The position numbers were made by a program, and so were the translations under genes. Positions 1 to 64,000 of a DNA stretch of 64,000 bases are shown piece by piece. The notes beneath the pieces were generated by a model that was not told where the DNA came from, did not search any database, and saw nothing but the letters and a program-made list of their open reading frames with translations. The stretch lies in the IMG/VR virus record IMGVR_UViG_3300031413_000586; one strand, written 5' to 3'. The DNA comes from an uncultured virus (IMG/VR IMGVR_UViG_3300031413_000586). Lineage: Duplodnaviria; Heunggongvirae; Uroviricota; Caudoviricetes. Within the stretch, counting starts at the first letter, position 1. Each line of letters starts with the position of its first letter.

Positions 1-1341
1 TTATCTTAAATCAACAATAGTCATTGCTTGTGGAACTTCAAAATAAAATTCTTGCACAAAATCTTGATTAAGCTCTCTCATAAAGTGAGCCATACTATGG
101 AAACAACTGCCTTTCACTGACTCATCTATATAGGGATCAGATGGTATTTCTCCATTACCAATAGCTATGTTACTCACCAAGGCTCCGTATACTCTATCTT
201 CTATATCATAGAGTATAATTGATGAATCACTTTTATCATATTTGATAATATTTTTTTGTATAGCATCATTGAATTCAATAGACAAAAAATCTTCTATCTG
301 ATTTTTTTCTTTAATAGATTTCAACAAGTAGTTTATTTTTAAAGCATTAGACTGTAATTCATCCGATTTTTCTCTAGCATTTTGCAGAATTTGAATCTCT
401 ATGTTTTTTTTATTAAGATAACATATTTTTGAATCTTCATTTTTTATACTGATACCATGACCTTTGAAGCGTAGACAAACCTCAAGAACATTCAGCATGT
501 TGGTAAATGATAAATAGCTCATGTTATGATAAGCTTGAATTATATCAGGCAGTTTTTGTTTAAGCTGTTGAATTTCATAAGGTATTAAATCTCTATAAAG
601 TTTTTTATCAATATACTCAGCCCATATTTCGTCGCTTTGAACTGTAAACCATAATACATCTCGATCACCCGAAATAATCATAAGCTTTTCAATATCGGAA
701 AAATCCAATGCTTTATAATCAAACGCTATTGATGTTTCATAATCTATTTCTGCCAACTCCATTATATGATTCCAGCCTAATTTTACATATTTTTTAGATA
801 ATAAGGCATAAACATCTTCACAGTCAAGGTAGTAGGTTTGTAATTTGTCTAAATAGGCTTTACGTTCTATGAGTAAATTATGAAAAGATGGAAACTTTTC
901 AACTGTTTTTTGTAAGAACAATACACCTTCTGCATAAGTTTTGATCATTTCTTGTAGAGAAGTAAATATAGATTTATTCATTTTCATGGCAGTTCTTTTT
1001 TGTGTAGTTTCAATATGCTCTTGTAAATCATTAAAGATATTGATAATACAGTTTTCAGGAGTTTTTGAATCAGCCATAAGTGAACTCATATCACTGCTTG
1101 TAACTGCTATCGATTCTTGAATATGTGAAAGAGCGTGTAGAAAAGAAAGACGACCGTATTCCATATGTATATTAGAAGCATTTGCTAATTCATTTTTAAA
1201 TGTATCTAGATCTTTTTGATCATGGTATCCTTGGTGAAAAACAGTCATGAATGCAAATGATTCAGGAGCATTTCTATGAAAAGGTGGTGCAACTGTTGCG
1301 ACCGTAACGACTCTATTATTGATATGGAAAACTTTATTCAT
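1..1341 (-). CDS. hypothetical protein, runs off the window start
   Basis: 446-aa ORF with upstream GAGGA RBS; no recognisable motif. Confidence 0.7.
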   Translation of the reverse strand: MNKVFHINNRVVTVATVAPPFHRNAPESFAFMTVFHQGYHDQKDLDTFKNELANASNIHMEYGRLSFLHALSHIQESIAVTSSDMSSLMADSKTPENCIINIFNDLQEHIETTQKRTAMKMNKSIFTSLQEMIKTYAEGVLFLQKTVEKFPSFHNLLIERKAYLDKLQTYYLDCEDVYALLSKKYVKLGWNHIMELAEIDYETSIAFDYKALDFSDIEKLMIISGDRDVLWFTVQSDEIWAEYIDKKLYRDLIPYEIQQLKQKLPDIIQAYHNMSYLSFTNMLNVLEVCLRFKGHGISIKNEDSKICYLNKKNIEIQILQNAREKSDELQSNALKINYLLKSIKEKNQIEDFLSIEFNDAIQKNIIKYDKSDSSIILYDIEDRVYGALVSNIAIGNGEIPSDPYIDESVKGSCFHSMAHFMRELNQDFVQEFYFEVPQAMTIVDLR

Positions 1342-1540
1342 TTATAGGTTCCTCTTTTATCCTGCAATAATAGATTAAACATATAAATAAGTCAAGAAAA
1401 TATTGACACTGTTGTATTCTAATGATACTATAATTCTGTATCTAAATCCTCAATAGCTGGCTGCTGATTGAGATTATGATTTTTTAGCGGATTAATTTCC
1501 GAGGTTAAAAATTACATGATAAAAATCAGAGGCCAACATC

Positions 1541-2971
1541 ATGAAAAACGTACCGTTTAAACGCATTCAACAAAAATTACAAAAAAGTGGAGTTCTCATT
1601 AATCGAGAGAATTCTAATGTACTCAGTATTACATCTACCAATGATGTGGGACTTGAATCAAAAATTCTATTACCTGATACTTTTGCCATTGAAGAGAAGG
1701 CTATTCATCAGTTATTGGATTTCGCTAAAATACAGCATCCAGATGGTGGGCATGTAAAATGTTCCTGTGCGACTCCTGACTTTCATACAGGCAGTACAAT
1801 TCCAGTAGGTAGTGTGGTAGTGACCAGTCACGATATGGTTATACCACAAGCCATTGGTACTGATATTAACTGTGGCATGCGATTACACAAACTTGATTTA
1901 ACATTTGATAGCTTTATGGCTAATAAAGAACTATGGGTTAAAAAGCTGAAAGGTGATTTATTGGAAGGAACCCGCAATATGCCAGTAACCCCATATGCTA
2001 TGAAAGCTCTATTTGATAATGGTATTGGAGATTTCTTTGAAGTTATGAAGAATTCCAAACAAGAAGGCATATTTGAAAAAATAGACTATGCTCAAATTAA
2101 ATTGGAAATGAGTAAACTGCATTCATCTGCTTTTGAAAAAGGCGAATCAAGTTATTCTCCTGATGCGTTACAAAACATGAGTCGTGATTTAATTCGCGAT
2201 CCATCAATGGGAACATTAGGAGGTGGTAATCATTTTTGTGAATTGCAGGTTGTTACCGAAATTACAGATAGACAGAAAGCCTATGAGCATGGATTGAAAG
2301 TCGGACAATTGGTTGTCATGATTCATACAGGTTCAAGAGATGTAGGTTTTTATGTAGGTCAACGTTGGGCTGATAAGGCCAAACAAATCTGGCCTAAAGG
2401 ACATAAGCATCCAGATAACAAAATATTTCCAATATATGGTGAGTTAGCGAATGAATACTTATTGGCAATGCACAGTGCTGCTCATTATGCTACTTTGAAC
2501 AGAGCCTTGATTGCTGAAATGGTACGTCAACGTACTATGGAAGTCTTTGGTCAAGTTGATTGTTCTTTGGTGGTAGATGTGCCACACAATATTGTATTAA
2601 AAGAAAAATTAGGCAATGTTCATCGTAAAGGAGCGACACCTGCTCATGCTGGTCAAGATCTGCTTATTCCGGGCAGTATGGGTCATGATAGTTATTTATT
2701 GTCTGGCTTGGGCAATGAAGATTGGCTAAGTTCTGCGAGTCATGGTGCTGGACGCAGTATTTCGCGTAATGAAATTTCTTTCAAAGGCCGTAAAGATAAA
2801 AGTCTATTGGGGCTTGATAGCGTTGAATGTATTACTCTGAAAGAAGAGCGAATGATTGAGGAAGCACCTGCAGCTTACAAGGAAATTGGACCAGTAATTC
2901 GCTCACAGGTTGAAGAAAAGACAATTTCAGTTATTGCCAAGTTTAGTCCGATATTAACCTTTAAAGCTTAA
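1541..2971 (+). CDS. rtcB: RtcB-family RNA ligase (3'-phosphate/2',3'-cyclic phosphate to 5'-OH)
   Basis: Motifs PDFHTG, IGTDINCGMR, GTLGGGNHFCE, IHTGSR, HN, HRKGAT, IPGSMG, SHGAGR, EEAPAAYK. Confidence 0.95.
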   Translation: MKNVPFKRIQQKLQKSGVLINRENSNVLSITSTNDVGLESKILLPDTFAIEEKAIHQLLDFAKIQHPDGGHVKCSCATPDFHTGSTIPVGSVVVTSHDMVIPQAIGTDINCGMRLHKLDLTFDSFMANKELWVKKLKGDLLEGTRNMPVTPYAMKALFDNGIGDFFEVMKNSKQEGIFEKIDYAQIKLEMSKLHSSAFEKGESSYSPDALQNMSRDLIRDPSMGTLGGGNHFCELQVVTEITDRQKAYEHGLKVGQLVVMIHTGSRDVGFYVGQRWADKAKQIWPKGHKHPDNKIFPIYGELANEYLLAMHSAAHYATLNRALIAEMVRQRTMEVFGQVDCSLVVDVPHNIVLKEKLGNVHRKGATPAHAGQDLLIPGSMGHDSYLLSGLGNEDWLSSASHGAGRSISRNEISFKGRKDKSLLGLDSVECITLKEERMIEEAPAAYKEIGPVIRSQVEEKTISVIAKFSPILTFKA

Positions 2972-2999
2972 CCTAAAAAGACTGGTTTTACTAGTCTTT

Positions 3000-3680
3000 T
3001 TAATTATCTATCATATTTAAGAGTAACAATCTTCTATCAATATCTTCAATACTCAATGGATTTTGTAGGGGACCTACTGAAAATTCAGGAAATGTTTCAA
3101 AAAAAAGTTCTGGATCTATAAACTCGGCTATATGGCACTTGGCAAGACGATTTTCCTCTTGTGGGTTGTCGATTTGATAACAATTATAATGGATTTTGGT
3201 ATATGTTGCCTTCCTTAATGATTTATTATCAATTTTGTTGTTGTATTTATTAATATAGGAATAATCAATGAAAACCAAATTTAAATTATTATCAAACTGA
3301 GTCCTAATTTCTAGTTTGTGCGTTTTATTGATAAATTTCAAGTCAACCGATAGTTCTGTAAATTGAAAATTATCATCAAATGTATAGTTGATTTTCTTTG
3401 GAATCCCATTAAAGAAAGGAAACTTTATTTTGTTGTCAGATGTTGAAATATTAATATTAAAATTATCGTCCATTTCTGTACTGTTTGTTAAGTTTTTAAG
3501 AGTAATACGTTTTTGAATATGAATGTATCCATATTCTTCATCGTTAATCATATATGAGCTAAATGAGCTTGAAATACTTTTAAAAGTAATGTCATCAAAA
3601 TTAATTGATTTTCTTAGTTTTTTGTACACCTGTTGAATCACATATTTAACGGATGTCATTTCAATTGTATTTAAGTTCAT
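3000..3680 (-). CDS. hypothetical protein, C-terminal Met(-4) motif group
   Basis: 226-aa ORF ending LLLNMIDN. Confidence 0.7.
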   Translation of the reverse strand: MNLNTIEMTSVKYVIQQVYKKLRKSINFDDITFKSISSSFSSYMINDEEYGYIHIQKRITLKNLTNSTEMDDNFNINISTSDNKIKFPFFNGIPKKINYTFDDNFQFTELSVDLKFINKTHKLEIRTQFDNNLNLVFIDYSYINKYNNKIDNKSLRKATYTKIHYNCYQIDNPQEENRLAKCHIAEFIDPELFFETFPEFSVGPLQNPLSIEDIDRRLLLLNMIDN

Positions 3681-3688
3681 TGATTTCC

Positions 3689-4342
3689 TTAATATGAGCA
3701 GGCTTCTAGAATAGTTAATTTTCTTTTAATGGCTTCCATATCAATTGGTATTTGATTAGGTCCTTCGACAAGATCATCAAAAAGACTATTATAGTTTTCT
3801 GGTTGTTTGAATTTGAAATATTCTAATTTTGCCAAAACATTTTCTTCATCCAGTGACAAGAATGGTGATTTCTTAGTCAATGGCTGTTTAACAATTGCAA
3901 CATGAGGCAAATGCCACATCATTTCAATTGAATGAATAGACATGCACTTATTGAATTTTCCAACAATTTGAAGCATGCTTCTTGCAGAATCATTATCAAA
4001 TTTGATATATTCTTGTATCACAATCATGTAATATTTCAATTCGATATTTTCGTTTAGATACCAATAAATAGGTTTCTTGATGCCCGACATGAAAGGAAAA
4101 ACCCCATTGTAATCCATTGTTGAAATTTGTACTTCTATTTCTGAATCTTTTGTTTCTTGATGAATACTCAATCGCCCTTCATGTATATTATACACGCTAT
4201 AATATAAAATTCTATTATCCTTTTCCCATATATAGATATCAGATGTTGATGGATAATCACCAACAGAGTTTTTTATTTGTTTTATGAGGTCGATTTTTTG
4301 TTCAGTGGATATGTCATCTAATGTCAAATCAATTGCTCCCAA
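3689..4342 (-). CDS. hypothetical protein, probable paralog of 3000..3680
   Basis: Shares FPF..GI.K.I, EEN.LAK and GP.Q.P patterns with its neighbour. Confidence 0.7.
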   Translation of the reverse strand: MGAIDLTLDDISTEQKIDLIKQIKNSVGDYPSTSDIYIWEKDNRILYYSVYNIHEGRLSIHQETKDSEIEVQISTMDYNGVFPFMSGIKKPIYWYLNENIELKYYMIVIQEYIKFDNDSARSMLQIVGKFNKCMSIHSIEMMWHLPHVAIVKQPLTKKSPFLSLDEENVLAKLEYFKFKQPENYNSLFDDLVEGPNQIPIDMEAIKRKLTILEACSY

Positions 4343-4390
4343 TAGAATATCGCTATTTTATCATTAAATTATAATTAAAACAAGTTTAAA

Positions 4391-4792
4391 TTATGGTTTT
4401 GACTTTTTGTTGACATGATTGCTTGCAGGTTTATTTTCAAGAGTGAGTTCATTTTTTGAAACCTCTGCAATTAAAACTTCTTGAATTCCTAGCCATTTAA
4501 ATGCAACCAATCGGTGGCGTCCTTCCATAATAAAATTATCGGGATCATTTTTTTCTATAAATATAGGTTGAGGTTGGGCACCATTTTTTATTTTTGAAAA
4601 TATTTTTTTTGTTCTTTTTTCTTCAAGCGGAAATTTTTCATAACTTGCCTCCATGGATTCTATATGATGTTTAAAAATGTCAATAGACATTGACTTCATT
4701 GTAATGGCGATCTGGCTGACATTTTCGACATTTAACCACAATGCTATGGATTGCAGATCTTGCTCAAATAGTTCTTTATCCAAGTAGTCCAT
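4391..4792 (-). CDS. ParB/Srx-like N-terminal domain protein
   Basis: PIFI...IMEGRHRLVAFKWLG resembles the ParB-N GxxR motif. Confidence 0.65.
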   Translation of the reverse strand: MDYLDKELFEQDLQSIALWLNVENVSQIAITMKSMSIDIFKHHIESMEASYEKFPLEEKRTKKIFSKIKNGAQPQPIFIEKNDPDNFIMEGRHRLVAFKWLGIQEVLIAEVSKNELTLENKPASNHVNKKSKP

Positions 4793-4904
4793 AAAAAATC
4801 CTATGTTTTTATTAGAATATCATATAAACATGTATAAACAATATTATAATAAGATTGAATTTTTTAAAAGACATTGATAAGATGTTTTTAAAATGAGGTA
4901 ATCT

Positions 4905-5687
4905 ATGTTATTGACACCAGAAAAACTAAAAGACATTAATTATTTGTCCATTAAAACTTTTGAAAAATTCTTTTTTAAAGGGGACCGATTAAAACTTAAC
5001 AATACATCTAAATCTCGGCTAACTATTGGTTATGTTTCAAATTTTAACAATATTGATCAGATGGAAGTTAAAAAATTACATAATAATTCTGCAATAGAGT
5101 ATATTGATAATCAACAAAATTGTTTTTTTATATATTCTGAAAAATTTTACTTATTGAAAGATCTGGATATTATATATCCCGATATGCAAAAAATTTATGC
5201 TATTTTAAATTTTTACTATTCCAAGCTTTTTTATTATAATATCATTGATACTGTTGAGGAATTTAAGGTTAATTCTGATTTTTATACTCATATTGTAGCT
5301 CCTAATTTCTATGTACGGAATAATTTCAAAAAAAGAGTAGATAGTTCTATACCTAACAATAGCCATATCAGCTTATTTCCAACAACAAACAATGAAGTGA
5401 TGATGGGTTTGACAATAAGGTTGCCTATTTCAAAAAAAAATTCATTGGCCATTTCAGCCATACCACAGCAAGATGAGAGCTATAAATATTATCTAAAAAA
5501 TATCAATACTCGATCAAGAGGTGGATATTTTGAAATTTCAGGTCTTGATGAGGCAGCAGACTATATTGAAAATGTTTTGTTCAAAAATGCATATTTTTAT
5601 ACAGCATTTAAAAAAAACTTCAATGTCATTGAAAAAGAAGATTTTCATCAGGATTATTTTAAATTATATGAAATGTTATCTGTTTAA
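4905..5687 (+). CDS. hypothetical protein, C-terminal Met(-4) motif group
   Basis: GAGG RBS; ends KLYEMLSV. Confidence 0.75.
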   Translation: MLLTPEKLKDINYLSIKTFEKFFFKGDRLKLNNTSKSRLTIGYVSNFNNIDQMEVKKLHNNSAIEYIDNQQNCFFIYSEKFYLLKDLDIIYPDMQKIYAILNFYYSKLFYYNIIDTVEEFKVNSDFYTHIVAPNFYVRNNFKKRVDSSIPNNSHISLFPTTNNEVMMGLTIRLPISKKNSLAISAIPQQDESYKYYLKNINTRSRGGYFEISGLDEAADYIENVLFKNAYFYTAFKKNFNVIEKEDFHQDYFKLYEMLSV

Positions 5688-5746
5688 AATTTGTTATTAT
5701 AGTACTATTATGGTATAATACCCCATCTTTTCAAGAGGTATACACC

Positions 5747-6259
5747 ATGAGTCTAAAGTATAGAAATGTAAGTCACTATGAAAAATATGATATGATTTCG
5801 AATCATGTCATATTTCTGTTTGCCGTATTCAAAGGATTCAACAAGATCCAATCCATGAGTCATAGAGATTTTTCTGCAAAAAAAGTATATAAAGCCATGG
5901 ATTTTCGTGTAATTAGGGCAGATTCATCTCCTACCGGGGCAATGGCTGCTGAATCAATGACCATTGAATTTACCAGTTACAACTCTGTATTATTTGATAA
6001 ATCAAAGTATTTTCAAATTAAATTTAATCAAAAAACCAATACGATTGGATTTAAATTAAATAAGGAGTATGACAGTAATTTTGAATACTGCATAGCCGTA
6101 AAGCAATCAAATGACATGAACGTCATCTTGAAGCATATCAGTGTCATTTTATTTGAGCATGCGTTCAAAGAGATGATTGTTTCACAATTAGGTTATAATA
6201 TCGATTTTCATGAATTTTCTCAAAAACACTATAATTTATTAGAAATGACCGCTATCTGA
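5747..6259 (+). CDS. hypothetical protein, C-terminal Met(-4) motif group
   Basis: GAGG RBS; ends NLLEMTAI. Confidence 0.75.
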   Translation: MSLKYRNVSHYEKYDMISNHVIFLFAVFKGFNKIQSMSHRDFSAKKVYKAMDFRVIRADSSPTGAMAAESMTIEFTSYNSVLFDKSKYFQIKFNQKTNTIGFKLNKEYDSNFEYCIAVKQSNDMNVILKHISVILFEHAFKEMIVSQLGYNIDFHEFSQKHYNLLEMTAI

Positions 6260-6320
6260 TTATATTGCTAATTTGGATTAAACATGGTTTAATATAGAAA
6301 TATAAACTATAAGATTTTTA

Positions 6321-6500
6321 ATGAAAAATATTCTGATACTGCTTTCGGCTTTATTTGTTTTATTACTCAGTGGTTGTTCAACAGAAGATTGGAACCGATT
6401 GGATCAACGATTTTCAAAAGTAAGTTTTGATATTATTAGTGAACCAGATCCCTATGCTGATCAGTATCATGAAGCAGATGAACAAGAAGAAAAAGAGTAA
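6321..6500 (+). CDS. small lipoprotein (59 aa), absent from the ORF track
   Basis: MKNILILLSALFVLLLSGC STEDW...: signal peptide with LSGC lipobox. Confidence 0.75.
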   Translation: MKNILILLSALFVLLLSGCSTEDWNRLDQRFSKVSFDIISEPDPYADQYHEADEQEEKE

Positions 6501-6535
6501 AAATTTATTTTATATATATTTTATTGGAGAAAAGA

Positions 6536-6811
6536 ATGACTTATTTAGTAAAAGTTAAAGAACTGTGTGATCAATTACAAAAAACTATTCCAGAACTGAC
6601 GACCATTCAAGCCAATTTTATTTTGACATCAACTGGGCAGCAAGCATTATTTGAGACCATCACTATCACTGAGTTCTATATCAATGTACTAACTCAATAT
6701 CTAGATTCTACTAAAGAACAAGAAATCACTGGCAAGGACAAAGAGAAAATAAAAATTATTTACGAGCATTACAAAGAAAATTTAAAGATCATAAAGGCTT
6801 ATGAAAATTAA
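6536..6811 (+). CDS. hypothetical protein
   Basis: GGAG RBS before ATG 6536. Confidence 0.65.
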   Translation: MTYLVKVKELCDQLQKTIPELTTIQANFILTSTGQQALFETITITEFYINVLTQYLDSTKEQEITGKDKEKIKIIYEHYKENLKIIKAYEN

Positions 6812-6877
6812 GGTATAATTATTTTACATATTTTAAAAATGTAGTATAATAATATTATAAACAAGGATGATATTGTC

Positions 6878-7132
6878 ATGGGATTAGCTTTTAATAATAA
6901 TTTGCCAGTTATGGAAGTAGAAGAACTTAGCTCAATCGATATGAGTCTTTTTAAAGCTTTCCAAGAGAGAACATCTAATAACAGTCAAATCCTTCAAAAT
7001 GAATCAGTTTCTGCTTGTAGAATGGATAGATATGCTGTAAGCGAACTTACAGATTCTATTGAACAGCGTAAGGAAATGGTTAAAGATCTCGATATTTCAA
7101 AAATAAAATTTAGTTCATATAAACCTTTCTGA
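6878..7132 (+). CDS. hypothetical protein
   Basis: AGGA RBS, followed by a hairpin terminator. Confidence 0.65.
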   Translation: MGLAFNNNLPVMEVEELSSIDMSLFKAFQERTSNNSQILQNESVSACRMDRYAVSELTDSIEQRKEMVKDLDISKIKFSSYKPF

Positions 7133-7264
7133 TTTCCTCTTTATTAAAGACCTTGTATAAGGTCTTTTATTTGTTTCATTCTTATTCCAAAAAATTATTT
7201 GACTGATACAGTTACTGCATGATACGATTATAAAGAAACTATCAGTAAGTATTGGAGTGGCAGA

Positions 7265-7834
7265 ATGAATAAATCAATAATTTTTTTAAATCATAACAAA
7301 TACACAAATTTTAATGATTTCTTGATTGGTCTTGAAGAAGGACTAATTGGAAGTAATAATTCTTTTTGTACGATAATAGTGACAGGAGATACAGATCCTT
7401 TAGCTTCTCATTTTTTTTCCAGAGATGCTTATTCAAACCTTGTTAGAATGGAAGAAGTTGCGAAAAGATATAGAAAAAAAATAGATATTCAAATCAATAC
7501 TCGAATGCCATATTTTATCGAAAACCGTTCATTGAAAGATGTTTTTCACCTGTATCCTGTTGGAATAAATTACTATATTACCAATTCTAATCATGATGAT
7601 TTTATCAAACTGGCCGATATCTTAAGTTCTATTAAGAAATTAGAAACATGGGATTTCAAAAATCCTATGAAAACAAAGATAATTCTTGACATAGATGAAC
7701 AAATTCATAGAAACAGATTGCATGATATTAAAAACGCTATTGAAAAAACAGTAGTTTTGGTAGAATCTACTGATGATTTTTCGTTCCGTTTAACAAAAAG
7801 CAGTAGAGAAAAAATCAAGGTTTTGCTAGGTTGA
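7265..7834 (+). CDS. hypothetical protein
   Basis: 189-aa ORF, GGAG RBS. Confidence 0.7.
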   Translation: MNKSIIFLNHNKYTNFNDFLIGLEEGLIGSNNSFCTIIVTGDTDPLASHFFSRDAYSNLVRMEEVAKRYRKKIDIQINTRMPYFIENRSLKDVFHLYPVGINYYITNSNHDDFIKLADILSSIKKLETWDFKNPMKTKIILDIDEQIHRNRLHDIKNAIEKTVVLVESTDDFSFRLTKSSREKIKVLLG

Positions 7835-7882
7835 TTTAAATATTTATGTTATAATATAAAAAAACTACTATTTAATAAATAG

Positions 7883-9934
7883 ATGCTAACTAACACCAAT
7901 ATTTCTTTACTTCCTAAATTATTGAGTACAAAACAAGATACTATTCTTTTAGATCTAATGTTATTCTGTCTAGAAGAGAAGAAAGAATTGACACTTGCTG
8001 ATTACAATACATTCCAGAAAATAAACGTTAGCTATTTTAATACCGGCATATTTAAAGATTTCTTGGGTGAAAAATATCAATTAGCTCAATTAAAAGGCAG
8101 TCAACATCTTGTCATGAGAGATACTGTAAACAATATAAACTTAGACTCCTTGTATATTGATTCAGATACTTTACAAGATATTGGCAATAAAATGGGATCT
8201 CAATCAAAGGAAAAGGTAATCAAATTTATTGAAGAGGTAGAAAAAGATATTTATCCTGATCCGACAATGAATTATTTTACTAAAAGAAAAAACTATATCA
8301 ATAATACAGTTATTGTTCCCTTGGTATTTGAAGAAGATGAGATAGCATTCAAAAATAGCTTTTTTTTATCTGCAAGAGGCGTTAATTATACACCTAATTT
8401 TAAAGAGAAATCGATTAAAAATCTTTTAAATGAAAAATTGTACAATGACTCAAGTATCAACACCTGTTTTCATGAAAATTATGAAGCTTATTATAAACTG
8501 ATCAATCAAAAATTTGAACATACTTTTTATCCAGAATTTAAAGACAGTAAATATCATTTCAGAAAAAATATTTTATTTTTGAGTGATGAACTGGAAATGA
8601 GGTATATGCCTGATAAATTAATACAAGGTGAATATACAACAAACCGATCTACCATTTGGCTTGCTTTTTTAAAAAACGATAACTTTTTGGGTGGTTCATG
8701 TTTATTTAATGATGATGCCACAGAAATTAGAAACATTTCTATAAAAGCTTCTCAGGCAAATGAATTCAATTATAGGAAAGGAATTCAAGATATATTGAAT
8801 TCAGACTATTGCAAGCAAGATGTGTTCTTGATGGCACCTGAAATAAAAGCGTTTGGCTTCGAAAAATCAGTTCGTACTAATAATGAAAATAAACGTATCT
8901 ATTTCAATGAAAATGAAAAAGATTTATATTTTGACTTGATGGCATTTATACAAAAAAATAATTTTTGCAAGTATAGTGAAAAGATAGTAGATAAATTTTA
9001 CAAGGAAATTATTTTGAATTCCAGTATTAATCAACCTCAAAGTGTATTATTTGAAGACGATTATTTATCATTGGTAGTAGAACAATTCAACAACAAAATT
9101 TACACCCAATATGCTAATAAACCTAAAAATGGATTGCGTGTCGATAGAGAAGAAATTATCAAACAATGTATTCTTCATGTAAATGGTGACAATACTTTTA
9201 AATATTATTTAAAAAATGAACTGGATGCACTATCATTCAATTTTACGATACGTCGAAATGAACATGAACCTGCAGATTACTCACCTCTTGTAGATGATGT
9301 TTTCAAATTTTTGGATAGCTATAATTATATTTTGTCTGATGAACAAAAAAATTGTCTAGTCAACAATATTTATATCAATAATTATCATGGGAAAATATAC
9401 GATGATAGCATTATTGAACATGGATATAGTTTTCACGCCTTGTATGATTTTTTATCGACACAAGATTTAGTCAAAAAATCAAATCTTACTTATGTATACC
9501 GTTTAGAATTTTCCGATGGCACTGGTATCTATCGTTCTGTAAGTAATCAATGTCTTTTAGATGATTCTTTGGTTGATATATTAGAGTACTCTCAAAGAAC
9601 TTATCCTGCAAAAGAAAAAGGAATTTCCAGTTTATTCGATATAAAAAATTTTCATGAAAAAATGAGTTATAATTTTTACAATGAAAATTATTATTTTGCC
9701 TTTAAAAACTTGAATCAATTAAAAGACTGGTTTAAACCAAATGAGTTATTGAATTTTATGAAAAATGATGTGAAGATAATTCGATATGAAATTGAAGAAA
9801 ATTATATTATATCAACAGCATCGCAAGTTGCCTTTAATAAACGTTTTGTAAATGATAAAAAAGAATTAAATTTCAAAGAGTGCTTGGATATCAATGAGAC
9901 ATCCAAGATTCATTCAAAAATGAAGCCAAATTAA
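7883..9934 (+). CDS. large hypothetical protein
   Basis: 683-aa ORF; C-terminal VYRLE..G.G.Y...F.F..L.QL..WF segment of a kind I recall from phage hypotheticals; basic tail SKMKPN. Confidence 0.75.
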   Translation: MLTNTNISLLPKLLSTKQDTILLDLMLFCLEEKKELTLADYNTFQKINVSYFNTGIFKDFLGEKYQLAQLKGSQHLVMRDTVNNINLDSLYIDSDTLQDIGNKMGSQSKEKVIKFIEEVEKDIYPDPTMNYFTKRKNYINNTVIVPLVFEEDEIAFKNSFFLSARGVNYTPNFKEKSIKNLLNEKLYNDSSINTCFHENYEAYYKLINQKFEHTFYPEFKDSKYHFRKNILFLSDELEMRYMPDKLIQGEYTTNRSTIWLAFLKNDNFLGGSCLFNDDATEIRNISIKASQANEFNYRKGIQDILNSDYCKQDVFLMAPEIKAFGFEKSVRTNNENKRIYFNENEKDLYFDLMAFIQKNNFCKYSEKIVDKFYKEIILNSSINQPQSVLFEDDYLSLVVEQFNNKIYTQYANKPKNGLRVDREEIIKQCILHVNGDNTFKYYLKNELDALSFNFTIRRNEHEPADYSPLVDDVFKFLDSYNYILSDEQKNCLVNNIYINNYHGKIYDDSIIEHGYSFHALYDFLSTQDLVKKSNLTYVYRLEFSDGTGIYRSVSNQCLLDDSLVDILEYSQRTYPAKEKGISSLFDIKNFHEKMSYNFYNENYYFAFKNLNQLKDWFKPNELLNFMKNDVKIIRYEIEENYIISTASQVAFNKRFVNDKKELNFKECLDINETSKIHSKMKPN

Positions 9935-9938
9935 TTGA

Positions 9939-10676
9939 TTAATCTAAAAATTCTAAATGTTCTTTCACTGCATTGTTGAATTGCTGCTCTTTTAGTGCTT
10001 TATTTTTTTCTTTTCTAAAGTTTTCAAGTTCTTTTGTTGTTGTATAAGTTGTAATCATATTATCTTCGACATTGATCTTGAACTTTTTATTATCTTTTAT
10101 AAAATAATCGCCATCCTTTTCAAAACCTGATGTTTTTATTTGATCAATGATTTCAAGTTGTTCTTTTTCGGCTATTTTGTTATTGTCTTTACGTTCTGTC
10201 TTTGAAATATTTAAAACATGTCCAAATCCATACTCAAAACAAACTTTTAATGTACTGTATTTCTTAAAATAACATTCACTACGAAAAGCCTCTATATCAG
10301 TATCAACAAAGATAACTTTTTTGTTTTCACTGTATAACTTATTGTTCATGTCAATACGTTTTAAATCGCCTTCTAGTTTTTTTAGATTTTCCAAGGCGAT
10401 TGTGTCTTGTTTTTCACTGCGTTGAAGAACTTCTTTATATCCATTGATAGTGCTATACATTTCTTTAAAGAAATTGGTATCATTTTCAACTCCACCTGCT
10501 TTTACAGCATTATTATAGTCACCAATAACTTTAATATGTTTTACCTTGCCTAACTTTAAATTTTCGTAGACGAAATCTTGATTTTTTTCTTCTGGATTTG
10601 TAAGTGAGTCATTTGCATAAATGCTACTGGAAAAAACAGTGGCAACCAACATACATATAAGTGAATTTTTTAACAT
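9939..10676 (-). CDS. exported hypothetical protein
   Basis: Signal peptide MLKNSLICMLVATVFSSSIYA; GGAG RBS. Confidence 0.7.
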   Translation of the reverse strand: MLKNSLICMLVATVFSSSIYANDSLTNPEEKNQDFVYENLKLGKVKHIKVIGDYNNAVKAGGVENDTNFFKEMYSTINGYKEVLQRSEKQDTIALENLKKLEGDLKRIDMNNKLYSENKKVIFVDTDIEAFRSECYFKKYSTLKVCFEYGFGHVLNISKTERKDNNKIAEKEQLEIIDQIKTSGFEKDGDYFIKDNKKFKINVEDNMITTYTTTKELENFRKEKNKALKEQQFNNAVKEHLEFLD

Positions 10677-10822
10677 AAAAATCTCCATAGTGATAGTTAT
10701 TCAGTTGGAAAATTTTAATATATATTCTTCATAATGTCAAACTATTAGTTTTTTAATAATATTGATAACTTGACAAAATAAGTTTTTATACTAACATAAT
10801 ATAACAAAAATAGGATGTCACT

Positions 10823-11353
10823 ATGAACAACAGATTTGTCATCTCATTATCTGCAGTCACTGATCAAAAAATATCATACAAATATTTTAAGGAGCGGGCT
10901 GATGCTTTATTCAATAACACACTTGAAGAATGGGTCGCCGATCCATTAAATATTATAGAAATGAAAATGCCAGAATTAAAAGACTATGAATTTTATTTCA
11001 ATAAATTACATAATTTTAGAAAAAGAATGTCAGAGTCCTTGAAAAAATCTCATATTTACGAATCCACTTTGCAAGATGATGGCAATATCAAATACATGCT
11101 TATATTTGATATAGATTCTATTATGCAAGATCTGTACAAGGAAGCATCTCAATATAATAGCAATAAAATGAAAGATGTTACATTAATTGTTACTGAATTA
11201 ATGGTTAAGTTTAAAGCAAAGAATTATATGGACAACATCAATTTTCTATTCTCTAATGATTGTGCTAAGTTACCAGAAGAAATGACATCTTGGAATGAAA
11301 TAGTCAGAAGTATAAAAAGTGAAACTTTTTACATTGTTGATGAAGATGATTAA
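10823..11353 (+). CDS. hypothetical protein
   Basis: 176-aa ORF with promoter and RBS. Confidence 0.7.
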   Translation: MNNRFVISLSAVTDQKISYKYFKERADALFNNTLEEWVADPLNIIEMKMPELKDYEFYFNKLHNFRKRMSESLKKSHIYESTLQDDGNIKYMLIFDIDSIMQDLYKEASQYNSNKMKDVTLIVTELMVKFKAKNYMDNINFLFSNDCAKLPEEMTSWNEIVRSIKSETFYIVDEDD

Positions 11354-11392
11354 CTCTTATTTAAAGCTAAATCTCCATTGCAGGAGCCAGTA

Positions 11393-11686
11393 ATGAAAAT
11401 AATTCTAGTTGATTTACTAGGAAATATTAAAGCAAATTTTTCAAGTCCCCGTATGGCAAAAAATATTTTTCAACCTGACATTGGTATGTGGGGTAAAACT
11501 GATTTTACGGCACATCATGATATCGATGTTTTTACTATCGAAAATACACATAAAATGGTAATAGAAGAAGGTTATATCAACTTATATTTTAATCGTGGTG
11601 ATAGGCTTTATTTTGTAGATGAAATGCACAATACTCCTATTAATGTTGGCGATTTGGAAACTTTTTTCTGGTATCTTAAGTTTTAG
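11393..11686 (+). CDS. hypothetical protein
   Basis: AGGAG RBS before ATG 11393. Confidence 0.65.
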   Translation: MKIILVDLLGNIKANFSSPRMAKNIFQPDIGMWGKTDFTAHHDIDVFTIENTHKMVIEEGYINLYFNRGDRLYFVDEMHNTPINVGDLETFFWYLKF

Positions 11687-11728
11687 TTGGGATCGACTCT
11701 TAAAGCCTCTATTAATCATTCAATTCAT

Positions 11729-11785
11729 CCTTTGAAATCAATTAGAGACAGGTAAGCCTCGTCCTTAATGGCTGGATAGTTTACA
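11729..11785. repeat. 57-nt dispersed repeat, copy 1; possible IS200/IS605-type end remnant
   Basis: 24-nt identity cctttgaaatcaattagagacagg with 54696..54719, then similar gtcctt...gg.tagtt.aca. Confidence 0.6.
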
Positions 11786-11874
11786 TAGAGTTATTATGAC
11801 TATAAATTTGATGAAAGGTGATTGCTAACCAGTTCTTGATTGTTATAATAATTTAGTAACATGGAGGCATATTT

Positions 11875-12480
11875 ATGCAGTTTATAGGGAAATTGGTAAA
11901 CATCAAAGAAGGTGTGTTGTTTCTTCAATCATTAAAAACAAATGAAATATTTGAATTTTCTCAAAACTTGTTGAGCAATAGCGATATAACTGATTTCTTT
12001 TCTGTCAGTTATCAAGCCGAAAATATTGCAGAATTACAAGGAGTCTATAGTTATAAAACAATCCCATCTCGCGAAATTACAACAAAAGCTATTTTTGATG
12101 AACATCCTGTATTTTTCATGAAGACATTCAAGCTACCAGAATCATTATCTCGCGAAGAGGCTGAACTTTCATTTGCTGACTTTTTTAGCGATTCATCGTG
12201 CAATTTTGTACAAAATCTCACTTATCACGAAACAGAAGAAGAGAGTGTTTATGTTACAGGTGATATAGGTGTTTATTATGTAGAAAGTTATGCGATTAAA
12301 GAATTAGCAGACAAGTTCAATCTTCAATTTTATAAAGCTATCAATATCATTGAAAATAATCTTGATGATGAATTAAAGGTTTTGCAAAATGAAATTATTG
12401 TAAAAGAGACGGCTATTACCTGTTTAAAGGCCCTTTTTTTTATGTTATTTGGTTCAATTATTTTAAAGTATTTTTCTTGA
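11875..12480 (+). CDS. hypothetical protein with C-terminal hydrophobic segment
   Basis: GGAGG RBS; C-terminal LKALFFMLFGSIIL. Confidence 0.7.
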   Translation: MQFIGKLVNIKEGVLFLQSLKTNEIFEFSQNLLSNSDITDFFSVSYQAENIAELQGVYSYKTIPSREITTKAIFDEHPVFFMKTFKLPESLSREEAELSFADFFSDSSCNFVQNLTYHETEEESVYVTGDIGVYYVESYAIKELADKFNLQFYKAINIIENNLDDELKVLQNEIIVKETAITCLKALFFMLFGSIILKYFS

Positions 12481-12593
12481 ATTTTATTTAAAAAAGTCAT
12501 TTAAATCAATAGCTTATAAATTAATTTATACCATTAAAAAATTGACTTTTTACCTTTTTTATTGTAAAATAAGTACACATGAAAGAGGTAAAT

Positions 12594-12959
12594 ATGAATA
12601 AAAAAATGGCTCAAAAAGAACTACAGGCAAAAGCACAATCTTACTATAAATATATAATTGATGAAACAGCTAAACGTATTTTATTGAAAGATCCCAATTA
12701 TCTTTTTGAAATTAAAAGAATCAATCTTGATAGGCGTGTTTCTTTTCGTAGTATTCCAAAAGGTGATTTCAAGAAAGCATTGAGAGCGTCACCCTATATA
12801 TTTACAGTATTAAAAAATAATACACCTTCTCCGCATATAGAAATTGAATTTTTTAGAAAAATCAAAGCCATGATAAGTTTATTGGAATCACAGGATAGAT
12901 TTTTGGAAATGAATATAACGGAAGATGACTTCATACTTGCTGAAATGTTGGACGTTTAA
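12594..12959 (+). CDS. hypothetical protein, C-terminal Met(-4) motif group
   Basis: TTGACT-17-TAAAAT promoter, GAGG RBS; ends ILAEMLDV. Confidence 0.7.
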   Translation: MNKKMAQKELQAKAQSYYKYIIDETAKRILLKDPNYLFEIKRINLDRRVSFRSIPKGDFKKALRASPYIFTVLKNNTPSPHIEIEFFRKIKAMISLLESQDRFLEMNITEDDFILAEMLDV

Positions 12960-12977
12960 GCCTCATCAGAGGCTTTT

Positions 12978-13355
12978 TTAATCGCCTATATAATCCCCGA
13001 GCCGCAGTGTTCCGTCTTTTAATTCCAATACTCGATAGGCAACTTGACCATCTGCCAATTCCAAATCAAAACCGCGTTCGCAAGCGATTAATTCTGACGG
13101 AATATATTCTTGCGGTTCAGCATAGCGGTTAACAGCAGCACCGTCAATGTAAGCGTGATATCTTTCGTCAGGGTCAGGTTTATTTTTTGAAATACGCTTC
13201 CAATTTTTAGGTTCAGTGGTAGCTAAAATAATCTGCCGTGTTTCGGCATCTATTGGATGATGAGGCGTTGTGAAGCGTGCTGTTTCAATTTGCGGATTAG
13301 CCTTGTGAAAATCGGCAATAAATTGTTTACAATGAGCAGTGGTTATCTTGGTCAT
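12978..13355 (-). CDS. hypothetical protein, visibly GC-richer than its flanks
   Basis: AAGGA RBS before ATG 13355. Confidence 0.7.
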   Translation of the reverse strand: MTKITTAHCKQFIADFHKANPQIETARFTTPHHPIDAETRQIILATTEPKNWKRISKNKPDPDERYHAYIDGAAVNRYAEPQEYIPSELIACERGFDLELADGQVAYRVLELKDGTLRLGDYIGD

Positions 13356-13464
13356 GATTGGTTCCTTAAATTTAATGACTATGTTACATATATTCAAAAG
13401 TAAAGTCAATCAATTGCTATTTTTTTCATTAGTGTTATCATGGGCGAACAATATGAGAGGTTTT

Positions 13465-14478
13465 ATGAATAGAATTGGATTTGCTTGTAAATATATGCAT
13501 CATGATCAGTCATTGCCTAAAAAAGAACTGGAAGCCGTTGAACGTTATTATAATACAAGAACCACAACGGCAAAATGGCTTAACAGTGTTGATAGAGAAA
13601 TTGCCGAAGAGCGTCTTTTTTCGGTTATATCACATAACCTGCAGTCTCAATTAAACATCTTGGAATACGTTTATACATTGCCTCGCAAATTACATATGAT
13701 GCGATTGAGCAGTGATCTTTTACCCATGTATACTCACCATCAATTCAAGTATTTTTATCAGCGGGCTGATGTGAAAAATCTTATTGAGACAGGCTTTGCT
13801 GCAATAGGCCATTATGCTCGTTCAAAAGACATTCGACTTTCAATGCATCCGGGGCAATTTTGTGTATTGGCCTCTGCCAATCAGAATGTGGTAGAAAAAA
13901 GCATAGAGGAATTTGAATACCATGCTGACATGATCCGAATGATGGGCTATGGCATTAGTTTTCAGGATTTCAAATGTAATATTCATATTTCTGGCCATAA
14001 TGGAGTGGCTGGTGTTTTAGCTGTTTTGCCAAGATTAAGTGAAGTGGCTATAAATACGATTACATTTGAAAACGAAGAAAAAAAGTTTGGATTAAATGCC
14101 TGTCTTGAATTAGCTGACTATGCTCCCGTTGTGTTAGATGTTCATCATTGCTGGATCAATGAGAATGATTATATTTCTTTTAATGATGATAGGGTGAAAA
14201 AAGTGATTGATAGTTGGCATGGTGTAAGACCTACAATGCATTATTCTCAATCTAGAGAATTTATTATGGATAAAGGCTTTTTACCATCTGATAAATTGGT
14301 AATCTCTGAACTTCTTGAGGTTTACAATAAAAAGGATTTATATGCTCACAGTGATTATATGTGGAATGATTGGACCAATTTATATGTAAAAGAATTTATG
14401 CACTTTTTTGATGTGATGTTTGAAGTGAAGAGTAAAAACATGGCGGTCATTGATTACTATAAGCGTTACTTGATTTAG
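13465..14478 (+). CDS. uvsE: UV-damage endonuclease UvsE/UVDE
   Basis: RIGFACK, MRLSSDLLP, RLSMHPGQF, NIH, FENEE, LDVHH, HYSQS, AHSD, EVKSK; start moved to the ATG after GAGG. Confidence 0.93.
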   Translation: MNRIGFACKYMHHDQSLPKKELEAVERYYNTRTTTAKWLNSVDREIAEERLFSVISHNLQSQLNILEYVYTLPRKLHMMRLSSDLLPMYTHHQFKYFYQRADVKNLIETGFAAIGHYARSKDIRLSMHPGQFCVLASANQNVVEKSIEEFEYHADMIRMMGYGISFQDFKCNIHISGHNGVAGVLAVLPRLSEVAINTITFENEEKKFGLNACLELADYAPVVLDVHHCWINENDYISFNDDRVKKVIDSWHGVRPTMHYSQSREFIMDKGFLPSDKLVISELLEVYNKKDLYAHSDYMWNDWTNLYVKEFMHFFDVMFEVKSKNMAVIDYYKRYLI

Positions 14479-14532
14479 TTTGACGTTTTGGTATATTTAT
14501 GCTATAGTTATGCTATTAAATGAGGTGACAAT

Positions 14533-15141
14533 GTGTATGTAACAATAGAAGACAGTTTACCAGATTTATCAATAGTCTCCTTTGGTCTTGGGGCCGATTT
14601 TTATGCAGATGAATTTTATAACCAATTTGAGTCGGATGATGATCGAATTATAGCATCCCCTGATAATGTGAATAAATTGATTTCGTTATGTGAGATGACC
14701 TCATTTGGACAAAAAATAGTAGATGATTATTGTCAAAATCAAGGGTTATTTGATTTGACTGATGAGCGAACGCTCTCTTTGAAGGATTTGAAAATTATTG
14801 CAGGGTGCATTATTACTATTCCTGTATACTATCAATACCGTATTATTGATCCAGTCATCAATGATTTTATTACCAAAAGCCAACAAGATTTTTTTGAAAA
14901 AATCAAGAATGATTCAATTAGAAAAGTTTATCAGGTTAAAGTTAAAAAAGTATTCGTAAAAAAAACACCAAATTTAAAAATTAACGTTCATTTTTTTGTA
15001 GAGTATATAGAAGATGAGTGTAATTTAGAATATTTTGAAAAATTAGGAAAAAATACTATAAGTAAAATCAGGGTTGACTCAAATGGGTCTTGTCATGTTG
15101 CATTGGATACATTTTATTCAAAGGAGTTAGATTGTGAGTGA
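14533..15141 (+). CDS. hypothetical protein
   Basis: GAGG RBS, GTG start. Confidence 0.7.
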   Translation: MYVTIEDSLPDLSIVSFGLGADFYADEFYNQFESDDDRIIASPDNVNKLISLCEMTSFGQKIVDDYCQNQGLFDLTDERTLSLKDLKIIAGCIITIPVYYQYRIIDPVINDFITKSQQDFFEKIKNDSIRKVYQVKVKKVFVKKTPNLKINVHFFVEYIEDECNLEYFEKLGKNTISKIRVDSNGSCHVALDTFYSKELDCE

Positions 15142-15856
15142 TACTTTTAAAGATGAAGCTATCAAAAAATACATGAGTAATCATAGTTTATTTATTTCAT
15201 TGTTCCAGAACAAAAGTCATTTAAATGATCAAAAAATATTAGAATTATTGAAAAGTAACCATGATATGTCTCGTTCAATACTAATTGATCTAGGTGTTGA
15301 ATTTCATGAAACAGACATGATCAGGAATTTGAACAAGCAAATTAGAGATATTGAAAGTAAACAATCCAATGACAACATTTCATTTGAAAGTATATCTAGT
15401 TTTATCAACAATTCTACTAACTGTTTAAAAGAAGCATTATTTAAAGAGGGTATTAATGGTAGTATTTCTATTTCCATGTGTCCAAACCTTAAAGTAGATA
15501 TTAAAATTTTCGGTTCAGGTCGTCATTTTGTTTCCAGAAACAGTTATAGAAAAGAAGAAGACTATTTGCTTGCAAAAGAGCGAGAATTAACTCGACACGA
15601 TAATTTGAAAGAAAATTTTGAACTTATATTGGATGAAGATGGCGATTACCTAATAGCCTATACTCAAACCAACTTGGCAATAATAAAAACTATTATTGAA
15701 AAGTGTCTAGGTCAAAATATAGAACAACTTCAATATGTCATTCAGTATGCCAATGAAGATGATATCAAAATTCCCTATATAGATGCTGTGAGTTGTATGT
15801 CGTGGACGTTGGCTAGTTCTAAAAGTCTCAATGAAGTGATGAAAAATAGATTTTGA
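15134..15856 (+). CDS. hypothetical protein
   Basis: AGGAG RBS, overlaps the upstream stop. Confidence 0.7.
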   Translation: MSDTFKDEAIKKYMSNHSLFISLFQNKSHLNDQKILELLKSNHDMSRSILIDLGVEFHETDMIRNLNKQIRDIESKQSNDNISFESISSFINNSTNCLKEALFKEGINGSISISMCPNLKVDIKIFGSGRHFVSRNSYRKEEDYLLAKERELTRHDNLKENFELILDEDGDYLIAYTQTNLAIIKTIIEKCLGQNIEQLQYVIQYANEDDIKIPYIDAVSCMSWTLASSKSLNEVMKNRF

Positions 15857-15931
15857 CTCAGATATCTTTTTGATAGATATTGCTGAATCATTTCTAATTG
15901 GTATATATATTAAATCAACAGGGAGTATATT

Positions 15932-17164
15932 ATGGGCACTTCTGCAACAACTAGATTATCTAAGGATAAAGATTATATTGAATTTTTTACACGATGGGAT
16001 GGCATTCCAAGTCTTATTAAAGAGGAAATATTGGCTATCCCAGAGCATTGGCTGACAGCAATTGCTCTATTCAAGAAAGAACTTAGCTTAGATGAATATG
16101 GTACTTCTGGTTTACGTGAATGGCTATTGGACCTTGAAAAAGTTTTAGAACATTATATGCAAACAAACGATCTTGAATCAGCAGCAGTTTTATTTTCGAA
16201 TAGATCCTTTGTTCACCATCATGCTTTTCCAGCTAAAGCCGAGGGCGACTATCTGGAAAATTGTGGTAAAGGACATCCTGCAATTGTAGCTAAATTAGGA
16301 AATCCAATCATTTTTGAGTTTTCTGAACATCTGAATGATGATGATATTTTGGTTGACAGCACTGTTTCGCGATCTCGAATTGTTGCAAGACCTATTAATG
16401 AAGAATATAAAATATTAAGGATTCAATCCCTTCGTTTTGAAAATAATTCAAAAAAATTAGTTGAACATGTTGAATATATCGACCTTAAGTATAAAGGAAT
16501 ATCGCGAGAAGAAATAATGCGAGAAGTATTATTATTACCCTTATTTTGGAGAGATTTATATACCATATCAAAGAAAATAGAAGATATAATTCAGATTACG
16601 AAGGTAAAAAAAACAGAAAGTGCTATTTCTTATTTACCTATAATGAAATTAGCCAGAAAATTAAAAAATTTTTATTCCCCTACCAAAAAATATCATCAAC
16701 GTGGTGAACGTAGTTATATAGAAGATATTCCATTTAGCCTGTCAGAAAAAGAAGACTATAAAAAAGAAATATTAATGGAAATCAGATCGTCTATTCCTCT
16801 TGATATGGCAACTGATTCATTGGCAAGTCAGCTTTCTTTTAGATTTCCGGGAAAAGTATATCCTCTAACAGAATCAGAAAACAGGTCAAATAAGGAAGTT
16901 TCTCTGACTTTATATATGCATGAAAAAGGTACTACAGATTTTTATTTTAAACCTGAAAATGTGACTGATTTTACTTATTTGTTCAATGATGTTCAATCAA
17001 AATTTTTAGAGAGAGAATTGAAATTTTTCAACTATTATGGATTGGACAAACAATCAATCAAATATGAATTGAGTCAGAATAATAATCGTTCCTTAATCGG
17101 AATTCGTTATGAAAATAGTATTGTTGAAGTTATGCAATCTCAAAGAGATATTGAATTTCTTTAA
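15932..17164 (+). CDS. hypothetical protein, MGT...TRWDG family, paralog A
   Basis: Colinear similarity to 17232..18368 (TRWDG, SFVHH, EYKILR.QSL, LP.F.RD.Y, FRFP.K.+P.TE). Confidence 0.8.
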   Translation: MGTSATTRLSKDKDYIEFFTRWDGIPSLIKEEILAIPEHWLTAIALFKKELSLDEYGTSGLREWLLDLEKVLEHYMQTNDLESAAVLFSNRSFVHHHAFPAKAEGDYLENCGKGHPAIVAKLGNPIIFEFSEHLNDDDILVDSTVSRSRIVARPINEEYKILRIQSLRFENNSKKLVEHVEYIDLKYKGISREEIMREVLLLPLFWRDLYTISKKIEDIIQITKVKKTESAISYLPIMKLARKLKNFYSPTKKYHQRGERSYIEDIPFSLSEKEDYKKEILMEIRSSIPLDMATDSLASQLSFRFPGKVYPLTESENRSNKEVSLTLYMHEKGTTDFYFKPENVTDFTYLFNDVQSKFLERELKFFNYYGLDKQSIKYELSQNNNRSLIGIRYENSIVEVMQSQRDIEFL

Positions 17165-17231
17165 ACACATTAAAAATTGCTTTTAAATGCTATTTATAGT
17201 ATAATCAAGCTTTAATTTTATGGAGTTTATA

Positions 17232-18368
17232 ATGGGAACACGAGCCGTGACACAATTGAATTCTAAGAATGACTTTATCAAACACTATACCCGGTGGGAT
17301 GGTTTTGTTCCTGAAATAAAGACACATATCAAGAATTTATCCACTGACTGGGGTGATACTCTAGATGTTTTCAGAAAGGGTTTAGATTATAATTCTCCAT
17401 CGATAGATGTTATGGTAGAATGGGCAGACAATTTTGAGCAGATGATTAAGGATTATGAGTCAACACATTCTATTGAACTTATGAGTAATCTCTTATGTTT
17501 AAAGTCTTTTGTACATCACTATGTTATGTGGAAAGATCATTACGCTCACGATGAAAAAGTGGATCTTAGTGTGGAATATAAAGATGATAGATTTGTATTT
17601 AGTAAAAGACTTCCAAAATTAAAGCCTAAAAAAATTGATTCCGAGTATAAAATATTAAGAGTTCAGTCTTTGGACATAGATAAAAAAGAAATTAGTGAGC
17701 AATTTATTGATTTCAAGTATAAGAATATTACTGAATTTGAACTATTATTTGGCTTTTTGTCATTGCCCATTTTTTTGAGAGATTTTTATACTGTTACTAA
17801 AAAACCTGCTAATGAAATTTATTCAGATGGTCGAATTCTTTCTTTAATTTTAAGTAAATTATCAAAATTCTATAAGCCAACAGAAGCTTATGATAGATTT
17901 TATTTTGCTAATGAAAAAAAGAAAGATGGACCAAGGGATGATGTACAAAAGTATAAAGATTTTACTGATGTATTACGGAATGCTGAATCAATGATACCTT
18001 TTGATTTTTGTATTGGTAAATTGGGTATGCATTTGGCTTTTAGATTTCCTAATAAGATTTTTCCTGTAACAGAAGCTGAAAAGTTGTCAGATCTTGTGCC
18101 TGATATAAAAATTTTGATGACAGAAACACAACTATCTCATATATTTGCTAATGTAAAAGACAAATCATTTGATGATCTTACAGAAATTGTGAATGATGTA
18201 TCATTATATTATGAAACGGCCAATCAAGCTTACAGTGATTATTATCAAGTAGACTCGATGTATGGTGATGTTTCATTTGTATCATACAAAAACTATGTGG
18301 GATTGAACTACGAAGAAAGTTTATCAAGAATGATGCATAGCCAGTACGAATTAGAAATTAAAAATTAA
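17232..18368 (+). CDS. hypothetical protein, MGT...TRWDG family, paralog B
   Basis: Tandem paralog of 15932..17164. Confidence 0.8.
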   Translation: MGTRAVTQLNSKNDFIKHYTRWDGFVPEIKTHIKNLSTDWGDTLDVFRKGLDYNSPSIDVMVEWADNFEQMIKDYESTHSIELMSNLLCLKSFVHHYVMWKDHYAHDEKVDLSVEYKDDRFVFSKRLPKLKPKKIDSEYKILRVQSLDIDKKEISEQFIDFKYKNITEFELLFGFLSLPIFLRDFYTVTKKPANEIYSDGRILSLILSKLSKFYKPTEAYDRFYFANEKKKDGPRDDVQKYKDFTDVLRNAESMIPFDFCIGKLGMHLAFRFPNKIFPVTEAEKLSDLVPDIKILMTETQLSHIFANVKDKSFDDLTEIVNDVSLYYETANQAYSDYYQVDSMYGDVSFVSYKNYVGLNYEESLSRMMHSQYELEIKN

Positions 18369-18420
18369 ATAAACAGCAAAGATAAAAAAAGCCTTTCTAA
18401 GGCTTTTTTTTATTCTTCAA

Positions 18421-19233
18421 TCATTCGTTAAAATACTTATCATGAAAATAGTGAACAGCTTGATTGATGCTTGACACTTTAAATCCTTTATTTTTCAATT
18501 TGACTATTTTATTTTCTGATACTCCATTGCCATATAAGATCCATGTGTTTTTATTTGCTTTTTCTACAAAGGTGAGAGAACTATCATTAAAAGAAAGATC
18601 CTCTATAATTTCTTTTTTATCAACAAAAAATGAGCCTATTAACATCAATTCATATTGCTTAGTTGGAGGTTTATTCAATAAACCGTGAAACAGCACTTTT
18701 TCATTCAATAAACCTTCATCATATAAAAATAACATACTCATATTTCCATTGATATCTGTATCTCTACCAAATACTAAGTTATTAATAAGATGACTGTCAT
18801 CGTAAATGATATGATTGTTTTGATTTAACTCAATGCCTGTAGCTTGAAATTGAGATAAAATTTCATCAAATACGGAATTCATATCTTTTTGTGTATCAAC
18901 AAATGCAATACCATTTTTGGTATTCATATAAAGAATAAGATTGGAAACACCGTTAGAAACCATATCATCTGATAGTTCATCTTTGTGCGTTTGATACCAT
19001 TCAGTAATGTATTTAAAAAATTGTTGACCTAGTTCATGATTAAGCCAAAAGATAGTTCCATCCCATGCTGTATTGATTTGATCTTCAACATAAGCAAGCA
19101 ATTCTTTTTTATTTGATGTTTTATCAAATTCCAAATTTTCTTCATTGAATACACCAATATAGCCATCAAATGATTTAGCAAAAAAGTAAGGTGTCAGTGT
19201 TTTTATTTTTACGGCAGACGCTTTATAAAACAT
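18421..19233 (-). CDS. hypothetical protein with possible C-terminal BRCT-like domain
   Basis: LIGSF..DKKEI...ILYG....K+.K....G.KV pattern. Confidence 0.55.
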   Translation of the reverse strand: MFYKASAVKIKTLTPYFFAKSFDGYIGVFNEENLEFDKTSNKKELLAYVEDQINTAWDGTIFWLNHELGQQFFKYITEWYQTHKDELSDDMVSNGVSNLILYMNTKNGIAFVDTQKDMNSVFDEILSQFQATGIELNQNNHIIYDDSHLINNLVFGRDTDINGNMSMLFLYDEGLLNEKVLFHGLLNKPPTKQYELMLIGSFFVDKKEIIEDLSFNDSSLTFVEKANKNTWILYGNGVSENKIVKLKNKGFKVSSINQAVHYFHDKYFNE

Positions 19234-19261
19234 AATATTAATCCTCATCAGTTAATGGATG

Positions 19262-19807
19262 TTATTCGTCATCATCATTTAGATAATCAAGACAATCAGA
19301 CAGAGTGGGTAGATTTTCTAATCCATAAGCGATTGCCAGTTTAACAGGATATTGTTTCTTTTTCGCAAGTATGGAATTTGTAAGATTATAGAATCTTTCA
19401 TCTTGATGAAGAGGATCTTCATTAAAACCTTTGAATATTTCAAATGTATTTTTATCGAAGTCAATCACATAAAGCCATTCACAATATAGCGATTCTGCTG
19501 CAAAATACAAACTATTTTTCAAATAAATTGGCTGATCTCTATTTTTAGTAATTATCGATAGAATATTACTGGCCGTATTCGTTCTTGTCGGATTTTTTTT
19601 AAATACTGTTTGATTATTAAGTTCTTGTTCTGTTAAGAAACAACAATTTTTTAAATTTGATTTGAATTTTTTTATAATTGATTTATCTTGATTAAGAAAG
19701 TCAATTACTTCAGCGGCCACAACGCCGGGATACCCATCAAAAACTCCAAATTGAGCTATCTGATAAGCTCCTTGATGATATACACACAAAAGATGTCTTG
19801 AACTCAT
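19262..19807 (-). CDS. phage-type hypothetical protein (Q+G..DGYP ... EW.YVID family)
   Basis: IAQFGVFDGYP and SLYCEWLYVIDFD motifs. Confidence 0.7.
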   Translation of the reverse strand: MSSRHLLCVYHQGAYQIAQFGVFDGYPGVVAAEVIDFLNQDKSIIKKFKSNLKNCCFLTEQELNNQTVFKKNPTRTNTASNILSIITKNRDQPIYLKNSLYFAAESLYCEWLYVIDFDKNTFEIFKGFNEDPLHQDERFYNLTNSILAKKKQYPVKLAIAYGLENLPTLSDCLDYLNDDDE

Positions 19808-19901
19808 ATAACTACCTATAGATTGAAATTTATTATACATTAAAAAGAGTTGATATTCAATAAAATTGTGTTATTATTTTGGTTCTAAGAGGTCTTTGCC
19901 T

Positions 19902-20660
19902 ATGTATATTAATTTGATGTTGAATAATACTAAATTTAATGATATTGACAAAATTAAAATTGGATCTTTCATGAGTCCTTTATTTTCTTCCATGGCAATT
20001 AAAGCGTTTAATTATGAAGAAACGATTGATCGCTATTGTTTAACAATTGAAACAAATAAAATAACCTACTTTTTTTATAAAACTAATAAAAGTGTTGATG
20101 TGGTTAATTTATATGCCTATGACTACAGTAAAAAACTGTATATTGAATATTACTATTATTCAACATTTTTACCTATCAATGTCTATTCAATGATAGAGGG
20201 AGATCTAAGTGGTAAAGGATATGGCGAAAAAACCAGAATCAAAAAGAATATATTTAATACCATCTATATTGAGCCTGAAATTAAGCTTGATGTAAGTTAT
20301 AATTACAAGGGAAAATCTTTAAATAGTATTACTTTTTATCTTCAACATTATAAGTTGACCTCTCGTAATGAATCGACTCAGCTATCACTGATTAATTACT
20401 TTTTTACCATTGATATTAAATCTAAACGTATAAAACTTCCACATGGTTATAAGGAACTTCCATATAGTTCAATTTTAGATGATCATATAGATAATAATCA
20501 AAAGAAGAATCCTGAAAATAAAAGTGTTTATTCAGAAGAAATAGGAGAAATGCTTTTATCTTCAATTAATTTAAAGTCTTATTTTTCAGATTTTTATTCT
20601 TCCACAAGTGTTGATGAAACAAGAAGTTTCATTTCAATAGTGAAAATGTTTTTGATATAA
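19902..20660 (+). CDS. hypothetical protein, C-terminal Met(-4) motif group
   Basis: GAGG RBS; ends SIVKMFLI. Confidence 0.7.
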   Translation: MYINLMLNNTKFNDIDKIKIGSFMSPLFSSMAIKAFNYEETIDRYCLTIETNKITYFFYKTNKSVDVVNLYAYDYSKKLYIEYYYYSTFLPINVYSMIEGDLSGKGYGEKTRIKKNIFNTIYIEPEIKLDVSYNYKGKSLNSITFYLQHYKLTSRNESTQLSLINYFFTIDIKSKRIKLPHGYKELPYSSILDDHIDNNQKKNPENKSVYSEEIGEMLLSSINLKSYFSDFYSSTSVDETRSFISIVKMFLI

Positions 20661-20692
20661 AATCATATCTAAAAAAACCAGCGTATGCTGGT

Positions 20693-21667
20693 TTAATTGT
20701 CTTCATTGCTAAGAATATAATTGTATATTTGTTTTAAGGTGATGGTGCTTACTGGTAAGCCTGTATGATTATCAACCACGATACCCAATGTTGTATTATT
20801 TTCTTTTAATTCAACAATGACATCCATCAAGTTGTCATCAGCTTCTAAAATAATGGCATGTCGGCAAAATTCCGATACCAACAATGTTTCTGTTGTACCT
20901 TTCACAAATTCAGAAGCAACATCTCGATAGAATACAATTCCAACCAGTTGACCATCTCTTTTTACGAAAAAACGCTTGTTGTTGATATTTTCGAAAGCAT
21001 ACTTATATTGATCAACAGAATCACTATAGTTCATTATTACAGGTTCAATCATCTCAACTACTTCATGAACTTTTTCTTGCTTGATACTAAATATCTTTTC
21101 AAGCATTTTTTGCTCAGCTTTATCAATAATGCCATTTTTTCTATAATGCTTGATAATCATCTTTAATTCATTCAAGCTCATCTGTCTTTTGGAGGCTAGT
21201 TTAAATATTTTGACCCACATATAGGTTAAAAGAATAAAAGGGTAATTAATAAAGTAAGATCCACGAGCAATCCAGCTTAGTTTAATTAATATTTTTTCAT
21301 AGCTATAATTGGCTACGATTTTAGGTAATGTTCTTGCAAAAACCAACATAAAATAAGTTAGGACACCTGTAAAAATAATAACATGATTACCACTTAGATA
21401 TTTTGCTGATAATGCTCCCAACAATGAACTGCCTAGAATACTACTAAACGTAATGGCAACTACCATTGCTGTAATATGCCAATCCTTTTTTTCCATTATT
21501 TTTGATATGCGTTTCTTTGTTTTTTCTTTTACATCTGATCGGTTCATGAAAATATGAAGTTTAATATCATCCATGACGATAATAGAAGATTCAACGAGAG
21601 CGAAAAGACCAGAAACTATAACAACCAGTATTGATGCCAGAATAAGCAATGATATTTCTAAATACAT
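20693..21667 (-). CDS. CNNM/CorC-HlyC family membrane protein (DUF21 + CBS)
   Basis: SGLFALVESSI, several TM helices, LPKIVA, then a degenerate CBS pair. Confidence 0.85.
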   Translation of the reverse strand: MYLEISLLILASILVVIVSGLFALVESSIIVMDDIKLHIFMNRSDVKEKTKKRISKIMEKKDWHITAMVVAITFSSILGSSLLGALSAKYLSGNHVIIFTGVLTYFMLVFARTLPKIVANYSYEKILIKLSWIARGSYFINYPFILLTYMWVKIFKLASKRQMSLNELKMIIKHYRKNGIIDKAEQKMLEKIFSIKQEKVHEVVEMIEPVIMNYSDSVDQYKYAFENINNKRFFVKRDGQLVGIVFYRDVASEFVKGTTETLLVSEFCRHAIILEADDNLMDVIVELKENNTTLGIVVDNHTGLPVSTITLKQIYNYILSNEDN

Positions 21668-21799
21668 GTTATCGTCCTTTTTAAGCGTTTACATAATTAG
21701 ATTAACATAAAAGTATAGAAATTAAAACACTTATTTCAAAATATTGTATTTTGTAAACTTTGCGTTATACTCATAATAACTTTAAAAAGGAGAGTGTAC

Positions 21800-22810
21800 A
21801 TGATTAGAATTGCAATTAATGGTTTTGGAAGAATTGGCAGAAACGTTTTACGTGCTTTTTATGAGCATACACACTATAGAAATGAAATGAAAATTGTAGC
21901 GATTAATGATCTTTCAAAAGTTGAGCATTCATTTCATCTGCTTAAATTTGACAGCATACATGGTCATTTTGATAAAAATATGAGTTACACAAATGACAGT
22001 ATTATAATCAACAATGACGAAATACATTATTCGTCTTTTAAAGAAGCTGCGGATCTTCCTTGGAAAATCCTTGATGTTGATATTGTTTTGGATTGTACAG
22101 GAAAATACACCAGCAAGGAAAAAGCGTTAGCTCATATTGAAGCGGGGGCAAAAAAAGTAATCATTTCAGCACCTTGTGATAATGCTGATAAAACCATTGT
22201 TTGGGGTGTCAACGATGATACGTTGACTGCATCTGATTTAGTAATCTCTAATGCTTCTTGCACCACCAATTGCTTAGCTCCGGTGGTTGCTCTTTTGCAT
22301 AAGGAATTCAACATTGAATCAGGTTTTATGACAACTATTCATTCTTATACAGGTGATCAACGTTTAATTGATACTGATCACAGTGATTTATACAGAGCAA
22401 GGGCAGCAGCTTTATCAATGATTCCTTCTAAAACAGGGGCAGCCAAAGCAATTGGACTTATCGTTCCAGAGCTTAAAGGTAAAATAAACGGGTTAGCTAT
22501 CAGAGTACCCACACCGAATGTATCATTGGTGGATTTCACCTGTAATGTAACAAAAGAAACAACCGTAGAATATGTTAATCAATTATTTAAAGAATCCGTT
22601 GGTGCTGTTGTTTACAAAGGTGTACTGGGTTATAATGATGAACCATTGGTATCTGTTGACTTCAATCACAATAAACATTCAAGTGTATTTGATTCTACGC
22701 AAACACTGGTCTATGACAAAACTATAAAAGTATTTGCTTGGTATGATAATGAATGGGGGTTTTCAAACAGGATGCTGGATCTTTCTAGTAGCGTTGGACG
22801 ATTAAAATGA
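21800..22810 (+). CDS. gap: type I glyceraldehyde-3-phosphate dehydrogenase
   Basis: INGFGRIGR, SNASCTTNCLAP, HSYTGDQ, RVPTPNVS, WYDNEWGF. Confidence 0.95.
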   Translation: MIRIAINGFGRIGRNVLRAFYEHTHYRNEMKIVAINDLSKVEHSFHLLKFDSIHGHFDKNMSYTNDSIIINNDEIHYSSFKEAADLPWKILDVDIVLDCTGKYTSKEKALAHIEAGAKKVIISAPCDNADKTIVWGVNDDTLTASDLVISNASCTTNCLAPVVALLHKEFNIESGFMTTIHSYTGDQRLIDTDHSDLYRARAAALSMIPSKTGAAKAIGLIVPELKGKINGLAIRVPTPNVSLVDFTCNVTKETTVEYVNQLFKESVGAVVYKGVLGYNDEPLVSVDFNHNKHSSVFDSTQTLVYDKTIKVFAWYDNEWGFSNRMLDLSSSVGRLK

Positions 22811-22893
22811 ATATTCAAAGGCTCTCGTAGCCTTTTTTTATTGACATATATAGTATGAATTTGATATAATTCGCATCATTAAGGAGTTAGAAT

Positions 22894-23847
22894 ATGTCCA
22901 TACAAATTCATAATGCGTATCGTTTGAAGAGTTCCAAATCTAAAGACATTGAAACGGTTAATGAAAAAATAAGATCATTGATAAACAAATATCAGTCTAA
23001 GCAAATTCATATTGAGGCTGCCGATACATTTGTAGATTATCAGTTGACTTATTTGGCCTTTAAAGATGAGTCCAAACAAACCAAGGAAAAAACATTATCA
23101 AATTATCTCAACTATTATCTACACATGTCTGATGAAAAAGAATTGAATTTTCTTGTTTCCACTTTAGAAAGCAGGTTTGGAAGTAGAAAAGATTTTGTTA
23201 GTATTTATGGAAATATGCTTGATCTCATTATAAAATACGATTTAAGTATTAAGATAAATCCTACAGTATGGGTTTATTTTAAAACGGTGGGAAATTATAC
23301 TTATTATATGCTGTGGACACGGAATTCAGAGATTCCAAACAAATTTTTTGCTGACATTGATAAGATAAGTGATAAATTGGAATCATACAATTATTGGGAC
23401 AATACAGATCGCCCTGATGATATTGGTGCAGCCGCTTGGAATCGCCGAGGTTTCATATGGAATAAAATTTTTGATAAATGTTCAAAATACAGTGACTGTA
23501 TGAATACGATACAAATGGCTCCTGTTCTTTATAGACAGTTTAAAATGGAAAACATAATCAATGAGTTACCTGATGATTTTGAGTTATTAAAAAAGTTTTA
23601 TAATGAGCAAAATATTGATATTATTAGTAAATCAGAGATGAAAAAAGAAATACAGGAGCAAGGTTCGTGCAGTGACATGCGAGCAATACGATTAGGCGAA
23701 AAAAAGATTCGTGAAAATATTGAAAATGGCACATTTCTTACATTTAAGGATAAATTATTTAGTCGTGGCTATGATAGAGAATCATTAATTAAAAAGTTAA
23801 TGGTTGAACCTGTTAAGCTCATACCATGCACAAAAGAAAGTGACTGA
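22894..23847 (+). CDS. hypothetical protein, DNTD.PD family, paralog A
   Basis: YFKT+G, DNTDRPD...W..R...W shared with the next gene. Confidence 0.8.
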   Translation: MSIQIHNAYRLKSSKSKDIETVNEKIRSLINKYQSKQIHIEAADTFVDYQLTYLAFKDESKQTKEKTLSNYLNYYLHMSDEKELNFLVSTLESRFGSRKDFVSIYGNMLDLIIKYDLSIKINPTVWVYFKTVGNYTYYMLWTRNSEIPNKFFADIDKISDKLESYNYWDNTDRPDDIGAAAWNRRGFIWNKIFDKCSKYSDCMNTIQMAPVLYRQFKMENIINELPDDFELLKKFYNEQNIDIISKSEMKKEIQEQGSCSDMRAIRLGEKKIRENIENGTFLTFKDKLFSRGYDRESLIKKLMVEPVKLIPCTKESD

Positions 23848-23899
23848 ATTTTTATCACACATTGTTTTTGATATATTTCATCAAATTTAGGAGTTCTCA

Positions 23900-24826
23900 A
23901 TGTCTACAACAGTTTACAATGGTTATATGGTTCCTTTTTCAAATTCAAAAAAAGTTGAAGCAATCAATTTGAAGTTAAGAACTATTTTCACTAAACTATT
24001 AAATGATCACATCATTAATGAAATTGCAAAGATTGCATCTTTGACTGGCAACTACTATATGAATTCCAAGATCCCTACCGATAGAGTGATAGAAGATCCC
24101 ACTTGTGTAGAATTTTTCAAAATACACATTCACGAACTATGTGAAAATTTAGCTTTTGAAGCCTATAAGAAGGCTTTGAGATCAAATGATAATAGCATTA
24201 TAGGTACTGCCACAGCTATTGTTAGAGGTTTTTCTGAATACAATATTGAATCAAATTTAAATTTTAAAAATCAAGGTATCTATTTTAAGACCATAGGCAA
24301 GCGAACTGTTTATTATTTTGCAGTGGACAGTGAAATTATTTCTAAATTTGATGAAATCAATAAAAAAGAAAAGCTATTGCAAGATTTCTCTTTTTTCGAT
24401 AATACTGATAAGCCTGATAATGTTAATTCAGCCGAATGGCGAGTTCGTCATAAAGTTTGGAAATCAGTTTTGAAAAATTCATGTACCTTCTCAGGAGTCA
24501 TGAATCTAATACCTATTGAAATGAAATTTTTTATAAATCAAGAACAATTTATTGATTATATTCCTGATGCACATACTCGATTGAGAAATATTTATAAACG
24601 TACTCGTGTTGATGAAATCGTTAAACAGTTTAAAGAAGCTTCATTAAATTCAGACGATATCGAATCATTTGATTTAAGTTTTTATACAAATGCACTTTTT
24701 GACGCCAGCGAAATAGTAATAAAGGAAATAGATGACGGTTTGTATTTAAACTCTAAAAAACATCTAGAAATGGTAGATAATCAAGAAGTTTTTATAAACT
24801 TTCTATTTAGTAAAAATGACAAGTAA
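23900..24826 (+). CDS. hypothetical protein, DNTD.PD family, paralog B
   Basis: YFKTIG, DNTDKPD...W..R...W. Confidence 0.8.
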   Translation: MSTTVYNGYMVPFSNSKKVEAINLKLRTIFTKLLNDHIINEIAKIASLTGNYYMNSKIPTDRVIEDPTCVEFFKIHIHELCENLAFEAYKKALRSNDNSIIGTATAIVRGFSEYNIESNLNFKNQGIYFKTIGKRTVYYFAVDSEIISKFDEINKKEKLLQDFSFFDNTDKPDNVNSAEWRVRHKVWKSVLKNSCTFSGVMNLIPIEMKFFINQEQFIDYIPDAHTRLRNIYKRTRVDEIVKQFKEASLNSDDIESFDLSFYTNALFDASEIVIKEIDDGLYLNSKKHLEMVDNQEVFINFLFSKNDK

Positions 24827-24858
24827 AAATCAGCATAGATGTTTATAGGAGTAAAATC

Positions 24859-25551
24859 ATGCCAATTATATCAGAAGAATTTGATGAAGATGATCCAGAA
24901 TATACTTTAAAAAATAAAGATATTTTCAATAAATACTTAATACCATTACTTTCGGATGATGCATTAATAAATATTGAATATGTAGGTGAGCGATATGATA
25001 TTTCTATCAACGAAGGAAAATTCAATGGAGTCAGTTTTTTGGGCTATTATTATGATAATGATATTTCTCTTGAAATAAAGTCTTATGAAGGTTTCAAATT
25101 ATTTTTTGAATTGTTTCCTACTGCAAAGAAAATAGATCTTGTACAATTAAACAATGACATTAATAGATTTAAATTTTTGTATAAATTTATTTTTGGTAAA
25201 GAATATTTCCATAATAAAATAGAAACATTGGAAGATATAAAATTTCATTTTACTTATGATGGACCCAATTATAGTTTTCAGGTTTTCAATCATACCTTTG
25301 AAAATTGCATTCAAGGATTTAGAGTGTATTTTAGTTTTTCAATTAATACTCTAAGTGGAAAATTAGAATCAAATGTGACCTACAGATATACAATTTTGGA
25401 AGCAGGAAAACTTTCAAAACATATTTCTGCCAATAATTATGCACATTTTGAAAAATTATTTACAGACTTTTTTATTTATAAGCAATTGGATATAAAACCT
25501 GAACAATTATGTCTGTGCCATCATCAGGTATTGCACATGATTAACCAATAA
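24859..25551 (+). CDS. hypothetical protein, paralog of 32210..32878, Met(-4) group
   Basis: G.F.G, F++FPTA..+D......DI....F+Y.+I.G shared; ends QVLHMINQ. Confidence 0.75.
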   Translation: MPIISEEFDEDDPEYTLKNKDIFNKYLIPLLSDDALINIEYVGERYDISINEGKFNGVSFLGYYYDNDISLEIKSYEGFKLFFELFPTAKKIDLVQLNNDINRFKFLYKFIFGKEYFHNKIETLEDIKFHFTYDGPNYSFQVFNHTFENCIQGFRVYFSFSINTLSGKLESNVTYRYTILEAGKLSKHISANNYAHFEKLFTDFFIYKQLDIKPEQLCLCHHQVLHMINQ

Positions 25552-25683
25552 AAAAGCTTACTAAGACAAGATATTATGAAAGCTTATATTTTATTTTGTG
25601 ACTTAATTGCAAAAAATAAATAAGATCGCTTTTTTTATATTTTTTTTATGCTATAATCTATAGTAGAAAATAAGGTATTTAAA

Positions 25684-26538
25684 ATGAAAGCGATTAGTTT
25701 GGTTAAAAATCCTATCAAAACAGAAGTCATTGAGTATGAGATTGCTCAACACCATGATATTCTGATTAAAGTCGATACTGCAGGTATTTGTCGTACAGAT
25801 ATCTATGCGGCTGAAAACAAAATTCAGACTAAGGAAACACTGGTATTGGGTCACGAATTTGCAGGTTATATAGAAAAATCAGAAAATTCTTTATTTAAAG
25901 AAGGTGACTTTGTTGTTGTTAATCCTATTTATGAAAATCTTTCCATGTTGGGTGTTGATCATGATGGGTGTTTTTCAAGTCATATCAATGTACCCAGTCA
26001 ACTGGTTTATCATTTTGGTAATTTTCATGATCATCGCATTCCCGCATATGTTGAACCTATTGCTGCTTCCTTGGCACCTTTGAAGAGTCGATTCATTCAA
26101 AAAGAGATGGTAGGTGCAGTGTATGGTGAAAATAGAATTGGAATGCTTACCTATGAAATAATGAAGAAACAAGGTTACAACATTGTAATTGTTGATCAAC
26201 ATCATGACATTGCAGACAATACTTTTGATTATGTAATTGAAACCTTAGCAGTAACAGAAACCTTTGATAAACTTTCAAAAATAATCAAAAAAAATGGTAT
26301 TTTAATATTGAAGAGTCGATATCCCAAGCATATTTCAGTTAATTTCTACGATTATGTTCGTAAAGAAATTTTAATTGAGCCTTTATATTATCATGATTTT
26401 GATTTTGCGATAGACTATGCTAAAAAAAACTATAAAGATTTTTTATATTTATTAGGCGACAGTTATGGTTTGAATAATTGGCAGTCGGCCTTTCATGTAA
26501 GTCAAACGGGTGATAAAAAGATTTTTTTCAAACTTTAA
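25684..26538 (+). CDS. zinc-dependent medium-chain dehydrogenase/reductase
   Basis: GICRTD and LGHE catalytic-zinc motifs, EP motif; no structural-zinc Cys cluster. Confidence 0.85.
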   Translation: MKAISLVKNPIKTEVIEYEIAQHHDILIKVDTAGICRTDIYAAENKIQTKETLVLGHEFAGYIEKSENSLFKEGDFVVVNPIYENLSMLGVDHDGCFSSHINVPSQLVYHFGNFHDHRIPAYVEPIAASLAPLKSRFIQKEMVGAVYGENRIGMLTYEIMKKQGYNIVIVDQHHDIADNTFDYVIETLAVTETFDKLSKIIKKNGILILKSRYPKHISVNFYDYVRKEILIEPLYYHDFDFAIDYAKKNYKDFLYLLGDSYGLNNWQSAFHVSQTGDKKIFFKL

Positions 26539-26551
26539 AAGGATAATATAT

Positions 26552-28408
26552 ATGTGTGGAATTGTAGGTCAAATATCATTTGATAAAAATACCAATAAAT
26601 ACTTTGTAAAAAAAGGACTAACATTGATCAGCCATCGAGGTCAAGATGATAGCAATTATATGGTTACAGATTATGTGTCTATCGGTCATAATCTTTTGAG
26701 CATTACAGGTGAAAAAACTCCACAACCTGTCACTAATCAAGATCGAACCATTTTTGCTGCAGTTAACGGGGAATTTTACAATTATGAGGATATCAAGAAA
26801 GAATTGAACATGAGTTTTCAAACTCAATCTGATTCTGAAATAATTATTCAGTTGTATCAACGTGGTTTATTGTTTAACTACTTGGAGAGTGGAAAACTAA
26901 ATGGTGAGTTTTCTTTCTTTTTATATGACAGCATCAAAAATAAAGTATTATTGGGTAGAGATTCTTTTGGAGTAAAACCACTCTATATTTATCGCGATAA
27001 TGAAAATGTGTATATTTCATCAGAAATTAAGGCTTTCCTTGCCTTGCATACCTTATCATTTGATCAAACATCCCTCTATAGTGTATTGTCTATGCAATAT
27101 CACGACACCTATAATACTCTTTTTGATGAAGTCAAACAAGTACAGCCGGGAACAGTATTAACAATTGATGTCAACAAACGTATCTTTTCAGAAGTTAATT
27201 ATTTCAAAATGCAATTTGAAGACAATAACCAATCTTTAGAAGACAATAAAATCATTCTTCTAGATAAGTTATCTCACAGTGTTAAAAGACGAATGAATAC
27301 TACAAAAAAAGTTGGTATTGCCCTTAGTGGTGGTATTGACTCAGCATCTGTATTGGCATTAGCGTCACAATACACCGATAAATTAAATGCCTATACCATC
27401 AGCTTTAAGAACGGCAAAGACTTTGATGAGTATCAAGCAGCAGAAGAAATGGCTAAAATGTATTCAGCCAATTTTAACCCTATCGAAGTAGATGAAAAAT
27501 TATTATTGGATAATCTTGAAAATTCAATCTACTATTCTGAACAAGTTTCTATCAATATGCATGTTGCGTCAAAATACTTATTGTTTAAAAAAATGTCACA
27601 GGATGGTTGTAAAGTGTCATTGAGTGGTGAAGGTTCTGATGAAATTTTGTTTGGTTATCCTCACTTTAAAATGGATATTGACTCAGTTTCAGGCATGGCT
27701 CAAAATACATATCTCAGTGGGCTTCAAGTACCTGATATCGACATGTTGAATACTGACGGTATTCAAAAATCTTTAGGTTATGTGCCTACTTTTTTAAAGG
27801 CAAAATACTCAATGGGTCATAAGATTCATAAGCATCTACTTCGTAAGGATTATGTTAACCAACATATTAACCATGATCCAGCCAGTTATATTATTCGTTT
27901 ATATGAATTATCAAAAGACACTCACCCAGTGTTCAATTCAAGTTTCTTGTGGACTAAGATTTGTATGAGTAACTATATTTTGAATGCTTTAGGTGATAAA
28001 TTAGAAATGGCCAGCACCATTGAAGGTAGGGTGCCTTTTCTTGATAGAGATTTTTATGACTTTGCTAAAACCATTCCACTTGATCAAAAGATTAAAGGAG
28101 CAAATGAAAAGTTTGTATTAAAAGAAGCGATGAAACCTTATATTTCTGAACGTATCTATAACAAACAAAAACATCCATTTATTGCTCCACCTTTATTTAA
28201 TTGGAAAAACAATAAACATGTCTATGAGCATTTGATGGATATTGTACATTCATCCACTATTTTGAACAGCCCTTTTTTTGATCAGAATAAAATTTTAAAC
28301 ATGATTGACTTGCTGCTGGAAGGAAAGTTGAATGCCAACACGTTTGATCCGGTGGTTATGATGATTTTCAGCTTGTATTATCTTGATAAGAATTTTTGTA
28401 AAGTATAA
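26552..28408 (+). CDS. asnB: asparagine synthase (glutamine-hydrolysing)-like amidotransferase
   Basis: MCGI N-terminus, HRGQD, NGEFYN, SDSE, RDSFGVKPLY, LSGGIDS, SGEGSDE, EGRVPFLD. Confidence 0.92.
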   Translation: MCGIVGQISFDKNTNKYFVKKGLTLISHRGQDDSNYMVTDYVSIGHNLLSITGEKTPQPVTNQDRTIFAAVNGEFYNYEDIKKELNMSFQTQSDSEIIIQLYQRGLLFNYLESGKLNGEFSFFLYDSIKNKVLLGRDSFGVKPLYIYRDNENVYISSEIKAFLALHTLSFDQTSLYSVLSMQYHDTYNTLFDEVKQVQPGTVLTIDVNKRIFSEVNYFKMQFEDNNQSLEDNKIILLDKLSHSVKRRMNTTKKVGIALSGGIDSASVLALASQYTDKLNAYTISFKNGKDFDEYQAAEEMAKMYSANFNPIEVDEKLLLDNLENSIYYSEQVSINMHVASKYLLFKKMSQDGCKVSLSGEGSDEILFGYPHFKMDIDSVSGMAQNTYLSGLQVPDIDMLNTDGIQKSLGYVPTFLKAKYSMGHKIHKHLLRKDYVNQHINHDPASYIIRLYELSKDTHPVFNSSFLWTKICMSNYILNALGDKLEMASTIEGRVPFLDRDFYDFAKTIPLDQKIKGANEKFVLKEAMKPYISERIYNKQKHPFIAPPLFNWKNNKHVYEHLMDIVHSSTILNSPFFDQNKILNMIDLLLEGKLNANTFDPVVMMIFSLYYLDKNFCKV

Positions 28409-28423
28409 ATTAAGGATAAAATA

Positions 28424-31126
28424 ATGAATTTTAAAGAAAAATTGTGGAACACAGCATATGCTAATAGGCACCTGAAAGCTATAGTGGATTTTACTTATAG
28501 TAAAGAATATACGTATCAAGACCTTATCGACTTTTCAGAAGGTTTTAGAGCAATGAATATTCAACATAAAAAGATTGGTATTTTTATGGATAAGTCTGCC
28601 GATTATATCGCTGCTGTGTTCTCTGTTACCTTGTCTAATAATTCTTTTGTTCCACTTGATCCTTCATTGCCTATCGATAGACTATCTTTTATTATAAATG
28701 ATGCCAATATTGATTGTGTGATGACCAATGAAAATTTTCATAAACATCAGTTACTCAGTAAAATTAATAAACCCATTGTACTATTGAAAAAGTCATCTTA
28801 TCAGCATGAAATTGTTTTTGAACAAGATGCTTTGTTTTACACTATCTATACATCTGGCACAACCGGAGTCCCTAAAGGGGTTGAGTTATCTTTTAAAGGT
28901 ATTGATAACGTAATTTCTCAACAAGTTGATTTGTTTGAACTTGATCATTCCAATATTTATCTATTTTTATCCATTAACTTTGATGCTTCATTGTCTGATA
29001 TTTATTGTTCTTTATATTCTGGTTCAACTCTTTTTATTGATGAATCAATCAAAAAAGAAATATCCAAATTTATTGATTTTGTAAAAGATAATACAATTAG
29101 CTATATAGACATTCCACCTTCTTTTATCAAATTAATCGATCCTAAAACAATGCCATCATTGAACAGTATTGTTATTGGTGGAGAAGTAGCGGATGCTAAT
29201 ACGGTGTGTGACTATGTAAAATACATGAAGGTCATTAATGTTTATGGCCCTACTGAGGCCACCATTTGTACAAGTTATTCGATATGTGATAAAGATTGGT
29301 CAATCCCGTACATTGGACAGCCTTTAAAAGGTGTAAGCTATGCTGTCTTCGACAATAATCTAAATCCTGTTGTCAGTGGAGAAGGAGAACTCTATATTTC
29401 TGGCATCCAGCTTGCTCTTGGGTATACGAACCCTAAGTTAACTACCGAACGATTTTTAAAAATCGATGATATTGTTTATTATAAGAGCGGGGATAAAGTA
29501 TCGGTTACACCAAATGGAATTGAGTTTATAGGGCGAATAGACCGTCAGATCAAGCATAATGGTCAATTAATCTGTCTGGAAGAAATAGAACAGACTATCA
29601 ATTGCTTAAAAGAGATAGAATCTGTTTCTGTTGTCTACAAAAATAAAAAACTATATGCATATTATGAAGGCAGTATAACAAAAGAAAAAATCATAGACTT
29701 TATTGGCTCCATGCTACCCACTTATATGATTCCACATTTTTTCATTAATAATATCATTCCAAAAACAGCTAATGGAAAGAATGACAGTAAATCTTTATCA
29801 AGTAGCAATACGCTATTTGAACATATACTAGGATTGTATTCAGTCATATTGGAAATGTCAGATATAGATGCCTCTAAATCTTTTCGAGAGTTGGGAGCCG
29901 ATTCCATCAATTTCATACAATTGCAGGAAGGCTTGAATAAGTTAGGTGTTTCCATCCCCTATAATTATCTTTTTGATAATAATACCATTGAAGACATTGT
30001 TAATTATAAATATTATCGACAATTAACCAAAAATGAGATTGTGATGGGCTTTGATTTTAAGACATTAAAATCACCTGATACTTTCAATTTCATATCAAAT
30101 CGTGTTGCTTTATGTACAGGAGCGAATGGTTCCTTGGGTATGCATATTCTCAACGATATTGTTGATCACTATGACAAGATCTATTGTTTAATCCGAGCAA
30201 ACAATTACAATGAAGCTGTTGATAAATGGCAAAAAAGTAAAGAAGATTTTTCAATGAATTTTAATGACAGTTCTATTATAATTGTACCAATTAGTAATTT
30301 AGCGGATCAATATATGGGCATGAACTTAGAGGATTATTATACGCTTAGTAAACAAGTTGGTCATATTTATCATAATGCGGCTAATGTCAATAACATGAAA
30401 ACATATAATGAATTGTATAATGACAATGTAATTGCCACTGTTAATGTTTTGAATTTTTCATTTACAGGTTTATTGAAAAAAGTTAATTATGCATCAACCC
30501 TATCAGTTTATGTATCAGGAGAGCATAGTCAAAATGCTATTTTTTATGAAGATGCATTAACAATAGATGATGAAATATTATTTAACGGCTATTCTCAAAC
30601 AAAATGGCTTTGTGACTATTTGATGACATATAGCAATCAATACAATACAATCAAACAATTTAGATTGGGACTTTTGGTGCCAGAGACATTTACTCATAAA
30701 GATCACAATTCATTTTTATACCAAACACTCAGCTTGTTGAAAGCAGCAGATACTGTTCCTTATGATATAAAAAAATCATGTTTTGATTTTACTCCTGTGA
30801 ATTGGGCATCTTCAATTATTGCTGCCATCTCTGTAAGTGATGATAGTGAACATATATACAATGTGACCACTAATAAAAAAGTTTATTATAGTACTCTTGT
30901 TCAACAATTGGATAAAGAAATTATTAATACTGCAACTTGGTTTAAAACGCATTCTGGTTATTTGACACAATTATTAAGTCAACTTTATAAGTTTGAATAT
31001 AAAGATATGAACCTGTTCGAGATGACATATGTTAACACTTTCGATAATGCTCATGTAAAAGCTTTCATTCCTGATAAATCTATAGACATAGACGCTATGT
31101 TGAAATCTTATATTGATAGTATTTAA
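28424..31126 (+). CDS. NRPS-like adenylation-thiolation-reductase (A-T-R) enzyme
   Basis: A domain YTSGTTGVPKG, FDAS, YGPTE, GELYISG, YKSGD, GRIDRQIK, NGK; carrier LGADS; reductase TGANGSLG, HNAA.VN, YSQTK. Confidence 0.9.
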   Translation: MNFKEKLWNTAYANRHLKAIVDFTYSKEYTYQDLIDFSEGFRAMNIQHKKIGIFMDKSADYIAAVFSVTLSNNSFVPLDPSLPIDRLSFIINDANIDCVMTNENFHKHQLLSKINKPIVLLKKSSYQHEIVFEQDALFYTIYTSGTTGVPKGVELSFKGIDNVISQQVDLFELDHSNIYLFLSINFDASLSDIYCSLYSGSTLFIDESIKKEISKFIDFVKDNTISYIDIPPSFIKLIDPKTMPSLNSIVIGGEVADANTVCDYVKYMKVINVYGPTEATICTSYSICDKDWSIPYIGQPLKGVSYAVFDNNLNPVVSGEGELYISGIQLALGYTNPKLTTERFLKIDDIVYYKSGDKVSVTPNGIEFIGRIDRQIKHNGQLICLEEIEQTINCLKEIESVSVVYKNKKLYAYYEGSITKEKIIDFIGSMLPTYMIPHFFINNIIPKTANGKNDSKSLSSSNTLFEHILGLYSVILEMSDIDASKSFRELGADSINFIQLQEGLNKLGVSIPYNYLFDNNTIEDIVNYKYYRQLTKNEIVMGFDFKTLKSPDTFNFISNRVALCTGANGSLGMHILNDIVDHYDKIYCLIRANNYNEAVDKWQKSKEDFSMNFNDSSIIIVPISNLADQYMGMNLEDYYTLSKQVGHIYHNAANVNNMKTYNELYNDNVIATVNVLNFSFTGLLKKVNYASTLSVYVSGEHSQNAIFYEDALTIDDEILFNGYSQTKWLCDYLMTYSNQYNTIKQFRLGLLVPETFTHKDHNSFLYQTLSLLKAADTVPYDIKKSCFDFTPVNWASSIIAAISVSDDSEHIYNVTTNKKVYYSTLVQQLDKEIINTATWFKTHSGYLTQLLSQLYKFEYKDMNLFEMTYVNTFDNAHVKAFIPDKSIDIDAMLKSYIDSI

Positions 31127-31188
31127 TATTGATATTTGATCTTTATTCATGATATAATCAGGCATCTAGAAAATCAGGAGTATCAGCT

Positions 31189-32217
31189 ATGTCTACAATT
31201 GGTGTTGTTATTGGTAAATTCATGCCACTTCATAAAGGTCATATGTATATGATTGAGTTTGCAAAGAATTTTGTCGATGACTTGACCGTGCTGGTTGATA
31301 ATCTTCCTAGTTCAGTTGATACTATGACACTACAAGATAGAGTTGATATTGTTCAAACTACATTTCCTGATATTAAAGTGAAAGGTATTGATGTAATTAC
31401 TTATCAAGAACCAGAAGATGCTCCCGATTTTTGGGAAGCATGGCGAGATTATATTATTCGAAATGTAGGTGCTAAACCAGATTATATTATTGGCTCCATG
31501 GATTATATCAAAAAATTGGCAGAAGTTTTAGAATGTGAATACATTATGGTTGATAAAGATAGGACACATCTGCCTATTTCAGCTACCATGATTAGAAATT
31601 CCATTGATGCTTATATGAATGGTAATCATGATGACTTTTTTAAGGTTAGAGACTTTATTCCTGATGCCACTAATTTGTATTTGACTCGTGACATTTATAT
31701 CGTAGGTGGTGAATCTACAGGAAAAAGTACACTTTCAAAAAAATTGGCAAATCAATTAGAAACGATCTGTGTTAATGAATATGCAATTAAATATATTGAA
31801 GATCATGGTCGAGATTTAAAAGAAAATGATTTAATCAATATTGCAAAAGGACAATTTGCTCAACAAAATACATTTAGGAAAAAAAGCAATCTTTTTTGTA
31901 TTCATGATACCGATATTATTACGACCAAGATTTGGTACAAAAAATTTTTTGGTGCCGATGAAGGTATTTTTGATAACTTGATTGATCGCCAAAAAGATGG
32001 ACTTTATATTTTACTTAAACCTACTATTGATTGGGTTAATGAGGATTATCGTTATTTTGAAGATTCATCTGACAGAAATTGGTTTCATGAAGAATTTAAA
32101 AAAGAACTTGCTCATTATGGTAAAAAGTTTGTTGAATTGAGTGCTAATGATCAATCTTACGATATTATCCTTTCGCAGATAAATTCAATTTGGAAAGGTA
32201 ACTTTTTAAATGACTGA
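31189..32217 (+). CDS. nadR: NadR-like NMN adenylyltransferase / ribosylnicotinamide kinase (no HTH)
   Basis: GKFMPLHKGH, PISATMIR, GGESTGKSTL, DTD. Confidence 0.9.
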   Translation: MSTIGVVIGKFMPLHKGHMYMIEFAKNFVDDLTVLVDNLPSSVDTMTLQDRVDIVQTTFPDIKVKGIDVITYQEPEDAPDFWEAWRDYIIRNVGAKPDYIIGSMDYIKKLAEVLECEYIMVDKDRTHLPISATMIRNSIDAYMNGNHDDFFKVRDFIPDATNLYLTRDIYIVGGESTGKSTLSKKLANQLETICVNEYAIKYIEDHGRDLKENDLINIAKGQFAQQNTFRKKSNLFCIHDTDIITTKIWYKKFFGADEGIFDNLIDRQKDGLYILLKPTIDWVNEDYRYFEDSSDRNWFHEEFKKELAHYGKKFVELSANDQSYDIILSQINSIWKGNFLND

Positions 32218-32878
32218 GTTAGATTTTGAAGAAGATAATGAGCATTATGTGACAGTTTATGAAGCTGTTTTTCCATTCTTATTAAATAAAGATGAACAGT
32301 ATCAATTTACGATTCCTGATGAAACTTATCGTATTTTTTATGATCAAGGCCCTTTCAAGGGGGCAGAAATTATTGGTATGCTTGAAGAAGATATGATTAG
32401 TATTCAATTTCAAACAATTGAAGCGGTTAATTATTTTTATAAAATATTTCCAACTGCTCCATTGGTTGACTATGATAAAATTCGTAAAGACATTGATTCA
32501 ATAAGATTTATATATGCTTATATTGTGGGGGAAAATTATTTGAAAGATAATCAATTTTCTACAAATCCTTTTCATGATGTGTCATGGAACAATGGCGAGC
32601 TTTGTTTTAGTATTTGTAATAAAATGGTAAACAATAAAAAGAAAACATTTATTATATCTGCAAATTATCAAATCAATATTAAAACAAAAGAAATAGAAGT
32701 TAATTATTTTTATTATTTTAGAGATCCTAAGATGATGAATGTTAAAAGATATTCATTTTCTACGATCAACGATTTACTAAATGAAATTTTCAAATGTGAA
32801 TTGATTGGTGTGTTGGACAAATCTTTAGCTGAATTTAAATTAAATGATTATAAAATCTTACCCATGGTGAAATATTGA
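32210..32878 (+). CDS. hypothetical protein, Met(-4) group
   Basis: Paralog of 24859..25551; ends KILPMVKY. Confidence 0.75.
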   Translation: MTELDFEEDNEHYVTVYEAVFPFLLNKDEQYQFTIPDETYRIFYDQGPFKGAEIIGMLEEDMISIQFQTIEAVNYFYKIFPTAPLVDYDKIRKDIDSIRFIYAYIVGENYLKDNQFSTNPFHDVSWNNGELCFSICNKMVNNKKKTFIISANYQINIKTKEIEVNYFYYFRDPKMMNVKRYSFSTINDLLNEIFKCELIGVLDKSLAEFKLNDYKILPMVKY

Positions 32879-33498
32879 TGAATATGCGTCTATTGAATTA
32901 TGATAAGTTTTTTAAAGTATTTGCAAAATATTATAAAATTAATATCCCTGATGTTTGTTTTACATCGTTTGTCGCTAGAAAAAGTCTAACTATTAACTAT
33001 TATAAGCCTGCAACTGATACGACTAACAAATTAAAAGTGATGACTTTCAATTTTTCTGCAATAGACAATCTTGAAATTTTTACTGCTGATCACAATCTTT
33101 TTCTTTTGGAGGTAGAGATTCCTTTGCAATACGATTTAGATGGAATTGTGATTGATAACAGTCATATCAAAGAATATATAGAAAAAATAAACTTATTTTT
33201 GCCCATTTTTAAAAAAAACAATCCTTTCTTAACCATTGAAGAAAAATCAATTAAGTTAACAATTTTATTCTCGCTTAATACAAGTGAAAATGGAACTCAA
33301 CAATTTATTTTTAAAAAAATGCAAGTAAGTAATAATATTAGATATAGAAATCAGCATCCATTTCTGGAAGATAACGAAGAAGATTTTTTATTGAGTACTG
33401 AACGCATAATTAATTCTTTTTTGGAAAAAATGAATGTTGATTATGAAAATATGAATTATAAAGAAAAGATATCTATATTTGATATGATTGTTATTTAA
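32875..33498 (+). CDS. hypothetical protein, Met(-4) group
   Basis: Ends SIFDMIVI. Confidence 0.7.
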   Translation: MMNMRLLNYDKFFKVFAKYYKINIPDVCFTSFVARKSLTINYYKPATDTTNKLKVMTFNFSAIDNLEIFTADHNLFLLEVEIPLQYDLDGIVIDNSHIKEYIEKINLFLPIFKKNNPFLTIEEKSIKLTILFSLNTSENGTQQFIFKKMQVSNNIRYRNQHPFLEDNEEDFLLSTERIINSFLEKMNVDYENMNYKEKISIFDMIVI

Positions 33499-33509
33499 AA
33501 GAGACCAAT

Positions 33510-34313
33510 ATGAAAATTAATGAAATAAGCAGAATGACACAAAATATTATTTTGAATAACATAAAGCAATCAGTTAATAGTTTTTTTAATTTTGATATTG
33601 AACAATTTGAAATTTGTTATCATGAAAAAATAAAATATGAAATTGACTCGAAAAATAAAAATGGTTGGAAATATAAGAGTTCCTTTAATAAAGAATATTT
33701 TCATCAAATAAATGCTTTAGCTATTATTAATAATACATCAAATACGTTATCAATATCGTGTATTTATTCTAAAAATGGAATTAAAAAATATACTTTAATT
33801 ATCAAAGGAAACACCGCCTATTTATTAAAAATACTGGATAAGATTAAATGTGATCATGAAAACATTAATACCACAATAAATAACTATTTTAAATTTGTTA
33901 ATGTTTTAGATGATTCTGAATCGATTCAATCAGAAAATTCAGATATTGTATTAGCAGGGACGATGAATATCGAATTTACTAAACATTCTGGAGCTTTTAA
34001 TTGTTCTAATATTATATTTCAGGGTACAAAATTTGAATCTAACTCGTATAACAATGGATCAATGCATAATATAATATCAGCCCCTACTACTCATGGATCA
34101 TCTAACGTTCTGTTTGGTGTCATAAGAAATTATCTATTACTAAAAAATTATGATTTCAATCTCATACTAGAAAACAATATGTATACAAAATTTGAATCTA
34201 AAATAATATCGGATGCACAAGAAAGATATCCGTTCATGCCCAATTTTTTAAGCTACCTGAATAATAATGACCTAGATAAAATTATTAAATTATTCGAGAT
34301 GATAAAATATTAA
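33510..34313 (+). CDS. hypothetical protein, Met(-4) group
   Basis: Ends KLFEMIKY. Confidence 0.7.
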   Translation: MKINEISRMTQNIILNNIKQSVNSFFNFDIEQFEICYHEKIKYEIDSKNKNGWKYKSSFNKEYFHQINALAIINNTSNTLSISCIYSKNGIKKYTLIIKGNTAYLLKILDKIKCDHENINTTINNYFKFVNVLDDSESIQSENSDIVLAGTMNIEFTKHSGAFNCSNIIFQGTKFESNSYNNGSMHNIISAPTTHGSSNVLFGVIRNYLLLKNYDFNLILENNMYTKFESKIISDAQERYPFMPNFLSYLNNNDLDKIIKLFEMIKY

Positions 34314-34335
34314 AAACCTCCTAAGAGGTTTTCTT

Positions 34336-35310
<975 letters not shown>

Positions 35311-35465
35311 TTATACTTCAAGAGTCTGTACTAATCAATGAACCAATAGATTTAATGTTCTAATAGACAGCATAGTGAAAAACTATTCATTGGTTTAAAG
35401 GTGTGTTAATCTTTTTTACAAAATTTAATATGATATAATAAGAATATAAACATTTTAAAAATATT

Positions 35466-36641
35466 ATGATTCAAATCAGAAAAGATATTTTACTTGATAT
35501 TCATTCAGTTCATCCTATTACTTGTCCATTAATCAATCCTTTAATATTTCATGGTGATAAGTGTACGAAAGTATATGAAATTGAACTGACTTATAATCCA
35601 GAAAATTTATATGTCTATTCAGATGATTTAATAGAGGCTATTAGTGATCTTAAACAATGGACACACGATGTTATTAATTTATATACTCAATTACCTGATG
35701 AATCAAAAGAAAATAAATCATATCTAGATATACCTGAGCTAATTGAAGCGGTTGAAGAACTTTTAAACAATGATTACAATAATTTTTATGACCAAGAAAA
35801 GAAAATTAATCGTTATATCAGTGCTTGGGAATCACAATATAAAGAAGCAATAGAGTACCAAAATAGTATTAATCAACAAAAACAGACTATTAGAGAATTG
35901 AAAGATAGTTTATCAGATTTAAGAATGGGAGAATCTGATTATGAAGGATTGTCGATAAATATTATGCATCATGAAGAAGAATTAAAACAAACTAACCGAT
36001 TGTATTCTATGTTAGAACATCAATTTGACCAAGATTTAAGAGACAGTCTTGAATATGAATTTAAAACTTATTCAGATAAATTGGAATATGTACGCTTCTG
36101 TAATGACAATTTACGAGAAGAAACCACATCATTAAGAGACTGTTTGATTATGAATTTTAAAGAAGAATTGAATTGTTTTCAACCCGATGAATATCTAAAT
36201 AAAAAATTTGGTATTACTGATTTTCTTTCTAAAAAGAACGCTTTAAATCTTGGCATTATTCATAATAATTCCACTTTTATAACCATTGATGGTGATACCG
36301 AAAATAATGATTTTGGTGAAAAATATTTTTTAAAATTAGTAAACGAACTTAGAAAAAAAGATATTTTGACTTATACAGAATGCAGTTATATAAAGGATCG
36401 AGTAGAACCTTTTATGTTAAAAGCAGAATATCAGGAAAAGTTTGGCATCTCAAAAGAAGAATCGAGACAACCAGAATACCGTGTAAACCTTTTATTGAGT
36501 CTGTTGAAAGATAAGGGATTTGATATTATTCGTTATTATGAGAAACATGAAGACTATTTAAATAATAGAAACAATTTTAAAACAGTTGATCTTTCAGGCA
36601 ATCAACCACTAAAAAAAATTAATAAAAAACTAAATATATAA
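35466..36641 (+). CDS. hypothetical protein with central coiled coil
   Basis: 391-aa ORF; basic C-terminal tail. Confidence 0.75.
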   Translation: MIQIRKDILLDIHSVHPITCPLINPLIFHGDKCTKVYEIELTYNPENLYVYSDDLIEAISDLKQWTHDVINLYTQLPDESKENKSYLDIPELIEAVEELLNNDYNNFYDQEKKINRYISAWESQYKEAIEYQNSINQQKQTIRELKDSLSDLRMGESDYEGLSINIMHHEEELKQTNRLYSMLEHQFDQDLRDSLEYEFKTYSDKLEYVRFCNDNLREETTSLRDCLIMNFKEELNCFQPDEYLNKKFGITDFLSKKNALNLGIIHNNSTFITIDGDTENNDFGEKYFLKLVNELRKKDILTYTECSYIKDRVEPFMLKAEYQEKFGISKEESRQPEYRVNLLLSLLKDKGFDIIRYYEKHEDYLNNRNNFKTVDLSGNQPLKKINKKLNI

Positions 36642-36729
36642 TCTACACTATCCAAGAGATTTAAATAAAAAGCCAACAGATGATGGCTTTAATTTGAGAA
36701 AATTTACAGAAAATACGAGTATAAGTATA

Positions 36730-37353
36730 TCACATATTTTTAAGTGATCGTGTTTTTGCTGGTCTTGGCACCGTTACAATATTATTTTCATTTGTAAGAT
36801 CTGCTTTCTCAATCAATTCTTCTGCTTTTTGTTTTCTTATCAAAAACATTGAGTTTTTGAATGGTATTGATTCCAAAACTTCCAATAATTTATTTTTGAC
36901 ATCTTTAACACTTTTATCAATCATGGTATTGTCAACATTTCCGAAATCTTCAACCGCTAAACCATCATTTCCTACTTTATCAAGATAGTCAACAACACGT
37001 TCTTTATATTGGCGAAGATCATCAGTAAAAGCAAAGATAGGTTTTTCTTTTGCATAAGCAAAACCAATTTCCCATACCGTACCTACATCTGCAGATGGTC
37101 CACGAAATGGCGTCATATTCGCAATTACAATATCGGCAGAGTTTAAAAGTTCAACATTTTTCTGAAAGATATCAGTAGAAATCTTATTTTTATCTTGTGA
37201 AAATTCAACTTCATTATCAAGAGGAATTAATGCAACGATACCATATTTGGCACAAAGATCCCTTACAATTTCAGCATTTTCTTTTGCTTGTGGATGGAAT
37301 ACATCGGGACCGGCCATGTATGCTCTGATCTTGATATCGTTTGATTTTGTCAT
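36730..37353 (-). CDS. nucleoside 2-deoxyribosyltransferase family protein
   Basis: YMAGPDVF, PLD, ADIVIAN.TPFRG..AD.GT.WE.GFAYA, N.M. Confidence 0.9.
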   Translation of the reverse strand: MTKSNDIKIRAYMAGPDVFHPQAKENAEIVRDLCAKYGIVALIPLDNEVEFSQDKNKISTDIFQKNVELLNSADIVIANMTPFRGPSADVGTVWEIGFAYAKEKPIFAFTDDLRQYKERVVDYLDKVGNDGLAVEDFGNVDNTMIDKSVKDVKNKLLEVLESIPFKNSMFLIRKQKAEELIEKADLTNENNIVTVPRPAKTRSLKNM

Positions 37354-37555
37354 ATCGCCCTCATTAATTGATTGATTTATATTTCTATTATAATATAAAA
37401 ACAATAAATGTTCAATCAATCATTTATGCTATAGTCAAATAATATTGGTACTATATTTTATTTTTTATCATAGATTATAAAAAAGAAATTTGATTATTTT
37501 TCTTATTTGAATAAAATGTAAATAAGGTTCTATATTATACTATAAAGGAGAATTT

Positions 37556-37819
37556 ATGGATTTTTTTAAATTAGAAGTTTTGGGAGCCATTTTAAGTTAC
37601 AATTTAGCTAAAATGGAAAGCTATGATTCAAGAAGCAATGGATTTATTTTGTATACCACTGATATAAATGAATTGGATGCACTAACTTTGCATACTCAGT
37701 TAAGAAAATTAACTATATCTGTTAATAATACACTTCAAATAGTAAGAGGTATAAAAATTAAAGAAATTGATAAATCAAAGGGTAAAATAGTTATTGTACA
37801 TAACATTATTCTTCCATGA
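37556..37819 (+). CDS. hypothetical protein
   Basis: AAGGAG RBS. Confidence 0.65.
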   Translation: MDFFKLEVLGAILSYNLAKMESYDSRSNGFILYTTDINELDALTLHTQLRKLTISVNNTLQIVRGIKIKEIDKSKGKIVIVHNIILP

Positions 37820-37826
37820 TATAAAT

Positions 37827-37852
37827 AAAAAAAGCACACTGCTGTGTGCTTT
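37827..37852 (-). terminator. intrinsic terminator closing the tRNA array (possibly bidirectional)
   Basis: aaagcacac-tgct-gtgtgcttt hairpin with an A7 flank (U-tract on the minus strand). Confidence 0.75.
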
Positions 37853-37867
37853 CTATTTATTGTTTAT

Positions 37868-37972
37868 TGGTCATCAACGCCTGCATCCTAACCTTACTCC
37901 CGCAAGAGGTAGCTTCACCCACCGGCTACTTATTAGGCAGCATTTCTAAGGCTCCTACCAACCCATCGTAAC
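37868..37972 (-). ncRNA. putative structured RNA ending in CCA at the distal end of the tRNA array
   Basis: GC-rich non-coding block; stems CCTAA/TTAGG, GTAGC/GCTAC, CTC/GAG, GGTT/AGCC; 3' end GATGACCA. Confidence 0.5.
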
Positions 37973-37992
37973 TACTGGTTTAACACTAAATC

Positions 37993-38076
37993 TGGTGCGG
38001 AAAGTGGGACTCGAACCCACACGCCTTTCGGCACTGGCTTCTAAGACCAGCGTGTCTACCATTCCACCATTTCCGC
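37993..38076 (-). tRNA. tRNA-Leu(TAG)
   Basis: Cloverleaf, anticodon arm CTGGT-CTTAGAA-GCCAG, long variable arm, A73, encoded CCA. Confidence 0.95.
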
Positions 38077-38144
38077 ATGTATAATTTTCAATATATTCTA
38101 CAATCTACATGATTATAAGAGGTAATTAAAAATACTGTATGATA

Positions 38145-38229
38145 TGGTGCCTCCCGTGGGACTCGAACCCACACTCCTTTCGGAAACGGATTTTGAATCC
38201 GTCGCGTCTACCAATTCCGCCAGAGAGGC
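38145..38229 (-). tRNA. tRNA-Leu(CAA)
   Basis: ACGGA-TTCAAAA-TCCGT, long variable arm, ACCA. Confidence 0.95.
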
Positions 38230-38242
38230 ATAATTTTATTAA

Positions 38243-38485
38243 CTAATCCCAACTAGGTAGCATTAAATGAACGACAAGGCATTCATTTTTTAGATATTGA
38301 GGCATTTTGCTATCTTTACAAAAATAAAATGCTTCTACTAATCTATAAGCTTCTGTATTGCTCAGTGAATCTTTACGATCAAGTTTGTCTTTTAGTGGTT
38401 TAATAGCAATCACTGAAGGCTCGTCTTGAATTTTTTGTAAAACTTCTTTTGCCTTTTCGCCAATATCTTTCATATCTAGTTCCAT
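38243..38485 (-). CDS. hypothetical protein inside the tRNA array
   Basis: 80-aa ORF with GAGGG RBS. Confidence 0.7.
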   Translation of the reverse strand: MELDMKDIGEKAKEVLQKIQDEPSVIAIKPLKDKLDRKDSLSNTEAYRLVEAFYFCKDSKMPQYLKNECLVVHLMLPSWD

Positions 38486-38525
38486 AAAAATTCCCTCTGT
38501 GTAGCTAGATCTAATAACTATTATA

Positions 38526-38609
38526 TGGTGCCCGAGGTCGGACTCGAACCGACAAGCCTTTCGGCGGAAGATTTTAAGTCTTCTGTGTTTACCTTTTCAC
38601 CACTCGGGC
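38526..38609 (-). tRNA. tRNA-Leu(TAA)
   Basis: GAAGA-CTTAAAA-TCTTC, ACCA. Confidence 0.95.
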
Positions 38610-38615
38610 ATAACT

Positions 38616-38699
38616 TGGTGCGGTTAGTGGGACTTGAACCCACAATCCTTTCGGCACTGGCTTCTTAGACCAGCGTGTATACCATTCCACCACAACCGC
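38616..38699 (-). tRNA. tRNA-Leu(AAG)
   Basis: CTGGT-CTAAGAA-GCCAG, ACCA; A at position 34. Confidence 0.92.
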
Positions 38700-38720
38700 A
38701 TAAATCTTTTAATCTATAAA

Positions 38721-38804
38721 TGGTGCGGAAAGTGGGACTCGAACCCACACGCCTCTCGGCACTGGCTTCTAAGACCAGCGTGTCTACCATTCCACCATTT
38801 CCGC
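38721..38804 (-). tRNA. tRNA-Leu(TAG), near-identical to 37993..38076
   Basis: One difference, in the variable-arm loop (GAGA vs GAAA). Confidence 0.95.
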
Positions 38805-38811
38805 ATAGACA

Positions 38812-39156
38812 TTAATACTTCTTTTCAATATAATTTAAATCAACATTTTCAAATATAAAACCTATATTGTTATTCTTACAACAATTTACTACATCTTGAT
38901 AGTTTTCAAAATCATTGGCATCATAATCAGGAATAATATCTTCATGTTCATACAAATCAATTAAACTATAACTCAACTCAGTTTCATCCACACCCGCGAT
39001 GTCAGCCCATTCTTTTCGAATAGAACGTTTAAAAACATATTCAGTAAAATCTTCTTTATGTGGTTCTGCAACTAAATCACCATCAAGAAAAATATTCCAG
39101 TAACGATTGTCGTATAAATTAACGATAATAATTTTACCTTTAACTGATTTCGTCAT
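38812..39156 (-). CDS. hypothetical acidic protein inside the tRNA array
   Basis: AGGTGG RBS before ATG 39156; the ORF-track start runs into a tRNA. Confidence 0.7.
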   Translation of the reverse strand: MTKSVKGKIIIVNLYDNRYWNIFLDGDLVAEPHKEDFTEYVFKRSIRKEWADIAGVDETELSYSLIDLYEHEDIIPDYDANDFENYQDVVNCCKNNNIGFIFENVDLNYIEKKY

Positions 39157-39222
39157 GTTTAACCACCTTTGTAAGAAAATAAAACATAAAGCTAATTCGA
39201 ACTTTTGATATTGAATTAAATC

Positions 39223-39307
39223 TGGTCCCCGGAGCCGGACTCGAACCGGCACGGCTTTCGCCGGGAGATTTTAAGTCTCCTGTGTCTACCAATTCCACCA
39301 TCCGGGG
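39223..39307 (-). tRNA. tRNA-Leu(TAA)
   Basis: GGAGA-CTTAAAA-TCTCC; acceptor CCCCGGA/TCCGGGG, ACCA. Confidence 0.93.
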
Positions 39308-39325
39308 ATAAACACATATTAAATC

Positions 39326-39409
39326 TGGTGCGATTAGTGAGACTCGAACTCACAAGCCTTTCGGCACTAGCTTCTGAGACTAGCGTGTATACCATTCCAC
39401 CATAATCGC
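39326..39409 (-). tRNA. tRNA-Leu(CAG)
   Basis: CTAGT-CTCAGAA-GCTAG, ACCA. Confidence 0.95.
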
Positions 39410-39427
39410 ATAGTTACATCTATAATT

Positions 39428-39513
39428 TGGTGCAGAAGGCAGGATTCGAACCTACAAGTCTTGATGACACCTGCCTTAACGGCTGGCACATTTACCAATT
39501 CTGTTACTTCTGC
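39428..39513 (-). tRNA. aberrant Leu-type tRNA, loop CGTTAAG (nominal anticodon TTA)
   Basis: Acceptor GCAGAAG/CTTCTGC-ACCA, T arm GTAGG-TTCGAAT-CCTGC, long variable arm; anticodon stem CCAGC/GCAGG has an A.A mismatch; G33. Confidence 0.7.
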
Positions 39514-39521
39514 ATATAATT

Positions 39522-39605
39522 AATGAGAGAAGGGATTTGAACCCTCACGTCCTTTTGGACATGTCTTCGTTAAGACATTATGGCTACCAATTTCATCACT
39601 CTCAT
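39522..39605 (-). tRNA. aberrant Leu-type tRNA or pseudo-tRNA, no encoded CCA
   Basis: Acceptor ATGAGAG/CTCTCAT, T arm GAGGG-TTCAAAT-CCCTT, variable arm GTCC-AAAA-GGAC, anticodon arm ATGTC-TTAACGAA-GACAT (8-nt loop). Confidence 0.6.
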
Positions 39606-39699
39606 TACGGGTCTACTTTAATAATACTAGAATATAGCTTAATTAGTACGTTTTAAAGTTTCTAAAAGTCTTAGAGCGACCCAGTTTAACTTTTTAAAT

Positions 39700-39783
39700 T
39701 GGTGCGGATAGTGAGACTTGAACTCACACTTATTTCTAAAGCTGCTTTTGAGACAGCCGCGTCTACCTTTTCGCCACATCCGC
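39700..39783 (-). tRNA. tRNA-Leu(CAA)
   Basis: GCTGT-CTCAAAA-GCAGC, ACCA. Confidence 0.93.
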
Positions 39784-39829
39784 ATATTGTTTGTTTCTTT
39801 GAAGTCTTTCTTAACTCTTCATGTTGTAC

Positions 39830-39858
39830 ATTCTATCAAGTCTTTTTGTTGTTGTCAA
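39830..39858 (-). promoter_or_regulatory. sigma70-type promoter of the tRNA array
   Basis: TTGACA-17 nt-TAGAAT with extended TG; A-rich UP-like tract upstream. Confidence 0.75.
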
Positions 39859-39948
39859 CATTTATTTTGTATTATTTTATTTTATTTTCCTTTTAAATCA
39901 ATAGTTTAACTTATTTAAGATTGAACAGTACCCTAGACTTTCGCCCAT

Positions 39949-40054
39949 AAAAAAAGACCCTTTAGGGGTCCAGATGCGAAATAAGACGATTGTTACTTTT
40001 GGTCTGTTCTGCATCTGGACAATCTAGTTGTCCTAAAATGCAGACAAATAGATA
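39949..40054 (-). promoter_or_regulatory. attenuator: alternative protector / antiterminator / terminator hairpins
   Basis: Terminator GACCC-CTAAA-GGGTC-T7; GTCCAGATGC (40020-40011) is perfectly complementary to GCATCTGGAC (39977-39968), which overlaps the terminator 5' arm; protector TCTGCAT..GGACAA/TTGTCC..ATGCAGA (40044-40008). Confidence 0.75.
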
Positions 40055-40114
40055 CTAGCCCAAGCTAAATAGTGAGAGTAAGAGTAACAGTGATAATCGA
40101 ACAGTGGTGAACAT
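40055..40114 (-). CDS. Leu-rich leader peptide MFTTVRLSLLLLLSLFSLG (19 aa)
   Basis: GAGGA RBS, 8 Leu codons (5 consecutive), own promoter, followed by attenuator hairpins. Confidence 0.8.
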   Translation of the reverse strand: MFTTVRLSLLLLLSLFSLG

Positions 40115-40139
40115 TTTTTTCGTCCTCGTTAATATGCTT

Positions 40140-40168
40140 ATTTTATCAAATCTAGATTTCAAAGTCAA
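40140..40168 (-). promoter_or_regulatory. sigma70-type promoter of the leader peptide
   Basis: TTGACT-17 nt-TAAAAT with extended TG. Confidence 0.75.
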
Positions 40169-40169
40169 A

Positions 40170-40979
40170 TCATTCTTCGGGTACATTTTGACAAATTGCA
40201 CAATAATAAGTGCCACGTCCATTTTGTTTTATTTTGGTGACTGGGTGTTTGAGTTTATCAAACTTTTTTCCATAGACGTTAAAGTTGTCTTGAAAGCTGC
40301 CTTCTTGATCAAATGCATCTCTATAATCTGATATGGATGATCCGCCTTGTTGAATAGCTTTTTCTAAAATAGATTTTGTTTCGGCTACCAGTTGAGTGGC
40401 CTTTTCTTTTGTCAAATCTTGAGCCTTTGTCAAAGGGCTTATTTTACATATATACATCAGTTCAATCACATAGATATTGCCTAATCCAACTATATAGGAT
40501 TGGTCTAGTAGAAACTGTTTGATATTCTTTTTATTATTACGAGTCATGGCATAGAGAGTTTCAGGGTTAAAGTCGTTTGACAAAGGTTCTATGCCTAATT
40601 TTTTTATATATTTATTTTCATTTGCATTATCTTCATAAGTTACAAATCCAAATTTCCTGATGTCACTGTATATGAGAAATGTCCCATCTGTAAATTCGAT
40701 ACCAACTCGATTGAATTTATCTTCAATCAAATGATTTTGAATCAAAAACTTTCCAGTCATTCCTAAGTGGGCAACAATTTCACCTTTCGAAAGTTTGAAA
40801 ATAAGAAATTTCCCTCGACGAACAACATCAGTAACTGATTTATTGACTAATTGGTTTTCAAGATCCATTTGTACTGGTTCACGTAACCGATTGTTCCAGA
40901 TGGTTACTTTTTTTACCACCTTGTTTTTGATTCCGACTAATGAATTGACAACACATTGTACTTCTGGTAATTCTGGCAT
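40170..40979 (-). CDS. mutM: formamidopyrimidine-DNA glycosylase
   Basis: MPELPEV, RRGK, HLGMTG, D.RKFG, LLDQ..+.GLGNIY, R.TYYC..CQ (first half of the zinc finger degenerate). Confidence 0.95.
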   Translation of the reverse strand: MPELPEVQCVVNSLVGIKNKVVKKVTIWNNRLREPVQMDLENQLVNKSVTDVVRRGKFLIFKLSKGEIVAHLGMTGKFLIQNHLIEDKFNRVGIEFTDGTFLIYSDIRKFGFVTYEDNANENKYIKKLGIEPLSNDFNPETLYAMTRNNKKNIKQFLLDQSYIVGLGNIYVIELMYICKISPLTKAQDLTKEKATQLVAETKSILEKAIQQGGSSISDYRDAFDQEGSFQDNFNVYGKKFDKLKHPVTKIKQNGRGTYYCAICQNVPEE

Positions 40980-41033
40980 AAATAAATCTCCAATAATGGA
41001 GATAATTTTATACTGTTAAATTTAAAATGCAAG

Positions 41034-41390
41034 TTAATCCATCAGTCTTGCTAATAATCCTTTCTCGTTTTGATAAAAAGTTTTATAAGGATAGTCATCT
41101 AGCATATAAACACCTTCTTTAGCTGTCTTATTAGGATTGACATTTTTGTAAATTTCTATGAATTCGATTGTTTTAGGATTTAGAAATATTTCTTTTCCAT
41201 TAATTGATATTAAAAACTCTTCTGTCAACGTGCTTATTCGAAGTGATTTATCATAGATATGCCAAAACGATTTTTCAAAATCCAAATCTCTGTATTTTAT
41301 AAAATTAGTTTTTGAAATAATTCTTGATACATAGACACGATTAACAGTATGTACTTCTACTTGATAATTTAATATCCTCTTATCTTCCAT
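41034..41390 (-). CDS. hypothetical protein
   Basis: AAGGA RBS, 118 aa. Confidence 0.65.
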   Translation of the reverse strand: MEDKRILNYQVEVHTVNRVYVSRIISKTNFIKYRDLDFEKSFWHIYDKSLRISTLTEEFLISINGKEIFLNPKTIEFIEIYKNVNPNKTAKEGVYMLDDYPYKTFYQNEKGLLARLMD

Positions 41391-41516
41391 TTCTTTTCCT
41401 TGTGGATTATAATATTATTATAATTCCATCACTTTATAAGTCAATATTTTTATATTATTTATTGATTAAAATATAAAAAGAATTATACTATTTATTAATA
41501 TTTAAGGAGTTTTACA

Positions 41517-42518
41517 GTGAATGCTAGACAAAAAATAGATGTAGGTGTTATTGCAACAATTGTCATTGGATTTATAGCTATTATGAAATTGGGATTACTT
41601 CCAGCATTAATTGCCGGTATGATAACCTTTATGATGATGAGGTTTTCAGAAAATTTTATTTCAAATTATATGCGGTTGGGAAATAAGTCAAGATTTGTGG
41701 CTACTCTATTTATTTCATTGCTGATTATAGCTCTTTTAACATTGATTTCTATGTATTCTTTTTCTTGGCTATACAAGACACTAAGTCATCCTCACTTGCT
41801 GGTCAATCAAACGGCTATGGTACTTGATAATACCTTGAAAGACTTACCGCCTAACATTTCAGGTATGTTTCCACAGGACATTGATAAGTTAAAGATAAGT
41901 GTTGTTGATTTCATACAGGAAAATTTAACAGTATTAAGAGATTTTAGTCGTGGTGCTACTCATACATTGGTGGCTATGATCTTGGGAATGATTATAGGTA
42001 TCATGATTGCTGCCAATGATTTCAAAGAGACTGACAAGATGCTTATTCTTTCATTGAGAGAAAAATTTACAAATCTTGTAGAAGCTTTTAAACATGTTAT
42101 GGTAGCTCAAGCAGGAATTGCAGCTTTTAATGCAATAATGACATCTATTTTCTTATTGGTAGCTATGCCTATTTTTGGTATTGATTTTCCATTTTCTAAA
42201 ACCATTATTACGTTAACCTTTGTTATTGGTCTTATTCCTATTATTGGTAATCTTATTGTTAATGTAATTGTACTATTGGTTGGACTTTCAGTGTCTCCTT
42301 ATGTAGGTATAAGTTCATTACTTTATCTCATTTTTATACATAAATTTGAGTATTTCTTGAATGCTAAAATAATAGGCAGCAGAATAGAAGCTAAAGCCTT
42401 TGAGCTTCTAATCGCTATGTTGTTAATGGAATCTATATTTGGTGTTATAGGATTGATTGCGGCTCCTATACTCTATTGTTACTTAAAGAAAGAACTCAAA
42501 TATAACAATGTTATTTAA
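41517..42518 (+). CDS. AI-2E (PerM) family transporter
   Basis: Multi-TM protein with GLIPIIGN, IHKFEYFLNAKIIGSRI, FGVIGLIAAP. Confidence 0.88.
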   Translation: MNARQKIDVGVIATIVIGFIAIMKLGLLPALIAGMITFMMMRFSENFISNYMRLGNKSRFVATLFISLLIIALLTLISMYSFSWLYKTLSHPHLLVNQTAMVLDNTLKDLPPNISGMFPQDIDKLKISVVDFIQENLTVLRDFSRGATHTLVAMILGMIIGIMIAANDFKETDKMLILSLREKFTNLVEAFKHVMVAQAGIAAFNAIMTSIFLLVAMPIFGIDFPFSKTIITLTFVIGLIPIIGNLIVNVIVLLVGLSVSPYVGISSLLYLIFIHKFEYFLNAKIIGSRIEAKAFELLIAMLLMESIFGVIGLIAAPILYCYLKKELKYNNVI

Positions 42519-42612
42519 AATTGTGGATATCTTTAAACTGACATTAGATGATTGAAAGTTTTTGATATAGATGATATTAATTTGAGAAAAAAGGAGATAA
42601 ATCTCCTTTTTT

Positions 42613-43092
42613 TTACTTGAATAATGCAGTTAAACTTTCTTTTTCAACAAAAAGCCTTATTAAGTCCATTCTAGTTACTGTGTATTTTGATTGCTTGAAT
42701 TTATCGCCAAGAATAAACAATGCAGTGATAACATTGTTATTATTCTGAGTTAAATCAAGTTCGATTAAATGAACGTTTCCTCTTTCTTTGTAATCAACCA
42801 AGTTAAATTGGCATTTACCTTCGTGAAAAGATTCTCTGAATAGCGTTAGAATCGTTTCTTTGCTGCAGTCTACTTCTGTTTCAATAAGATAACTTTTCTT
42901 GGTTACGATATTTTTTGCTATTTCTGGATTGGTAATGGAACCTTCCAGTGTATTCCAATTTTTCATAAAGAATACTTTTGCAATTGCTTCTAGTATTTTG
43001 TTATTAGGCAAAGTTATACCTTGTTCAATAAGATATTTTGAAAGGTTTTTGGCCGAGGCTTTAATATTTTGTTTGGTTGTTTCATATTTCAT
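42613..43092 (-). CDS. protein with N-terminal 'K..AK.L...L...LE.+AK...NW' domain (Glyoxalase_8-like)
   Basis: IKASAKNLSKYL...LEAIAKVFFMKNWN; AGGAG RBS; long 5' leader. Confidence 0.65.
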   Translation of the reverse strand: MKYETTKQNIKASAKNLSKYLIEQGITLPNNKILEAIAKVFFMKNWNTLEGSITNPEIAKNIVTKKSYLIETEVDCSKETILTLFRESFHEGKCQFNLVDYKERGNVHLIELDLTQNNNNVITALFILGDKFKQSKYTVTRMDLIRLFVEKESLTALFK

Positions 43093-43264
43093 TTTAATAC
43101 TCCTAATTGATGTCCAAAAAGTGCTTCCATTGCTTATAGGCAATTAGTTGTGATTGAGTTTAAAAGATCCTTAGTTCGCCAGTTTGGAAGCGGCTAGCCA
43201 TAGACACAATATGTGTTAAAGGAGGCTGTGTAGATTTTATTATGCTTTATCTTGAAAGTCAATC

Positions 43265-43714
43265 TTATAAAGTGATATTTTGTTTTTTTAAATAAATTTG
43301 GACTTCATTTATTACATGTTTTTTAAAATCATCCAAGTAATAATTAGAATAGTTATTGTTATCATGTTGACTGTTGAGTAAAACTGACATTTTTTCATTA
43401 TGCAGTTTGTTTTCAGGCGAAAAAAGTAATCTGGAATAACATTGATCGTAAAGTTTATTGGTTAAACCTTTTAGGTTATCATTATGGTTATTTTTTCGGT
43501 ATTGAAGAATATTTATAAATTTTTTTAATTCTTTTATATGTTTTTTTGTTTTAAGCTTCATGTGTATATTCATGAGACTTATTTTTTTATTTTTTTCATC
43601 TTGTATTAATTTTTTATATTCATTAATAGTATGGTCTATTTTTATTTTTTTATCAATAATTATCTTGGTTTCTATATTATATATATCAACTAATTCTTTT
43701 AAAATTTCGCTCAT
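43265..43714 (-). CDS. hypothetical protein
   Basis: 149-aa ORF, AAGG RBS. Confidence 0.6.
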   Translation of the reverse strand: MSEILKELVDIYNIETKIIIDKKIKIDHTINEYKKLIQDEKNKKISLMNIHMKLKTKKHIKELKKFINILQYRKNNHNDNLKGLTNKLYDQCYSRLLFSPENKLHNEKMSVLLNSQHDNNNYSNYYLDDFKKHVINEVQIYLKKQNITL

Positions 43715-43821
43715 AATTGGACACCTTTATGTTTTATTCAATTTTAACTGTCTTGCATTTTATAAGAATTTATCAAAAAAGTCCACTCAAGAACTTTTTT
43801 ATATAAGCTAACATTAATCAA

Positions 43822-44274
43822 TTATTTTATATAGGCTTGTAAACTGATTTCTATTATTTTGTCTACATTAACAGATTTTATCATGCCTTGATTACTAAAA
43901 TGCTTGTTGGCTTCTGCCAGTTCTTCATTTACGATATGTTTGGCAACTGTTTTCTTTTGGATAGCTCTAGCAAGTCTTTTTCTTGTCAGGCTAATTTGGA
44001 CAATCCAATCAATCAACTTAAAGTAGCACTTTCGGTCATCTATTTCACATTTAAAATCATTTTTAAAATTTTTAATACAGTGGGCATCTACTTCTGCGAT
44101 TTGTGTACTGATTAATTTATAAGCGTAGGCTTCATTTTTAACATTAGATTTGACATGTTGCTTTACAAAGACTATGACAGCAGGCCAATCTGACTCCTTG
44201 ATTTTATAATCATAGATTATTTTGGCACTTAATGCTATTAGTAAGCTATATGGATTTTCGATAAGTGTAGTCAT
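43822..44274 (-). CDS. hypothetical protein
   Basis: 150-aa ORF. Confidence 0.65.
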   Translation of the reverse strand: MTTLIENPYSLLIALSAKIIYDYKIKESDWPAVIVFVKQHVKSNVKNEAYAYKLISTQIAEVDAHCIKNFKNDFKCEIDDRKCYFKLIDWIVQISLTRKRLARAIQKKTVAKHIVNEELAEANKHFSNQGMIKSVNVDKIIEISLQAYIK

Positions 44275-44342
44275 TGTTTACTCTTGTGTTTATATAAATT
44301 ATACAATATTTTTTTCATAAATAAAGCATTAGCTAAAAATAA

Positions 44343-44627
44343 TTATTGAAAAAATTCTTGATTTATATTTTCATTTACTTGATTGATAAATTGTTCTATA
44401 TTATTCACTATCTTTTTTACCATTTCTTTATTCGATTTTACAAATTCGATATTTTCATCCATGACCAATTCAACAATAGTAGAGATGTAGAAGTTTAACA
44501 AGTTTTCAAGTTTTATTAATTCTTCCAAGTCATCTTTTAAAAGAGTTGTTTTATCAATCGAATCAAATTTTTCTTTAATTTCAATAAGTTTGATTGAAAG
44601 ATCATTTATTTTTTCTAAAAAAGTCAT
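44343..44627 (-). CDS. hypothetical helical protein
   Basis: AAGGA RBS, 94 aa. Confidence 0.65.
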   Translation of the reverse strand: MTFLEKINDLSIKLIEIKEKFDSIDKTTLLKDDLEELIKLENLLNFYISTIVELVMDENIEFVKSNKEMVKKIVNNIEQFINQVNENINQEFFQ

Positions 44628-44798
44628 CTATATTCCTTAGTTTTATTGTATAATAGATAGATACCATATATTATGAATATGTAAAGAAAACGAGAATGAT
44701 ATCATGCAAAATGCAAAAAAAAGCTCAGTGACAAAAAAAAGTTGTAAAAATATGTCAAAAGCTTGTTGACATCTTTATTTTTACTGCTAATATGTAGT

Positions 44799-45097
44799 TA
44801 TCGGGAACGAACAACAATAACACTGTACTGCTAAATGACTTAGATGTATGGACCGATAATGTAATGGAAGACAATAATAAAAAAGGAAGTAGTGTATTCA
44901 AGGATGGTATTTGTCAGGATGATAAAGTAAACGGAATTCACGAAAATAAAAAAGGACTGTTACAACGTTAAATGGAAGCCAAATTAGAATGTCGATGGAT
45001 GAAAATGTTCTAGTTTATGTACATAAGGATATGTTACAATATAATGGATATATGCAACAAAGGAATGGAAAAAAGAGTCTTCGGACTCTTTTTTTTT
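44799..45097 (+). ncRNA. CsrB/RsmZ-like multi-GGA sponge sRNA (about 300 nt)
   Basis: Promoter TTGACA..TGcTAATAT (44766-44793); 12 ANGGA plus CAGGA and GGGA, several in hairpin loops (ACATA-AGGA-TATGT, ATATA-ATGGA-TATAT); terminator GAGTC-TTCG-GACTC-T9; no ORF in the track. Confidence 0.8.
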
Positions 45098-45140
45098 ATC
45101 TTTTTTTTTATTGTGGTATAATAATAAAAAAGGATAAATT

Positions 45141-45782
45141 ATGATAAATGAAATTAAAGAAAAATATAATGCACTTGGCGTATTTCCTTACGGTTCAACT
45201 GTTTATGGCAACAAGAAACCAGAAGATTTTGATTTTATTGTTGTATCAGATAACCCCTATTTTCAAGAGCAGTTCAAAAAAAATGGGCAGGATTTTGAAA
45301 TCAGTAATTACAGTAAAGAAGAGTTTATTAAACGTTTGAATGAACACGAAATTTCTGTTTTGGAATGTTTATATATCGATCATAAAGATAAATATATTGA
45401 TACATTATTAAAACAAGAAATAGATTTATTTATGCTGAATAAAGAAAAGCTAAGAGAAGCCTGTTCTCAGAAAAGTTCCAATAGTTACGTAAAAGCGAAA
45501 AAGAAATTGATAGTACCAGAAGATTTTAATTTATCGGTTTCATTGAAATCGTTATGGCATTCTATTCGAATATTGGATTTTGGATTACAGATTGCAACAT
45601 CGGGCAAGATAGATCCAACTACATGTAATGATCGTTATGATGAAATAGTAAAAGATTATTTAGTTTTCAATAACGACTGGACAAAACTTCATACAAAGTA
45701 TCGCCCTGTCTATAATGAAATTGCATCAAATTTTAAGTTGGCTTGTCCAAAGAAAATTAATATGACTCAAAAATATAACTGA
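45141..45782 (+). CDS. Pol-beta-superfamily nucleotidyltransferase
   Basis: YGSTVYG.....DFDF motif plus helical C-domain KSLWHSIRIL. Confidence 0.8.
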   Translation: MINEIKEKYNALGVFPYGSTVYGNKKPEDFDFIVVSDNPYFQEQFKKNGQDFEISNYSKEEFIKRLNEHEISVLECLYIDHKDKYIDTLLKQEIDLFMLNKEKLREACSQKSSNSYVKAKKKLIVPEDFNLSVSLKSLWHSIRILDFGLQIATSGKIDPTTCNDRYDEIVKDYLVFNNDWTKLHTKYRPVYNEIASNFKLACPKKINMTQKYN

Positions 45783-46443
45783 ATGCAGCCAAGAATACAA
45801 TAATCATAAAACTTTCATTATCATAATGGCTATATTGACCAATAACAGTGTCATAGAATTCATAAAACTTTTTTGTTCTTTCTCCGATTAATGAATGAAT
45901 TTTTTCTTCATTACCACGTTCGAAACAGGCACATAAAGCGGCAATACAGTATTTCAATGAGGTTTTTCTATCAACTCTCATATGTATCAATAGATTTTCA
46001 ATTTTACGAACATCAATGTCTTTGATATTTACATTAAGATTGGTTTCTTTTTTAAATAAACCCAAAAATATACTTGTGTTCATTGTAGCATGTTCCATAA
46101 CAAAACAACTTTCAACCTGATCCACATTTAAAGCTGTTCCCTCAATCAATTGTTCAATTTCGTATCTAATGAGGTTTCTGTAAGCTGAATTTTTATCATC
46201 AAGAAAATCATTGAAATATTCATACAAAGTTGCCATATTACTATTGTTTTGGCTAAGCCTTATGCTATCTCTCTGATTTTTTTCAATTCCGTAAATAAAC
46301 ATTCTTTGATTAATAATATTAGAAGCGAAATAGGCTAGTGATTCATCAAATCCCAAATCTAAACTTTTTGATAAAATAAAAGATGATTCAGCTTCATGCA
46401 ACTGGTTAACAAACTCGTTCAGCGGTGCTTTATTCATAAACAC
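45757..46443 (-). CDS. hypothetical protein
   Basis: AGGAG RBS, 228 aa. Confidence 0.7.
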   Translation of the reverse strand: MFMNKAPLNEFVNQLHEAESSFILSKSLDLGFDESLAYFASNIINQRMFIYGIEKNQRDSIRLSQNNSNMATLYEYFNDFLDDKNSAYRNLIRYEIEQLIEGTALNVDQVESCFVMEHATMNTSIFLGLFKKETNLNVNIKDIDVRKIENLLIHMRVDRKTSLKYCIAALCACFERGNEEKIHSLIGERTKKFYEFYDTVIGQYSHYDNESFMIIVFLAAFSYIFESY

Positions 46444-46559
46444 TCCTTTTTTGTAATTATAGGTATAAAAACAAATAAAGTCAACGGAAAAACTTTTTAA
46501 AGACCTAATTGTATGCTATAATATAAATAATAATACATATATTTTATAGAGGAATTAGC

Positions 46560-48929
46560 ATGAAGGTTGTATATTTTTTATCCGCTATGCCGGGAACAGG
46601 TAAATCTACATTTATTAGAGATAATGGTTTAGAGGCTCATACACTTTCTTTAGATACAATGAGACACGTATATGCAGGAGCGATTACTGATTATGATGGT
46701 AATCTTGTACTTTCTAATTCAAGAGAAGATTTCGTCTTTGGTAAATTCATGGAGGCACTTGATTCACGTTTACAGCTAGGTGGTACTTTATTCATTGATA
46801 ATTTAAATCCAGATCAAAAATCGATTGATAGCTATTTGGATATCATAAAAAAGTATGATTACGATTATAAGGTTATCAAGTTTCCACTACAGCATATTGA
46901 TTTTTATTACATGCGAAATCAACAAAGAGAACAATATAAACAGCTTCCTAAAGAAGCTATAGATAGAAATTACGTTACATTTACTGCTGCTAATTTTAAT
47001 AGCACAACAAAAATTGTAACTCCTGAGCAAGCCGTAAAGGAAATTTTTGCAAAAGCTGATGATTTATTGATTGATTTGAATCAATACAATAAGATTCATT
47101 TTATAGGAGATCTTCAAGGTTCTTTTTATCCTATTAAAAAATATTTTGAACAAGAAGGTGGTTTAAAGAAAAACGAATTTTATCTCTTTGTAGGTGATTA
47201 TATTGATCGTGGCATTGAAAATGATAAATGTTTTCATTTCATAAAAAAATATATGGAGTATGAAAACGTTCTATTATTGGCAGGTAATCATGAAAAGCAT
47301 TTATACAATTATAGCCATGAGTTGTACACCCCACCTGATGAGTTTATGCATAATACTCTACCTCAACTTATTAAGGCTGGTATAACCAGTGAGGATATGA
47401 AAAATGTCTATCGTCATTTAGAGCTATATAGTTTTATGCAATATGATGATAAGAAAATAATGGCAACTCATGCTGGGTTAACCGCTGTACCTGTATACCC
47501 TCGCCTATTGACTGCCGATGAATATATGAGAGGTTTTGGTCCTTACAGTTATGATGTTGATGGTAAATTTGAAGAAATGAATACAGATAACGAATGGTTT
47601 CAAGTTCATGGACATAGAAATCAGCATAAATTAGGATTTGAAAGTTATAAAAAAAGTTTTGCTCTAGAAGCCGATGTGGAATATGGTGGAAGTTTACCAG
47701 TGCTTAGATTGAACCGTGAAGGATTTAATGGTGTTTATATTACCAATAGTGTCTTTAACAAGGCGAAAGTGTTAAGTGACGAAAAAGAAAAAGATATGTT
47801 TGCTGTTAAAACAACTGAACATGGACTTTCAGAATTTTTATCCACAAAAATAAACCACATCAAGTCGGGTTTGGAAATTATTAAAGAATTGAGAGGCAAT
47901 CCTTCCATAAAAGAACAAGTGTCTGCTAATCTACCATATTTGTCAGCTTTTAATTTTACCGAAAATGTGGTTTCTGATACGAGATCGGATAAAGATCTAG
48001 TGGTACAAGCTCCGGGCTTGTTTATCAACAATCAGACAGGAGAAATTGTTGCTCGTGGTTTTGATAAATTGTTTAATATCAACGAAGCAGGCATTCAATC
48101 TGCAGCAATGGAAAATGTGAAATTAAATTTGAAAGGCAAGATAAGTTTATATGAAAAAGAAAATGGAACTCTTGGTATTATAGGCTATGATTCACAGTCC
48201 AATAATCTTGTTTACGCTTCCAAAGATTCTATTGATGGAGCATTCTCTGGTTATTTGAAAGAACTTGCATCAAAGCAATTTTCTTCAAGCGAATTACAAT
48301 TTATGCAAATATATGCAAATAAACATAATGTAAACTATTTATTTGAAGTTAATGATACTGCAAATGATCCTCATATTATTAAATATGATCAACCACATCT
48401 TGTGTTAATAGGTATTGTTAAACGCGATTTTAAATTTTCTCAATTAAAGATAGAACATTTAGAAAGTTTTGCGGCTAATTTTGAAAATTTAACAACGAAG
48501 AAAAGATTTGCTAATTTCACTACATCAGATAATTTTGAAAAATTTTATATGGCTGTTATGAAAGAAAGTGCTTTAACTACCAAGCGTCAATTAGAAGGAT
48601 ATATTTGCGAAGATGAGTCGTTGAATATGATTAAGATAACACTTCCTTATTACAACTTTTGGAAATGCATGGATGACTTTGCACAGGATATTAACAAAGG
48701 CATTGAAAAAGATAGTGCATTCAATATAGCTAAAAAAGTCAATACTACTTCTTTGATACAGGACTCTGATAAAGCTATTGCCATCAAATTCTTAGAATAT
48801 GTTAAAGAATTACCTACAAATAAAAAAGAGTATAGTATTATTGCATTAAGAGATGATTTTCTGGCTAATAATGAGGGTCTTATCAATTCAATTAATACTT
48901 TACCCAAGAAACCAAAAATGAAACCATAA
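46560..48929 (+). CDS. trifunctional RNA repair enzyme: polynucleotide kinase + metallophosphoesterase + Rnl1-like ligase
   Basis: P-loop AMPGTGKST; GDLQG, GDYIDRG, GNHE, THAG, VHGH; ligase RGFDKLFN, EKENG, FE, EGY. Confidence 0.88.
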   Translation: MKVVYFLSAMPGTGKSTFIRDNGLEAHTLSLDTMRHVYAGAITDYDGNLVLSNSREDFVFGKFMEALDSRLQLGGTLFIDNLNPDQKSIDSYLDIIKKYDYDYKVIKFPLQHIDFYYMRNQQREQYKQLPKEAIDRNYVTFTAANFNSTTKIVTPEQAVKEIFAKADDLLIDLNQYNKIHFIGDLQGSFYPIKKYFEQEGGLKKNEFYLFVGDYIDRGIENDKCFHFIKKYMEYENVLLLAGNHEKHLYNYSHELYTPPDEFMHNTLPQLIKAGITSEDMKNVYRHLELYSFMQYDDKKIMATHAGLTAVPVYPRLLTADEYMRGFGPYSYDVDGKFEEMNTDNEWFQVHGHRNQHKLGFESYKKSFALEADVEYGGSLPVLRLNREGFNGVYITNSVFNKAKVLSDEKEKDMFAVKTTEHGLSEFLSTKINHIKSGLEIIKELRGNPSIKEQVSANLPYLSAFNFTENVVSDTRSDKDLVVQAPGLFINNQTGEIVARGFDKLFNINEAGIQSAAMENVKLNLKGKISLYEKENGTLGIIGYDSQSNNLVYASKDSIDGAFSGYLKELASKQFSSSELQFMQIYANKHNVNYLFEVNDTANDPHIIKYDQPHLVLIGIVKRDFKFSQLKIEHLESFAANFENLTTKKRFANFTTSDNFEKFYMAVMKESALTTKRQLEGYICEDESLNMIKITLPYYNFWKCMDDFAQDINKGIEKDSAFNIAKKVNTTSLIQDSDKAIAIKFLEYVKELPTNKKEYSIIALRDDFLANNEGLINSINTLPKKPKMKP

Positions 48930-48960
48930 AAATTGAGCATTCGTGCTCTTTTTTTTGGGC

Positions 48961-49043
48961 AAAAAAAAACTCATAAGTCGATTTGGGGGGTAACTTATGA
49001 GTCAGTACAGTGGGTATTTCTTTATTATTGTTATTTGGGGGAT
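48961..49043 (-). ncRNA. putative ~80-nt small RNA
   Basis: Promoter TTGTGT-17-TATAAT (49076-49048); terminator CTCATAAGT..ACTTATGAG-T9; two CCCCCAAAT motifs. Confidence 0.5.
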
Positions 49044-49269
49044 GTACATTATATCCAAATAGAAATATAAACACAAGCATATTTTAATCTTTTTTAAGGA
49101 ATAATTTTCACTGTATTGTTAGCCACTATGAGGTATTCATACAGTGTAGATATATAATATAAGTTCATGATTTATAAAATAAATTTAAAACAATTTGACG
49201 CTGTATTATTGACATATATTCCTTAGAAATATATAATAACAATTATTATTAGATAAGGAGTGGTTAAAG

Positions 49270-49842
49270 ATGAAACAAGAAGTTGTCATTTGTAATGGTG
49301 CTGTAGATTTAGGAGAGATTAAAATAAAGCTTTCAAAAACTATTGCCAAACTTATTACACATAAAAAACTTAAACAACGAGAAGTTGAAGATCTTTTAGA
49401 GATCAAGCAGCCACGAGTCAGTGACTTGGTGAATGGGAAGGTTGAGAAATTTTCAATTGATTCACTATTAGAATATCTGAATAAAATTGGTTATGTGATT
49501 GAGGGCTATAATGTTCATCAAAAAGAATATATAAATGCCATCAAATCAAAATTGATTACATCAATCGTTAATATTGTTGATAATAATAAATTTAAACAAC
49601 GTCAAGTTCAAGAAATATTGAATATAAAGCAACCAAGAGTAAGTGATCTTGTGAATAAAAAAATTGATAAATTTTCTGTAGATGCGTTGATTGAATATTT
49701 AACAAAAATAGGATATGTATTTGAAGTTCGTATTATGGATTCTGCAAAAACACCTATATCTTTACAGTTTAAGTCAATCAACAAAGATATAAAGAAACCA
49801 AAAATGGCTAAAAAATTAATTAAGGAATACAAGACTGCTTAA
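49270..49842 (+). CDS. tandem XRE-family HTH regulator
   Basis: Two repeats of KQR+V.++L.IKQPRVSDLVN.K++KFS+D.L+EYL. Confidence 0.9.
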   Translation: MKQEVVICNGAVDLGEIKIKLSKTIAKLITHKKLKQREVEDLLEIKQPRVSDLVNGKVEKFSIDSLLEYLNKIGYVIEGYNVHQKEYINAIKSKLITSIVNIVDNNKFKQRQVQEILNIKQPRVSDLVNKKIDKFSVDALIEYLTKIGYVFEVRIMDSAKTPISLQFKSINKDIKKPKMAKKLIKEYKTA

Positions 49843-49966
49843 TAAAAATAAAAGACCATATTCAAATGGTCTTTTTTTTATCTTGCGAAATTTATTTGTA
49901 CATATAGAATATATGTAAAACAAAAAACCGGTACGAAGCCGGTTTTTATTTGTCAACAATCAGTGG

Positions 49967-51274
49967 TTAATGATCAGTTCCTTCTTCAATTTCTTTCTGA
50001 TATTCAGCATCAAATGTTTCTTTGTATATTTTTAAAACCAACATAATAATTACAGGGTAGACAAAAGTAGTTAGAATAACATTGCCCACAACTATTGCCT
50101 CAAAAAGCTCTTTATGTTCAAAGTCGCGTGGCAACATATGCAGCATCAAGACTGAAATCGCCCCTTTTACACCAGCAGCAGATAAGATCATCCACCAGTG
50201 GAAGGAAATATTATGCATCTGCTTTACGTTATTGCTGATGAAGGAAAATTTTGCCAACATTAACATTCGTATTACAGTTGTAGCTACGAATACAGCAATA
50301 ATTTCACGCCAATGTTTAACCAATAAATCAATATTAACAATGTCAGCCATAGATACAAACAATATTGTTGTACCAATAAGTGCAATATATTGAACATTGG
50401 CAATTACAGTCTCATGACCTGCTTTATCTTTGACTGCTTCTTGTAGCTTTCTAAACATGAGACGAGTGAACGGCATATTGATAATTTCTTCATCTTTTTC
50501 AATACGAGCAGTCAATACATAATTAGACGTTAAAATTGATACAATAACTGCCAAAATACCTGAAAAATGAAAATGTTCAGCAATCATGTAAGATGCAAAA
50601 GCAATCGCCAGAATAATAGCAGTCTCAGCTTTAGGATTTTTGGTAATATTTAATGCGAGTACACCTGCAAAACCTATAATAATACCAGTTATGATAGCAC
50701 CAACAATCACCTTGAATGATACTATAGTCATATCTGTAAAACTGAAAGGCTCTGTGCTATTCAGGTAATAGATGCCAATGGAAAACATAATCAAGGCTGT
50801 TGCATCATTGAAAAGAGATTCGCCCTCAGCAATTATTTTCAAATGATGTGGTACATTATTTTTACCAAATGATGCCGATACAGAGATAGGATCTGTAGGC
50901 AAAATCATACAAAAAAGAACAACCAATGCAGCAATTGATAAATTGTATTCAGGTAGAATAAAGCGGTCAAGAGATACAGCAGCTACTGTAGACAAAAGAA
51001 CCATCAATACTGCTACATAAAACAGGCTCATGGCATGACGTTGAATATCTCTAATTTTCAGGGATAGAGCATCCACCGACAGTAAGATAGGCAACATTAA
51101 AATCAAAATTTGGTCAAATATATGATTATTAACTTCAATAAAACTAAAGTTAAACAGTTTTAGTGCCATAACCGTCGAAATCAGTGTAATGGGGGTTGGA
51201 ATATTAAATTTATCCTGAATCAGCAGTGAGAGAGCAGTCATCAAGAGAATAAACAAAGTAGCTTCTAAAAACAT
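49967..51274 (-). CDS. CPA1/NhaP-type cation:proton antiporter
   Basis: PTDPISV, EGESLFNDA, SGILAV; many TM helices. Confidence 0.92.
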   Translation of the reverse strand: MFLEATLFILLMTALSLLIQDKFNIPTPITLISTVMALKLFNFSFIEVNNHIFDQILILMLPILLSVDALSLKIRDIQRHAMSLFYVAVLMVLLSTVAAVSLDRFILPEYNLSIAALVVLFCMILPTDPISVSASFGKNNVPHHLKIIAEGESLFNDATALIMFSIGIYYLNSTEPFSFTDMTIVSFKVIVGAIITGIIIGFAGVLALNITKNPKAETAIILAIAFASYMIAEHFHFSGILAVIVSILTSNYVLTARIEKDEEIINMPFTRLMFRKLQEAVKDKAGHETVIANVQYIALIGTTILFVSMADIVNIDLLVKHWREIIAVFVATTVIRMLMLAKFSFISNNVKQMHNISFHWWMILSAAGVKGAISVLMLHMLPRDFEHKELFEAIVVGNVILTTFVYPVIIMLVLKIYKETFDAEYQKEIEEGTDH

Positions 51275-51306
51275 TATATCTCCTTATAATTAATGAGAGG
51301 GAGTAT

Positions 51307-51957
51307 TTACCCAGTTGTGTTGCAATCATAGCATTTACAGGCGGATTTAGCAACCTTTTCTTCAAGATCTTGTATCCTCTTTAATAGAACATTATATATA
51401 TATTCTGATTCGGCATTAAGACTTGGAAGATAATAGCCATAAATTTTTTCTATATTATAATTTTCATCCAATTTAATGACTTGAACCTTTGATTTCAAAT
51501 CAGTAAGCAGTTCAAGTCCATCAGTTAAACGATAGTCATGAATATAGAAAACTCTTTTTATGCCACTTTGAATGATTCTTTTTGAACATTCGATACATGG
51601 AATATGAGTAACAAAAAGAGACGCATTTTTGATACTTAATGTGCTTTGTTCGGCTTTGGACATACCATTGGCTTCTCCATGAAGGGTAATTGGGTTTGTA
51701 ACGTCCTGACCCGGCAATTCACATGTATTATCAAAACCTGAAGGTGTACCATTATAACCCATTAACATTTCATTGTTTTGTGTGACAATCAGTGATCCTA
51801 CTTTTAATCGGCAACAATAAGACAGTGTACTTATTTGAAGTGCCATTGTCATATAGGTACTTATGAATTTTTGTGAATGATGTTTACCCAGCTTTTCCAT
51901 TTCATTACTTATTTCTTCTTTATTCAAAAGTTCGTTAAATTTTCCAAAGTTTGACAT
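51307..51957 (-). CDS. dCMP deaminase
   Basis: KVG, GYNGTPSG, HGEAN, PCIEC. Confidence 0.88.
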   Translation of the reverse strand: MSNFGKFNELLNKEEISNEMEKLGKHHSQKFISTYMTMALQISTLSYCCRLKVGSLIVTQNNEMLMGYNGTPSGFDNTCELPGQDVTNPITLHGEANGMSKAEQSTLSIKNASLFVTHIPCIECSKRIIQSGIKRVFYIHDYRLTDGLELLTDLKSKVQVIKLDENYNIEKIYGYYLPSLNAESEYIYNVLLKRIQDLEEKVAKSACKCYDCNTTG

Positions 51958-52089
51958 ATTAGATTCCTCTATAAAATATACTTTAAAAATCTTATCACTA
52001 GATAAAGATAAATCAATATTATAGTTTATTTTTTGACTTTTAATTTTTAAATGCTAATTTATGGTTATTGTATTTAATAAGGAGTTTTA

Positions 52090-52836
52090 ATGAACAAGCC
52101 ATACAAAAACATATCTGACACAAACACAGCATTCGGCAACGCCTTTGGCAGTTGTATACGTGGAGGAATTATTACTAACTATGAAAAGCTACAAAATCAA
52201 TCAGCTAATCTATATGATGAGCTTGATGAATTAAGAGATGATGGTTTTGAATTATTGAAAAAAGATAAATTTAGCAAACAAGGTCGTCAAGGCATGGTTG
52301 ATGCTATTGCTGATTTATTGGTTTTTCTCTATGGTGTTCCACATTTTCTTGGTGTAAATTATGTTGAAAAAACTGCAAACACAATCATGATTGAAGGTTT
52401 TGGAGATTTACCAGCAGATGAGTTCTATACAACTATTTATGATGACATCAAAACATTGATTGATAATTTGATGACAGATATAAAAAATCACAGTGATGAA
52501 AAAGTTATTTTGAAACATGTTGAAGAACTTGATGTGTATTTGATGTCTCTTTGTGGTTTCTATAAAACTGATGTTGATTTATTAATTCAGAAAGTGACTG
52601 ATAGTAATATGAGTAAGTTGTGTTTGGATCAAGTAGATACAGAAGCGACTTTGAATTTTTATAGAGATAAAGGGGTGGATGTTTATTCAAAAGAGTCTCC
52701 ATTATTTCAAGAAAATGGATCGCCTTATTATGTCGTTTACTCTTCTAAAGAACAAGAAGTACAAGGCAAGGTGTACAGGGCACATAAATTTTTGAAGTGT
52801 GTAAACTGGTTTGAACCTGACTTGTCAGATATTTGA
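52090..52836 (+). CDS. MazG-like / all-alpha NTP pyrophosphohydrolase
   Basis: DELDEL, DAIADLLVFLYG, SNMSK, K.LK....EP. Confidence 0.8.
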   Translation: MNKPYKNISDTNTAFGNAFGSCIRGGIITNYEKLQNQSANLYDELDELRDDGFELLKKDKFSKQGRQGMVDAIADLLVFLYGVPHFLGVNYVEKTANTIMIEGFGDLPADEFYTTIYDDIKTLIDNLMTDIKNHSDEKVILKHVEELDVYLMSLCGFYKTDVDLLIQKVTDSNMSKLCLDQVDTEATLNFYRDKGVDVYSKESPLFQENGSPYYVVYSSKEQEVQGKVYRAHKFLKCVNWFEPDLSDI

Positions 52837-52901
52837 TTGCAAATTAGTATGAGTTTATGGACGATTTAAGGATCGTCCATTTTTTTTATTATGTTTTATA
52901 T

Positions 52902-53465
52902 TTAGATCCGAATCATCTCAAATACGACTAGTTCTTCTGGTGTATATTTATTCAGCGGTTTCGTTAATAAACCATGAAAAACATGCCAATAGAAATCATC
53001 ATAAATTTTTTCAACTACAACTTCAATTTTTGATAATGATTTAGGAGGTAGCTCAATGTAAAATAATGCGGTTGTCGATCTTAATTTGATATTGGGTATT
53101 GCATACAATATTTCTGAACGCTTGTTATAGTAGAAAAATGGATCTTCAATAGTAACCTCAATATATTTTATTTTATTTATTTCTATTTTATATTTATTCA
53201 AAAATTCAATGTTATTATTGTAAGCTTTGAGTATTTTGTCATACATATCCTTATTGGCTGCATTAAATAATTTTTCATAATATGTTGGGAAGCTATCTTT
53301 TTGCATATACATTATATTACCATCATAAATCGTTGAAAATTTAAAAAATTTTTGATGTATATTATTGTAAAATTTTAATACCAATTCTTTTTTATTGGAG
53401 TGCTCAATTTTCAATTGAGTTTCATCTTGTTCAATTAGCAGTAATACTTTATCTTGTAACAGCAT
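52902..53465 (-). CDS. hypothetical protein, Met(-4) group
   Basis: GGGAG RBS; ends VVFEMIRI. Confidence 0.7.
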   Translation of the reverse strand: MLLQDKVLLLIEQDETQLKIEHSNKKELVLKFYNNIHQKFFKFSTIYDGNIMYMQKDSFPTYYEKLFNAANKDMYDKILKAYNNNIEFLNKYKIEINKIKYIEVTIEDPFFYYNKRSEILYAIPNIKLRSTTALFYIELPPKSLSKIEVVVEKIYDDFYWHVFHGLLTKPLNKYTPEELVVFEMIRI

Positions 53466-53707
53466 TTTGGTCTCCCATTCTTTTGCATAATTATAGTGTG
53501 TTTTTTATTTTTTATCAACTTTTTATTGACAATACTCTAATTGATATCTATAATTTTGAAATGCTGTGTTGAAAGCGTGCTAAATAGGCTAGATGGCAAA
53601 ACCAATCAGGTATCAATGTAAACACAAAAACTCAACTTAATTTATATCTTTGAAATAAGTTGGCTCCTATTTGTCGAATTATCTATTATTTTAAGGAGAC
53701 TAAATAT

Positions 53708-54556
53708 ATGTCAAATATTATCATTAATGCAGAAAATTTAAAACGTTTTGCAAAGAGACTACAAAAACAATCAACTGAATTAGGACTTGACCTGAGTTTA
53801 TCTCAATCACAGGAATTGCTGGCCAAAGTATTGGGGGCTAATAATTTTTTTGAAATTCATCAACTATTGACAGTTCCTGATAAAAACGTAGAAGATCTAT
53901 TTCTTGATGAATTGAATAGTATTTTAAATCAAAAGCCAAGTAGTATTCGAAAATCATTCATGGAAATAGATTATGGCAATTTTGTTATCAATTTCATGGG
54001 AAATCAAGAAGAATCATATGGGGTATATTTTGGAGCAACACATGAACACGTAGAAAAAGGCTTGAGGGGTGTTGGAATATCTAAACAAGAATCCTTTCAA
54101 ATTGTACAATTATTTGAAAAATATGTCTCTCACGAAAAATATGAAGGATTGTTGTTGGGATCTAAAATCTATAAAAAAATAAAAAAAGACCAAAAGAATG
54201 TCGTTTATTTTAAAAATATACTTTCAGCACATGAAATCTGTATTGATAATGTTTATTATAAAGAACGTTATACTATTATAAAGCAAGAAAATTTTGATAA
54301 ATTGATAACAAAAAAACATTCTAGTGGTCTTTATTATGATATAGGTCTAGGTAATTATGCTGGTTTTGAAGATTTTGATATTGTTGATGAAAAATTAAGC
54401 CTTTGGCAAAAAACACAAATAAATCAACCAAGCAAAATTATTTTAAAATATTATGTAGAGTCTCACTTTACGGATATACCTAGATGTTTAGCTATTGAAT
54501 GGTGGCAAGTTAATCAAGATGGCTTAATTGTTCACAAAAAGTCATCTGATGGTTAA
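53708..54556 (+). CDS. protein with N-terminal Glyoxalase_8-like domain
   Basis: LKRFAKRLQK...LSLSQSQELLAKVLGANNF; AAGGAG RBS; long 5' leader. Confidence 0.7.
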   Translation: MSNIIINAENLKRFAKRLQKQSTELGLDLSLSQSQELLAKVLGANNFFEIHQLLTVPDKNVEDLFLDELNSILNQKPSSIRKSFMEIDYGNFVINFMGNQEESYGVYFGATHEHVEKGLRGVGISKQESFQIVQLFEKYVSHEKYEGLLLGSKIYKKIKKDQKNVVYFKNILSAHEICIDNVYYKERYTIIKQENFDKLITKKHSSGLYYDIGLGNYAGFEDFDIVDEKLSLWQKTQINQPSKIILKYYVESHFTDIPRCLAIEWWQVNQDGLIVHKKSSDG

Positions 54557-54695
54557 TAATAGTATACAGTCTACAGGTTGTGTTTTTATTTAATGTTGTT
54601 ATATAACATGATCCAAAATTAAGAGTGTTATGTAAAACTTGACGCATTGTTAATCTAAACAGAAAAGAGCATTTTGTAATGCTCTTTTTTTTCAC

Positions 54696-54752
54696 CCTTT
54701 GAAATCAATTAGAGACAGGGAAAACTTGTCCTTCAGAGCGGAGTAGTTCACA
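54696..54752. repeat. 57-nt dispersed repeat, copy 2; possible IS200/IS605-type end remnant
   Basis: Matches 11729..11785; ends gtccttcagagcggagtagttcaca. Confidence 0.6.
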
Positions 54753-54918
54753 TCTCACTTCTTAATCGTGACTTATCAAACTTATGTTTGCCTTCACCAT
54801 TTTTCATTTTACGTTTTTTATCTTCAACGATTTGTAGTCCACAATTGCCATTTTCGTGCATATATTTTGCTACAAAGTTTCTAATATCTTCGGAATGTTG
54901 ATTTTTATCCTTTTTCAT
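54748..54918 (-). CDS. small basic protein (56 aa), ArfA-like, absent from the ORF track
   Basis: AAGGA RBS; MKKDKNQHSEDIRNFVAKYMHENGNCGLQIVEDKKRKMKNGEGKHKFDKSRLRSEM. Confidence 0.6.
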   Translation of the reverse strand: MKKDKNQHSEDIRNFVAKYMHENGNCGLQIVEDKKRKMKNGEGKHKFDKSRLRSEM

Positions 54919-55345
54919 AATAGTATCCTTAATTTTATTTATACTCTAATTATATCATTAATTAAATATTTATTCAATCGCAATATTTCATATTGATCAC
55001 CTACCAAAAAAATATATATTTTAATCATTATTTTCATTTTTAGTTCATCTATGCGATTAAAATGATATATATTAGGAAGATATTACATTACTATTTACAC
55101 CATCAGATTTTGAAAAATTAATAAATGAAAGTTTTTTCAGTTGGAAATAAGCAGTGCTTTTGATAGAAATCTTATTGTTTGAATGTAGAATGGTCAAAAA
55201 AATAATAGTATTTGTTGGAAATCTATTTGTGTATGAAACCACTTAACTGTGGTTTTTTACGATCTGTTTAAATTTATGAGTTATAATATCTTTACAAATA
55301 ACTCAAAATAATGTATCATCATCAATTAAATATTAGGAGGCTATT

Positions 55346-55786
55346 ATGTCGTTAAAAGAAGATATTACGAAAGCAAGAATTAAAGCTCTTAAGGAGCAAG
55401 ATACTGTTACAAAAACATCGGTAGGTTACATTTTATCAGCTATCAAACAATTTGAAGTTGATAGAAAAAAAGAAGTGACTGATGCGGATGTAATCTCTAT
55501 TGTTAAGACGCTGGTTCGTCAACGTAAAGATGCTATTGAAGAATATTCTACAATTCAAGAACTTGTGGATAGAGACTCTGCAGAAATTGCTGTTCTTGTT
55601 CAATACTTGCCTGTTCAGTTGAGTGATGAAGATGTAATTGTCATTATTCGCAATGGTATCAATGAAGCAAAAAGTGAAAAGGTAAATATAGGGTTTGGTG
55701 ATGTCATGAAAATTGTCAAGAATCAGTTAAATGGCAAAACAGATATGAGTAAGTTGAAAGCTATCATAGAAAAAGAACTTGGTTAA
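55346..55786 (+). CDS. GatB/YqeY domain protein
   Basis: SLKE.I......ALK, LSAIKQFEVD, +RQRKDAIEEY, EI.VL..YLP.QLS. Confidence 0.9.
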   Translation: MSLKEDITKARIKALKEQDTVTKTSVGYILSAIKQFEVDRKKEVTDADVISIVKTLVRQRKDAIEEYSTIQELVDRDSAEIAVLVQYLPVQLSDEDVIVIIRNGINEAKSEKVNIGFGDVMKIVKNQLNGKTDMSKLKAIIEKELG

Positions 55787-55805
55787 TCCAAGTTTTTTTT
55801 TGTCC

Positions 55806-56240
55806 TTAATAATACACTCCATTAAAACCTAGATGACAAGTCGCTGTTTTATTTTTTTCCAAATAATCTTGCTCACTTTCTTTTGCTTTGATATATTGGT
55901 CAATTAATAATATCTTTGTTTTTGATTCACCCAATTTTCCAGACAACTTTATCTTTTGATTGTATCGATTGAGAGCATGTAAAAGTATAGGATAGTGATC
56001 TTTTTTTTCATAAAAGATAACACTGCTATACTTCACGGGTCTATCGATGATAAATGACTGGTTCTCAAAGAAGAAGGCTAAAATTGATTCAAGATCGTTA
56101 AAGGAAGAGTATTCAGTGGATAGTATTTCTATACCTTCATGACTGTATCCAACTTCATGTTTAAAAGTTTTAAAGGTCTTTTTGAATAAATATTGAGTAC
56201 TCCAAAAACATCCCATGCCAATATATATTTTGTACATCAT
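55806..56240 (-). CDS. MsrA-like methionine sulfoxide reductase (short, divergent)
   Basis: GMGCFW, VGY, E, Y.SVIF, A...QDYL.KN....CH. Confidence 0.75.
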   Translation of the reverse strand: MMYKIYIGMGCFWSTQYLFKKTFKTFKHEVGYSHEGIEILSTEYSSFNDLESILAFFFENQSFIIDRPVKYSSVIFYEKKDHYPILLHALNRYNQKIKLSGKLGESKTKILLIDQYIKAKESEQDYLEKNKTATCHLGFNGVYY

Positions 56241-56362
56241 ACGTCTCAACGTTTCTTGGTATTATTATAGCGTGATTTATTTTTTTTTCAAATAAAACAG
56301 AATATAGACTTTTTAAAGGCAAAAAAAAAGAGCAACTAGGCTCTTTTTTTTATTCTACACTA

Positions 56363-58636
56363 TTACACTTCTGCTTTTGCTTTTGAACGGCTACGAGTCT
56401 TTTTAAGCACACTGCAACCAATTTCAAATTCAATTTTACCATCCTTGAGGACAGCTTTTACTACAGAATTTTCAGGAAGCTCAGTAAATGTTACCAACTT
56501 AGCTAACGGAAGTGCGATCATTTCTTTCACTACACGAGCGACTGGACGGGCACCCATTGCTGGCTCATAACCCTTAGCAGCCAATTCATCCAAGACTGCA
56601 GTTTCAATTTCAAGTGTAAAGCCTTTCTTGCTAACTTCGGCATAAATTGGAGCAAGATTCTTGTTAACGATGTTCAAGATCATTTCTTTATCAATTGCTT
56701 TAAATTCTACCATGCCATCGAGACGGTTGCGGAATTCTGGAGAAAAGAACTTATTGACCTGATCCCAGTTGACTAGACTTGAAACAGTTTCCTTATCTCG
56801 AATGAATCCAATGCCATTTTTCTCTTGTGAAGATAATTTGATACCAGCGTTTGAAGTCATGATAATAACGGTGTTTCTAAAATCAACCTTACGACCTTCT
56901 GAGTCAGTCAAGAAACCATAGTCCAATACTTGTAAAAATGTATTGAATACTTCTGGACTGGCTTTTTCAAATTCATCAAGCAACAATACAGAATAAGGGT
57001 TTTTATTGACCTGTTCAGTCAGTAAACCACCTTTGCCATGACCTACATAACCAGCCGGAGAACCAATCAGTTTGGAAACAGTATGAGATTCCATATACTC
57101 TGACATGTCAAAGCGAAGCAAGCTCATGTTCATTTCTTTTGCCAACTGTTTAGCTAATTCAGTTTTACCAACACCGGTTGGGCCAATAAACAAATAGGAA
57201 CCAATCGGTTTGTCAGGATTGCCAAATCCACTTTTATTTAATACAATGGCGTCTACAATCTTGGTCACTGCTGAATCTTGACCAAAGATGGCCGTTTTAA
57301 TATTGGATTCAAGATTTTTCAATTGATCACTGACCAATCCCTGAGTTTCTTTGACAGGTTGTTTCGCCATTTTTGAAATAACATCTTCTACAAGACTTAC
57401 AGTGACTACTTTATCTTCTAGACGAAGCTTCGCAAAAGCACCTGATTCATCAAGTACGTCAATTGCTTTATCAGGAAATTTCTTATTGTGCAAGAAGCGA
57501 GAGCACAGATTAACAATACTTTTGATAGCTGCTTCTTCATACACAACACCATGACCTTTTTCATAGCGACTCTTGATTTGTTTCAGCACATGCAATGTTG
57601 CTTCTGGTGACAATTCTTCAAGATCCACTTTATTGAAGCGACGTGACAATGCACTGTTCTTTTCAAAGATTTGACGATATTCCTCAGTAGTTGTTGCACC
57701 AATGCAACGAATTTTACCAGAAGAAAGATAAGGTTTAAGGGTATTGCCAATATCCATACCACCTTCTGACTTTCCTGAACTGATAATGCTGTGAATTTCG
57801 TCAATGAACAGAATGGTATTAGTATTTGAAACGGCTTCAATAATCTTTTTGACACGTTCTTCCAATTCACCACGGAATTTAGTACCAGCAATCATACCGT
57901 TGACATCCAGAGAAAGAACTTTGAAATTTTTCAATGAATCATGTACATTCCCACTTGCAATTTTTTGAGCAAGCCCTTCTACAACTGCTGTTTTACCCAC
58001 ACCCGCATCACCAACGATAATAGGGTTATTTTTCTTTTGGCGGGCCAGAATTTCTTCAATACGGTCAACTTCCGAAACACGACCAATCATGGGTTCAAGC
58101 TTACCTTTTGCAGCAAGTTCTGTAAGGTCGGTCACAAAATTGCGAATAAGTTGAGTGACATTAGAATTGCTGCTAACACGTTCATCATCAGCAACCATTT
58201 TTGAACGTTGATTGTCAAACTCAATCATATCTTCAAGTTTGATGTTACTTTTATTGAGTGCTTCTTGTGCTGGGAGATGTGAAGTTTCCAGAATTGTAAT
58301 CAACATATCAATCTCATCAAACTCTGTACGATTGATATCAAGCGTCTTCATGATGGTTCGCTGAATGATTTTTTCGAGTGCAGTAGTATGTCTAATATCC
58401 TTAGTAGCTACTTTTGGTTTATGAATCTCTACAATTTCTTTCAAATTCTTTTTTAAGTCAAGAACATTGACTTTGTTATTGACCAATAAGGCTTTAAAGT
58501 TATCGCTAAAATCGATCATTTTAAGCAATAGATATTCAGGAGATAGCAAACCATTACTTTCCTGAAAAATAGGGGTTCGAATCGCTTCAAAAATCTCGAT
58601 TAGACTTGCAGACATTTTGGCTTTAGCATCACTCAT
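56363..58636 (-). CDS. clpA: ClpA-like ATP-dependent Clp protease ATP-binding subunit
   Basis: Two AAA+ domains (GDAGVGKT, FIDEIH; GPTGVGKT, LLDEFEKA), no M-domain, IGF loop. Confidence 0.92.
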   Translation of the reverse strand: MSDAKAKMSASLIEIFEAIRTPIFQESNGLLSPEYLLLKMIDFSDNFKALLVNNKVNVLDLKKNLKEIVEIHKPKVATKDIRHTTALEKIIQRTIMKTLDINRTEFDEIDMLITILETSHLPAQEALNKSNIKLEDMIEFDNQRSKMVADDERVSSNSNVTQLIRNFVTDLTELAAKGKLEPMIGRVSEVDRIEEILARQKKNNPIIVGDAGVGKTAVVEGLAQKIASGNVHDSLKNFKVLSLDVNGMIAGTKFRGELEERVKKIIEAVSNTNTILFIDEIHSIISSGKSEGGMDIGNTLKPYLSSGKIRCIGATTTEEYRQIFEKNSALSRRFNKVDLEELSPEATLHVLKQIKSRYEKGHGVVYEEAAIKSIVNLCSRFLHNKKFPDKAIDVLDESGAFAKLRLEDKVVTVSLVEDVISKMAKQPVKETQGLVSDQLKNLESNIKTAIFGQDSAVTKIVDAIVLNKSGFGNPDKPIGSYLFIGPTGVGKTELAKQLAKEMNMSLLRFDMSEYMESHTVSKLIGSPAGYVGHGKGGLLTEQVNKNPYSVLLLDEFEKASPEVFNTFLQVLDYGFLTDSEGRKVDFRNTVIIMTSNAGIKLSSQEKNGIGFIRDKETVSSLVNWDQVNKFFSPEFRNRLDGMVEFKAIDKEMILNIVNKNLAPIYAEVSKKGFTLEIETAVLDELAAKGYEPAMGARPVARVVKEMIALPLAKLVTFTELPENSVVKAVLKDGKIEFEIGCSVLKKTRSRSKAKAEV

Positions 58637-58883
58637 AGAATCTCCTTATGTTTTCAATTCTTTCGATTATTATAAGGCAAGAAAATACTTAAAGTCAACA
58701 TCTTTTTTAAATCATTTCTGCAACCTCTTATGCTATATATAGAGAAACAAAAGCTTTTTTATTTTGGGCCACTCAATTCTTGCTGATGCAAAAGCAATAA
58801 TAAAAATATAGCATTAAAGTATTGTCAGATGAAAATAGTTGTGCTATAATCATCGCACATAAGAAAACTAGGAGTTAGAAATT

Positions 58884-59258
58884 ATGAGTAAGTTAAATCG
58901 TCTTAACACTGTCGAAAATGAAGAAGTCGTAAATGAAGAAGTAATTGAAGTCAACGAATTGGATCGTGGACCCACTCGCAAACAATTAGCAAAAATTGAA
59001 ATGGATTTTTCTGATGTTCTTTTGGAAGAAAAAGAATCTATTGAAGATTGTGAAGAACTTGAAGAACAAGACAAGATGCTGTTGACTCGTATCAGCAAAT
59101 ATATTGATAATGTTCGTTTAGGTAACAAAATGACATCTTCGGAGTATGTTGTTCGTCGTCGTGGTGACGATGAAGAAGAAGTTAAAGAGCTTGATTGTGA
59201 TTTTGATTCAAATGCTGGTTCCCATTTGTCCCGTCTTGATAGAATGTTTGACGATTGA
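58884..59258 (+). CDS. very acidic hypothetical protein
   Basis: AGGAG RBS, strong D/E enrichment, followed by a terminator. Confidence 0.75.
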   Translation: MSKLNRLNTVENEEVVNEEVIEVNELDRGPTRKQLAKIEMDFSDVLLEEKESIEDCEELEEQDKMLLTRISKYIDNVRLGNKMTSSEYVVRRRGDDEEEVKELDCDFDSNAGSHLSRLDRMFDD

Positions 59259-59350
59259 TTCTACTTGTTAGGACTATAAGAGGCTTTCAAGCCTCTTTTT
59301 TTTTGTCTAAAATATGGTAGCATTGATAATTAAGGAGACTTGATATAAAC

Positions 59351-59560
59351 ATGCAAACTATTTACATTGAAACAACCTATCATAATCAAAAAAAATATAT
59401 ACAATTTCTTGAAACTATTTCCAAATATTATCCAGCGTCTGGTTTAGAATATACGTATGAATACAGTACTGATTTATCTTTGAATTTTGAAATTGTCTTT
59501 AAAGGTTTTGAACCTCACATAATCAATCAAATAGTAAAAAAAATGTATGTTTTAAATTGA
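59351..59560 (+). CDS. hypothetical protein
   Basis: AAGGAG upstream, 69 aa. Confidence 0.55.
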   Translation: MQTIYIETTYHNQKKYIQFLETISKYYPASGLEYTYEYSTDLSLNFEIVFKGFEPHIINQIVKKMYVLN

Positions 59561-59611
59561 CTTTCCGTCTTTATAACCTATATTGATAAGATATATTTCG
59601 GGAGAATTTTT

Positions 59612-60673
59612 ATGAAAAAGGCAATCTTGGCACTTGCGATATTTAGTGCCATATCGATAAATGCACAAGGGGCTGTATCAGAAGAAGACTTGATGGATAT
59701 TAATGCCATACTTGGAGAGAAGCCTTCTGCTCCCTCAAAAGAACAACCTAAAACGACTCCTAAAAAGGAAGTAGTGGATCAGAAAACTAAAAAAACATCT
59801 GTTGATAAAACAAATTCAGAGCAAACAAAAAATCCTACTACAGATTCAAATAAAGAGCAACCAACTCCAGTTTTGAGTGGGTCACCTTCAAAAAGTGATA
59901 CACCTGTTGTTTCTAAAACTTTGCCTACAGTCGTAGTGCCTGTTTCAGGAAGTGATTTTATTGTTAAAGTTGATAGATATCAGAAGAAAATATTCAAAAA
60001 GGCATTGTCCAGTGATGAATTAAAATTGTCAATTCTTGGTAATGTTCCATCTGATCACAAAGATGATAAAGAAATTGTAGAATTTGTTGACACTGTTAAA
60101 TCAAATAAAGTAGCTGCTCTTTCAAATATGAGTATTGAACCCAGTGTATATCTAGGTCCAGATGTTAATATCAAAAAAGGAAAAATTGAGAAGAAAGAGA
60201 AATTAGGTGATTTGAAATATGGTTATAGCTATATCATACAAATTCAGGAATTTGATAAAAAAAATAATCGTGTGTCATTAAGATTTGATCATACAGTCGC
60301 TGATATTGATACGTATACTGAGTCAGAAGGCGTCGGTGCAGATGGTGTACTACAACGTTTCAAAGTGCCAGTTATAAAAACATCAAATACTTCAAAAATT
60401 TTCTGGTTAACTCTTGAAAATGGCAAGTCAACAACTCTTAAGATAGATGATATCAATTATGTGGATATCAGTATTGGTCGTGTTATGCCATTTGTACATC
60501 CTGTGGTTGTTGTGGATTTGAAAAAGATAGAAGCCGATAAAATTGCAGAAGAAGCTGCCAAAAAGAAAGCAATAGAAGATCAGAAAATAAAAGCGGCCAA
60601 AGATGAAATGGAATTATATGATTCTTTGGAAAATCAGTTGAAAGGTAAAAAAGTTGAAGAGAATAAGCCATAA
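59612..60673 (+). CDS. exported hypothetical protein
   Basis: Signal peptide MKKAILALAIFSAISINAQG, then a low-complexity K/T/P/S linker. Confidence 0.8.
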   Translation: MKKAILALAIFSAISINAQGAVSEEDLMDINAILGEKPSAPSKEQPKTTPKKEVVDQKTKKTSVDKTNSEQTKNPTTDSNKEQPTPVLSGSPSKSDTPVVSKTLPTVVVPVSGSDFIVKVDRYQKKIFKKALSSDELKLSILGNVPSDHKDDKEIVEFVDTVKSNKVAALSNMSIEPSVYLGPDVNIKKGKIEKKEKLGDLKYGYSYIIQIQEFDKKNNRVSLRFDHTVADIDTYTESEGVGADGVLQRFKVPVIKTSNTSKIFWLTLENGKSTTLKIDDINYVDISIGRVMPFVHPVVVVDLKKIEADKIAEEAAKKKAIEDQKIKAAKDEMELYDSLENQLKGKKVEENKP

Positions 60674-60829
60674 GGCTTATTTTTTTTAACCTGTCTTTCA
60701 TGTGTGCTCATAGTTTCATTGATACTTTAGTCTATAAATCTATACTTAACATAAAATTATTCATATTGACAAAAACATAACAAAAGATAATGGTTATATT
60801 TTGAGAGATCTCTTGAATTAAGATTGAAT

Positions 60830-61519
60830 TCAATAAGAAAGCATTAATTGTAAGTTGATACCACTTGCTTTCATATCAGGAGCTTTGTCGATAGTATCAG
60901 TATTAAAATAATTTTTGGATATTGAGTAAGAGGTTATCAGACTAAGATTATCGACACTTTTGATGTTTCTTTTATAATAAAGACCAGACTCAGAGATGGT
61001 GTTATTATTAAAATGAGAACCTTTTGTATAAATACCCACTGATTCATTCTTTTCATTCAATGGATAAAACAAGTCAAAATAACTAAGTGGTATTGTATCA
61101 TTCAATGATTGATTATAATCGTTATTTGATGAAAATTCTATATCACCAATATATTGTCTAAGACCACCGCCAAGGTTTGCACCTATTTTATAATTTGAGT
61201 TCAAGGTATAATAACTGATTACATCAGCATATTGTAGTGATGCAATACTAGAGCCTTGTTGTGATGTATAAGCATTGTTAGTGTATTCTAATTTTAAATT
61301 TGGAACACCTATAAGACCAATATGAGATTTAAAGTCTAAATAGAAAGATTGAGCCATAAGGTTTAGATTGGATACTGCATTTGATTTTATACTGCTAACA
61401 CTTGAAACCGATCCGGCATCTATATCATCATAAATAACTTCATTATTATCATTTGCAAAAGTGTATCCACTTAATGATATTGATATTAAAGATAGGATAC
61501 ATATTTTTTTAATAACCAT
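60830..61519 (-). CDS. putative outer-membrane beta-barrel protein
   Basis: Signal peptide, alternating beta strands (PNLKLEYT, DVISYY, LGGGLRQY, IPLSY), C-terminal aromatic GINLQLMLSY. Confidence 0.65.
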   Translation of the reverse strand: MVIKKICILSLISISLSGYTFANDNNEVIYDDIDAGSVSSVSSIKSNAVSNLNLMAQSFYLDFKSHIGLIGVPNLKLEYTNNAYTSQQGSSIASLQYADVISYYTLNSNYKIGANLGGGLRQYIGDIEFSSNNDYNQSLNDTIPLSYFDLFYPLNEKNESVGIYTKGSHFNNNTISESGLYYKRNIKSVDNLSLITSYSISKNYFNTDTIDKAPDMKASGINLQLMLSY

Positions 61520-61645
61520 TGTTTTGTCTTTTGTCGATTCTATAATATTAATATAAAAATACAAAAAAGCAATATAATTTTAAATTTATATTTTTAAACT
61601 ATATGTATTTTTTTCATATTTAATTCTATATTGTTAATCTAACTA

Positions 61646-62290
61646 TTAGTATTTATACTGTGTCTTTTTTTTTATAGAAGCATTGGGAGTAGGCTGTTCA
61701 AGGATATTTTTATTTAACTCAGCTTCTTTCATATTAGAAATCCAATTGAGTATTCTTAATTCATGTTCAGGTTTTCCTAGATTGAAAATATTGACATTGA
61801 AAGCAGCAGCCAATCTTATTGCTGTTCTGGTGCCACCTGTACTACGTGTTGTCTCATCAGTAGTTGTTGCTCCATCCTTTGTATAGCATACTAAAAATTT
61901 TGATGGATTTTTTAAATTTGGGCCTAATACTTGAAAGACATTTCTAGTGTGCAAACTTACTGTTGTTAATGCACCATCTCCCTTACTGTTTAAAAGATGA
62001 TCCCAATCTTCATGTAGGTTATATTTTGTAATAATGTACATCGCATTACTTATCAATTCTCTATCACTAATATAAGTTCCAACAATACCATCCCCTTTTC
62101 GCCAGTTTTGACGAGGTAAAAATATGTTTGAATAATCTGTGACTCCCTTTTGAAAAGCCTCGTCAGCACCCCAAGAACCGCCACTTCTTAATGTCCAACC
62201 TTGCATTTCTAGATAATAGGCAAGTTCTGTCATGATATTTAAATATTTTTCTGGTGTTTCTCTTGAACCCACACCTGTATAGAACTTCAT
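61646..62290 (-). CDS. DprA/Smf-like (SLOG) protein
   Basis: YTGVGSRETP, LRSGG..GADEAF, RNVFQVLG, GGT.TAIRLA, FNL. Confidence 0.8.
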   Translation of the reverse strand: MKFYTGVGSRETPEKYLNIMTELAYYLEMQGWTLRSGGSWGADEAFQKGVTDYSNIFLPRQNWRKGDGIVGTYISDRELISNAMYIITKYNLHEDWDHLLNSKGDGALTTVSLHTRNVFQVLGPNLKNPSKFLVCYTKDGATTTDETTRSTGGTRTAIRLAAAFNVNIFNLGKPEHELRILNWISNMKEAELNKNILEQPTPNASIKKKTQYKY

Positions 62291-62378
62291 AGGTATAAAA
62301 ATGTTTATATTTATACTATACCATATTAAATGAAAAAACCGCAATGAAATGCGGTTTTATATCATGAATTACCTTATT

Positions 62379-62891
62379 TTATTGATAGGCATGTTTTTCT
62401 TTGATATAATAATCTCTCTGCAACAGATAAATGTTTTTACCATTTGTTTCTATTTTTACTTGGTTTTTATCTTTGTTTGCTGTAATATTGACAGTCTGCT
62501 TGTCTTTTTCAACATTATTAGTTCTACCCAATTTCAATGCACCTTCCCCATCTGTGAATAGCACTTTATCACCATCCAGTATGCCTTCACCAAAAATATC
62601 TTTAGCAACAGCAAGCTGACGATGAAAATCACGTTCAGTCGGTTTCTTTTCTTTAGGAGTATAATCTATTTCAAAAATCTCTTTCAAATCCAATGGTTCT
62701 GGAAACATATAAATTGCTTGGGACGGATTTTTAATAATAGAAGATTTTCCAGCAAGGGATTCTACTTTGACAAAACCATCTTTATTGAAAGCTTTAATAA
62801 CGCCCTTAAATATTTCACCTGTTTCAGTAAGATAGATAGACTCTTTATCTTTTTCCAAAATCTTACCAACTATATCAACTATGTCATTCAT
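62379..62891 (-). CDS. hypothetical protein with two SH3/KOW-like repeats
   Basis: DI.G..L...D.+++....G.L..G.. pattern twice; related to 62990..63226. Confidence 0.65.
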   Translation of the reverse strand: MNDIVDIVGKILEKDKESIYLTETGEIFKGVIKAFNKDGFVKVESLAGKSSIIKNPSQAIYMFPEPLDLKEIFEIDYTPKEKKPTERDFHRQLAVAKDIFGEGILDGDKVLFTDGEGALKLGRTNNVEKDKQTVNITANKDKNQVKIETNGKNIYLLQRDYYIKEKHAYQ

Positions 62892-62989
62892 ATTTCTCTC
62901 CAGTTTTTTTAAATTGTATAATGTTCAACAGTATTGTCAATCAAGAGATTCTGAACTTAACAAAAAACCCGCCTAAGCGGGTCAATCTA

Positions 62990-63226
62990 TCATGCAGAAC
63001 GTTTCTTAACTCTTTTGTAATACTCTTTAGCTACCAATAATACTTGTTTGTTACAATCTTTAATAGTAAGCTCTCTTTTATTGCCTATTCCAATAACTTT
63101 CAAAAAACCTTCTTCTGTAAGTTCCAATACTCTACCTATTTGTAAAGTGCCGTGAGTGGTAGCATAAATAATTTTATCATCTTTATCTACAACTTTACCT
63201 TTAATGTCTTTAATATCTATATTCAT
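62990..63226 (-). CDS. hypothetical protein, single-repeat relative of 62379..62891
   Basis: DIKGK.V...DKIIY....G.L.IGRV; GAGG RBS. Confidence 0.65.
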   Translation of the reverse strand: MNIDIKDIKGKVVDKDDKIIYATTHGTLQIGRVLELTEEGFLKVIGIGNKRELTIKDCNKQVLLVAKEYYKRVKKRSA

Positions 63227-63320
63227 AACATATACCTCTATCTGTTAATTGTCTAAATATTAACATAGAATAATGTTTTTGTCAATAAAGAACAGATTGA
63301 TTGCCTTACCAATCGTCTAT

Positions 63321-63998
63321 TTAAACATTTTTATCTACAAACATACCACAAGAGGCTTTAACGTCAAAACCAACTTTTGGCACTATACGGTAGTTGTCAG
63401 GTTTAAGCAGACCAGCAAGGATTTCAGTGTTTCTATTGATCGTTTCGATATCAGACTCTTCTCCATATTTAGGTGAATAAGGGTTGTACCTAACGATATT
63501 AAAATTAACTTTTAGATCAATATCATTAATGGCATTTGCAATATTAACAACATCTTCTTCGCTATCGTTTTCTCCTTTGATAAAGGCAAAGTGTATTTTA
63601 GGAATTTTTCCATTATATTCTTGCCATTGTTTCAATAATTCCAGACTTCTTTGATAAGGAAGTGCCCTCGCCAACCATCTTTTTCTAAATTTTTCATTGG
63701 TGCTGTAAATCGAATAGTATATATCAGGTGTTGTTCTTGGAAATATACTCACTAATGTTTTATTACCGAGATCTTGTGGCATTATAGTAGAGATAAGGTG
63801 TTTGGCTTGAAGATTTCTGTTACTTGCTAATCGTTCAAGTTCTCTAAATAAAGTTTCATTATCATTTAAAATAACAGGATTGTTCAAAGCTTCTCCACGA
63901 GCCATAAAGTTATAATGTATTATTTGGGCTTTTTCAGGCAATTGATCGTAATGGCTATAAACAAGCTCTGCTTGTTTTAGAAAATCTTCTAAAGTAGC
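63321..63998 (-). CDS. RlmN/Cfr-like radical SAM protein, 5' part outside the window
   Basis: NFMARGEAL.N, IST, NDS, YNP, DVKASCG; frame open to the window end. Confidence 0.75.
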   Translation of the reverse strand, partial: ATLEDFLKQAELVYSHYDQLPEKAQIIHYNFMARGEALNNPVILNDNETLFRELERLASNRNLQAKHLISTIMPQDLGNKTLVSIFPRTTPDIYYSIYSTNEKFRKRWLARALPYQRSLELLKQWQEYNGKIPKIHFAFIKGENDSEEDVVNIANAINDIDLKVNFNIVRYNPYSPKYGEESDIETINRNTEILAGLLKPDNYRIVPKVGFDVKASCGMFVDKNV

Positions 63999-64000
63999 AT

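What the first reader, a model, noticed from the sequence alone, without database searches (positions are those of the whole stretch)
37827..40168. Leucine leader-peptide attenuator sitting directly upstream of an all-leucine tRNA array
Seen (minus strand): promoter TTGACT-17-TAAAAT, RBS GAGGA, then ATG TTC ACC ACT GTT CGA TTA TCA CTG TTA CTC TTA CTC TCA CTA TTT AGC TTG GGC TAG (40114-40055). That is 8 Leu codons, 5 in a row, sampling 5 of the 6 Leu codons. Downstream are mutually exclusive structures: a protector hairpin (40044-40008), a perfect 10-bp antiterminator GTCCAGATGC/GCATCTGGAC, and a terminator GACCC-CTAAA-GGGTC-T7. The Leu-codon run (TGTTACT, 40089-40083) can also pair with AGTAACA (39997-39991) inside the antiterminator loop, so a ribosome stalled on Leu codons should favour antitermination. 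The next genes are ten Leu-type tRNAs. Established: this is the architecture of leuL/ilvL/hisL ribosome-mediated attenuators, which normally control amino-acid biosynthesis or synthetase genes. Inference: a feedback circuit that senses loss of charged tRNA-Leu (starvation or host tRNA-cleaving defence) and boosts transcription of replacement tRNA-Leu genes. I know no described attenuator controlling a tRNA array. Caveats: the array has its own promoter (39830-39858), so read-through would be additive, and the protector lies 3' of the stop codon.
Basis: partly seen in the sequence, partly recalled or inferred. Interest (0 to 1): 0.95.

Follow-up and report, generated by a model that had tools for sequence, protein, structure and literature searches.

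The report
Leucine leader attenuator before tRNA-Leu array
A tiny leucine-rich test gene with a switchable transcription stop sits in front of a block of leucine tRNA genes on a very large uncultured phage-like element, and probably raises tRNA output when leucine codons are read slowly, a control so far described only for amino-acid and synthetase genes.

Summary
On the minus strand there is a sigma-70-type promoter, an SD, and a 19-codon ORF with 8 Leu codons, 5 of them consecutive. Three mutually exclusive hairpins follow, then a T7 terminator, a second promoter and a 10-gene tRNA array (8 Leu plus 2 aberrant Leu-like genes).

A segment just after the stop codon pairs with the protector's 5' arm, so the switch works as a multi-hairpin relay.

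Support:
- The whole cassette is 88% identical in a relative whose Fpg is only 67% identical, and it travels with the array, not with fpg.
- The same relative has a second array (Ala/Arg/Met) behind a leader ORF reading ...RARA....
- Its IleRS, AspRS and ProRS genes sit behind IIII, DNNDN and PLP leaders.
- Modelled terminator probability is 0.02-0.06 with a ribosome on the Leu run and 0.93 at the stop. Only 2 of 400 shuffles match this.

Limits: there is no covariation and no experiment, the geometry is sensitive to assumptions, and P2 lies downstream of the switch. I found no published account. This scan has already noted the same design on other DNA, including a relative.

The parts
40140..40168 (-). 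P1 promoter, TTGACT-17-TAAAAT with TG before the -10. Predicted transcription start is about 40133.
   Evidence: It is conserved in the relative, where homology starts exactly at the -35. An RNA-library contig ends at 40132.
40123..40127 (-). Shine-Dalgarno GAGGA, 8 nt before the ATG.
   Evidence: It is invariant in the relative. Most window genes carry GGAG-type motifs at this spacing.
40055..40114 (-). Leader ORF of 19 codons plus TAG, with 8 Leu codons (codons 7, 9-13, 15, 18).
   Evidence: The relative has 20 codons with 9 Leu covering all six Leu codons. The differences are synonymous or conservative changes plus one in-frame 3-nt indel.
40022..40053 (-). Anti-protector hairpin (segments 0:1). 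ATCTA and TTGTCT pair with GGACAA and TAGAT; -9.6 kcal/mol. Its 5' arm starts 2 nt after the stop codon.
   Evidence: All paired positions are identical in the relative.
40008..40044 (-). Protector hairpin (segments 1:2), -16.6 kcal/mol.
39968..40020 (-). Antiterminator (segments 2:3). A 10-bp core plus an extension; -20.2 kcal/mol. Its 3' arm overlaps the terminator's 5' arm.
   Evidence: The stems are conserved and the loop interior is not.
39949..39971 (-). Intrinsic terminator (segments 3:4): a 5-6 bp stem, a 5-nt loop and T7; -8.1 kcal/mol.
39930..39948 (-). A 19-nt block after the T-run, conserved in the relative. Its role is unknown.
   Evidence: The RNA-library contig ends at 39930.
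39830..39902 (-). P2 module: an A/T-rich upstream block plus TTGACA-17-TAGAAT.
   Evidence: The module occurs only at the three tRNA arrays of the window and the relative.
37993..39783 (-). tRNA array of ten genes. Eight are Leu (caa, cag, taa, tag, aag, taa, caa, tag). One is Leu-like and read as anticodon tta (39513-39428). One is tRNA-shaped without a normal anticodon loop (39606-39521). Two ORFs lie inside the array (39156-38812, 114 aa; 38485-38243, 80 aa).
   Evidence: The 114-aa ORF is 90% identical in the relative.
37829..37854 (-). Terminator closing the array. It is the only other minus-strand terminator-like site between 39955 and 37500.

Best explanation
This is a leader-peptide (ribosome-mediated) transcription attenuator specific for leucine. 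It decides whether RNA polymerase that started at P1 (or read in from fpg) runs on into the tRNA-Leu array.

The proposed working is inferred from sequence and folding.

1. The 19-codon leader is translated while the RNA is being made.
2. If Leu-tRNA is plentiful, the ribosome reaches the last codons or the stop codon. Its front edge then covers the segment just after the stop (40053-40042).
3. With that segment covered, the protector hairpin (40044-40008) forms. The antiterminator's 5' arm is locked up, the small terminator forms, and transcription ends at the T7.
4. If charged tRNA-Leu for any of the tested codons is short, the ribosome waits at Leu codons 7-15, and the post-stop segment stays free.
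5. That segment pairs with the protector's 5' arm. The protector's 3' arm is then free to pair with 39977-39968, which takes away the terminator's 5' arm.
6. Polymerase reads through P2 and adds to tRNA-Leu synthesis.

The design is a relay of five segments, like my recollection of the his operon leader. P2 supplies a basal level, so the attenuator would be an inducible top-up.
For: 1. All parts are present and correctly ordered.

2. Conservation and linkage. The only relative I could fetch (L087 = record G001, Fpg 67% identical) keeps P1, SD, ORF, all four helices, the T7 and P2 at 88% identity. A 237-aa gene on the other strand is inserted between fpg and P1, so the cassette goes with the array. 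ORF changes are synonymous, conservative or an in-frame 3-nt indel. Leu codons go from 8 to 9 and cover all six codons.

3. Modelled switch. Folding only the RNA 3' of the ribosome, terminator probability is 0.01-0.06 for A-site codons 1-17 in both the window and L087. At the stop codon it is 0.93 in the window and 0.83 in L087. Only 2 of 400 dinucleotide shuffles of the post-stop segment reach that difference, for each sequence. Energies: 0:1 plus 2:3 sum to -29.8, against 1:2 plus 3:4 at -24.7 kcal/mol.

4. Independent array. G001 has a second array (Ala-tgc x5, Ala-ggc, Arg-tct x2, Arg-cct, CAT x2, one odd). It sits behind TTGACT-17-TATAAT, an SD and the ORF MNIQLTIRARAIS, with codons AGA GCC AGA GCG. 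Hairpins, a 10-bp terminator with a T-run and the same P2 module follow. P(2 or more Arg) is 0.043 and P(2 or more Ala) is 0.10 in 12 codons.

5. Same grammar on known targets. In G001 the IleRS, non-discriminating AspRS and ProRS genes follow the leaders MKTLNTFVNSIIIIPKLPMS, MTIRFIADNNDNFAQLSVGLSVA and MKTNIALFKTIRPLPLMLGV, each with a terminator. The same model switches exactly at the D/N codons and at the Pro codons.

6. Uniqueness. This is the only SD-preceded ORF of 12-30 codons with at least 40% Leu among 738 in the window, and its homologue is the only one among 2165 in G001.

7. Rare codons. Rare Leu codons (CTC, CTA, CTG; 19% of usage) make up 4 of the 8 (p = 0.046).

8. RNA. A metatranscriptome run holds a 204-nt contig at 40132-39930 with 0 differences and nothing over 40157-40400.

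9. Gene signals in the window are bacterial: SD motifs and TATAAT boxes before most genes.
Against: - There is no covariation. Only two orthologous sequences exist, and every paired position of helices 0:1, 1:2 and 3:4 is invariant.
- The co-transcriptional minimum-energy path with the post-stop segment free still passes through the protector at transcript lengths 109-139. It flips to the antiterminated form only from length 145. Read-through therefore needs refolding within about 20 nt of synthesis.
- The switch depends on the assumed ribosome edge. P(terminator at stop) is 0.25, 0.27, 0.53, 0.77, 0.93, 0.66, 0.50, 0.41 and 0.11 for edges +8 to +16.
- With no ribosome the full window RNA gives terminator 0.66. 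In L087, if the 5' end is left free, the terminator stays at 0.90-0.97 for A-site codons 8-17.
- The Ala/Arg and IleRS leaders show no equilibrium switch; the terminator stays at 0.98-0.99 throughout.
- P2, the better promoter match, lies between the terminator and the tRNAs. Read-through may therefore add little.
- The RNA contig runs 19 nt past the T-run. It is an assembled contig without strand or end information, and DNA carry-over is not excluded.
- Passages of PMC1262725 recall that mutating the leader codons of S. coelicolor ilvB did not change regulation. Look-alikes can fail.
Confidence: 0.65

Rival explanations
1. It is an independent small gene. P1, the ORF and the terminator make a self-contained transcript of about 185-200 nt. 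That transcript would encode a 19-residue hydrophobic peptide (a membrane peptide or type-I-toxin-like product) or act as a small RNA, with no regulatory coupling to the array.
For: - The peptide is hydrophobic and conserved along its whole length.
- The terminated form can pair its SD with the antiterminator loop in both genomes. I recall this as a feature of some type I toxin mRNAs.
- The RNA-library contig covers just this unit.
Against: - No plus-strand promoter-like site lies in 39945-40170 for an antisense RNA.
- The sister leaders in the relative (RARA, IIII, DNNDN, PLP) are not hydrophobic, yet they have the same layout and match their downstream genes.
- The cassette stays attached to the array when its upstream neighbour changes.
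- Rare Leu codons are over-used.
Confidence: 0.12
2. It is a real conditional terminator with a different trigger or sign. For example, read-through could be favoured by efficient translation, or by a protein or tRNA binding to the leader, or the relay could sense overall translation rate rather than leucine.
For: - The outcome in the model depends on a few nucleotides of ribosome reach. At edge +16 the ribosome at the stop codon favours antitermination instead.
- The protector lies wholly outside the ORF.
- The equilibrium switch is absent in 2 of 6 leaders examined.
Against: - There is no Rfam match to T-box or any other riboregulator, even at E up to 10.
- Amino-acid matching between leader and downstream gene in all 6 leaders examined (5 independent units) is what codon-specific sensing predicts.
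Confidence: 0.13
3. It has no switch. The hairpin-T7 is an ordinary terminator that insulates the strong tRNA promoter P2 from fpg and P1 transcription, and the Leu-rich ORF and alternative pairings are fortuitous.
For: - fpg has no terminator of its own before P1.
- Terminators before genes are common in these genomes: 27 hits, mostly ends of upstream genes.
Against: - In the relative the upstream gene points away, yet P1, the ORF and the terminator are kept at 88% identity while flanking proteins are about 67% identical.
- The census of small ORFs and the shuffle test argue against chance.
Confidence: 0.06

Closest known systems
Leader-peptide attenuators of amino-acid operons (leu operon leader leuL, Rfam Leu_leader; his, trp, thr, ilv, pheA leaders)
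   Same: - Promoter, SD and a short ORF with a run of cognate codons, some of them rare.
- Mutually exclusive protector, antiterminator and terminator hairpins followed by a U-run.
- The ribosome's position chooses the fold.
- A multi-segment relay, as I recall for the his leader.
   Different: - The genes controlled are tRNA genes, not biosynthetic enzymes.
- There is no sequence or structure match to any Rfam leader family.
- The sensing segment lies after the stop codon.
- A second promoter sits between the terminator and the target.
- The element is on a huge phage-like replicon.
Leader-peptide attenuators of aminoacyl-tRNA synthetase genes (E. coli pheST with pheM; predicted Streptomyces leuS and trpS, PMC1262725 passages; Bacillus hisS paralogues, PMC2965389 passages)
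   Same: - The signal is the supply of charged cognate tRNA and the target is part of the translation apparatus.
- The relative G001 has this very type before its IleRS, AspRS and ProRS genes.
   Different: Here the product is the tRNA itself. The loop therefore closes on tRNA abundance rather than on charging capacity.
T-box leaders
   Same: A conditional terminator that reports the state of one tRNA species and controls translation-related genes.
   Different: T-boxes bind uncharged tRNA directly and have no translated ORF. No T-box match was found at the gathering threshold or at E up to 10.
Phage tRNA arrays as codon supplements or counter-defence (PMC10264068 and PMC11464382; search listings and starts of abstracts only)
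   Same: - A large block of tRNA genes on a mobile or viral replicon.
- Aberrant anticodon loops among them.
- RNA-repair genes nearby: RtcB and a Pnkp-like ligase.
   Different: Neither listing or abstract mentions regulation by a leader peptide, and I did not read their full texts. This array is single-isotype.
Earlier notes of this scan (e1-5772520 in a look-alike genome; e1-5338963, e1-5836933, e1-2978539 and others)
   Same: Codon-matched leader ORF plus terminator in front of tRNA arrays of large phages or mobile elements. One note describes an 11-gene all-Leu operon that shares short words with this stretch.
   Different: They are unchecked AI notes on other DNA. I did not see their sequences, and they are not independent evidence.

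Membership tests
Ribosome-mediated leader-peptide transcription attenuator (mechanistic class) | Promoter-proximal short ORF with SD and start codon in the leader transcript | tested here: met
   P1 at 40168-40140, GAGGA 8 nt before the ATG, and the ORF at 40114-40055.
Ribosome-mediated leader-peptide transcription attenuator (mechanistic class) | Enrichment or run of codons cognate to the controlled product | tested here: met
   8 of 19 codons are Leu, 5 of them consecutive. p = 1e-4, and it is the only such SD-preceded small ORF among 738. Array anticodons cover the codons used.
Ribosome-mediated leader-peptide transcription attenuator (mechanistic class) | Intrinsic terminator between the leader ORF and the controlled genes | tested here: met
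   39971-39949: a 6-pair stem with 4 GC pairs, then T7. No other minus-strand terminator-like site lies before the array's end.
Ribosome-mediated leader-peptide transcription attenuator (mechanistic class) | Antiterminator mutually exclusive with the terminator, and a protector mutually exclusive with the antiterminator | tested here: met
   Helices 1:2, 2:3 and 3:4 share arms. Energies are -16.6, -20.2 and -8.1 kcal/mol.
Ribosome-mediated leader-peptide transcription attenuator (mechanistic class) | Geometry such that a ribosome stalled on the regulatory codons favours read-through and one at the stop codon favours termination | tested here: inconclusive
   The equilibrium model gives 0.02-0.06 against 0.93, and 2 of 400 shuffles match. 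The result varies with the assumed ribosome edge, and the co-transcriptional path needs refolding.
Ribosome-mediated leader-peptide transcription attenuator (mechanistic class) | Conservation of ORF, helices and linkage to the target in relatives | tested here: met
   One relative only. It shows 88% identity and the frame is kept by a 3-nt indel. Linkage to the array is kept although the upstream neighbour changed. No compensatory changes were available.
Ribosome-mediated leader-peptide transcription attenuator (mechanistic class) | Read-through responds to supply of the charged cognate tRNA | not testable with these tools
   This needs Term-seq, reporters or in vitro coupled transcription-translation.
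Enterobacterial leu operon leader (Rfam Leu_leader) | Match to the family's covariance model | tested here: not met
   No Rfam hit other than tRNA at the gathering score. Only three chance-level hits (E 1.8-4.4, to unrelated eukaryotic RNA families) appear in 39780-40200 at E up to 10.
T-box leader | Match to the T-box model (specifier loop and T-box bulge) | tested here: not met
   no match.
Type I toxin-antitoxin locus | Small hydrophobic peptide plus an overlapping or adjacent antisense RNA gene | tested here: not met
   The peptide is hydrophobic. No plus-strand promoter-like site lies in 39945-40170. Sister leaders of the same layout are not hydrophobic.

The most novel reading that the evidence does not exclude
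This giant AT-rich replicon and its relatives may run their whole imported translation kit as a set of separate codon-speed regulons. Each isotype-sorted tRNA array and each synthetase gene would have its own leader peptide written in the codons it serves. The element could then detect which codons are being decoded slowly in the current host, through codon mismatch, starvation or a host anticodon nuclease. It would answer by making just those tRNAs or enzymes. Under this reading the RNA-repair genes and the anticodon-loop-less tRNA-like genes belong to the same counter-measure.
Probability: 0.35. Interest if true: 0.9.

Novelty: new variant of a known kind. Interest (0 to 1): 0.8.

Why it matters
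Attenuation by a leader peptide is textbook for amino-acid operons and is known or predicted for a few synthetase genes. In five full-text searches I found no account of it controlling tRNA genes.

If it works as inferred, tRNA supply on a mobile or viral replicon is not merely constitutive. It would be fed back from decoding speed, codon family by codon family. That would:
- explain why such arrays are sorted by amino acid;
- offer a direct, testable sensor of tRNA depletion during infection;
- provide compact parts (about 190 nt) for codon-specific biosensors.

The same lineage offers internal controls for experiments: its Ile, Asp/Asn and Pro synthetase leaders.

Tried and rejected
1. I rejected it as the sensing contact.

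2. A giant virus of eukaryotes fits the gene content and the 30% GC. I rejected it because most genes carry SD motifs and TATAAT boxes. The NCLDV capsid search of G001 found nothing, but its controls were silent too, so that search says nothing.

3. I recalled a precedent of a Phe leader before E. coli tRNA-Phe genes. This was not confirmed.
   - The 105 nt before pheV in K-12 hold no such ORF.
   - Passages of PMC7049720 give a 3-4 nt leader.
   - Searches gave nothing useful, and PMC3082878 was irrelevant.

4. Search for more relatives.
   - Four IMG/VR scans returned only the one record.
   - The GTDB scan with a single protein and the metagenome scan gave only 32-39% Fpg relatives without bearing.
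   - The phage collection gave only tRNA matches, or Fpg below 40%.

5. Raw RNA reads of run X22: 0 reads laid, so no test.

6. Whether the CAT-anticodon tRNAs of the second array read ATA is inconclusive. Of the 12 listed phage look-alikes of the first CAT tRNA, 6 are labelled Met, 4 Lys, 1 Ile and 1 is unannotated. The second CAT tRNA gave only 2 matches.

7. The window's deaminase as a tRNA A34 deaminase: rejected, because it is ComEB/dCMP-deaminase-like.

8. A fold stopped before the terminator's 3' arm did not separate the stalled and stop states well (0.60-0.64 against 0.42-0.49). I dropped it as a score. It did reveal the relay helices of the Ala/Arg leader.

9. A generic scan for terminators before genes (27 hits) re-found the AspRS and ProRS leaders. 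It missed IleRS (no perfect stem under its rule) and cannot see tRNA targets. No further cognate leader appeared in the window.


Full report
**1. Observation**

All features lie on the minus strand. They run in this order:
- fpg ends at 40170.
- P1 is TTGACT-17-TAAAAT at 40168-40140, with TG before the -10 (10 of 12).
- GAGGA is at 40127-40123, and the ATG is at 40114.
- The ORF of 19 codons ends with TAG at 40057-40055.
- The peptide is MFTTVRLSLLLLLSLFSLG. Its Leu codons are TTA x3, CTC x2, CTG, CTA and TTG.
- A protector hairpin lies at 40044-40008.
- A perfect 10-bp pairing joins 40020-40011 with 39977-39968.
- A GACCC/GGGTC hairpin with T7 lies at 39971-39949.
- P2 is TTGACA-17-TAGAAT at 39858-39830 (11 of 12).
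- Ten tRNA-type genes occupy 39783-37993.
- A strong terminator closes the array at 37854-37829.

Eight of the ten genes carry Leu anticodons (caa, cag, taa, tag, aag, taa, caa, tag). One long-arm gene is read as anticodon tta with G at position 33. One has a closed stem in place of a normal anticodon loop and is the only one that misses Rfam's tRNA threshold.

**2. What kind of DNA this is**

- The window is about 30% GC, and no whole genome is held for it.
- Its Fpg protein lies on a contig of 604,313 bases. Proteins 67-72% identical lie on contigs of up to 1.84 Mb.
- Most genes have GGAG-type SD motifs and TATAAT boxes, so expression is bacterial in style.
- Recognisable genes include RtcB, UvdE, GAPDH, asparagine synthase, a NadR-like protein, thioredoxin reductase, nucleoside deoxyribosyltransferase, Fpg, a Pnkp-like kinase-phosphatase-RNA ligase, a ClpA/B-like ATPase and transporters.
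- 23 of the 46 window ORFs scanned have no Pfam family.
- No capsid, portal or terminase family appeared among 43 window and 95 relative ORFs against PHROGs, or among 46 and 126 against Pfam.
- IMG/VR files the one relative I could fetch as a provirus, 58% complete by CheckV.

I therefore call it a very large phage-like or mobile replicon of a bacterium, type unresolved.

Near-identical DNA is held by phyllosphere, leaf, plant, seed and dairy metagenome runs. Of these I laid only four runs.

**3. The relative**

An Fpg alignment found locus L087 in IMG/VR, with Fpg 67% identical. I fetched its whole 181,270-base record (G001). It is collinear with the window over all 64 kb.

In L087, fpg has its own terminator. 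It is followed by a 237-aa gene on the other strand. Homology to the window then resumes exactly at the -35 of P1.

P1, SD, ORF, all helices, the T7, a 19-nt block after it, and P2 are kept. Column identity is 88% over about 400 nt. Thirteen tRNA genes follow: 11 Leu, 1 Gln and 1 odd.

The ORF becomes MFTTIRLSLLLLSSLLLSLG. The changes are one synonymous Thr change, V to I, one synonymous Leu change, L to S, and F to LL through a 3-nt insertion. It has 9 Leu codons that now include all six codon types.

The unit that is conserved and that moves is therefore leader plus array.

**4. Structure and a corrected mechanism**

Positions are counted as n from the A of the ATG, so coordinate = 40115 - n. 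Five segments matter.

| Element | n | Coordinates | Energy (kcal/mol) |
|---|---|---|---|
| Segment 0 (starts 2 nt after the stop codon) | 62-73 | 40053-40042 | - |
| Hairpin 0:1 (segment 0 pairs with GGACAA and TAGAT of segment 1) | 62-93 | 40053-40022 | -9.6 |
| Protector 1:2 | 71-107 | 40044-40008 | -16.6 |
| Antiterminator 2:3 | 95-147 | 40020-39968 | -20.2 |
| Terminator 3:4 | 144-160 | 39971-39955 | -8.1 |

With segment 0 free, 0:1 plus 2:3 (-29.8) beats 1:2 plus 3:4 (-24.7). With segment 0 covered, the order reverses.

I folded only the RNA 3' of a ribosome whose front edge is 12 nt past the first A-site base.
- Window: terminator probability is 0.01-0.05 for A-site codons 1-17, 0.20 and 0.27 at Leu18 and Gly19, and 0.93 at the stop codon.
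- L087: 0.01-0.06 for codons 1-18, then 0.13 and 0.23, and 0.83 at the stop codon.
- Shuffling the post-stop segment while keeping dinucleotides, 2 of 400 shuffles reach the observed difference, for each sequence. The two sequences are not independent.
- The result holds from 20 to 37 C.

The ribosome does not mask the protector. It masks the protector's competitor. As I recall it, this is the relay logic of the his leader; I did not check that against a paper.

**5. Weak points of the model**

- The outcome at the stop codon depends on the assumed ribosome reach. It is 0.25 at +8, 0.93 at +12, 0.41 at +15 and 0.11 at +16.
- With segment 0 free, the minimum-energy fold of growing transcripts is still the protector between lengths 109 and 139. 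It changes to 0:1 plus 2:3 only from 145. Read-through therefore needs a quick refolding or a polymerase pause.
- When the whole 5' part is allowed to fold, L087 keeps the terminator at 0.90-0.97 for A-site codons 8-17. The cause is that its SD region pairs with the 3' part of the antiterminator loop. A weaker version of that pairing exists in the window.
- That pairing may shut off translation of finished, terminated leaders. This is inference.
- No paired position differs between the two sequences, so there is no covariation evidence.

**6. Independent tests of the idea**

(a) *Second array.* G001 has an array at 156104-158247 with Ala-tgc x5, Ala-ggc, Arg-tct x2, Arg-cct, two CAT-anticodon tRNAs and one odd gene. 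Upstream lie TTGACT-17-TATAAT, AGGA and the ORF MNIQLTIRARAIS, with codons AGA GCC AGA GCG. Two hairpins follow, then a 10-bp terminator with a T-run, then the same P2 module as at the Leu arrays.
- The chance of 2 or more Arg in 12 codons is 0.043, and of 2 or more Ala 0.10.
- The P2 module occurs nowhere else in the window or G001, apart from weak 3-mismatch hits inside genes.
- This leader shows no equilibrium switch; the terminator stays at 0.98.
- A fold stopped before the terminator's 3' arm shows the same relay. A post-stop segment pairs with the protector's 5' arm and frees ACCCTC to pair with GAGGGT in the terminator's 5' arm. This happens for A-site codons 5-11 but not at the stop codon.

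(b) *Synthetase genes.* In G001 the IleRS, non-discriminating AspRS and a short ProRS are each preceded by a promoter, a small ORF and a terminator. The ORFs are MKTLNTFVNSIIIIPKLPMS, MTIRFIADNNDNFAQLSVGLSVA and MKTNIALFKTIRPLPLMLGV. Under the same ribosome-mask model:
- AspRS: terminator 0.04-0.33 with codons 7-12 (ADNNDN) in the A site, and 0.99-1.00 from codon 13 on.
- ProRS: 0.00-0.01 up to codon 14, and 0.91-0.93 from Pro15 on.
- IleRS: no switch, 0.87-0.99 throughout.

Overall, 6 of 6 leaders examined (5 independent units) are enriched in the cognate residues. The ProRS case is weak, with 2 Pro in 20. Four of 6 show an equilibrium switch.

(c) *Census of small ORFs.* Among 738 ATG-started ORFs of 12-30 codons in the window, 2 have at least 40% Leu, and only the leader also has an SD-like motif or a run of 5 or more Leu. 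In G001 the figures are 2165, 10 and 1, and that one is the homologous leader.

(d) *Codon choice.* Window genes (35 ORFs, 12,790 codons) use the Leu codons as follows.

| Codon | TTA | TTG | CTT | CTA | CTG | CTC |
|---|---|---|---|---|---|---|
| Share | 34% | 27% | 20% | 10% | 6% | 3% |

The leader takes 4 of its 8 Leu codons from the three rare ones (p = 0.046), including CTC twice (p = 0.024).

**7. RNA**

I laid two metatranscriptome runs, one raw RNA run and one run of unknown kind on 37700-40400.
- Run X15 (RNA, assembled contigs) has a 204-nt contig at 39930-40132 with 0 differences. One end is 1 nt from the start predicted from P1. The other end is the last base of the conserved block after the T-run.
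- X15 has no cover over 40157-40400 or 39338-39883.
- Run X16 (RNA) has a 219-nt contig at 39586-39804 with 0 differences, at the head of the array.
- The raw-read run gave no reads.
- These are contigs without strand or true ends. DNA carry-over is possible, and the X15 contig extends 19 nt past the T-run.

I take this only as a hint that the leader is a transcription unit separate from fpg.

**8. Rival readings**

- *A free-standing small hydrophobic peptide or type-I-toxin-like gene* fits the peptide and the SD-sequestering fold. However, no antisense promoter-like site lies in 39945-40170. The sister leaders of the same layout are not hydrophobic and match their targets.
- *A conditional terminator with another trigger or sign* is not excluded, given the sensitivity. 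There is no Rfam match to T-box or any riboregulator.
- *A plain insulating terminator with a chance ORF* is unlikely. The cassette is conserved above its neighbours and persists where the upstream gene points away.

**9. What is known**

- Passages of PMC1262725 and PMC2965389 show that classical attenuators are known or predicted before synthetase genes: pheST, Streptomyces leuS and trpS, and Bacillus hisS paralogues.
- PMC1262725 also warns that the S. coelicolor ilvB leader did not behave as an attenuator when mutated.
- Five full-text searches joined leader peptide or attenuation with tRNA array, operon, cluster or phage tRNA. They found no paper describing such control of tRNA genes.
- In the listed hits the tRNA term was absent or unrelated: none of the listed papers held the tRNA term at all. 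I did not consult supplements.
- A recalled precedent at E. coli pheU/pheV was checked and not confirmed.
- For PMC10264068, PMC11464382 and PMC7162821 I saw only search listings and the starts of abstracts.
- This scan has recorded the same design before on other DNA. One note concerns an 11-gene all-Leu operon in a look-alike genome (e1-5772520), and several concern large phages. These are unchecked notes that I reached after forming my reading. They agree with it but are not independent evidence.

**10. Verdict**

It is a new variant of a known kind: the classical leader-peptide attenuator applied to tRNA genes on a huge mobile or viral replicon. It appears to be part of a wider set of codon-matched leaders that also covers that lineage's synthetase genes. 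Confidence in the mechanism is about 0.65. What is missing is covariation from more relatives and any direct measurement of read-through.

Noticed in passing
window 39521-39606 (-); L087:8232-8317: A tRNA-shaped, long-arm gene whose anticodon arm is a closed 6-7 bp stem with a 4-6 nt loop and no CCA at its 3' end (read by eye). It keeps the second place in both Leu arrays and misses Rfam's tRNA threshold. It could be a decoy, a processing element or a decayed tRNA.
   Followed up: partly
window 39428-39513 (-): A Leu-like long-arm tRNA read by ARAGORN as anticodon tta (it would read TAA). Its loop is CGTTAAG with G at position 33. It may be a mutated Leu-taa gene rather than a suppressor. ORFs in the window are intact under code 11.
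   Followed up: partly
window 38812-39156 (-) and 38243-38485 (-): Two ORFs sit inside the tRNA array. The 114-aa one is 90% identical in the relative and has 12 clusters of 68-90% identity in metagenomes, nearly all exactly 114 aa. It has no Pfam or PHROG family.
   Followed up: partly
G001 156104-158247 (L138:16104-18247), leader at L138:15734-15925: A second array, sorted by isotype (Ala/Arg/CAT), in the relative. It sits behind a leader ORF reading ...RARA... and the same P2 module.
   Followed up: yes
G001: L136:16383-16445 (-), L131:6675-6746 (-), L134:2223-2285 (+): Leader ORFs with IIII, DNNDN and PLP, each with a terminator, lie before the IleRS, non-discriminating AspRS and short ProRS genes of the relative. 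The window lacks these three genes at the syntenic places.
   Followed up: yes
window 1541-2971, 46560-48929; G001 161057-161509: An RNA-repair set: RtcB, a Pnkp-like kinase-phosphatase-ligase, and a HAD domain of 'Swiss Army Knife' RNA repair proteins. The two window genes lie in the same 64-kb window as the array, about 7 kb and 35 kb from it.
   Followed up: no
whole window; The type of replicon is unresolved. The window's contig is 604 kb, close relatives' proteins lie on contigs up to 1.86 Mb, and IMG/VR calls the relative a provirus. No capsid, portal or terminase was seen in about 245 kb. If it is viral, the size would be exceptional.
   Followed up: partly
G001 103613-109381 (L136:3613-9381, -): Seven consecutive same-strand ORFs of 248-285 aa have no Pfam family. 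Of the two among them that I also scanned against PHROGs, neither had a family. I did not test whether they are paralogues.
   Followed up: no
window 39930-39948 (-): A 19-nt block directly after the leader's T-run is conserved in the relative (18 of 19). It coincides with the end of the RNA-library contig. It might be a processing site or part of an alternative fold with the terminator's 5' arm.
   Followed up: no

Follow-up and report, generated by a model that had tools for sequence, protein, structure and literature searches.

Leader-peptide attenuation is the textbook control of amino-acid biosynthesis, and is represented in enterobacteria by leuL of the leu operon and by the thr and ilv leaders, which are multivalent. 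Attenuation by the pheM leader acts on pheST of E. coli. T-box riboswitches bind uncharged tRNA directly and require no leader ORF. Tandem tRNA genes occur in phages such as T4, T5 and the jumbo phages, and E. coli leuQPV is a tandem operon of tRNA-Leu genes alone. Literature searches turned up no description of tRNA genes controlled by a leader peptide through attenuation.

The window (the whole 64,000-nt stretch of DNA analysed) contains a tandem array of tRNA-Leu genes behind a conserved leader cassette. Like the enterobacterial attenuators, the cassette combines a short, apparently translated ORF containing a run of cognate codons with 1:2, 2:3 and 3:4 hairpins and an intrinsic terminator. 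Unlike there, the putatively regulated genes encode tRNAs instead of biosynthetic enzymes, the leader stop codon precedes segment 1, the signal from the ribosome seems to pass through an additional hairpin (H0), and a second promoter is located 3' of the terminator. Sequence kinship was not detected: no Rfam leader family, including Leu_leader, matched positions 37700-40300 at E<=10. With pheM/pheST the locus would share leader-peptide attenuation of a gene of the translation apparatus (compare the synthetase leaders of the relative G001 described below), but here the design would reach tRNA operons, on a phage-like element. As with T-box riboswitches, the state of a specific tRNA would be sensed and translation-related genes controlled by a terminator and an antiterminator; in contrast, a leader ORF is present and no T-box was detected in Rfam searches. 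The array resembles phage tRNA clusters in its tandem genes, its large phage-type genome and, probably, a role in codon supply or defence evasion. It differs from them (for example from the mixed 40-gene array of phage G002) in covering one amino acid through its complete set of isoacceptors, and this lineage sorts specificities into separate arrays, each with a codon-matched leader. Whereas leuQPV consists of three identical CAG copies, the present array combines diverse tRNA bodies of five anticodon types with ORFs and aberrant tRNA-like genes.

Composition of the tRNA-Leu array

Eight tRNA-Leu genes were identified on the minus strand with ARAGORN and matched by the Rfam tRNA model (54-63 bits, cut-off 29), at the coordinates given in an earlier note on this DNA. 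In the direction of transcription these are tRNA-Leu(CAA) (39700-39783), tRNA-Leu(CAG) (39326-39409), a tRNA-Leu(TAA) with a C1-G72 body (39223-39307), tRNA-Leu(TAG) (38721-38804), tRNA-Leu(AAG) (38616-38699), further copies of tRNA-Leu(TAA) (38526-38609) and tRNA-Leu(CAA) (38145-38229), and a second tRNA-Leu(TAG) (37993-38076). The five anticodon types together read all six Leu codons, and A37 is present in the CAG, the AAG and both TAG genes. The long variable arm, A73 and encoded CCA claimed in the earlier note were borne out for all eight, and its anticodon stems (ACGGA and GCTGT for the CAA pair, GAAGA and GGAGA for the TAA pair) agreed with the present data. The array is not exclusively leucine, as had been stated. 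ARAGORN listed ten tRNA-type genes; eight carry the canonical marks of bacterial-type tRNA-Leu (long variable arm, A73, Leu anticodon, 7-nt loop and U33), and the other two are aberrant tRNA-like genes inside the array. Beyond these ten, no further tRNA was found within the 64 kb by ARAGORN or Rfam.

The two TAG copies are 99% identical to each other, and non-duplicate isoacceptor bodies share 56-88% pairwise identity. The TAA copy at 39223-39307 is 98% identical to a copy in G001 and 91% identical to one in a second relative, L003; a pattern scan for the C1-G72 tRNA-Leu(TAA) gave no match except in G001. When the array was compared with 50,697 phage records at near-identity, only tRNA-sized matches at 80-90% were obtained, and the CAG tRNA had no match in E. 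coli genomes. Leu accounts for 9% of codons, chiefly TTA, TTG and CTT. TTR codons make up 60% of all Leu codons and are read by four of the eight genes. The operon is closed by an intrinsic terminator (37829-37854, minus strand), and the G001 and L003 arrays are likewise terminator-ended. The GC-rich stretch of 130 nt between the last tRNA and this terminator had a fold z-score of -1.3 and showed no conservation when compared with the relatives.

The L003 array consists of seven canonical tRNA-Leu genes and an aberrant one with a long arm (called Leu(CAA) by ARAGORN), with no other specificity, and 11 of the 13 genes at the syntenic place of the collinear G001 are Leu. Because both relatives, though divergent, keep Leu arrays at this place, the Leu-only pattern is, judged by this comparison, not due to chance. 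Behind a cassette of the same kind, G001 carries another array, made up of 6 Ala, 3 Arg and 2 CAT tRNAs; amplification is greatest for Leu, yet not confined to it. The earlier proposal of a dedicated, diversified Leu set stood with respect to the canonical genes, which are Leu-only and diverse in body, and failed in so far as Leu is not uniquely treated. Similar copy numbers of other amino acids had been named as evidence against it, and such copies are in part supplied by the second G001 array.

The leader cassette and its candidate switch

The cassette comprises, in order, a promoter (P1), a Shine-Dalgarno sequence, a leader ORF, mutually exclusive hairpins, an intrinsic terminator and a second promoter (P2), followed by the tRNAs, all on the minus strand. 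It had been overlooked in the earlier note. The promoter-like P1 (TTGACT-17-TAAAAT, 40140-40168; 10/12 matches, TG before the -10) is located directly 3' of the Fpg stop codon and is kept in G001 and L003. The Shine-Dalgarno sequence and the leader ORF occupy 40055-40127, with GAGGA (40127-40123) 8 nt upstream of the ATG of the 19-codon ORF MFTTVRLSLLLLLSLFSLG (40114-40055 including the stop codon). Eight of the 19 codons are Leu codons (TTA three times, CTC twice, and CTG, CTA and TTG once each), with one run of five. The same leader ORF is present in G001 and L003 (MFTTIRLSLLLLSSLLLSLG). Among 1700 small ATG ORFs of G001, the single one with at least 40% Leu and at least five Leu codon types was the leader. 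In the 64-kb window, the values of the leader were reached by 35 of 41777 stop-free 19-codon stretches, at 8 places. The spread of Leu codon types gave p = 0.22 for the window, 0.30 for L003 and 0.04 for G001, and codon diversity was rejected as a design signal, not being significant by itself. The L003 leader contains no CTG, and the L003 array no tRNA-Leu(CAG).

The switch segments span 40008-40053. H0 (40053-40022) begins 2 nt past the leader stop codon; segment 1 is located at 40044-40028 and segment 2 at 40022-40008. Segment 3 (GCATCTGGAC, 39977-39968) overlaps the intrinsic terminator (39971-39949, GGACCCC-TAAA-GGGTC plus T7), the two elements together occupying 39949-39977. The terminator lies between leader and tRNAs and is kept in G001 and L003. 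The region 39814-39901 holds a conserved block (TTGATTTAAAAGGAAAA, 39901-39885), the promoter-like P2 (TTGACA-17-TAGAAT, 39858-39830; 11/12 matches) and a likewise conserved start region (CATGAAGAGT, 39823-39814). Block and start motif are confined to tRNA arrays, at one place in the window and two in G001.

Segments 2 and 3 can form a perfect, conserved 10-bp pairing that overlaps the terminator arm and competes with the terminator. Minimum-energy folding of the segment after the stop codon yielded H0 plus the 2:3 antiterminator in 3/3 genomes (-34.1, -36.5 and -39.6 kcal/mol), and the full leaders of the window and of G001 folded as 1:2 plus terminator. Mean column identity of the cassette alignment was 73%, compared with 66-67% identity for the Fpg proteins of the same genomes. 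The three genomes have the same pairing arms, and the linker to segment 3 has diverged. Two changed pairs in the otherwise kept L003 terminator are the sole changed helix pairs among the three sequences, and because of this invariance the helices provide almost no covariation evidence. In G001 the cassette is conserved as a unit although another ORF lies between it and Fpg. From the geometry of the segments we infer that ribosome position would decide between the hairpins.

Contigs from RNA libraries matched the leader unit at 40132-39930 with 0 differences, one of them beginning at 40132, and others span stretches joining tRNAs and ORFs; being assembled contigs, they are uninformative on strand, start and end, and may stem from carried-over DNA.

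Codon-matched leaders are found elsewhere in the lineage. The order upstream of the Ala/Arg/CAT array of G001 is again P1, leader (MNIQLTIRARAIS), terminator and a near-identical P2. The codons of this leader include ATA AGA GCC AGA GCG ATA (peptide ...IRARAI...); runs of at least six such codons occur three times in the six frames of 181 kb, and one of these is the leader. Minimum-energy folding gave no clear antiterminator for this array. In G001, leaders followed by terminators were also found upstream of IleRS (leader with IIII), of a non-discriminating AspRS for Asp/Asn (DNNDN) and of ProRS (PLP). In total, five cassettes of the lineage agree with the downstream specificity. Further leader cassettes in the window were sought with a crude automatic screen, which missed known ones and returned none that was convincing.

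Proposed attenuation and alternative readings

The genes, sequence elements, conservation and codon matching found here probably represent a feedback-regulated tRNA-Leu supply operon that is wired to its own demand, in which switching, its direction and its purpose would be as follows. One transcription unit would extend from approximately 40168 to 37829 on the minus strand. The constitutive-looking P2 would drive the tRNAs, and the upstream P1 would transcribe the translated leader, the alternative hairpins and the intrinsic terminator. When Leu codons are read fast, a ribosome at the stop codon would cover the first hairpin arm; 1:2 pairing would then be followed by formation of the 3:4 terminator, and P1 transcripts would end. 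When charged tRNA-Leu is short, the ribosome would stall on the Leu codons and H0 would form. The 10-bp 2:3 pairing would then block the terminator, and P1 transcripts would extend into the tRNA genes. As P2 is located between terminator and tRNAs, the attenuator could only add transcription and could not gate all of it. The likely purpose would be to keep Leu decoding adequate where the host tRNA-Leu pool is mismatched to usage or becomes depleted during infection; the presence of leader and terminator points to demand-regulated supply, whatever the cause of the shortage. The 19-residue hydrophobic leader peptide could also be a product in its own right.

A plain, unregulated array for codon compensation, in which the small ORF is incidental or encodes an independent micropeptide and the hairpin with its T-run terminates Fpg, would be in keeping with the non-significant codon diversity of the leader, with a P2 that could drive the tRNAs alone, and with tRNA copies that roughly track codon usage. 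It is quite unlikely, given that P1, Shine-Dalgarno sequence, ORF, switch arms and terminator are conserved together, G001 included, that the perfect 10-bp pairing in competition with the terminator is likewise kept, and that the five leaders fit the specificity downstream. Diversified tRNA-Leu might instead serve as a replacement set resisting a host nuclease or modifier, with the aberrant genes perhaps acting as decoys. CUN-reading tRNA-Leu usually carry G37, as do E. coli leuW and leuQPV and the unrelated phage G002. A37 was found in all CUN-reading copies (4/4 in the window, 5/5 in G001, 3/3 in L003), which is in line with tRNAs that are independent of any modifier or nuclease directed at G37; the G37 baseline, however, is one bacterium and one phage and does not include the host's own tRNA-Leu. 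The diversity of the tRNA-Leu bodies and a CCA-less tRNA-like gene with conserved cloverleaf and freely changing anticodon loop would suit such a set, as would the RNA repair genes of the window (RtcB and a Pnkp-like kinase-phosphatase-ligase) and the HAD_SAK_2, RNA-ligase and kinase PHROG matches of G001, but the repair genes in the window are 7 and 35 kb away from the array. For other amino acids, the available extracts of PMC10264068, PMC11555353 and PMC13056530 document phage tRNAs that escape anticodon nucleases. The Leu-specific nuclease or modifier envisaged in the earlier note gained no support, as the available extracts of PMC13056530, PMC10264068 and PMC13273310 contained no Leu-specific bacterial antiphage nuclease. 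The same cassette type also precedes amplified Ala, Arg and CAT tRNAs in G001, and counter-defence as the function of the array is considered unlikely. Counter-defence and attenuation could operate side by side, the attenuator then serving to detect the damage. A wider proposal, put forward tentatively and regarded as doubtful, is that the leader senses availability of tRNA-Leu, not of leucine, and detects when host tRNA-Leu is lost or runs short, cleavage by a defence nuclease included. The phage would answer with A37-type copies independent of G37 modification, codon-resolved sensors would stand before every tRNA block and synthetase gene of the lineage, and the CCA-less RNA would take part in this conflict as decoy or regulator.

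The replicon is tentatively read as an AT-rich, jumbo-phage-like element. Strong matches to families restricted to jumbo phages were obtained (phrog_27142 at 1e-68, phrog_14850 at 1e-60), and for several proteins strong matches were confined to jumbo-phage families and to genomes of 230-635 kb. Against this reading, close homologues, including those of RtcB and of a 114-aa ORF of the array, are located on contigs of 1.0-1.86 Mb. That the window is instead part of a small bacterial chromosome, and the array that organism's own tRNA-Leu operon, is very unlikely. Genes of cellular type (GAPDH, AsnB, TrxB, ClpA, transporters, OmpA-like proteins, synthetases), the alternating gene orientation in the window and the contigs of 1.04-1.86 Mb with close homologues would agree with a chromosome, and capsid, portal or terminase families were not found in the 64 window ORFs (Pfam) or in the 95 scanned ORFs of G001 (of 188 called; those outside window-syntenic regions). 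Against a chromosome, no Pfam family was assigned to 41 of the 64 window proteins or to 66 of the 95 from G001, 29 of 30 unknown proteins are without NCBIfam family, and several proteins match strongly to jumbo-phage families and genomes alone. No ribosomal protein, RNA polymerase or rRNA was found in the whole window, in the 95 G001 ORFs or in an RNA search of G001 restricted to tRNAs. The record of G001 lists it as a viral contig (estimated completeness 58%), and for a reduced genome 11 Leu plus 6 Ala tRNA genes in 181 kb would be an uncommon number.

Origin from a giant eukaryotic virus was rejected: AAAATTGA was not enriched (21 found vs 23 expected), and a Shine-Dalgarno motif was present at 46 of 73 crude ORF starts. 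A phage TadA for I34 on tRNA-Leu(AAG) was likewise rejected, the deaminase at 51307-51957 being a dCMP deaminase (ComEB 2e-22, PDB 4p9c 6e-32, TadA only 1e-3). Searching viral contigs for Fpg yielded no relative, and searching genome contigs for the deoxyribosyltransferase yielded a single 42% match, in an unrelated MAG.

In the preferred reading of a regulated supply operon, attenuation logic would appear to act back on the decoding machinery, in that a slow codon brings more cognate tRNA. If confirmed, it would show regulation of tRNA genes in large phages and provide a natural sensor of codon-specific decoding speed that is reusable in synthetic circuits. The reason for phage tRNAs would also become testable locus by locus, each leader naming the codons of concern.

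Aberrant tRNA-like genes and ORFs within the array

The first of the two aberrant genes (39428-39513, minus strand; ARAGORN, Rfam tRNA 44.3 bits) is a long-arm tRNA-like gene with anticodon TTA, G33, an A.A mismatch in the anticodon stem, and A73 plus CCA. In G001 and L003 no gene clearly corresponds to it (best identities 73% and 66%), and an exact-pattern scan gave 0 matches. Despite the TTA anticodon, its non-canonical loop and stem mismatch are not those of an ochre suppressor tRNA. Recoding of TAA by this gene was rejected on account of the aberrant loop and of TAA ending 44 of 62 ORFs, which would make efficient suppression costly.

The second gene (39521-39606, minus strand; ARAGORN) is non-canonical, with an 8-bp acceptor stem, a 5-bp T stem, a long arm and an 8-nt anticodon loop (TTAACGAA), and without CCA; it gave no Rfam tRNA match even at E<=10. 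tRNA-Sec and allo-tRNAs are marked by a UCA anticodon, a 6-bp D stem, or 8/4 or 9/3 geometry. Here the D stem has 3 bp, the 8-nt loop is without UCA, and CCA is absent. In the G001 and L003 counterparts the cloverleaf is kept by compensatory changes, and the anticodon loop varies freely. A pattern scan of viral contigs for this family returned 27 stretches including that of G001; in the other 26, ARAGORN found no tRNA at the match, and 8 carried an unrelated tRNA-Arg. Together with A37 in all CUN readers, this conserved gene offers a lead into phage-host tRNA conflict.

Two ORFs are located within the array on the minus strand. The 80-aa ORF (38243-38485) has a Shine-Dalgarno sequence, is absent from G001 and L003, and belongs to no Pfam or PHROG family. 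No such family was found either for the 114-aa ORF (38812-39156), and its fold matches were not usable (Foldseek PDB best E 0.95; VIA-align wide best Z 4.1). This ORF has a strong Shine-Dalgarno sequence (AAGGTGG), an AF2 pLDDT of 82.7 and 12 homologue clusters only, at 68-90% identity, the G001 copy being 90% identical.

tRNA genes of the array and of its relatives

Within the 64-kb window, ARAGORN called ten tRNA-type genes, which all lie on the minus strand (37993–39783). Eight are canonical tRNA-Leu genes (TAG ×2, CAA ×2, TAA ×2, CAG and AAG), each with an encoded CCA, A73 and a long variable arm, and score 54–63 bits with the Rfam tRNA model (cut-off 29 bits). The earlier note had described the array as exclusively Leu and covering all six codons. 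The isoacceptors do cover the six codons, and the anticodon stems quoted for the CAA and TAA pairs were correct on re-check, but exclusivity was lost to two further tRNA-type genes. One (39428–39513, minus strand; anticodon TTA; long arm, A73, CCA; 44.3 bits, Rfam tRNA) is aberrant, with G33 in place of U33 and an A.A mismatch within the anticodon stem, and had no clear counterpart in the relatives G001 and L003. Its anticodon is complementary to TAA, the main stop codon of the window, and for this reason the gene probably represents a weak or decaying copy.

In the other (39521–39606, minus strand), an 8-bp acceptor stem is combined with a long arm and an anticodon loop of 8 nt, and CCA is not encoded. 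It gave no Rfam tRNA match in the window, even at E≤10; its G001 counterpart (contig piece L057, 9233–9318, minus strand) scored 33.8 bits, and the L003 counterpart lies at 12221–12304 (plus strand). Across the three genomes, compensatory changes preserve the acceptor, D, anticodon, variable and T stems. The anticodon loop varies in sequence (TTAACGAA, TTCGCTTA, AACAAGT) and is 8, 8 and 7 nt long in the window, G001 and L003, respectively. Judged by sequence comparison, the CCA-less gene is a conserved structured RNA.

The array also contains two minus-strand ORFs placed between tRNAs, each with a good Shine-Dalgarno site: one of 80 aa (38243–38485) and one of 114 aa (ORF114, 38812–39156). ORF114 is 90% identical between the window and G001, a conservation above almost all other proteins, and only 12 clusters of homologues are known; its predicted structure was confident, yet matched no known fold. 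The operon is closed by a terminator (37854–37829, minus strand), as are the arrays of G001 and L003. A G+C-rich stretch of ~130 nt (37860–37992, minus strand) between the last tRNA and this terminator was not present in G001 or L003 and folded no better than shuffles.

The relative L002, a metagenome fragment of 3.8 kb, encodes an Fpg protein identical to that of the window and matches it in tRNA content and order. L003, from a 90-kb metagenome contig, shares gene order with the window (Fpg 66% identical); its array directly follows Fpg and comprises eight tRNA-Leu calls (AAG, CAA, TAG ×2, TAA ×3 and an odd CAA), with no specificity besides Leu detected by ARAGORN. G001 is a 181-kb contig from a viral collection, filed as a provirus with an estimated completeness of 58%. 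It is collinear with the entire window (59 of 73 window ORFs match in order, 24–90% identity), and its syntenic array contains 11 tRNA-Leu genes, a degenerate TTG gene and an odd 8-nt-loop gene. A second array of G001 (array B; 155735–158248, i.e. L058 5735–8248), ~77 kb further on, contains Ala ×6, Arg-TCT ×2, Arg-CCT, CAT ×2 and one aberrant gene. All 27 Rfam tRNA matches of G001 fall inside these two arrays. The array of an unrelated 394-kb phage (G002) has ordinary mixed specificities. From the array content of the relatives, tRNA specificities in this lineage are segregated into distinct arrays. The earlier observation was confirmed in part, and its interpretation was supported in part: the Leu set is dedicated and sequence-diverse, and Leu is the most amplified specificity in the lineage, but array B shows that it is not the only one.

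Same-anticodon copies in the window differ in their bodies (80% identity for the TAA pair, 69% for the CAA pair); identity of the TAG pair is 99%. Counterparts are recognisable across genomes, e.g. the TAA gene with C1-G72 (98% and 91% identity). Anticodons swap on conserved bodies: the window TAG body carries AAG in L003, the window AAG body carries TAG there, and a near-identical pair in G001 differs in anticodon (TAA vs CAA). Such changes fit the indifference of LeuRS, which does not read the anticodon. Every CUN-reading tRNA-Leu has A37 (4/4 in the window, at 37993, 38616, 38721 and 39326; 5/5 in G001; 3/3 in L003). The bacterial norm for CUN readers is G37, methylated by TrmD; within a small baseline, G37 was found in E. 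coli leuW and leuQPV and in the CUN readers of G002.

Leader cassette upstream of the array

The interval of 390 bases separating Fpg from the first tRNA contains, in order on the minus strand, a promoter-like element P1 (TTGACT-17-TAAAAT, 40168–40140), a Shine-Dalgarno site (GAGGA, 40127–40123) and a leader ORF MFTTVRLSLLLLLSLFSLG (40114–40055) with eight Leu codons (TTA ×3, CTC ×2, CTG, CTA, TTG). Hairpin H0 (40053–40022) begins 2 nt past the leader stop codon. Segments 1 (40044–40028) and 2 (40022–40008) can pair into a long hairpin (1:2). Segment 3 (39977–39968) is a perfect 10-bp complement to segment 2 and runs into the 5' arm of an intrinsic terminator (39971–39949; hairpin 3:4). A conserved block (39901–39885), a second promoter-like element P2 (TTGACA-17-TAGAAT, 39858–39830) and a conserved motif CATGAAGAGT (39823–39814) precede the first tRNA at 39783. 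The block and the motif were absent elsewhere in the window and G001, outside tRNA-array cassettes.

The cassette is kept in G001 and L003, both with the leader MFTTIRLSLLLLSSLLLSLG. The three cassettes align at a mean column identity of 73%, with invariant pairing arms and a diverged linker from segment 2 to segment 3. An extra ORF separates Fpg from P1 in G001, so the cassette moves with the array and not with Fpg. The minimum-energy fold of the RNA past the stop codon is H0 plus a 2:3 antiterminator in all three genomes; the full leader of the window and that of G001 fold into 1:2 and the terminator.

Among 1700 small ATG ORFs of G001, only the leader itself has ≥40% Leu and ≥5 Leu codon types. 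Stop-free 19-codon stretches with at least eight Leu codons of at least five types numbered 35 of 41777 in the window, in eight places. The number of Leu codon types in the leader was by itself not significant (p 0.22 in the window, 0.30 in L003, 0.04 in G001). In a single observation, L003 lacks both CTG in its leader and a CAG tRNA in its array.

The regulation that we infer from these observed elements, from their conservation and from the codon matching is as follows. A ribosome has a footprint of ~12–15 nt, and one at the leader stop codon would mask the 5' side of H0, so that segment 2 would be engaged in 1:2 and 3:4 would end the transcript. With a ribosome stalled on the Leu run (40096–40061), H0 would be free to form and release segment 2 to pair with segment 3, blocking the terminator. 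P2 sits downstream of the terminator, and the switch would therefore be limited to supplementing a basal level of P2 transcription with transcripts from P1.

Contigs from two RNA libraries, for which strand and true ends are not given and DNA carry-over is possible, match 40132–39930 without differences; this is the leader unit, starting 8 nt past the P1 -10 element. Further matches cover 39804–39586, 38913–38677 and 38561–38209 (0 differences each) and 39306–38959 (4 differences), and several contigs link tRNAs with ORFs. Two raw-read RNA runs yielded 0 reads and do not bear on expression either way.

Codon-matched leaders elsewhere in G001

Upstream of array B the same layout was found: P1, Shine-Dalgarno site, leader MNIQLTIRARAIS, terminator and P2, the last of these nearly matching the P2 of the Leu array. 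The leader contains six consecutive codons (ATA AGA GCC AGA GCG ATA) all readable by array B tRNAs, where reading of ATA assumes that one CAT gene is tRNA-Ile2, a putative assignment based on similarity. Only three runs of ≥6 such codons occur across the six frames of G001. Minimum-energy folds gave no clear antiterminator for array B.

Small ORFs with runs of cognate codons, followed by terminators, also precede three synthetase genes of G001: IleRS (...NSIIIIPK..., run IIII; L094 16275–16520, minus strand), a non-discriminating AspRS scoring above the NCBIfam cut-off (...ADNNDNF..., run DNNDN; L092 2070–2405, plus strand) and ProRS (...RPLPL..., run PLP; L089 6570–7160, minus strand). Five kinds of cassette thus match their downstream specificity, and this is the strongest argument for reading the Leu leader as a putative sensor and not a chance ORF.

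Function and nature of the element

The locus is best read as an operon for tRNA-Leu supply, regulated by feedback through a new form of leader-peptide attenuation. No paper on leader-peptide attenuation of tRNA genes turned up among the listings and abstracts from full-text searches of openly accessible articles. Leu makes up 9.1% of codons (TTA 34%, TTG 26.5%, CTT 20%, CTA 9.7%, CTG 6.3%, CTC 3.1%), and tRNA-Leu gene numbers roughly track this usage. Array B supplies classic rare-codon tRNAs (AGA, AGG, probably ATA). Together, these features fit a role of the arrays in supplying tRNAs for the codons of an AT-rich element whose host has another tRNA pool. The array may also, with lower probability, serve to evade defences; such a role would be compatible with A37 in the CUN readers, with the RNA-repair genes and with the odd tRNA-like gene. 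A Leu-specific bacterial antiphage nuclease was not found in the passages of the literature consulted.

The window has 30% G+C, and 46 of 73 crudely called ORFs carry a Shine-Dalgarno motif. Translation thus follows the prokaryotic mode, which, together with the lack of enrichment of a giant-virus promoter motif, ruled out a giant-virus origin. No Pfam family was assigned to 41 of 64 window proteins and no NCBIfam family to 29 of 30 unknown ones. Named proteins include RtcB, a Pnkp-like kinase-phosphatase-RNA ligase, ClpA, GAPDH, AsnB, an NRPS-like reductase, NadR, TrxB, Fpg, UvdE and dCMP deaminase. For some window proteins, the only strong matches are jumbo-phage families and genomes (230–635 kb; hosts Pseudomonas, Ralstonia, Xanthomonas, Erwinia and others), and ClpA-like genes of giant phages are 40–43% identical. 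We regard the window as a jumbo-phage-like element and a cellular origin as the less likely alternative. Capsid, portal and terminase families were not detected in the proteins scanned from the window and G001, and homologues of RtcB (1541–2971) and of ORF114 (38812–39156), at 68–90% identity, lie on metagenome contigs of 1.04–1.86 Mb, larger than any phage genome known to us.

The RNA-repair enzyme RtcB is encoded on the plus strand (Pfam E 2e-94), as is the Pnkp-like kinase-phosphatase-Rnl1-type ligase (789 aa, 46560–48929), which has homologues in Bacillus and Staphylococcus phages (~30% identity). An ADH-like gene, an asparagine synthase and a 900-aa adenylation-carrier-reductase (NRPS-like) at 25684–31126 (plus strand) are conserved in L003 and may form a small biosynthetic module. 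The ORF at 63321–63941 (minus strand), which may extend past the window end, belongs to the jumbo-phage-only family phrog_27142 (1e-68) and weakly resembles the C-terminal half of the RNA methyltransferases RlmN and Cfr (E ~1e-6, far below cut-offs). Sequencing runs that contain at least half of the sampled words of the window are labelled phyllosphere (n = 3), dairy (n = 2) and two coded organisms (n = 3).

What the first reader, a model, noticed from the sequence alone, without database searches (positions are those of the whole stretch)
44766..45097. Element-encoded CsrB/RsmZ-like sponge sRNA
Seen: a stand-alone unit of about 300 nt (promoter TTGACA..TGcTAATAT; terminator GAGTC-TTCG-GACTC-T9) with 14 GGA motifs before the terminator. 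Twelve are ANGGA, spaced roughly every 10-30 nt, and several sit in hairpin loops (ACATA-AGGA-TATGT; ATATA-ATGGA-TATAT; TGTCA-GGA-TGATA). It also carries A-rich AACAACAATAA and ACAATAATAAAAAA tracts. Established: CsrA/RsmA bind ANGGA in loops and are titrated by CsrB/C and RsmX/Y/Z; AAnAAnAA tracts are the Hfq/Crc-binding motif of CrcZ. Inference: the element titrates the host global translational regulator CsrA (and perhaps Hfq/Crc) to rewire metabolism or free its own GGA-containing RBSs. I am not aware of this being well described in phages.
Basis: partly seen in the sequence, partly recalled or inferred. Interest (0 to 1): 0.85.

Follow-up and report, generated by a model that had tools for sequence, protein, structure and literature searches.

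The report
Expressed GGA-rich CsrB-like sponge RNA gene
A stand-alone gene for a roughly 300-base non-coding RNA studded with the binding motif of the bacterial regulator CsrA is real, conserved and abundantly transcribed in nature, but whether it sits on a phage or in an odd bacterium is unresolved.

Summary
Window 44766-45097 (+) is a promoter-to-terminator unit with 15 GGA, 12 of them ANGGA. The window's mean is 2.4 GGA per 300 nt.

It is a real gene. Three further distinct versions (four loci, two of them identical) lie upstream of the same nucleotidyltransferase gene. Each keeps 15-21 GGA, no UCC and almost no GGAG, although only 6-9 of 15 sites are shared by position. One version has duplicated a ~146-nt module.

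In 4 of 4 metatranscriptome runs laid, RNA contigs of 257-265 nt match 44809-45070 exactly. The flanks are uncovered except one low-depth 165-nt contig at 45123-45287 and short mismatched pieces.

No Rfam family matches. There is no conserved ORF.

Two relatives carry a perfect UvrY/GacA box (TGTAAG-N6-CTTACA) about 250 nt upstream; the window's copy has none.

Best reading, about 0.6: a new family of CsrA/RsmA-titrating sponge RNA.

Not shown: any csrA gene in the 64 kb plus 181 kb I could read, and the nature of the replicon. IMG/VR labels a relative a provirus, yet related genes lie on 0.6-1.9 Mb contigs. The Hfq/Crc idea is weak. Earlier notes of this scan list similar phage-borne candidates on other DNA.

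The parts
44766..44771 (+). -35 hexamer TTGACA of the sRNA promoter
   Evidence: Conserved in all four versions.
44785..44793 (+). Extended -10, TGcTAATAT
   Evidence: TAGTAT or TAATAT at the same place in L002, L077 and L078.
44800..45097 (+). Predicted sRNA of about 298 nt. The start is inferred as 7 nt after the -10; the end is the terminator T-run. It carries 15 GGA.
   Evidence: The start and end are inferred and not mapped.
44809..45070 (+). Part recovered as RNA contigs in metatranscriptomes (257-265 nt, 0 mismatches)
   Evidence: X16 covers 44809-45070, X17 44810-45070, X18 44809-45065 and X12 44812-45059. In the flanks, 43800-44527 and 45347-46500 have no cover in any of the 4 runs. 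Between these lie a 165-nt X12 contig at 45123-45287 (depth 3.6, 3 mismatches) and short mismatched pieces at 44549-44582, 44730-44753 and 45090-45112.
44810..44821 (+). 5' A-rich AAN repeat, AACAACAATAAC (a possible Hfq distal-face type site)
   Evidence: The equivalent tract is present in L002, L077 and L078.
44800..44857 (+). Helix 1: ATCGG (44800-44804) pairs with CCGAT (44853-44857)
   Evidence: Two pairs with compensatory changes.
44860..44964 (+). Helix 2, long-range: TGTAATGG (44860-44867) pairs with CTGTTACA (44957-44964). It closes the module that is duplicated in L077.
   Evidence: It pairs in 5 of 5 rows; 7 of 8 pairs never vary.
44912..44924 (+). Hairpin TGTCA-GGA-TGATA with GGA in the loop
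   Evidence: (GGA 0.96 unpaired). TCAGGA(T/A)GAT is conserved in all rows.
44981..45016 (+). Hairpin of 11 pairs, AAATTAGAATG / TGTTCTAGTTT, with ATGGA in a 14-nt loop
   Evidence: 96% of cells paired.
45021..45053 (+). Two short 3' hairpins, ACATA-AGGA-TATGT and ATATA-ATGGA-TATAT
   Evidence: The first is predicted (GGA 0.93 unpaired); the second is not favoured (0.19). This region is poorly alignable between versions.
45075..45097 (+). Intrinsic terminator GAGTC-TTCG-GACTC followed by T9
   Evidence: one compensatory pair.
44343..44627 (-). Divergent neighbour, a 94-aa ORF of no known family. It is syntenic in all versions.
45114..45782 (+). Downstream gene with its own extended -10 (TGgTATAAT, 45114-45122). 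It encodes a 213-aa nucleotidyltransferase (PF01909) starting at 45141.

Best explanation
Window 44800-45097 (+) is the gene of an abundant non-coding RNA of about 300 nt. It acts as a protein sponge for a CsrA/RsmA-family translational regulator.

A sigma-70-type promoter drives it and an intrinsic terminator ends it. The RNA is A-rich and C-poor and contains no UCC, so its 14-15 A(N)GGA motifs cannot be masked by pairing. They sit in short hairpin loops or in single-stranded A-rich linkers at 5-30 nt spacing. Several CsrA dimers would be bound per molecule and withdrawn from the GGA-containing leaders and ribosome-binding sites of mRNAs.

Selection acts on the number of sites, not their positions. 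The RNA grows by duplicating a structured module. In some relatives transcription is probably wired to a UvrY/GacA-type response regulator.

Shown here: the motif statistics, conservation, absence of coding, a discrete transcript and the GacA-box sequence. Inferred: CsrA binding, the titration effect, and that the host or organism has the Gac/Csr pathway.
For: (1) Density. There are 15 GGA in 298 nt, one per 20 nt. E. coli CsrB, scored the same way, has 22 in 369 nt, one per 17 nt.

(2) Motif shape over the four versions (66 GGA). The base at -2 is A in 55 of 66, which is the A(N)GGA form. The base after GGA is G in only 2 of 66, although G makes up 23% of the RNA. UCC occurs 0 times in all four. 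In contrast, 32 of 63 genes of the window have GGA at -20 to -4 (background 11%), and many of those printed read AGGAG (my reading of the listing, not counted).

(3) TCAAGGATGG (44897-44906) contains CAAGGAUG, the CsrA recognition motif quoted in bioRxiv 10.1101/2025.07.22.666180 (passage). [quoted passage not shown]

(4) Accessibility. GGA triplets are 0.58-0.71 unpaired against 0.45-0.48 for all bases. Their hairpin-loop probability is 0.19-0.30 against 0.12-0.16.

(5) Conservation. Homologues lie upstream of the orthologous gene in L002 (identical to L076), L077 and L078. The GGA count is 15, 15, 21 and 15, while only 6-9 of 15 are at the same alignment columns. L077 has duplicated a ~146-nt module.

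(6) Structure. Five helices are 96.6% paired, against about 40% when partners are slid. Three pairs show compensatory changes.

(7) Transcript. In 4 of 4 metatranscriptome runs laid (4 study codes, phyllosphere and soil), exact contigs cover only 44809-45070 at word depth 16-33. The regions 43800-44527 and 45347-46500 have no cover in any run. Six RNA runs hold 0.15-0.19 of the 1440-nt query, the share the sRNA alone would give.

(8) UvrY/GacA box. A perfect TGTAAGCTTCCTCTTACA lies at L002 5345-5362 and L077 2237-2254, 253 nt upstream of the -35. It is conserved while its flanks differ. Chance expectation is 0.02 per 181 kb. The consensus is cited from PMC3171408.

(9) There is no conserved ORF.
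Against: No csrA was found among 80 window ORFs of 45 aa or more, nor in a six-frame scan of the 181-kb relative at E<=1. The organism or host is unknown.

No CsrB, CsrC, RsmX, RsmY or RsmZ model hits even at E<=10.

Hairpin-loop display of GGA (0.19-0.30) is weaker than in E. coli CsrB (0.46). Folding energy is no better than in shuffles, with z 0.17 and -0.02.

The GacA box is absent from the window's own copy and from L078. Where present, it lies unusually far upstream and could belong to the divergent neighbour gene.

GGA sites are not clearly better conserved by position than other triplets: 0.40-0.60 against 0.24-0.41.

Only four distinct sequences exist, so covariation is thin.

RNA contigs cannot give strand, ends or level.
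Confidence: 0.6

Rival explanations
1. The RNA is a sponge or scaffold for a different GGA-recognising RNA-binding protein. That protein could be encoded elsewhere on the same replicon, possibly with no known family. CsrA would not be involved.
For: No csrA was seen in the 245 kb read. About 85-90% of the ORFs of the related 181-kb record have no Pfam or PHROG family, so an unknown partner is easy to hide. The RNA always lies between the same two uncharacterised genes.
Against: The motif is exactly the A(N)GGA form known for CsrA. A UvrY/GacA box is present in two relatives. The synteny is explained by the close relatedness of the four genomes, which are collinear over about 120 kb.
Confidence: 0.15
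2. The RNA is a base-pairing or otherwise acting regulatory RNA, and its GGA richness is a by-product of purine-rich composition.
For: The RNA is 62% purine. Long invariant blocks such as AAGGACTGTTACA and TTCTAGTTTATGTA are conserved beyond the GGA. This conservation is more typical of seed or structural regions.
Against: Composition-matched shuffles give 5.4-9.3 GGA against 15-21 observed. The A at -2, the avoidance of GGAG and the total lack of UCC are not explained by composition. The count is maintained under positional turnover.
Confidence: 0.1
3. The RNA is a Shine-Dalgarno mimic that titrates 30S subunits or the anti-SD of 16S rRNA.
For: AAGGA resembles the ribosome-binding sites used by this genome.
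Against: GGAG, the core seen in many of the genome's own SD sequences, is avoided: 2 of 66 motifs. I know of no precedent (recalled).
Confidence: 0.05
4. The region is a cis-acting leader or attenuator of the downstream nucleotidyltransferase gene, or an mRNA for a small peptide.
For: It is always directly upstream of the same gene. Short ORFs exist, for example a 35-aa ORF at 44864-44971.
Against: A strong terminator is followed by a separate, conserved extended -10 (TGGTATAAT / TGGTATACT / TGGTATTAT) for the downstream gene. The full-length RNA contigs stop before the terminator, and only one run has a separate low-depth 165-nt contig over the start of the gene. ORFs differ in frame, length and sequence between versions.
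Confidence: 0.05

Closest known systems
CsrB / CsrC of Enterobacteriaceae (Rfam RF00018 and relatives), with CsrB1/CsrB2 of Shewanella
   Same: A stand-alone sRNA gene with an intrinsic terminator. It is about 300-370 nt long with one GGA per 17-20 nt. The CAGGAUG-like hairpin TGTCAGGATGATA is present. A UvrY/GacA box TGTAAG-N6-CTTACA lies upstream in two relatives.
   Different: No sequence or structure homology is detectable with Rfam models. The RNA is much more A+T-rich (32% against 51% G+C). Fewer GGA are predicted in hairpin loops. The box lies about 250 nt upstream and is missing in the window's own copy.
RsmX / RsmY / RsmZ of Pseudomonas and Legionella
   Same: A(N)GGA motifs in loops and linkers; GacA or LetA control; amplification by duplication. 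rsmX-2 arising by duplication of rsmX-1 is stated in the abstract of PMC7911923 (listing).
   Different: Those RNAs are 110-130 nt long with 5-8 GGA (recalled). This one is 270-420 nt with 15-21. No model match.
CrcZ / CrcY (Hfq/Crc-titrating RNAs of Pseudomonas)
   Same: AANAANAA tracts, 5-8 per molecule. The 5'-proximal one is conserved.
   Different: The enrichment is modest. The promoter looks sigma-70 type, whereas CrcZ is recalled to depend on RpoN/CbrB. There is no Rfam match. GGA, not the A-rich motif, is the dominant signal.
Candidate phage-borne CsrA decoy RNAs noted earlier in this scan (e1-5881351, e1-6081099)
   Same: GGA-loop RNAs before a terminator on large uncultured virus-like DNA.
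   Different: Those are AI notes on other genomes and I did not check them. By their own words they lacked relatives or expression evidence. This one has both, but no adjacent csrA.

Membership tests
Csr/Rsm-type CsrA sponge sRNAs (functional class) | Many GGA / A(N)GGA motifs, accessible in loops or single strands | tested here: met
   15 GGA, 12 of them ANGGA. A at -2 in 55 of 66 motifs over four versions. GGA is 0.58-0.71 unpaired against 0.45-0.48 overall. No UCC.
Csr/Rsm-type CsrA sponge sRNAs (functional class) | Independent non-coding transcription unit, expressed as a discrete abundant RNA | tested here: met
   Promoter and terminator. No conserved ORF. RNA contigs cover only 44809-45070 in 4 of 4 runs laid. 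The ends and the strand are not mapped.
Csr/Rsm-type CsrA sponge sRNAs (functional class) | A CsrA-family protein in the same cell that binds the RNA | not testable with these tools
   No PF02599 hit in the window's ORFs or in the 181-kb relative. The rest of the genome and the host are not available.
Csr/Rsm-type CsrA sponge sRNAs (functional class) | Transcription dependent on a GacA/UvrY-type regulator through an upstream TGTAAG-N6-CTTACA box | tested here: inconclusive
   A perfect box is present in L002/L076 and L077, about 250 nt upstream. There is none within 2 mismatches near the window's copy and no exact box in L078.
Rfam families CsrB, CsrC, RsmX, RsmY, RsmZ (homology) | Match to the covariance model | tested here: not met
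   No hit at gathering score in the window. None of these families is among the 26 matches at E<=10 in 44500-45300.
CrcZ-type Hfq/Crc sponge | Several AANAANAA motifs plus an RpoN/CbrB-dependent promoter and a match to the family model | tested here: not met
   The motifs are moderately enriched. But the promoter is sigma-70-like and there is no CrcZ match. The RpoN dependence of CrcZ is recalled.
Bacteriophage genome (the carrier) | Capsid, portal, terminase or integrase genes; genome size in the phage range | tested here: inconclusive
   IMG/VR labels the relative a provirus at 58% completeness. Accessory phage-type genes are present. No structural gene or integrase was found in 181 kb. Related genes lie on 0.6-1.9 Mb contigs.

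The most novel reading that the evidence does not exclude
The carrier is a very large virus-like element or prophage of a gammaproteobacterium that lives on leaves, in milk and in soil. The RNA is its tool for taking over the host's Gac/Csr switch. It would be transcribed by host RNA polymerase, and in some lineages placed under host GacA. It would soak up host CsrA while the rest of the element stays silent. That would make it the first virus-borne CsrA sponge with evidence of expression in nature.
Probability: 0.25. Interest if true: 0.8.

Novelty: new member of a known kind. Interest (0 to 1): 0.5.

Why it matters
CsrA-type regulators control carbon flow, motility, biofilm and virulence in many bacteria. 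Their RNA antagonists are known mainly from cultured Gammaproteobacteria, and Rfam models do not find them outside those lineages.

This is a well-supported new family of such an RNA, with homologues, maintenance of the motif count, module duplication and transcripts in several metatranscriptomes. Its genome is very unusual: A+T-rich, mostly genes of unknown function, with same-isotype tRNA arrays and RNA-repair genes.

If the carrier turns out to be a virus or prophage, a mobile element would be shown to rewire a global post-transcriptional switch with a decoy RNA. I found no description of that in three literature searches: the listings, and passages read.

The RNA is short and easy to test by gel shift and reporter assays.

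Tried and rejected
Rfam at gathering score and at E<=10 gave only terminator-like chance hits.

DNA searches of GenBank phages found nothing: blastn with 44600-45300 and megablast with 40000-50000. Exact 33-mer and 19-mer scans of IMG/VR found nothing new. A 15-mer scan gave 68 stretches, of which all but the known relative look like chance hits; I used them only as a composition control.

A two-block pattern scan of 185,579 species genomes gave 0 matches.

A profile (nhmmer) of the RNA against all 1.05 Mb held found no further copy.

Metagenome loci are not held as records.

Host or carrier identification did not succeed:
- GAPDH is about 60% identical to Alpha- and Gammaproteobacteria.
- tblastn of four proteins against phages gave only distant hits of 29-46%, or none.
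- The ESM Atlas gave only a T4 Y00F-like C-terminal domain, as a lead.

Earlier-findings look-ups by place and by sequence gave nothing relevant.

An alignment with distant nucleotidyltransferase loci failed on in-frame stops, and I dropped it.

Parts of the laid stretch without RNA cover are not evidence that the flanking genes are silent.

The giant-eukaryotic-virus reading was considered and rejected. Shine-Dalgarno motifs precede 32 of 63 genes, and the Mimivirus-type AAAATTGA motif (recalled) occurs only 9 and 12 times on the two strands, where my rough estimate from composition is about 6 per strand.

Full report
**What is there.** Window 44766-45097 (+) lies in a 513-nt gap between a divergent 94-aa ORF (44343-44627, -) and a 213-aa nucleotidyltransferase gene (45141-45782, +). 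The gap holds:
- a near-consensus sigma-70-type promoter, TTGACA then 16 nt then TGcTAATAT (10 of 12 with TG);
- about 300 nt without a conserved reading frame;
- an intrinsic terminator, GAGTC-TTCG-GACTC-T9.

The downstream gene has its own extended -10 (TGgTATAAT, 45114-45122), which is conserved in relatives.

**The GGA signal.** There are 15 GGA between 44804 and 45085, and 12 of them are ANGGA. Over the whole 64-kb window, a 300-nt window holds 2.44 +/- 1.67 GGA on the + strand. The maximum on the - strand is 9. The 8 highest + windows listed all lie in this region. Shuffling the RNA's own letters gives 5.4 +/- 1.95.

Absolute counts of 14-18 do occur in unrelated viral DNA of higher G+C. 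The signal is therefore strong relative to this 30% G+C genome rather than unique in itself.

**It is a conserved gene.** The orthologous nucleotidyltransferase (64-71% identity) was found in one IMG/VR record (L002) and three metagenome contigs (L076, L077, L078). L076 is identical to L002 over the aligned region. Each has a GGA-dense stretch directly upstream. All share the same -35, -10 and terminator.

The three versions without a duplication each have exactly 15 GGA. Only 6-9 of these lie in the same alignment columns. L077 has 21 GGA because a module of about 146 nt is duplicated in tandem (profile positions 54-199).

Over all 66 motifs:
- the base two positions before GGA is A in 55;
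- the base after GGA is G in only 2, although G makes up 23% of the RNA;
- the complement UCC never occurs.

The genome's own ribosome-binding sites, by contrast, often read AGGAG in the listing, and 32 of 63 genes have GGA at -20 to -4 against an 11% background. So the RNA displays A(N)GGA(H) and avoids both masking and strong Shine-Dalgarno cores.

No ORF is conserved in frame, length or sequence.

**Structure.** RNAalifold on five rows gives five helices:
- a 5' helix;
- a long-range helix, UGUAAUGG/CUGUUACA, that closes the duplicated module;
- the hairpin UGUCA-GGA-UGAUA;
- an 11-pair hairpin with AUGGA in its loop;
- the terminator.

96.6% of cells pair, against about 40% when partners are slid. 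Three pairs show compensatory change. With four distinct sequences this is weak but consistent.

Folding energy is no better than in shuffles (z 0.17 and -0.02). GGA triplets are more often unpaired (0.58-0.71) than the average base (0.45-0.48), and somewhat more often in hairpin loops (0.19-0.30 against 0.12-0.16). E. coli CsrB, run as a positive control, gives 0.80 and 0.46.

**Expression.** Public runs that hold the 1440-nt query include phyllosphere, leaf, plant and dairy metagenomes. They also include six metatranscriptomes, from six study codes, that hold only 0.15-0.19 of its words.

I laid four of them on window 43800-46500. Each has one contig of 257-265 nt, without a single mismatch, spanning 44809/44810/44812 to 45059-45070, at word depth 16-33. 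The regions 43800-44527 and 45347-46500 have no cover in any of the four. Between them and the sRNA lie one 165-nt contig at 45123-45287 (depth 3.6, 3 mismatches) and short mismatched pieces at 44549-44582, 44730-44753 and 45090-45112.

Contigs cannot give strand, exact ends or level, and three of the four runs may belong to one campaign. Still, the same piece, bounded by the predicted promoter and terminator, is what survives in RNA libraries from two habitats.

**Link to the Gac/Csr pathway.** L002/L076 and L077 carry an extra ~400 nt in the upstream spacer. It contains TGTAAGCTTCCTCTTACA, a perfect match to the UvrY/GacA box TGTAAG-N6-CTTACA that precedes csrB-type genes (consensus from a passage of PMC3171408).

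The box is identical in the two relatives while its flanks differ. It occurs nowhere else in the 169 loci held. Chance expectation is 0.02 times per 181 kb.

It lies 253 nt upstream of the -35, which is far. It is missing from the window's own copy (no match within 2 mismatches nearby) and from L078.

**What it is not.** No Rfam family matches at gathering score. None of CsrB, CsrC, RsmX, RsmY, RsmZ or CrcZ appears even at E<=10. It is therefore not a member of those homology families.

The Hfq/Crc idea rests on AANAANAA tracts that are moderately enriched (5-8 against 0.9-1.7; P 0.004-0.026). The 5' one is conserved. I rate this as possible Hfq binding, not as a CrcZ-like function.

**The carrier.** No whole genome is held for the window.

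The window is collinear with a 181-kb IMG/VR record labelled provirus at 58% completeness. That record has a single GGA-dense site.

Both sequences are about 30% G+C and use Shine-Dalgarno sites. Most of their genes have no known family. The recognisable genes include:
- RtcB and a Pnkp-RNA ligase fusion;
- DprA-like, HNH, Sir2, Nudix and NinI-like genes;
- three short aminoacyl-tRNA synthetases;
- ClpA-like, GAPDH, TrxB, Fpg and UvdE genes, and transporters.

There are also arrays of same-isotype tRNA genes.

No capsid, portal, terminase or integrase was found. The window's own GAPDH lies on a 604-kb contig, and relatives lie on contigs of 1.04, 1.54 and 1.86 Mb. The conserved sRNA pattern is absent from all 185,579 species genomes.

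I cannot tell whether this is a very large prophage or virus-like element, or an unusual bacterium. No csrA gene is present in what I could read.

**Literature.** Three full-text searches and passages of three papers gave no phage-encoded CsrA sponge RNA. I saw listings and passages only. Earlier AI notes of this scan list two phage-borne candidates on other DNA, which I did not check.

**Verdict.** This is a real, expressed, conserved sRNA gene. Its most likely function (about 0.6) is titration of a CsrA/RsmA-family protein, as a new sequence family of a known kind. The 'phage-encoded' part of the claim remains open.

Noticed in passing
window 37993-39783 (-); G001 77.6-79.5 kb (L162 17614-19500) and 156.1-158.2 kb (L166 16104-18247): There are arrays of same-isotype tRNA genes. 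The window has 10: eight tRNA-Leu with anticodons tag, caa, taa, aag and cag, some twice; one suppressor-like tRNA (tta); and one with a four-base anticodon. The relative has 13 at the same place, mostly Leu, and a second array of Ala x6, Arg x3, Met x2 plus one aberrant tRNA. RtcB (1541-2971) and a Pnkp-RNA ligase fusion (46560-48929) suggest a tRNA repair or replacement theme.
   Followed up: partly
whole window; L159-L168 (G001): The carrier is an A+T-rich (about 30% G+C) genome that uses Shine-Dalgarno sites. Most ORFs match no Pfam or PHROG family. It has three short aminoacyl-tRNA synthetases, a Ser/Thr kinase, DUF4116 and tandem paralogue arrays, and no virion genes were found. Related genes sit on contigs of 0.6-1.9 Mb, and the lineage is absent from the species-genome collection. 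Whether it is a bacterium or a giant mobile element is worth its own study.
   Followed up: partly
L002 5108-5614; L077 about 2010-2506: An extra ~400 nt of non-coding spacer upstream of the sRNA promoter is absent from the window and from L078. It holds the perfect UvrY/GacA box, an overlapping ACAAG-N-CTTGT palindrome and repeated TTGCAAAAAAC-like motifs.
   Followed up: partly
window 45141-45782 (+) and 44343-44627 (-): A 213-aa minimal nucleotidyltransferase (PF01909 at the N-terminus only, with an unassigned C-terminal half) and a 94-aa helical-looking ORF of no family flank the sRNA in every version. Distant homologues of the nucleotidyltransferase (33-40% identity) in other large A+T-rich viral contigs have no GGA-rich RNA nearby.
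   Followed up: no
window 7883-9934 (+): A 683-aa ORF of unknown function. Its C-terminal ~140 residues resemble the phage T4 Y00F domain: phrog_1106, and a structure lead with TM 0.71 by the target. This is a lead only.
   Followed up: no
window 45059 (run X12): One RNA contig ends at 45059 and runs on into an Illumina-adapter-like sequence. That marks a fragment end inside the RNA, just before the terminator, and could be a processed 3' end or random fragmentation (table 7).
   Followed up: no
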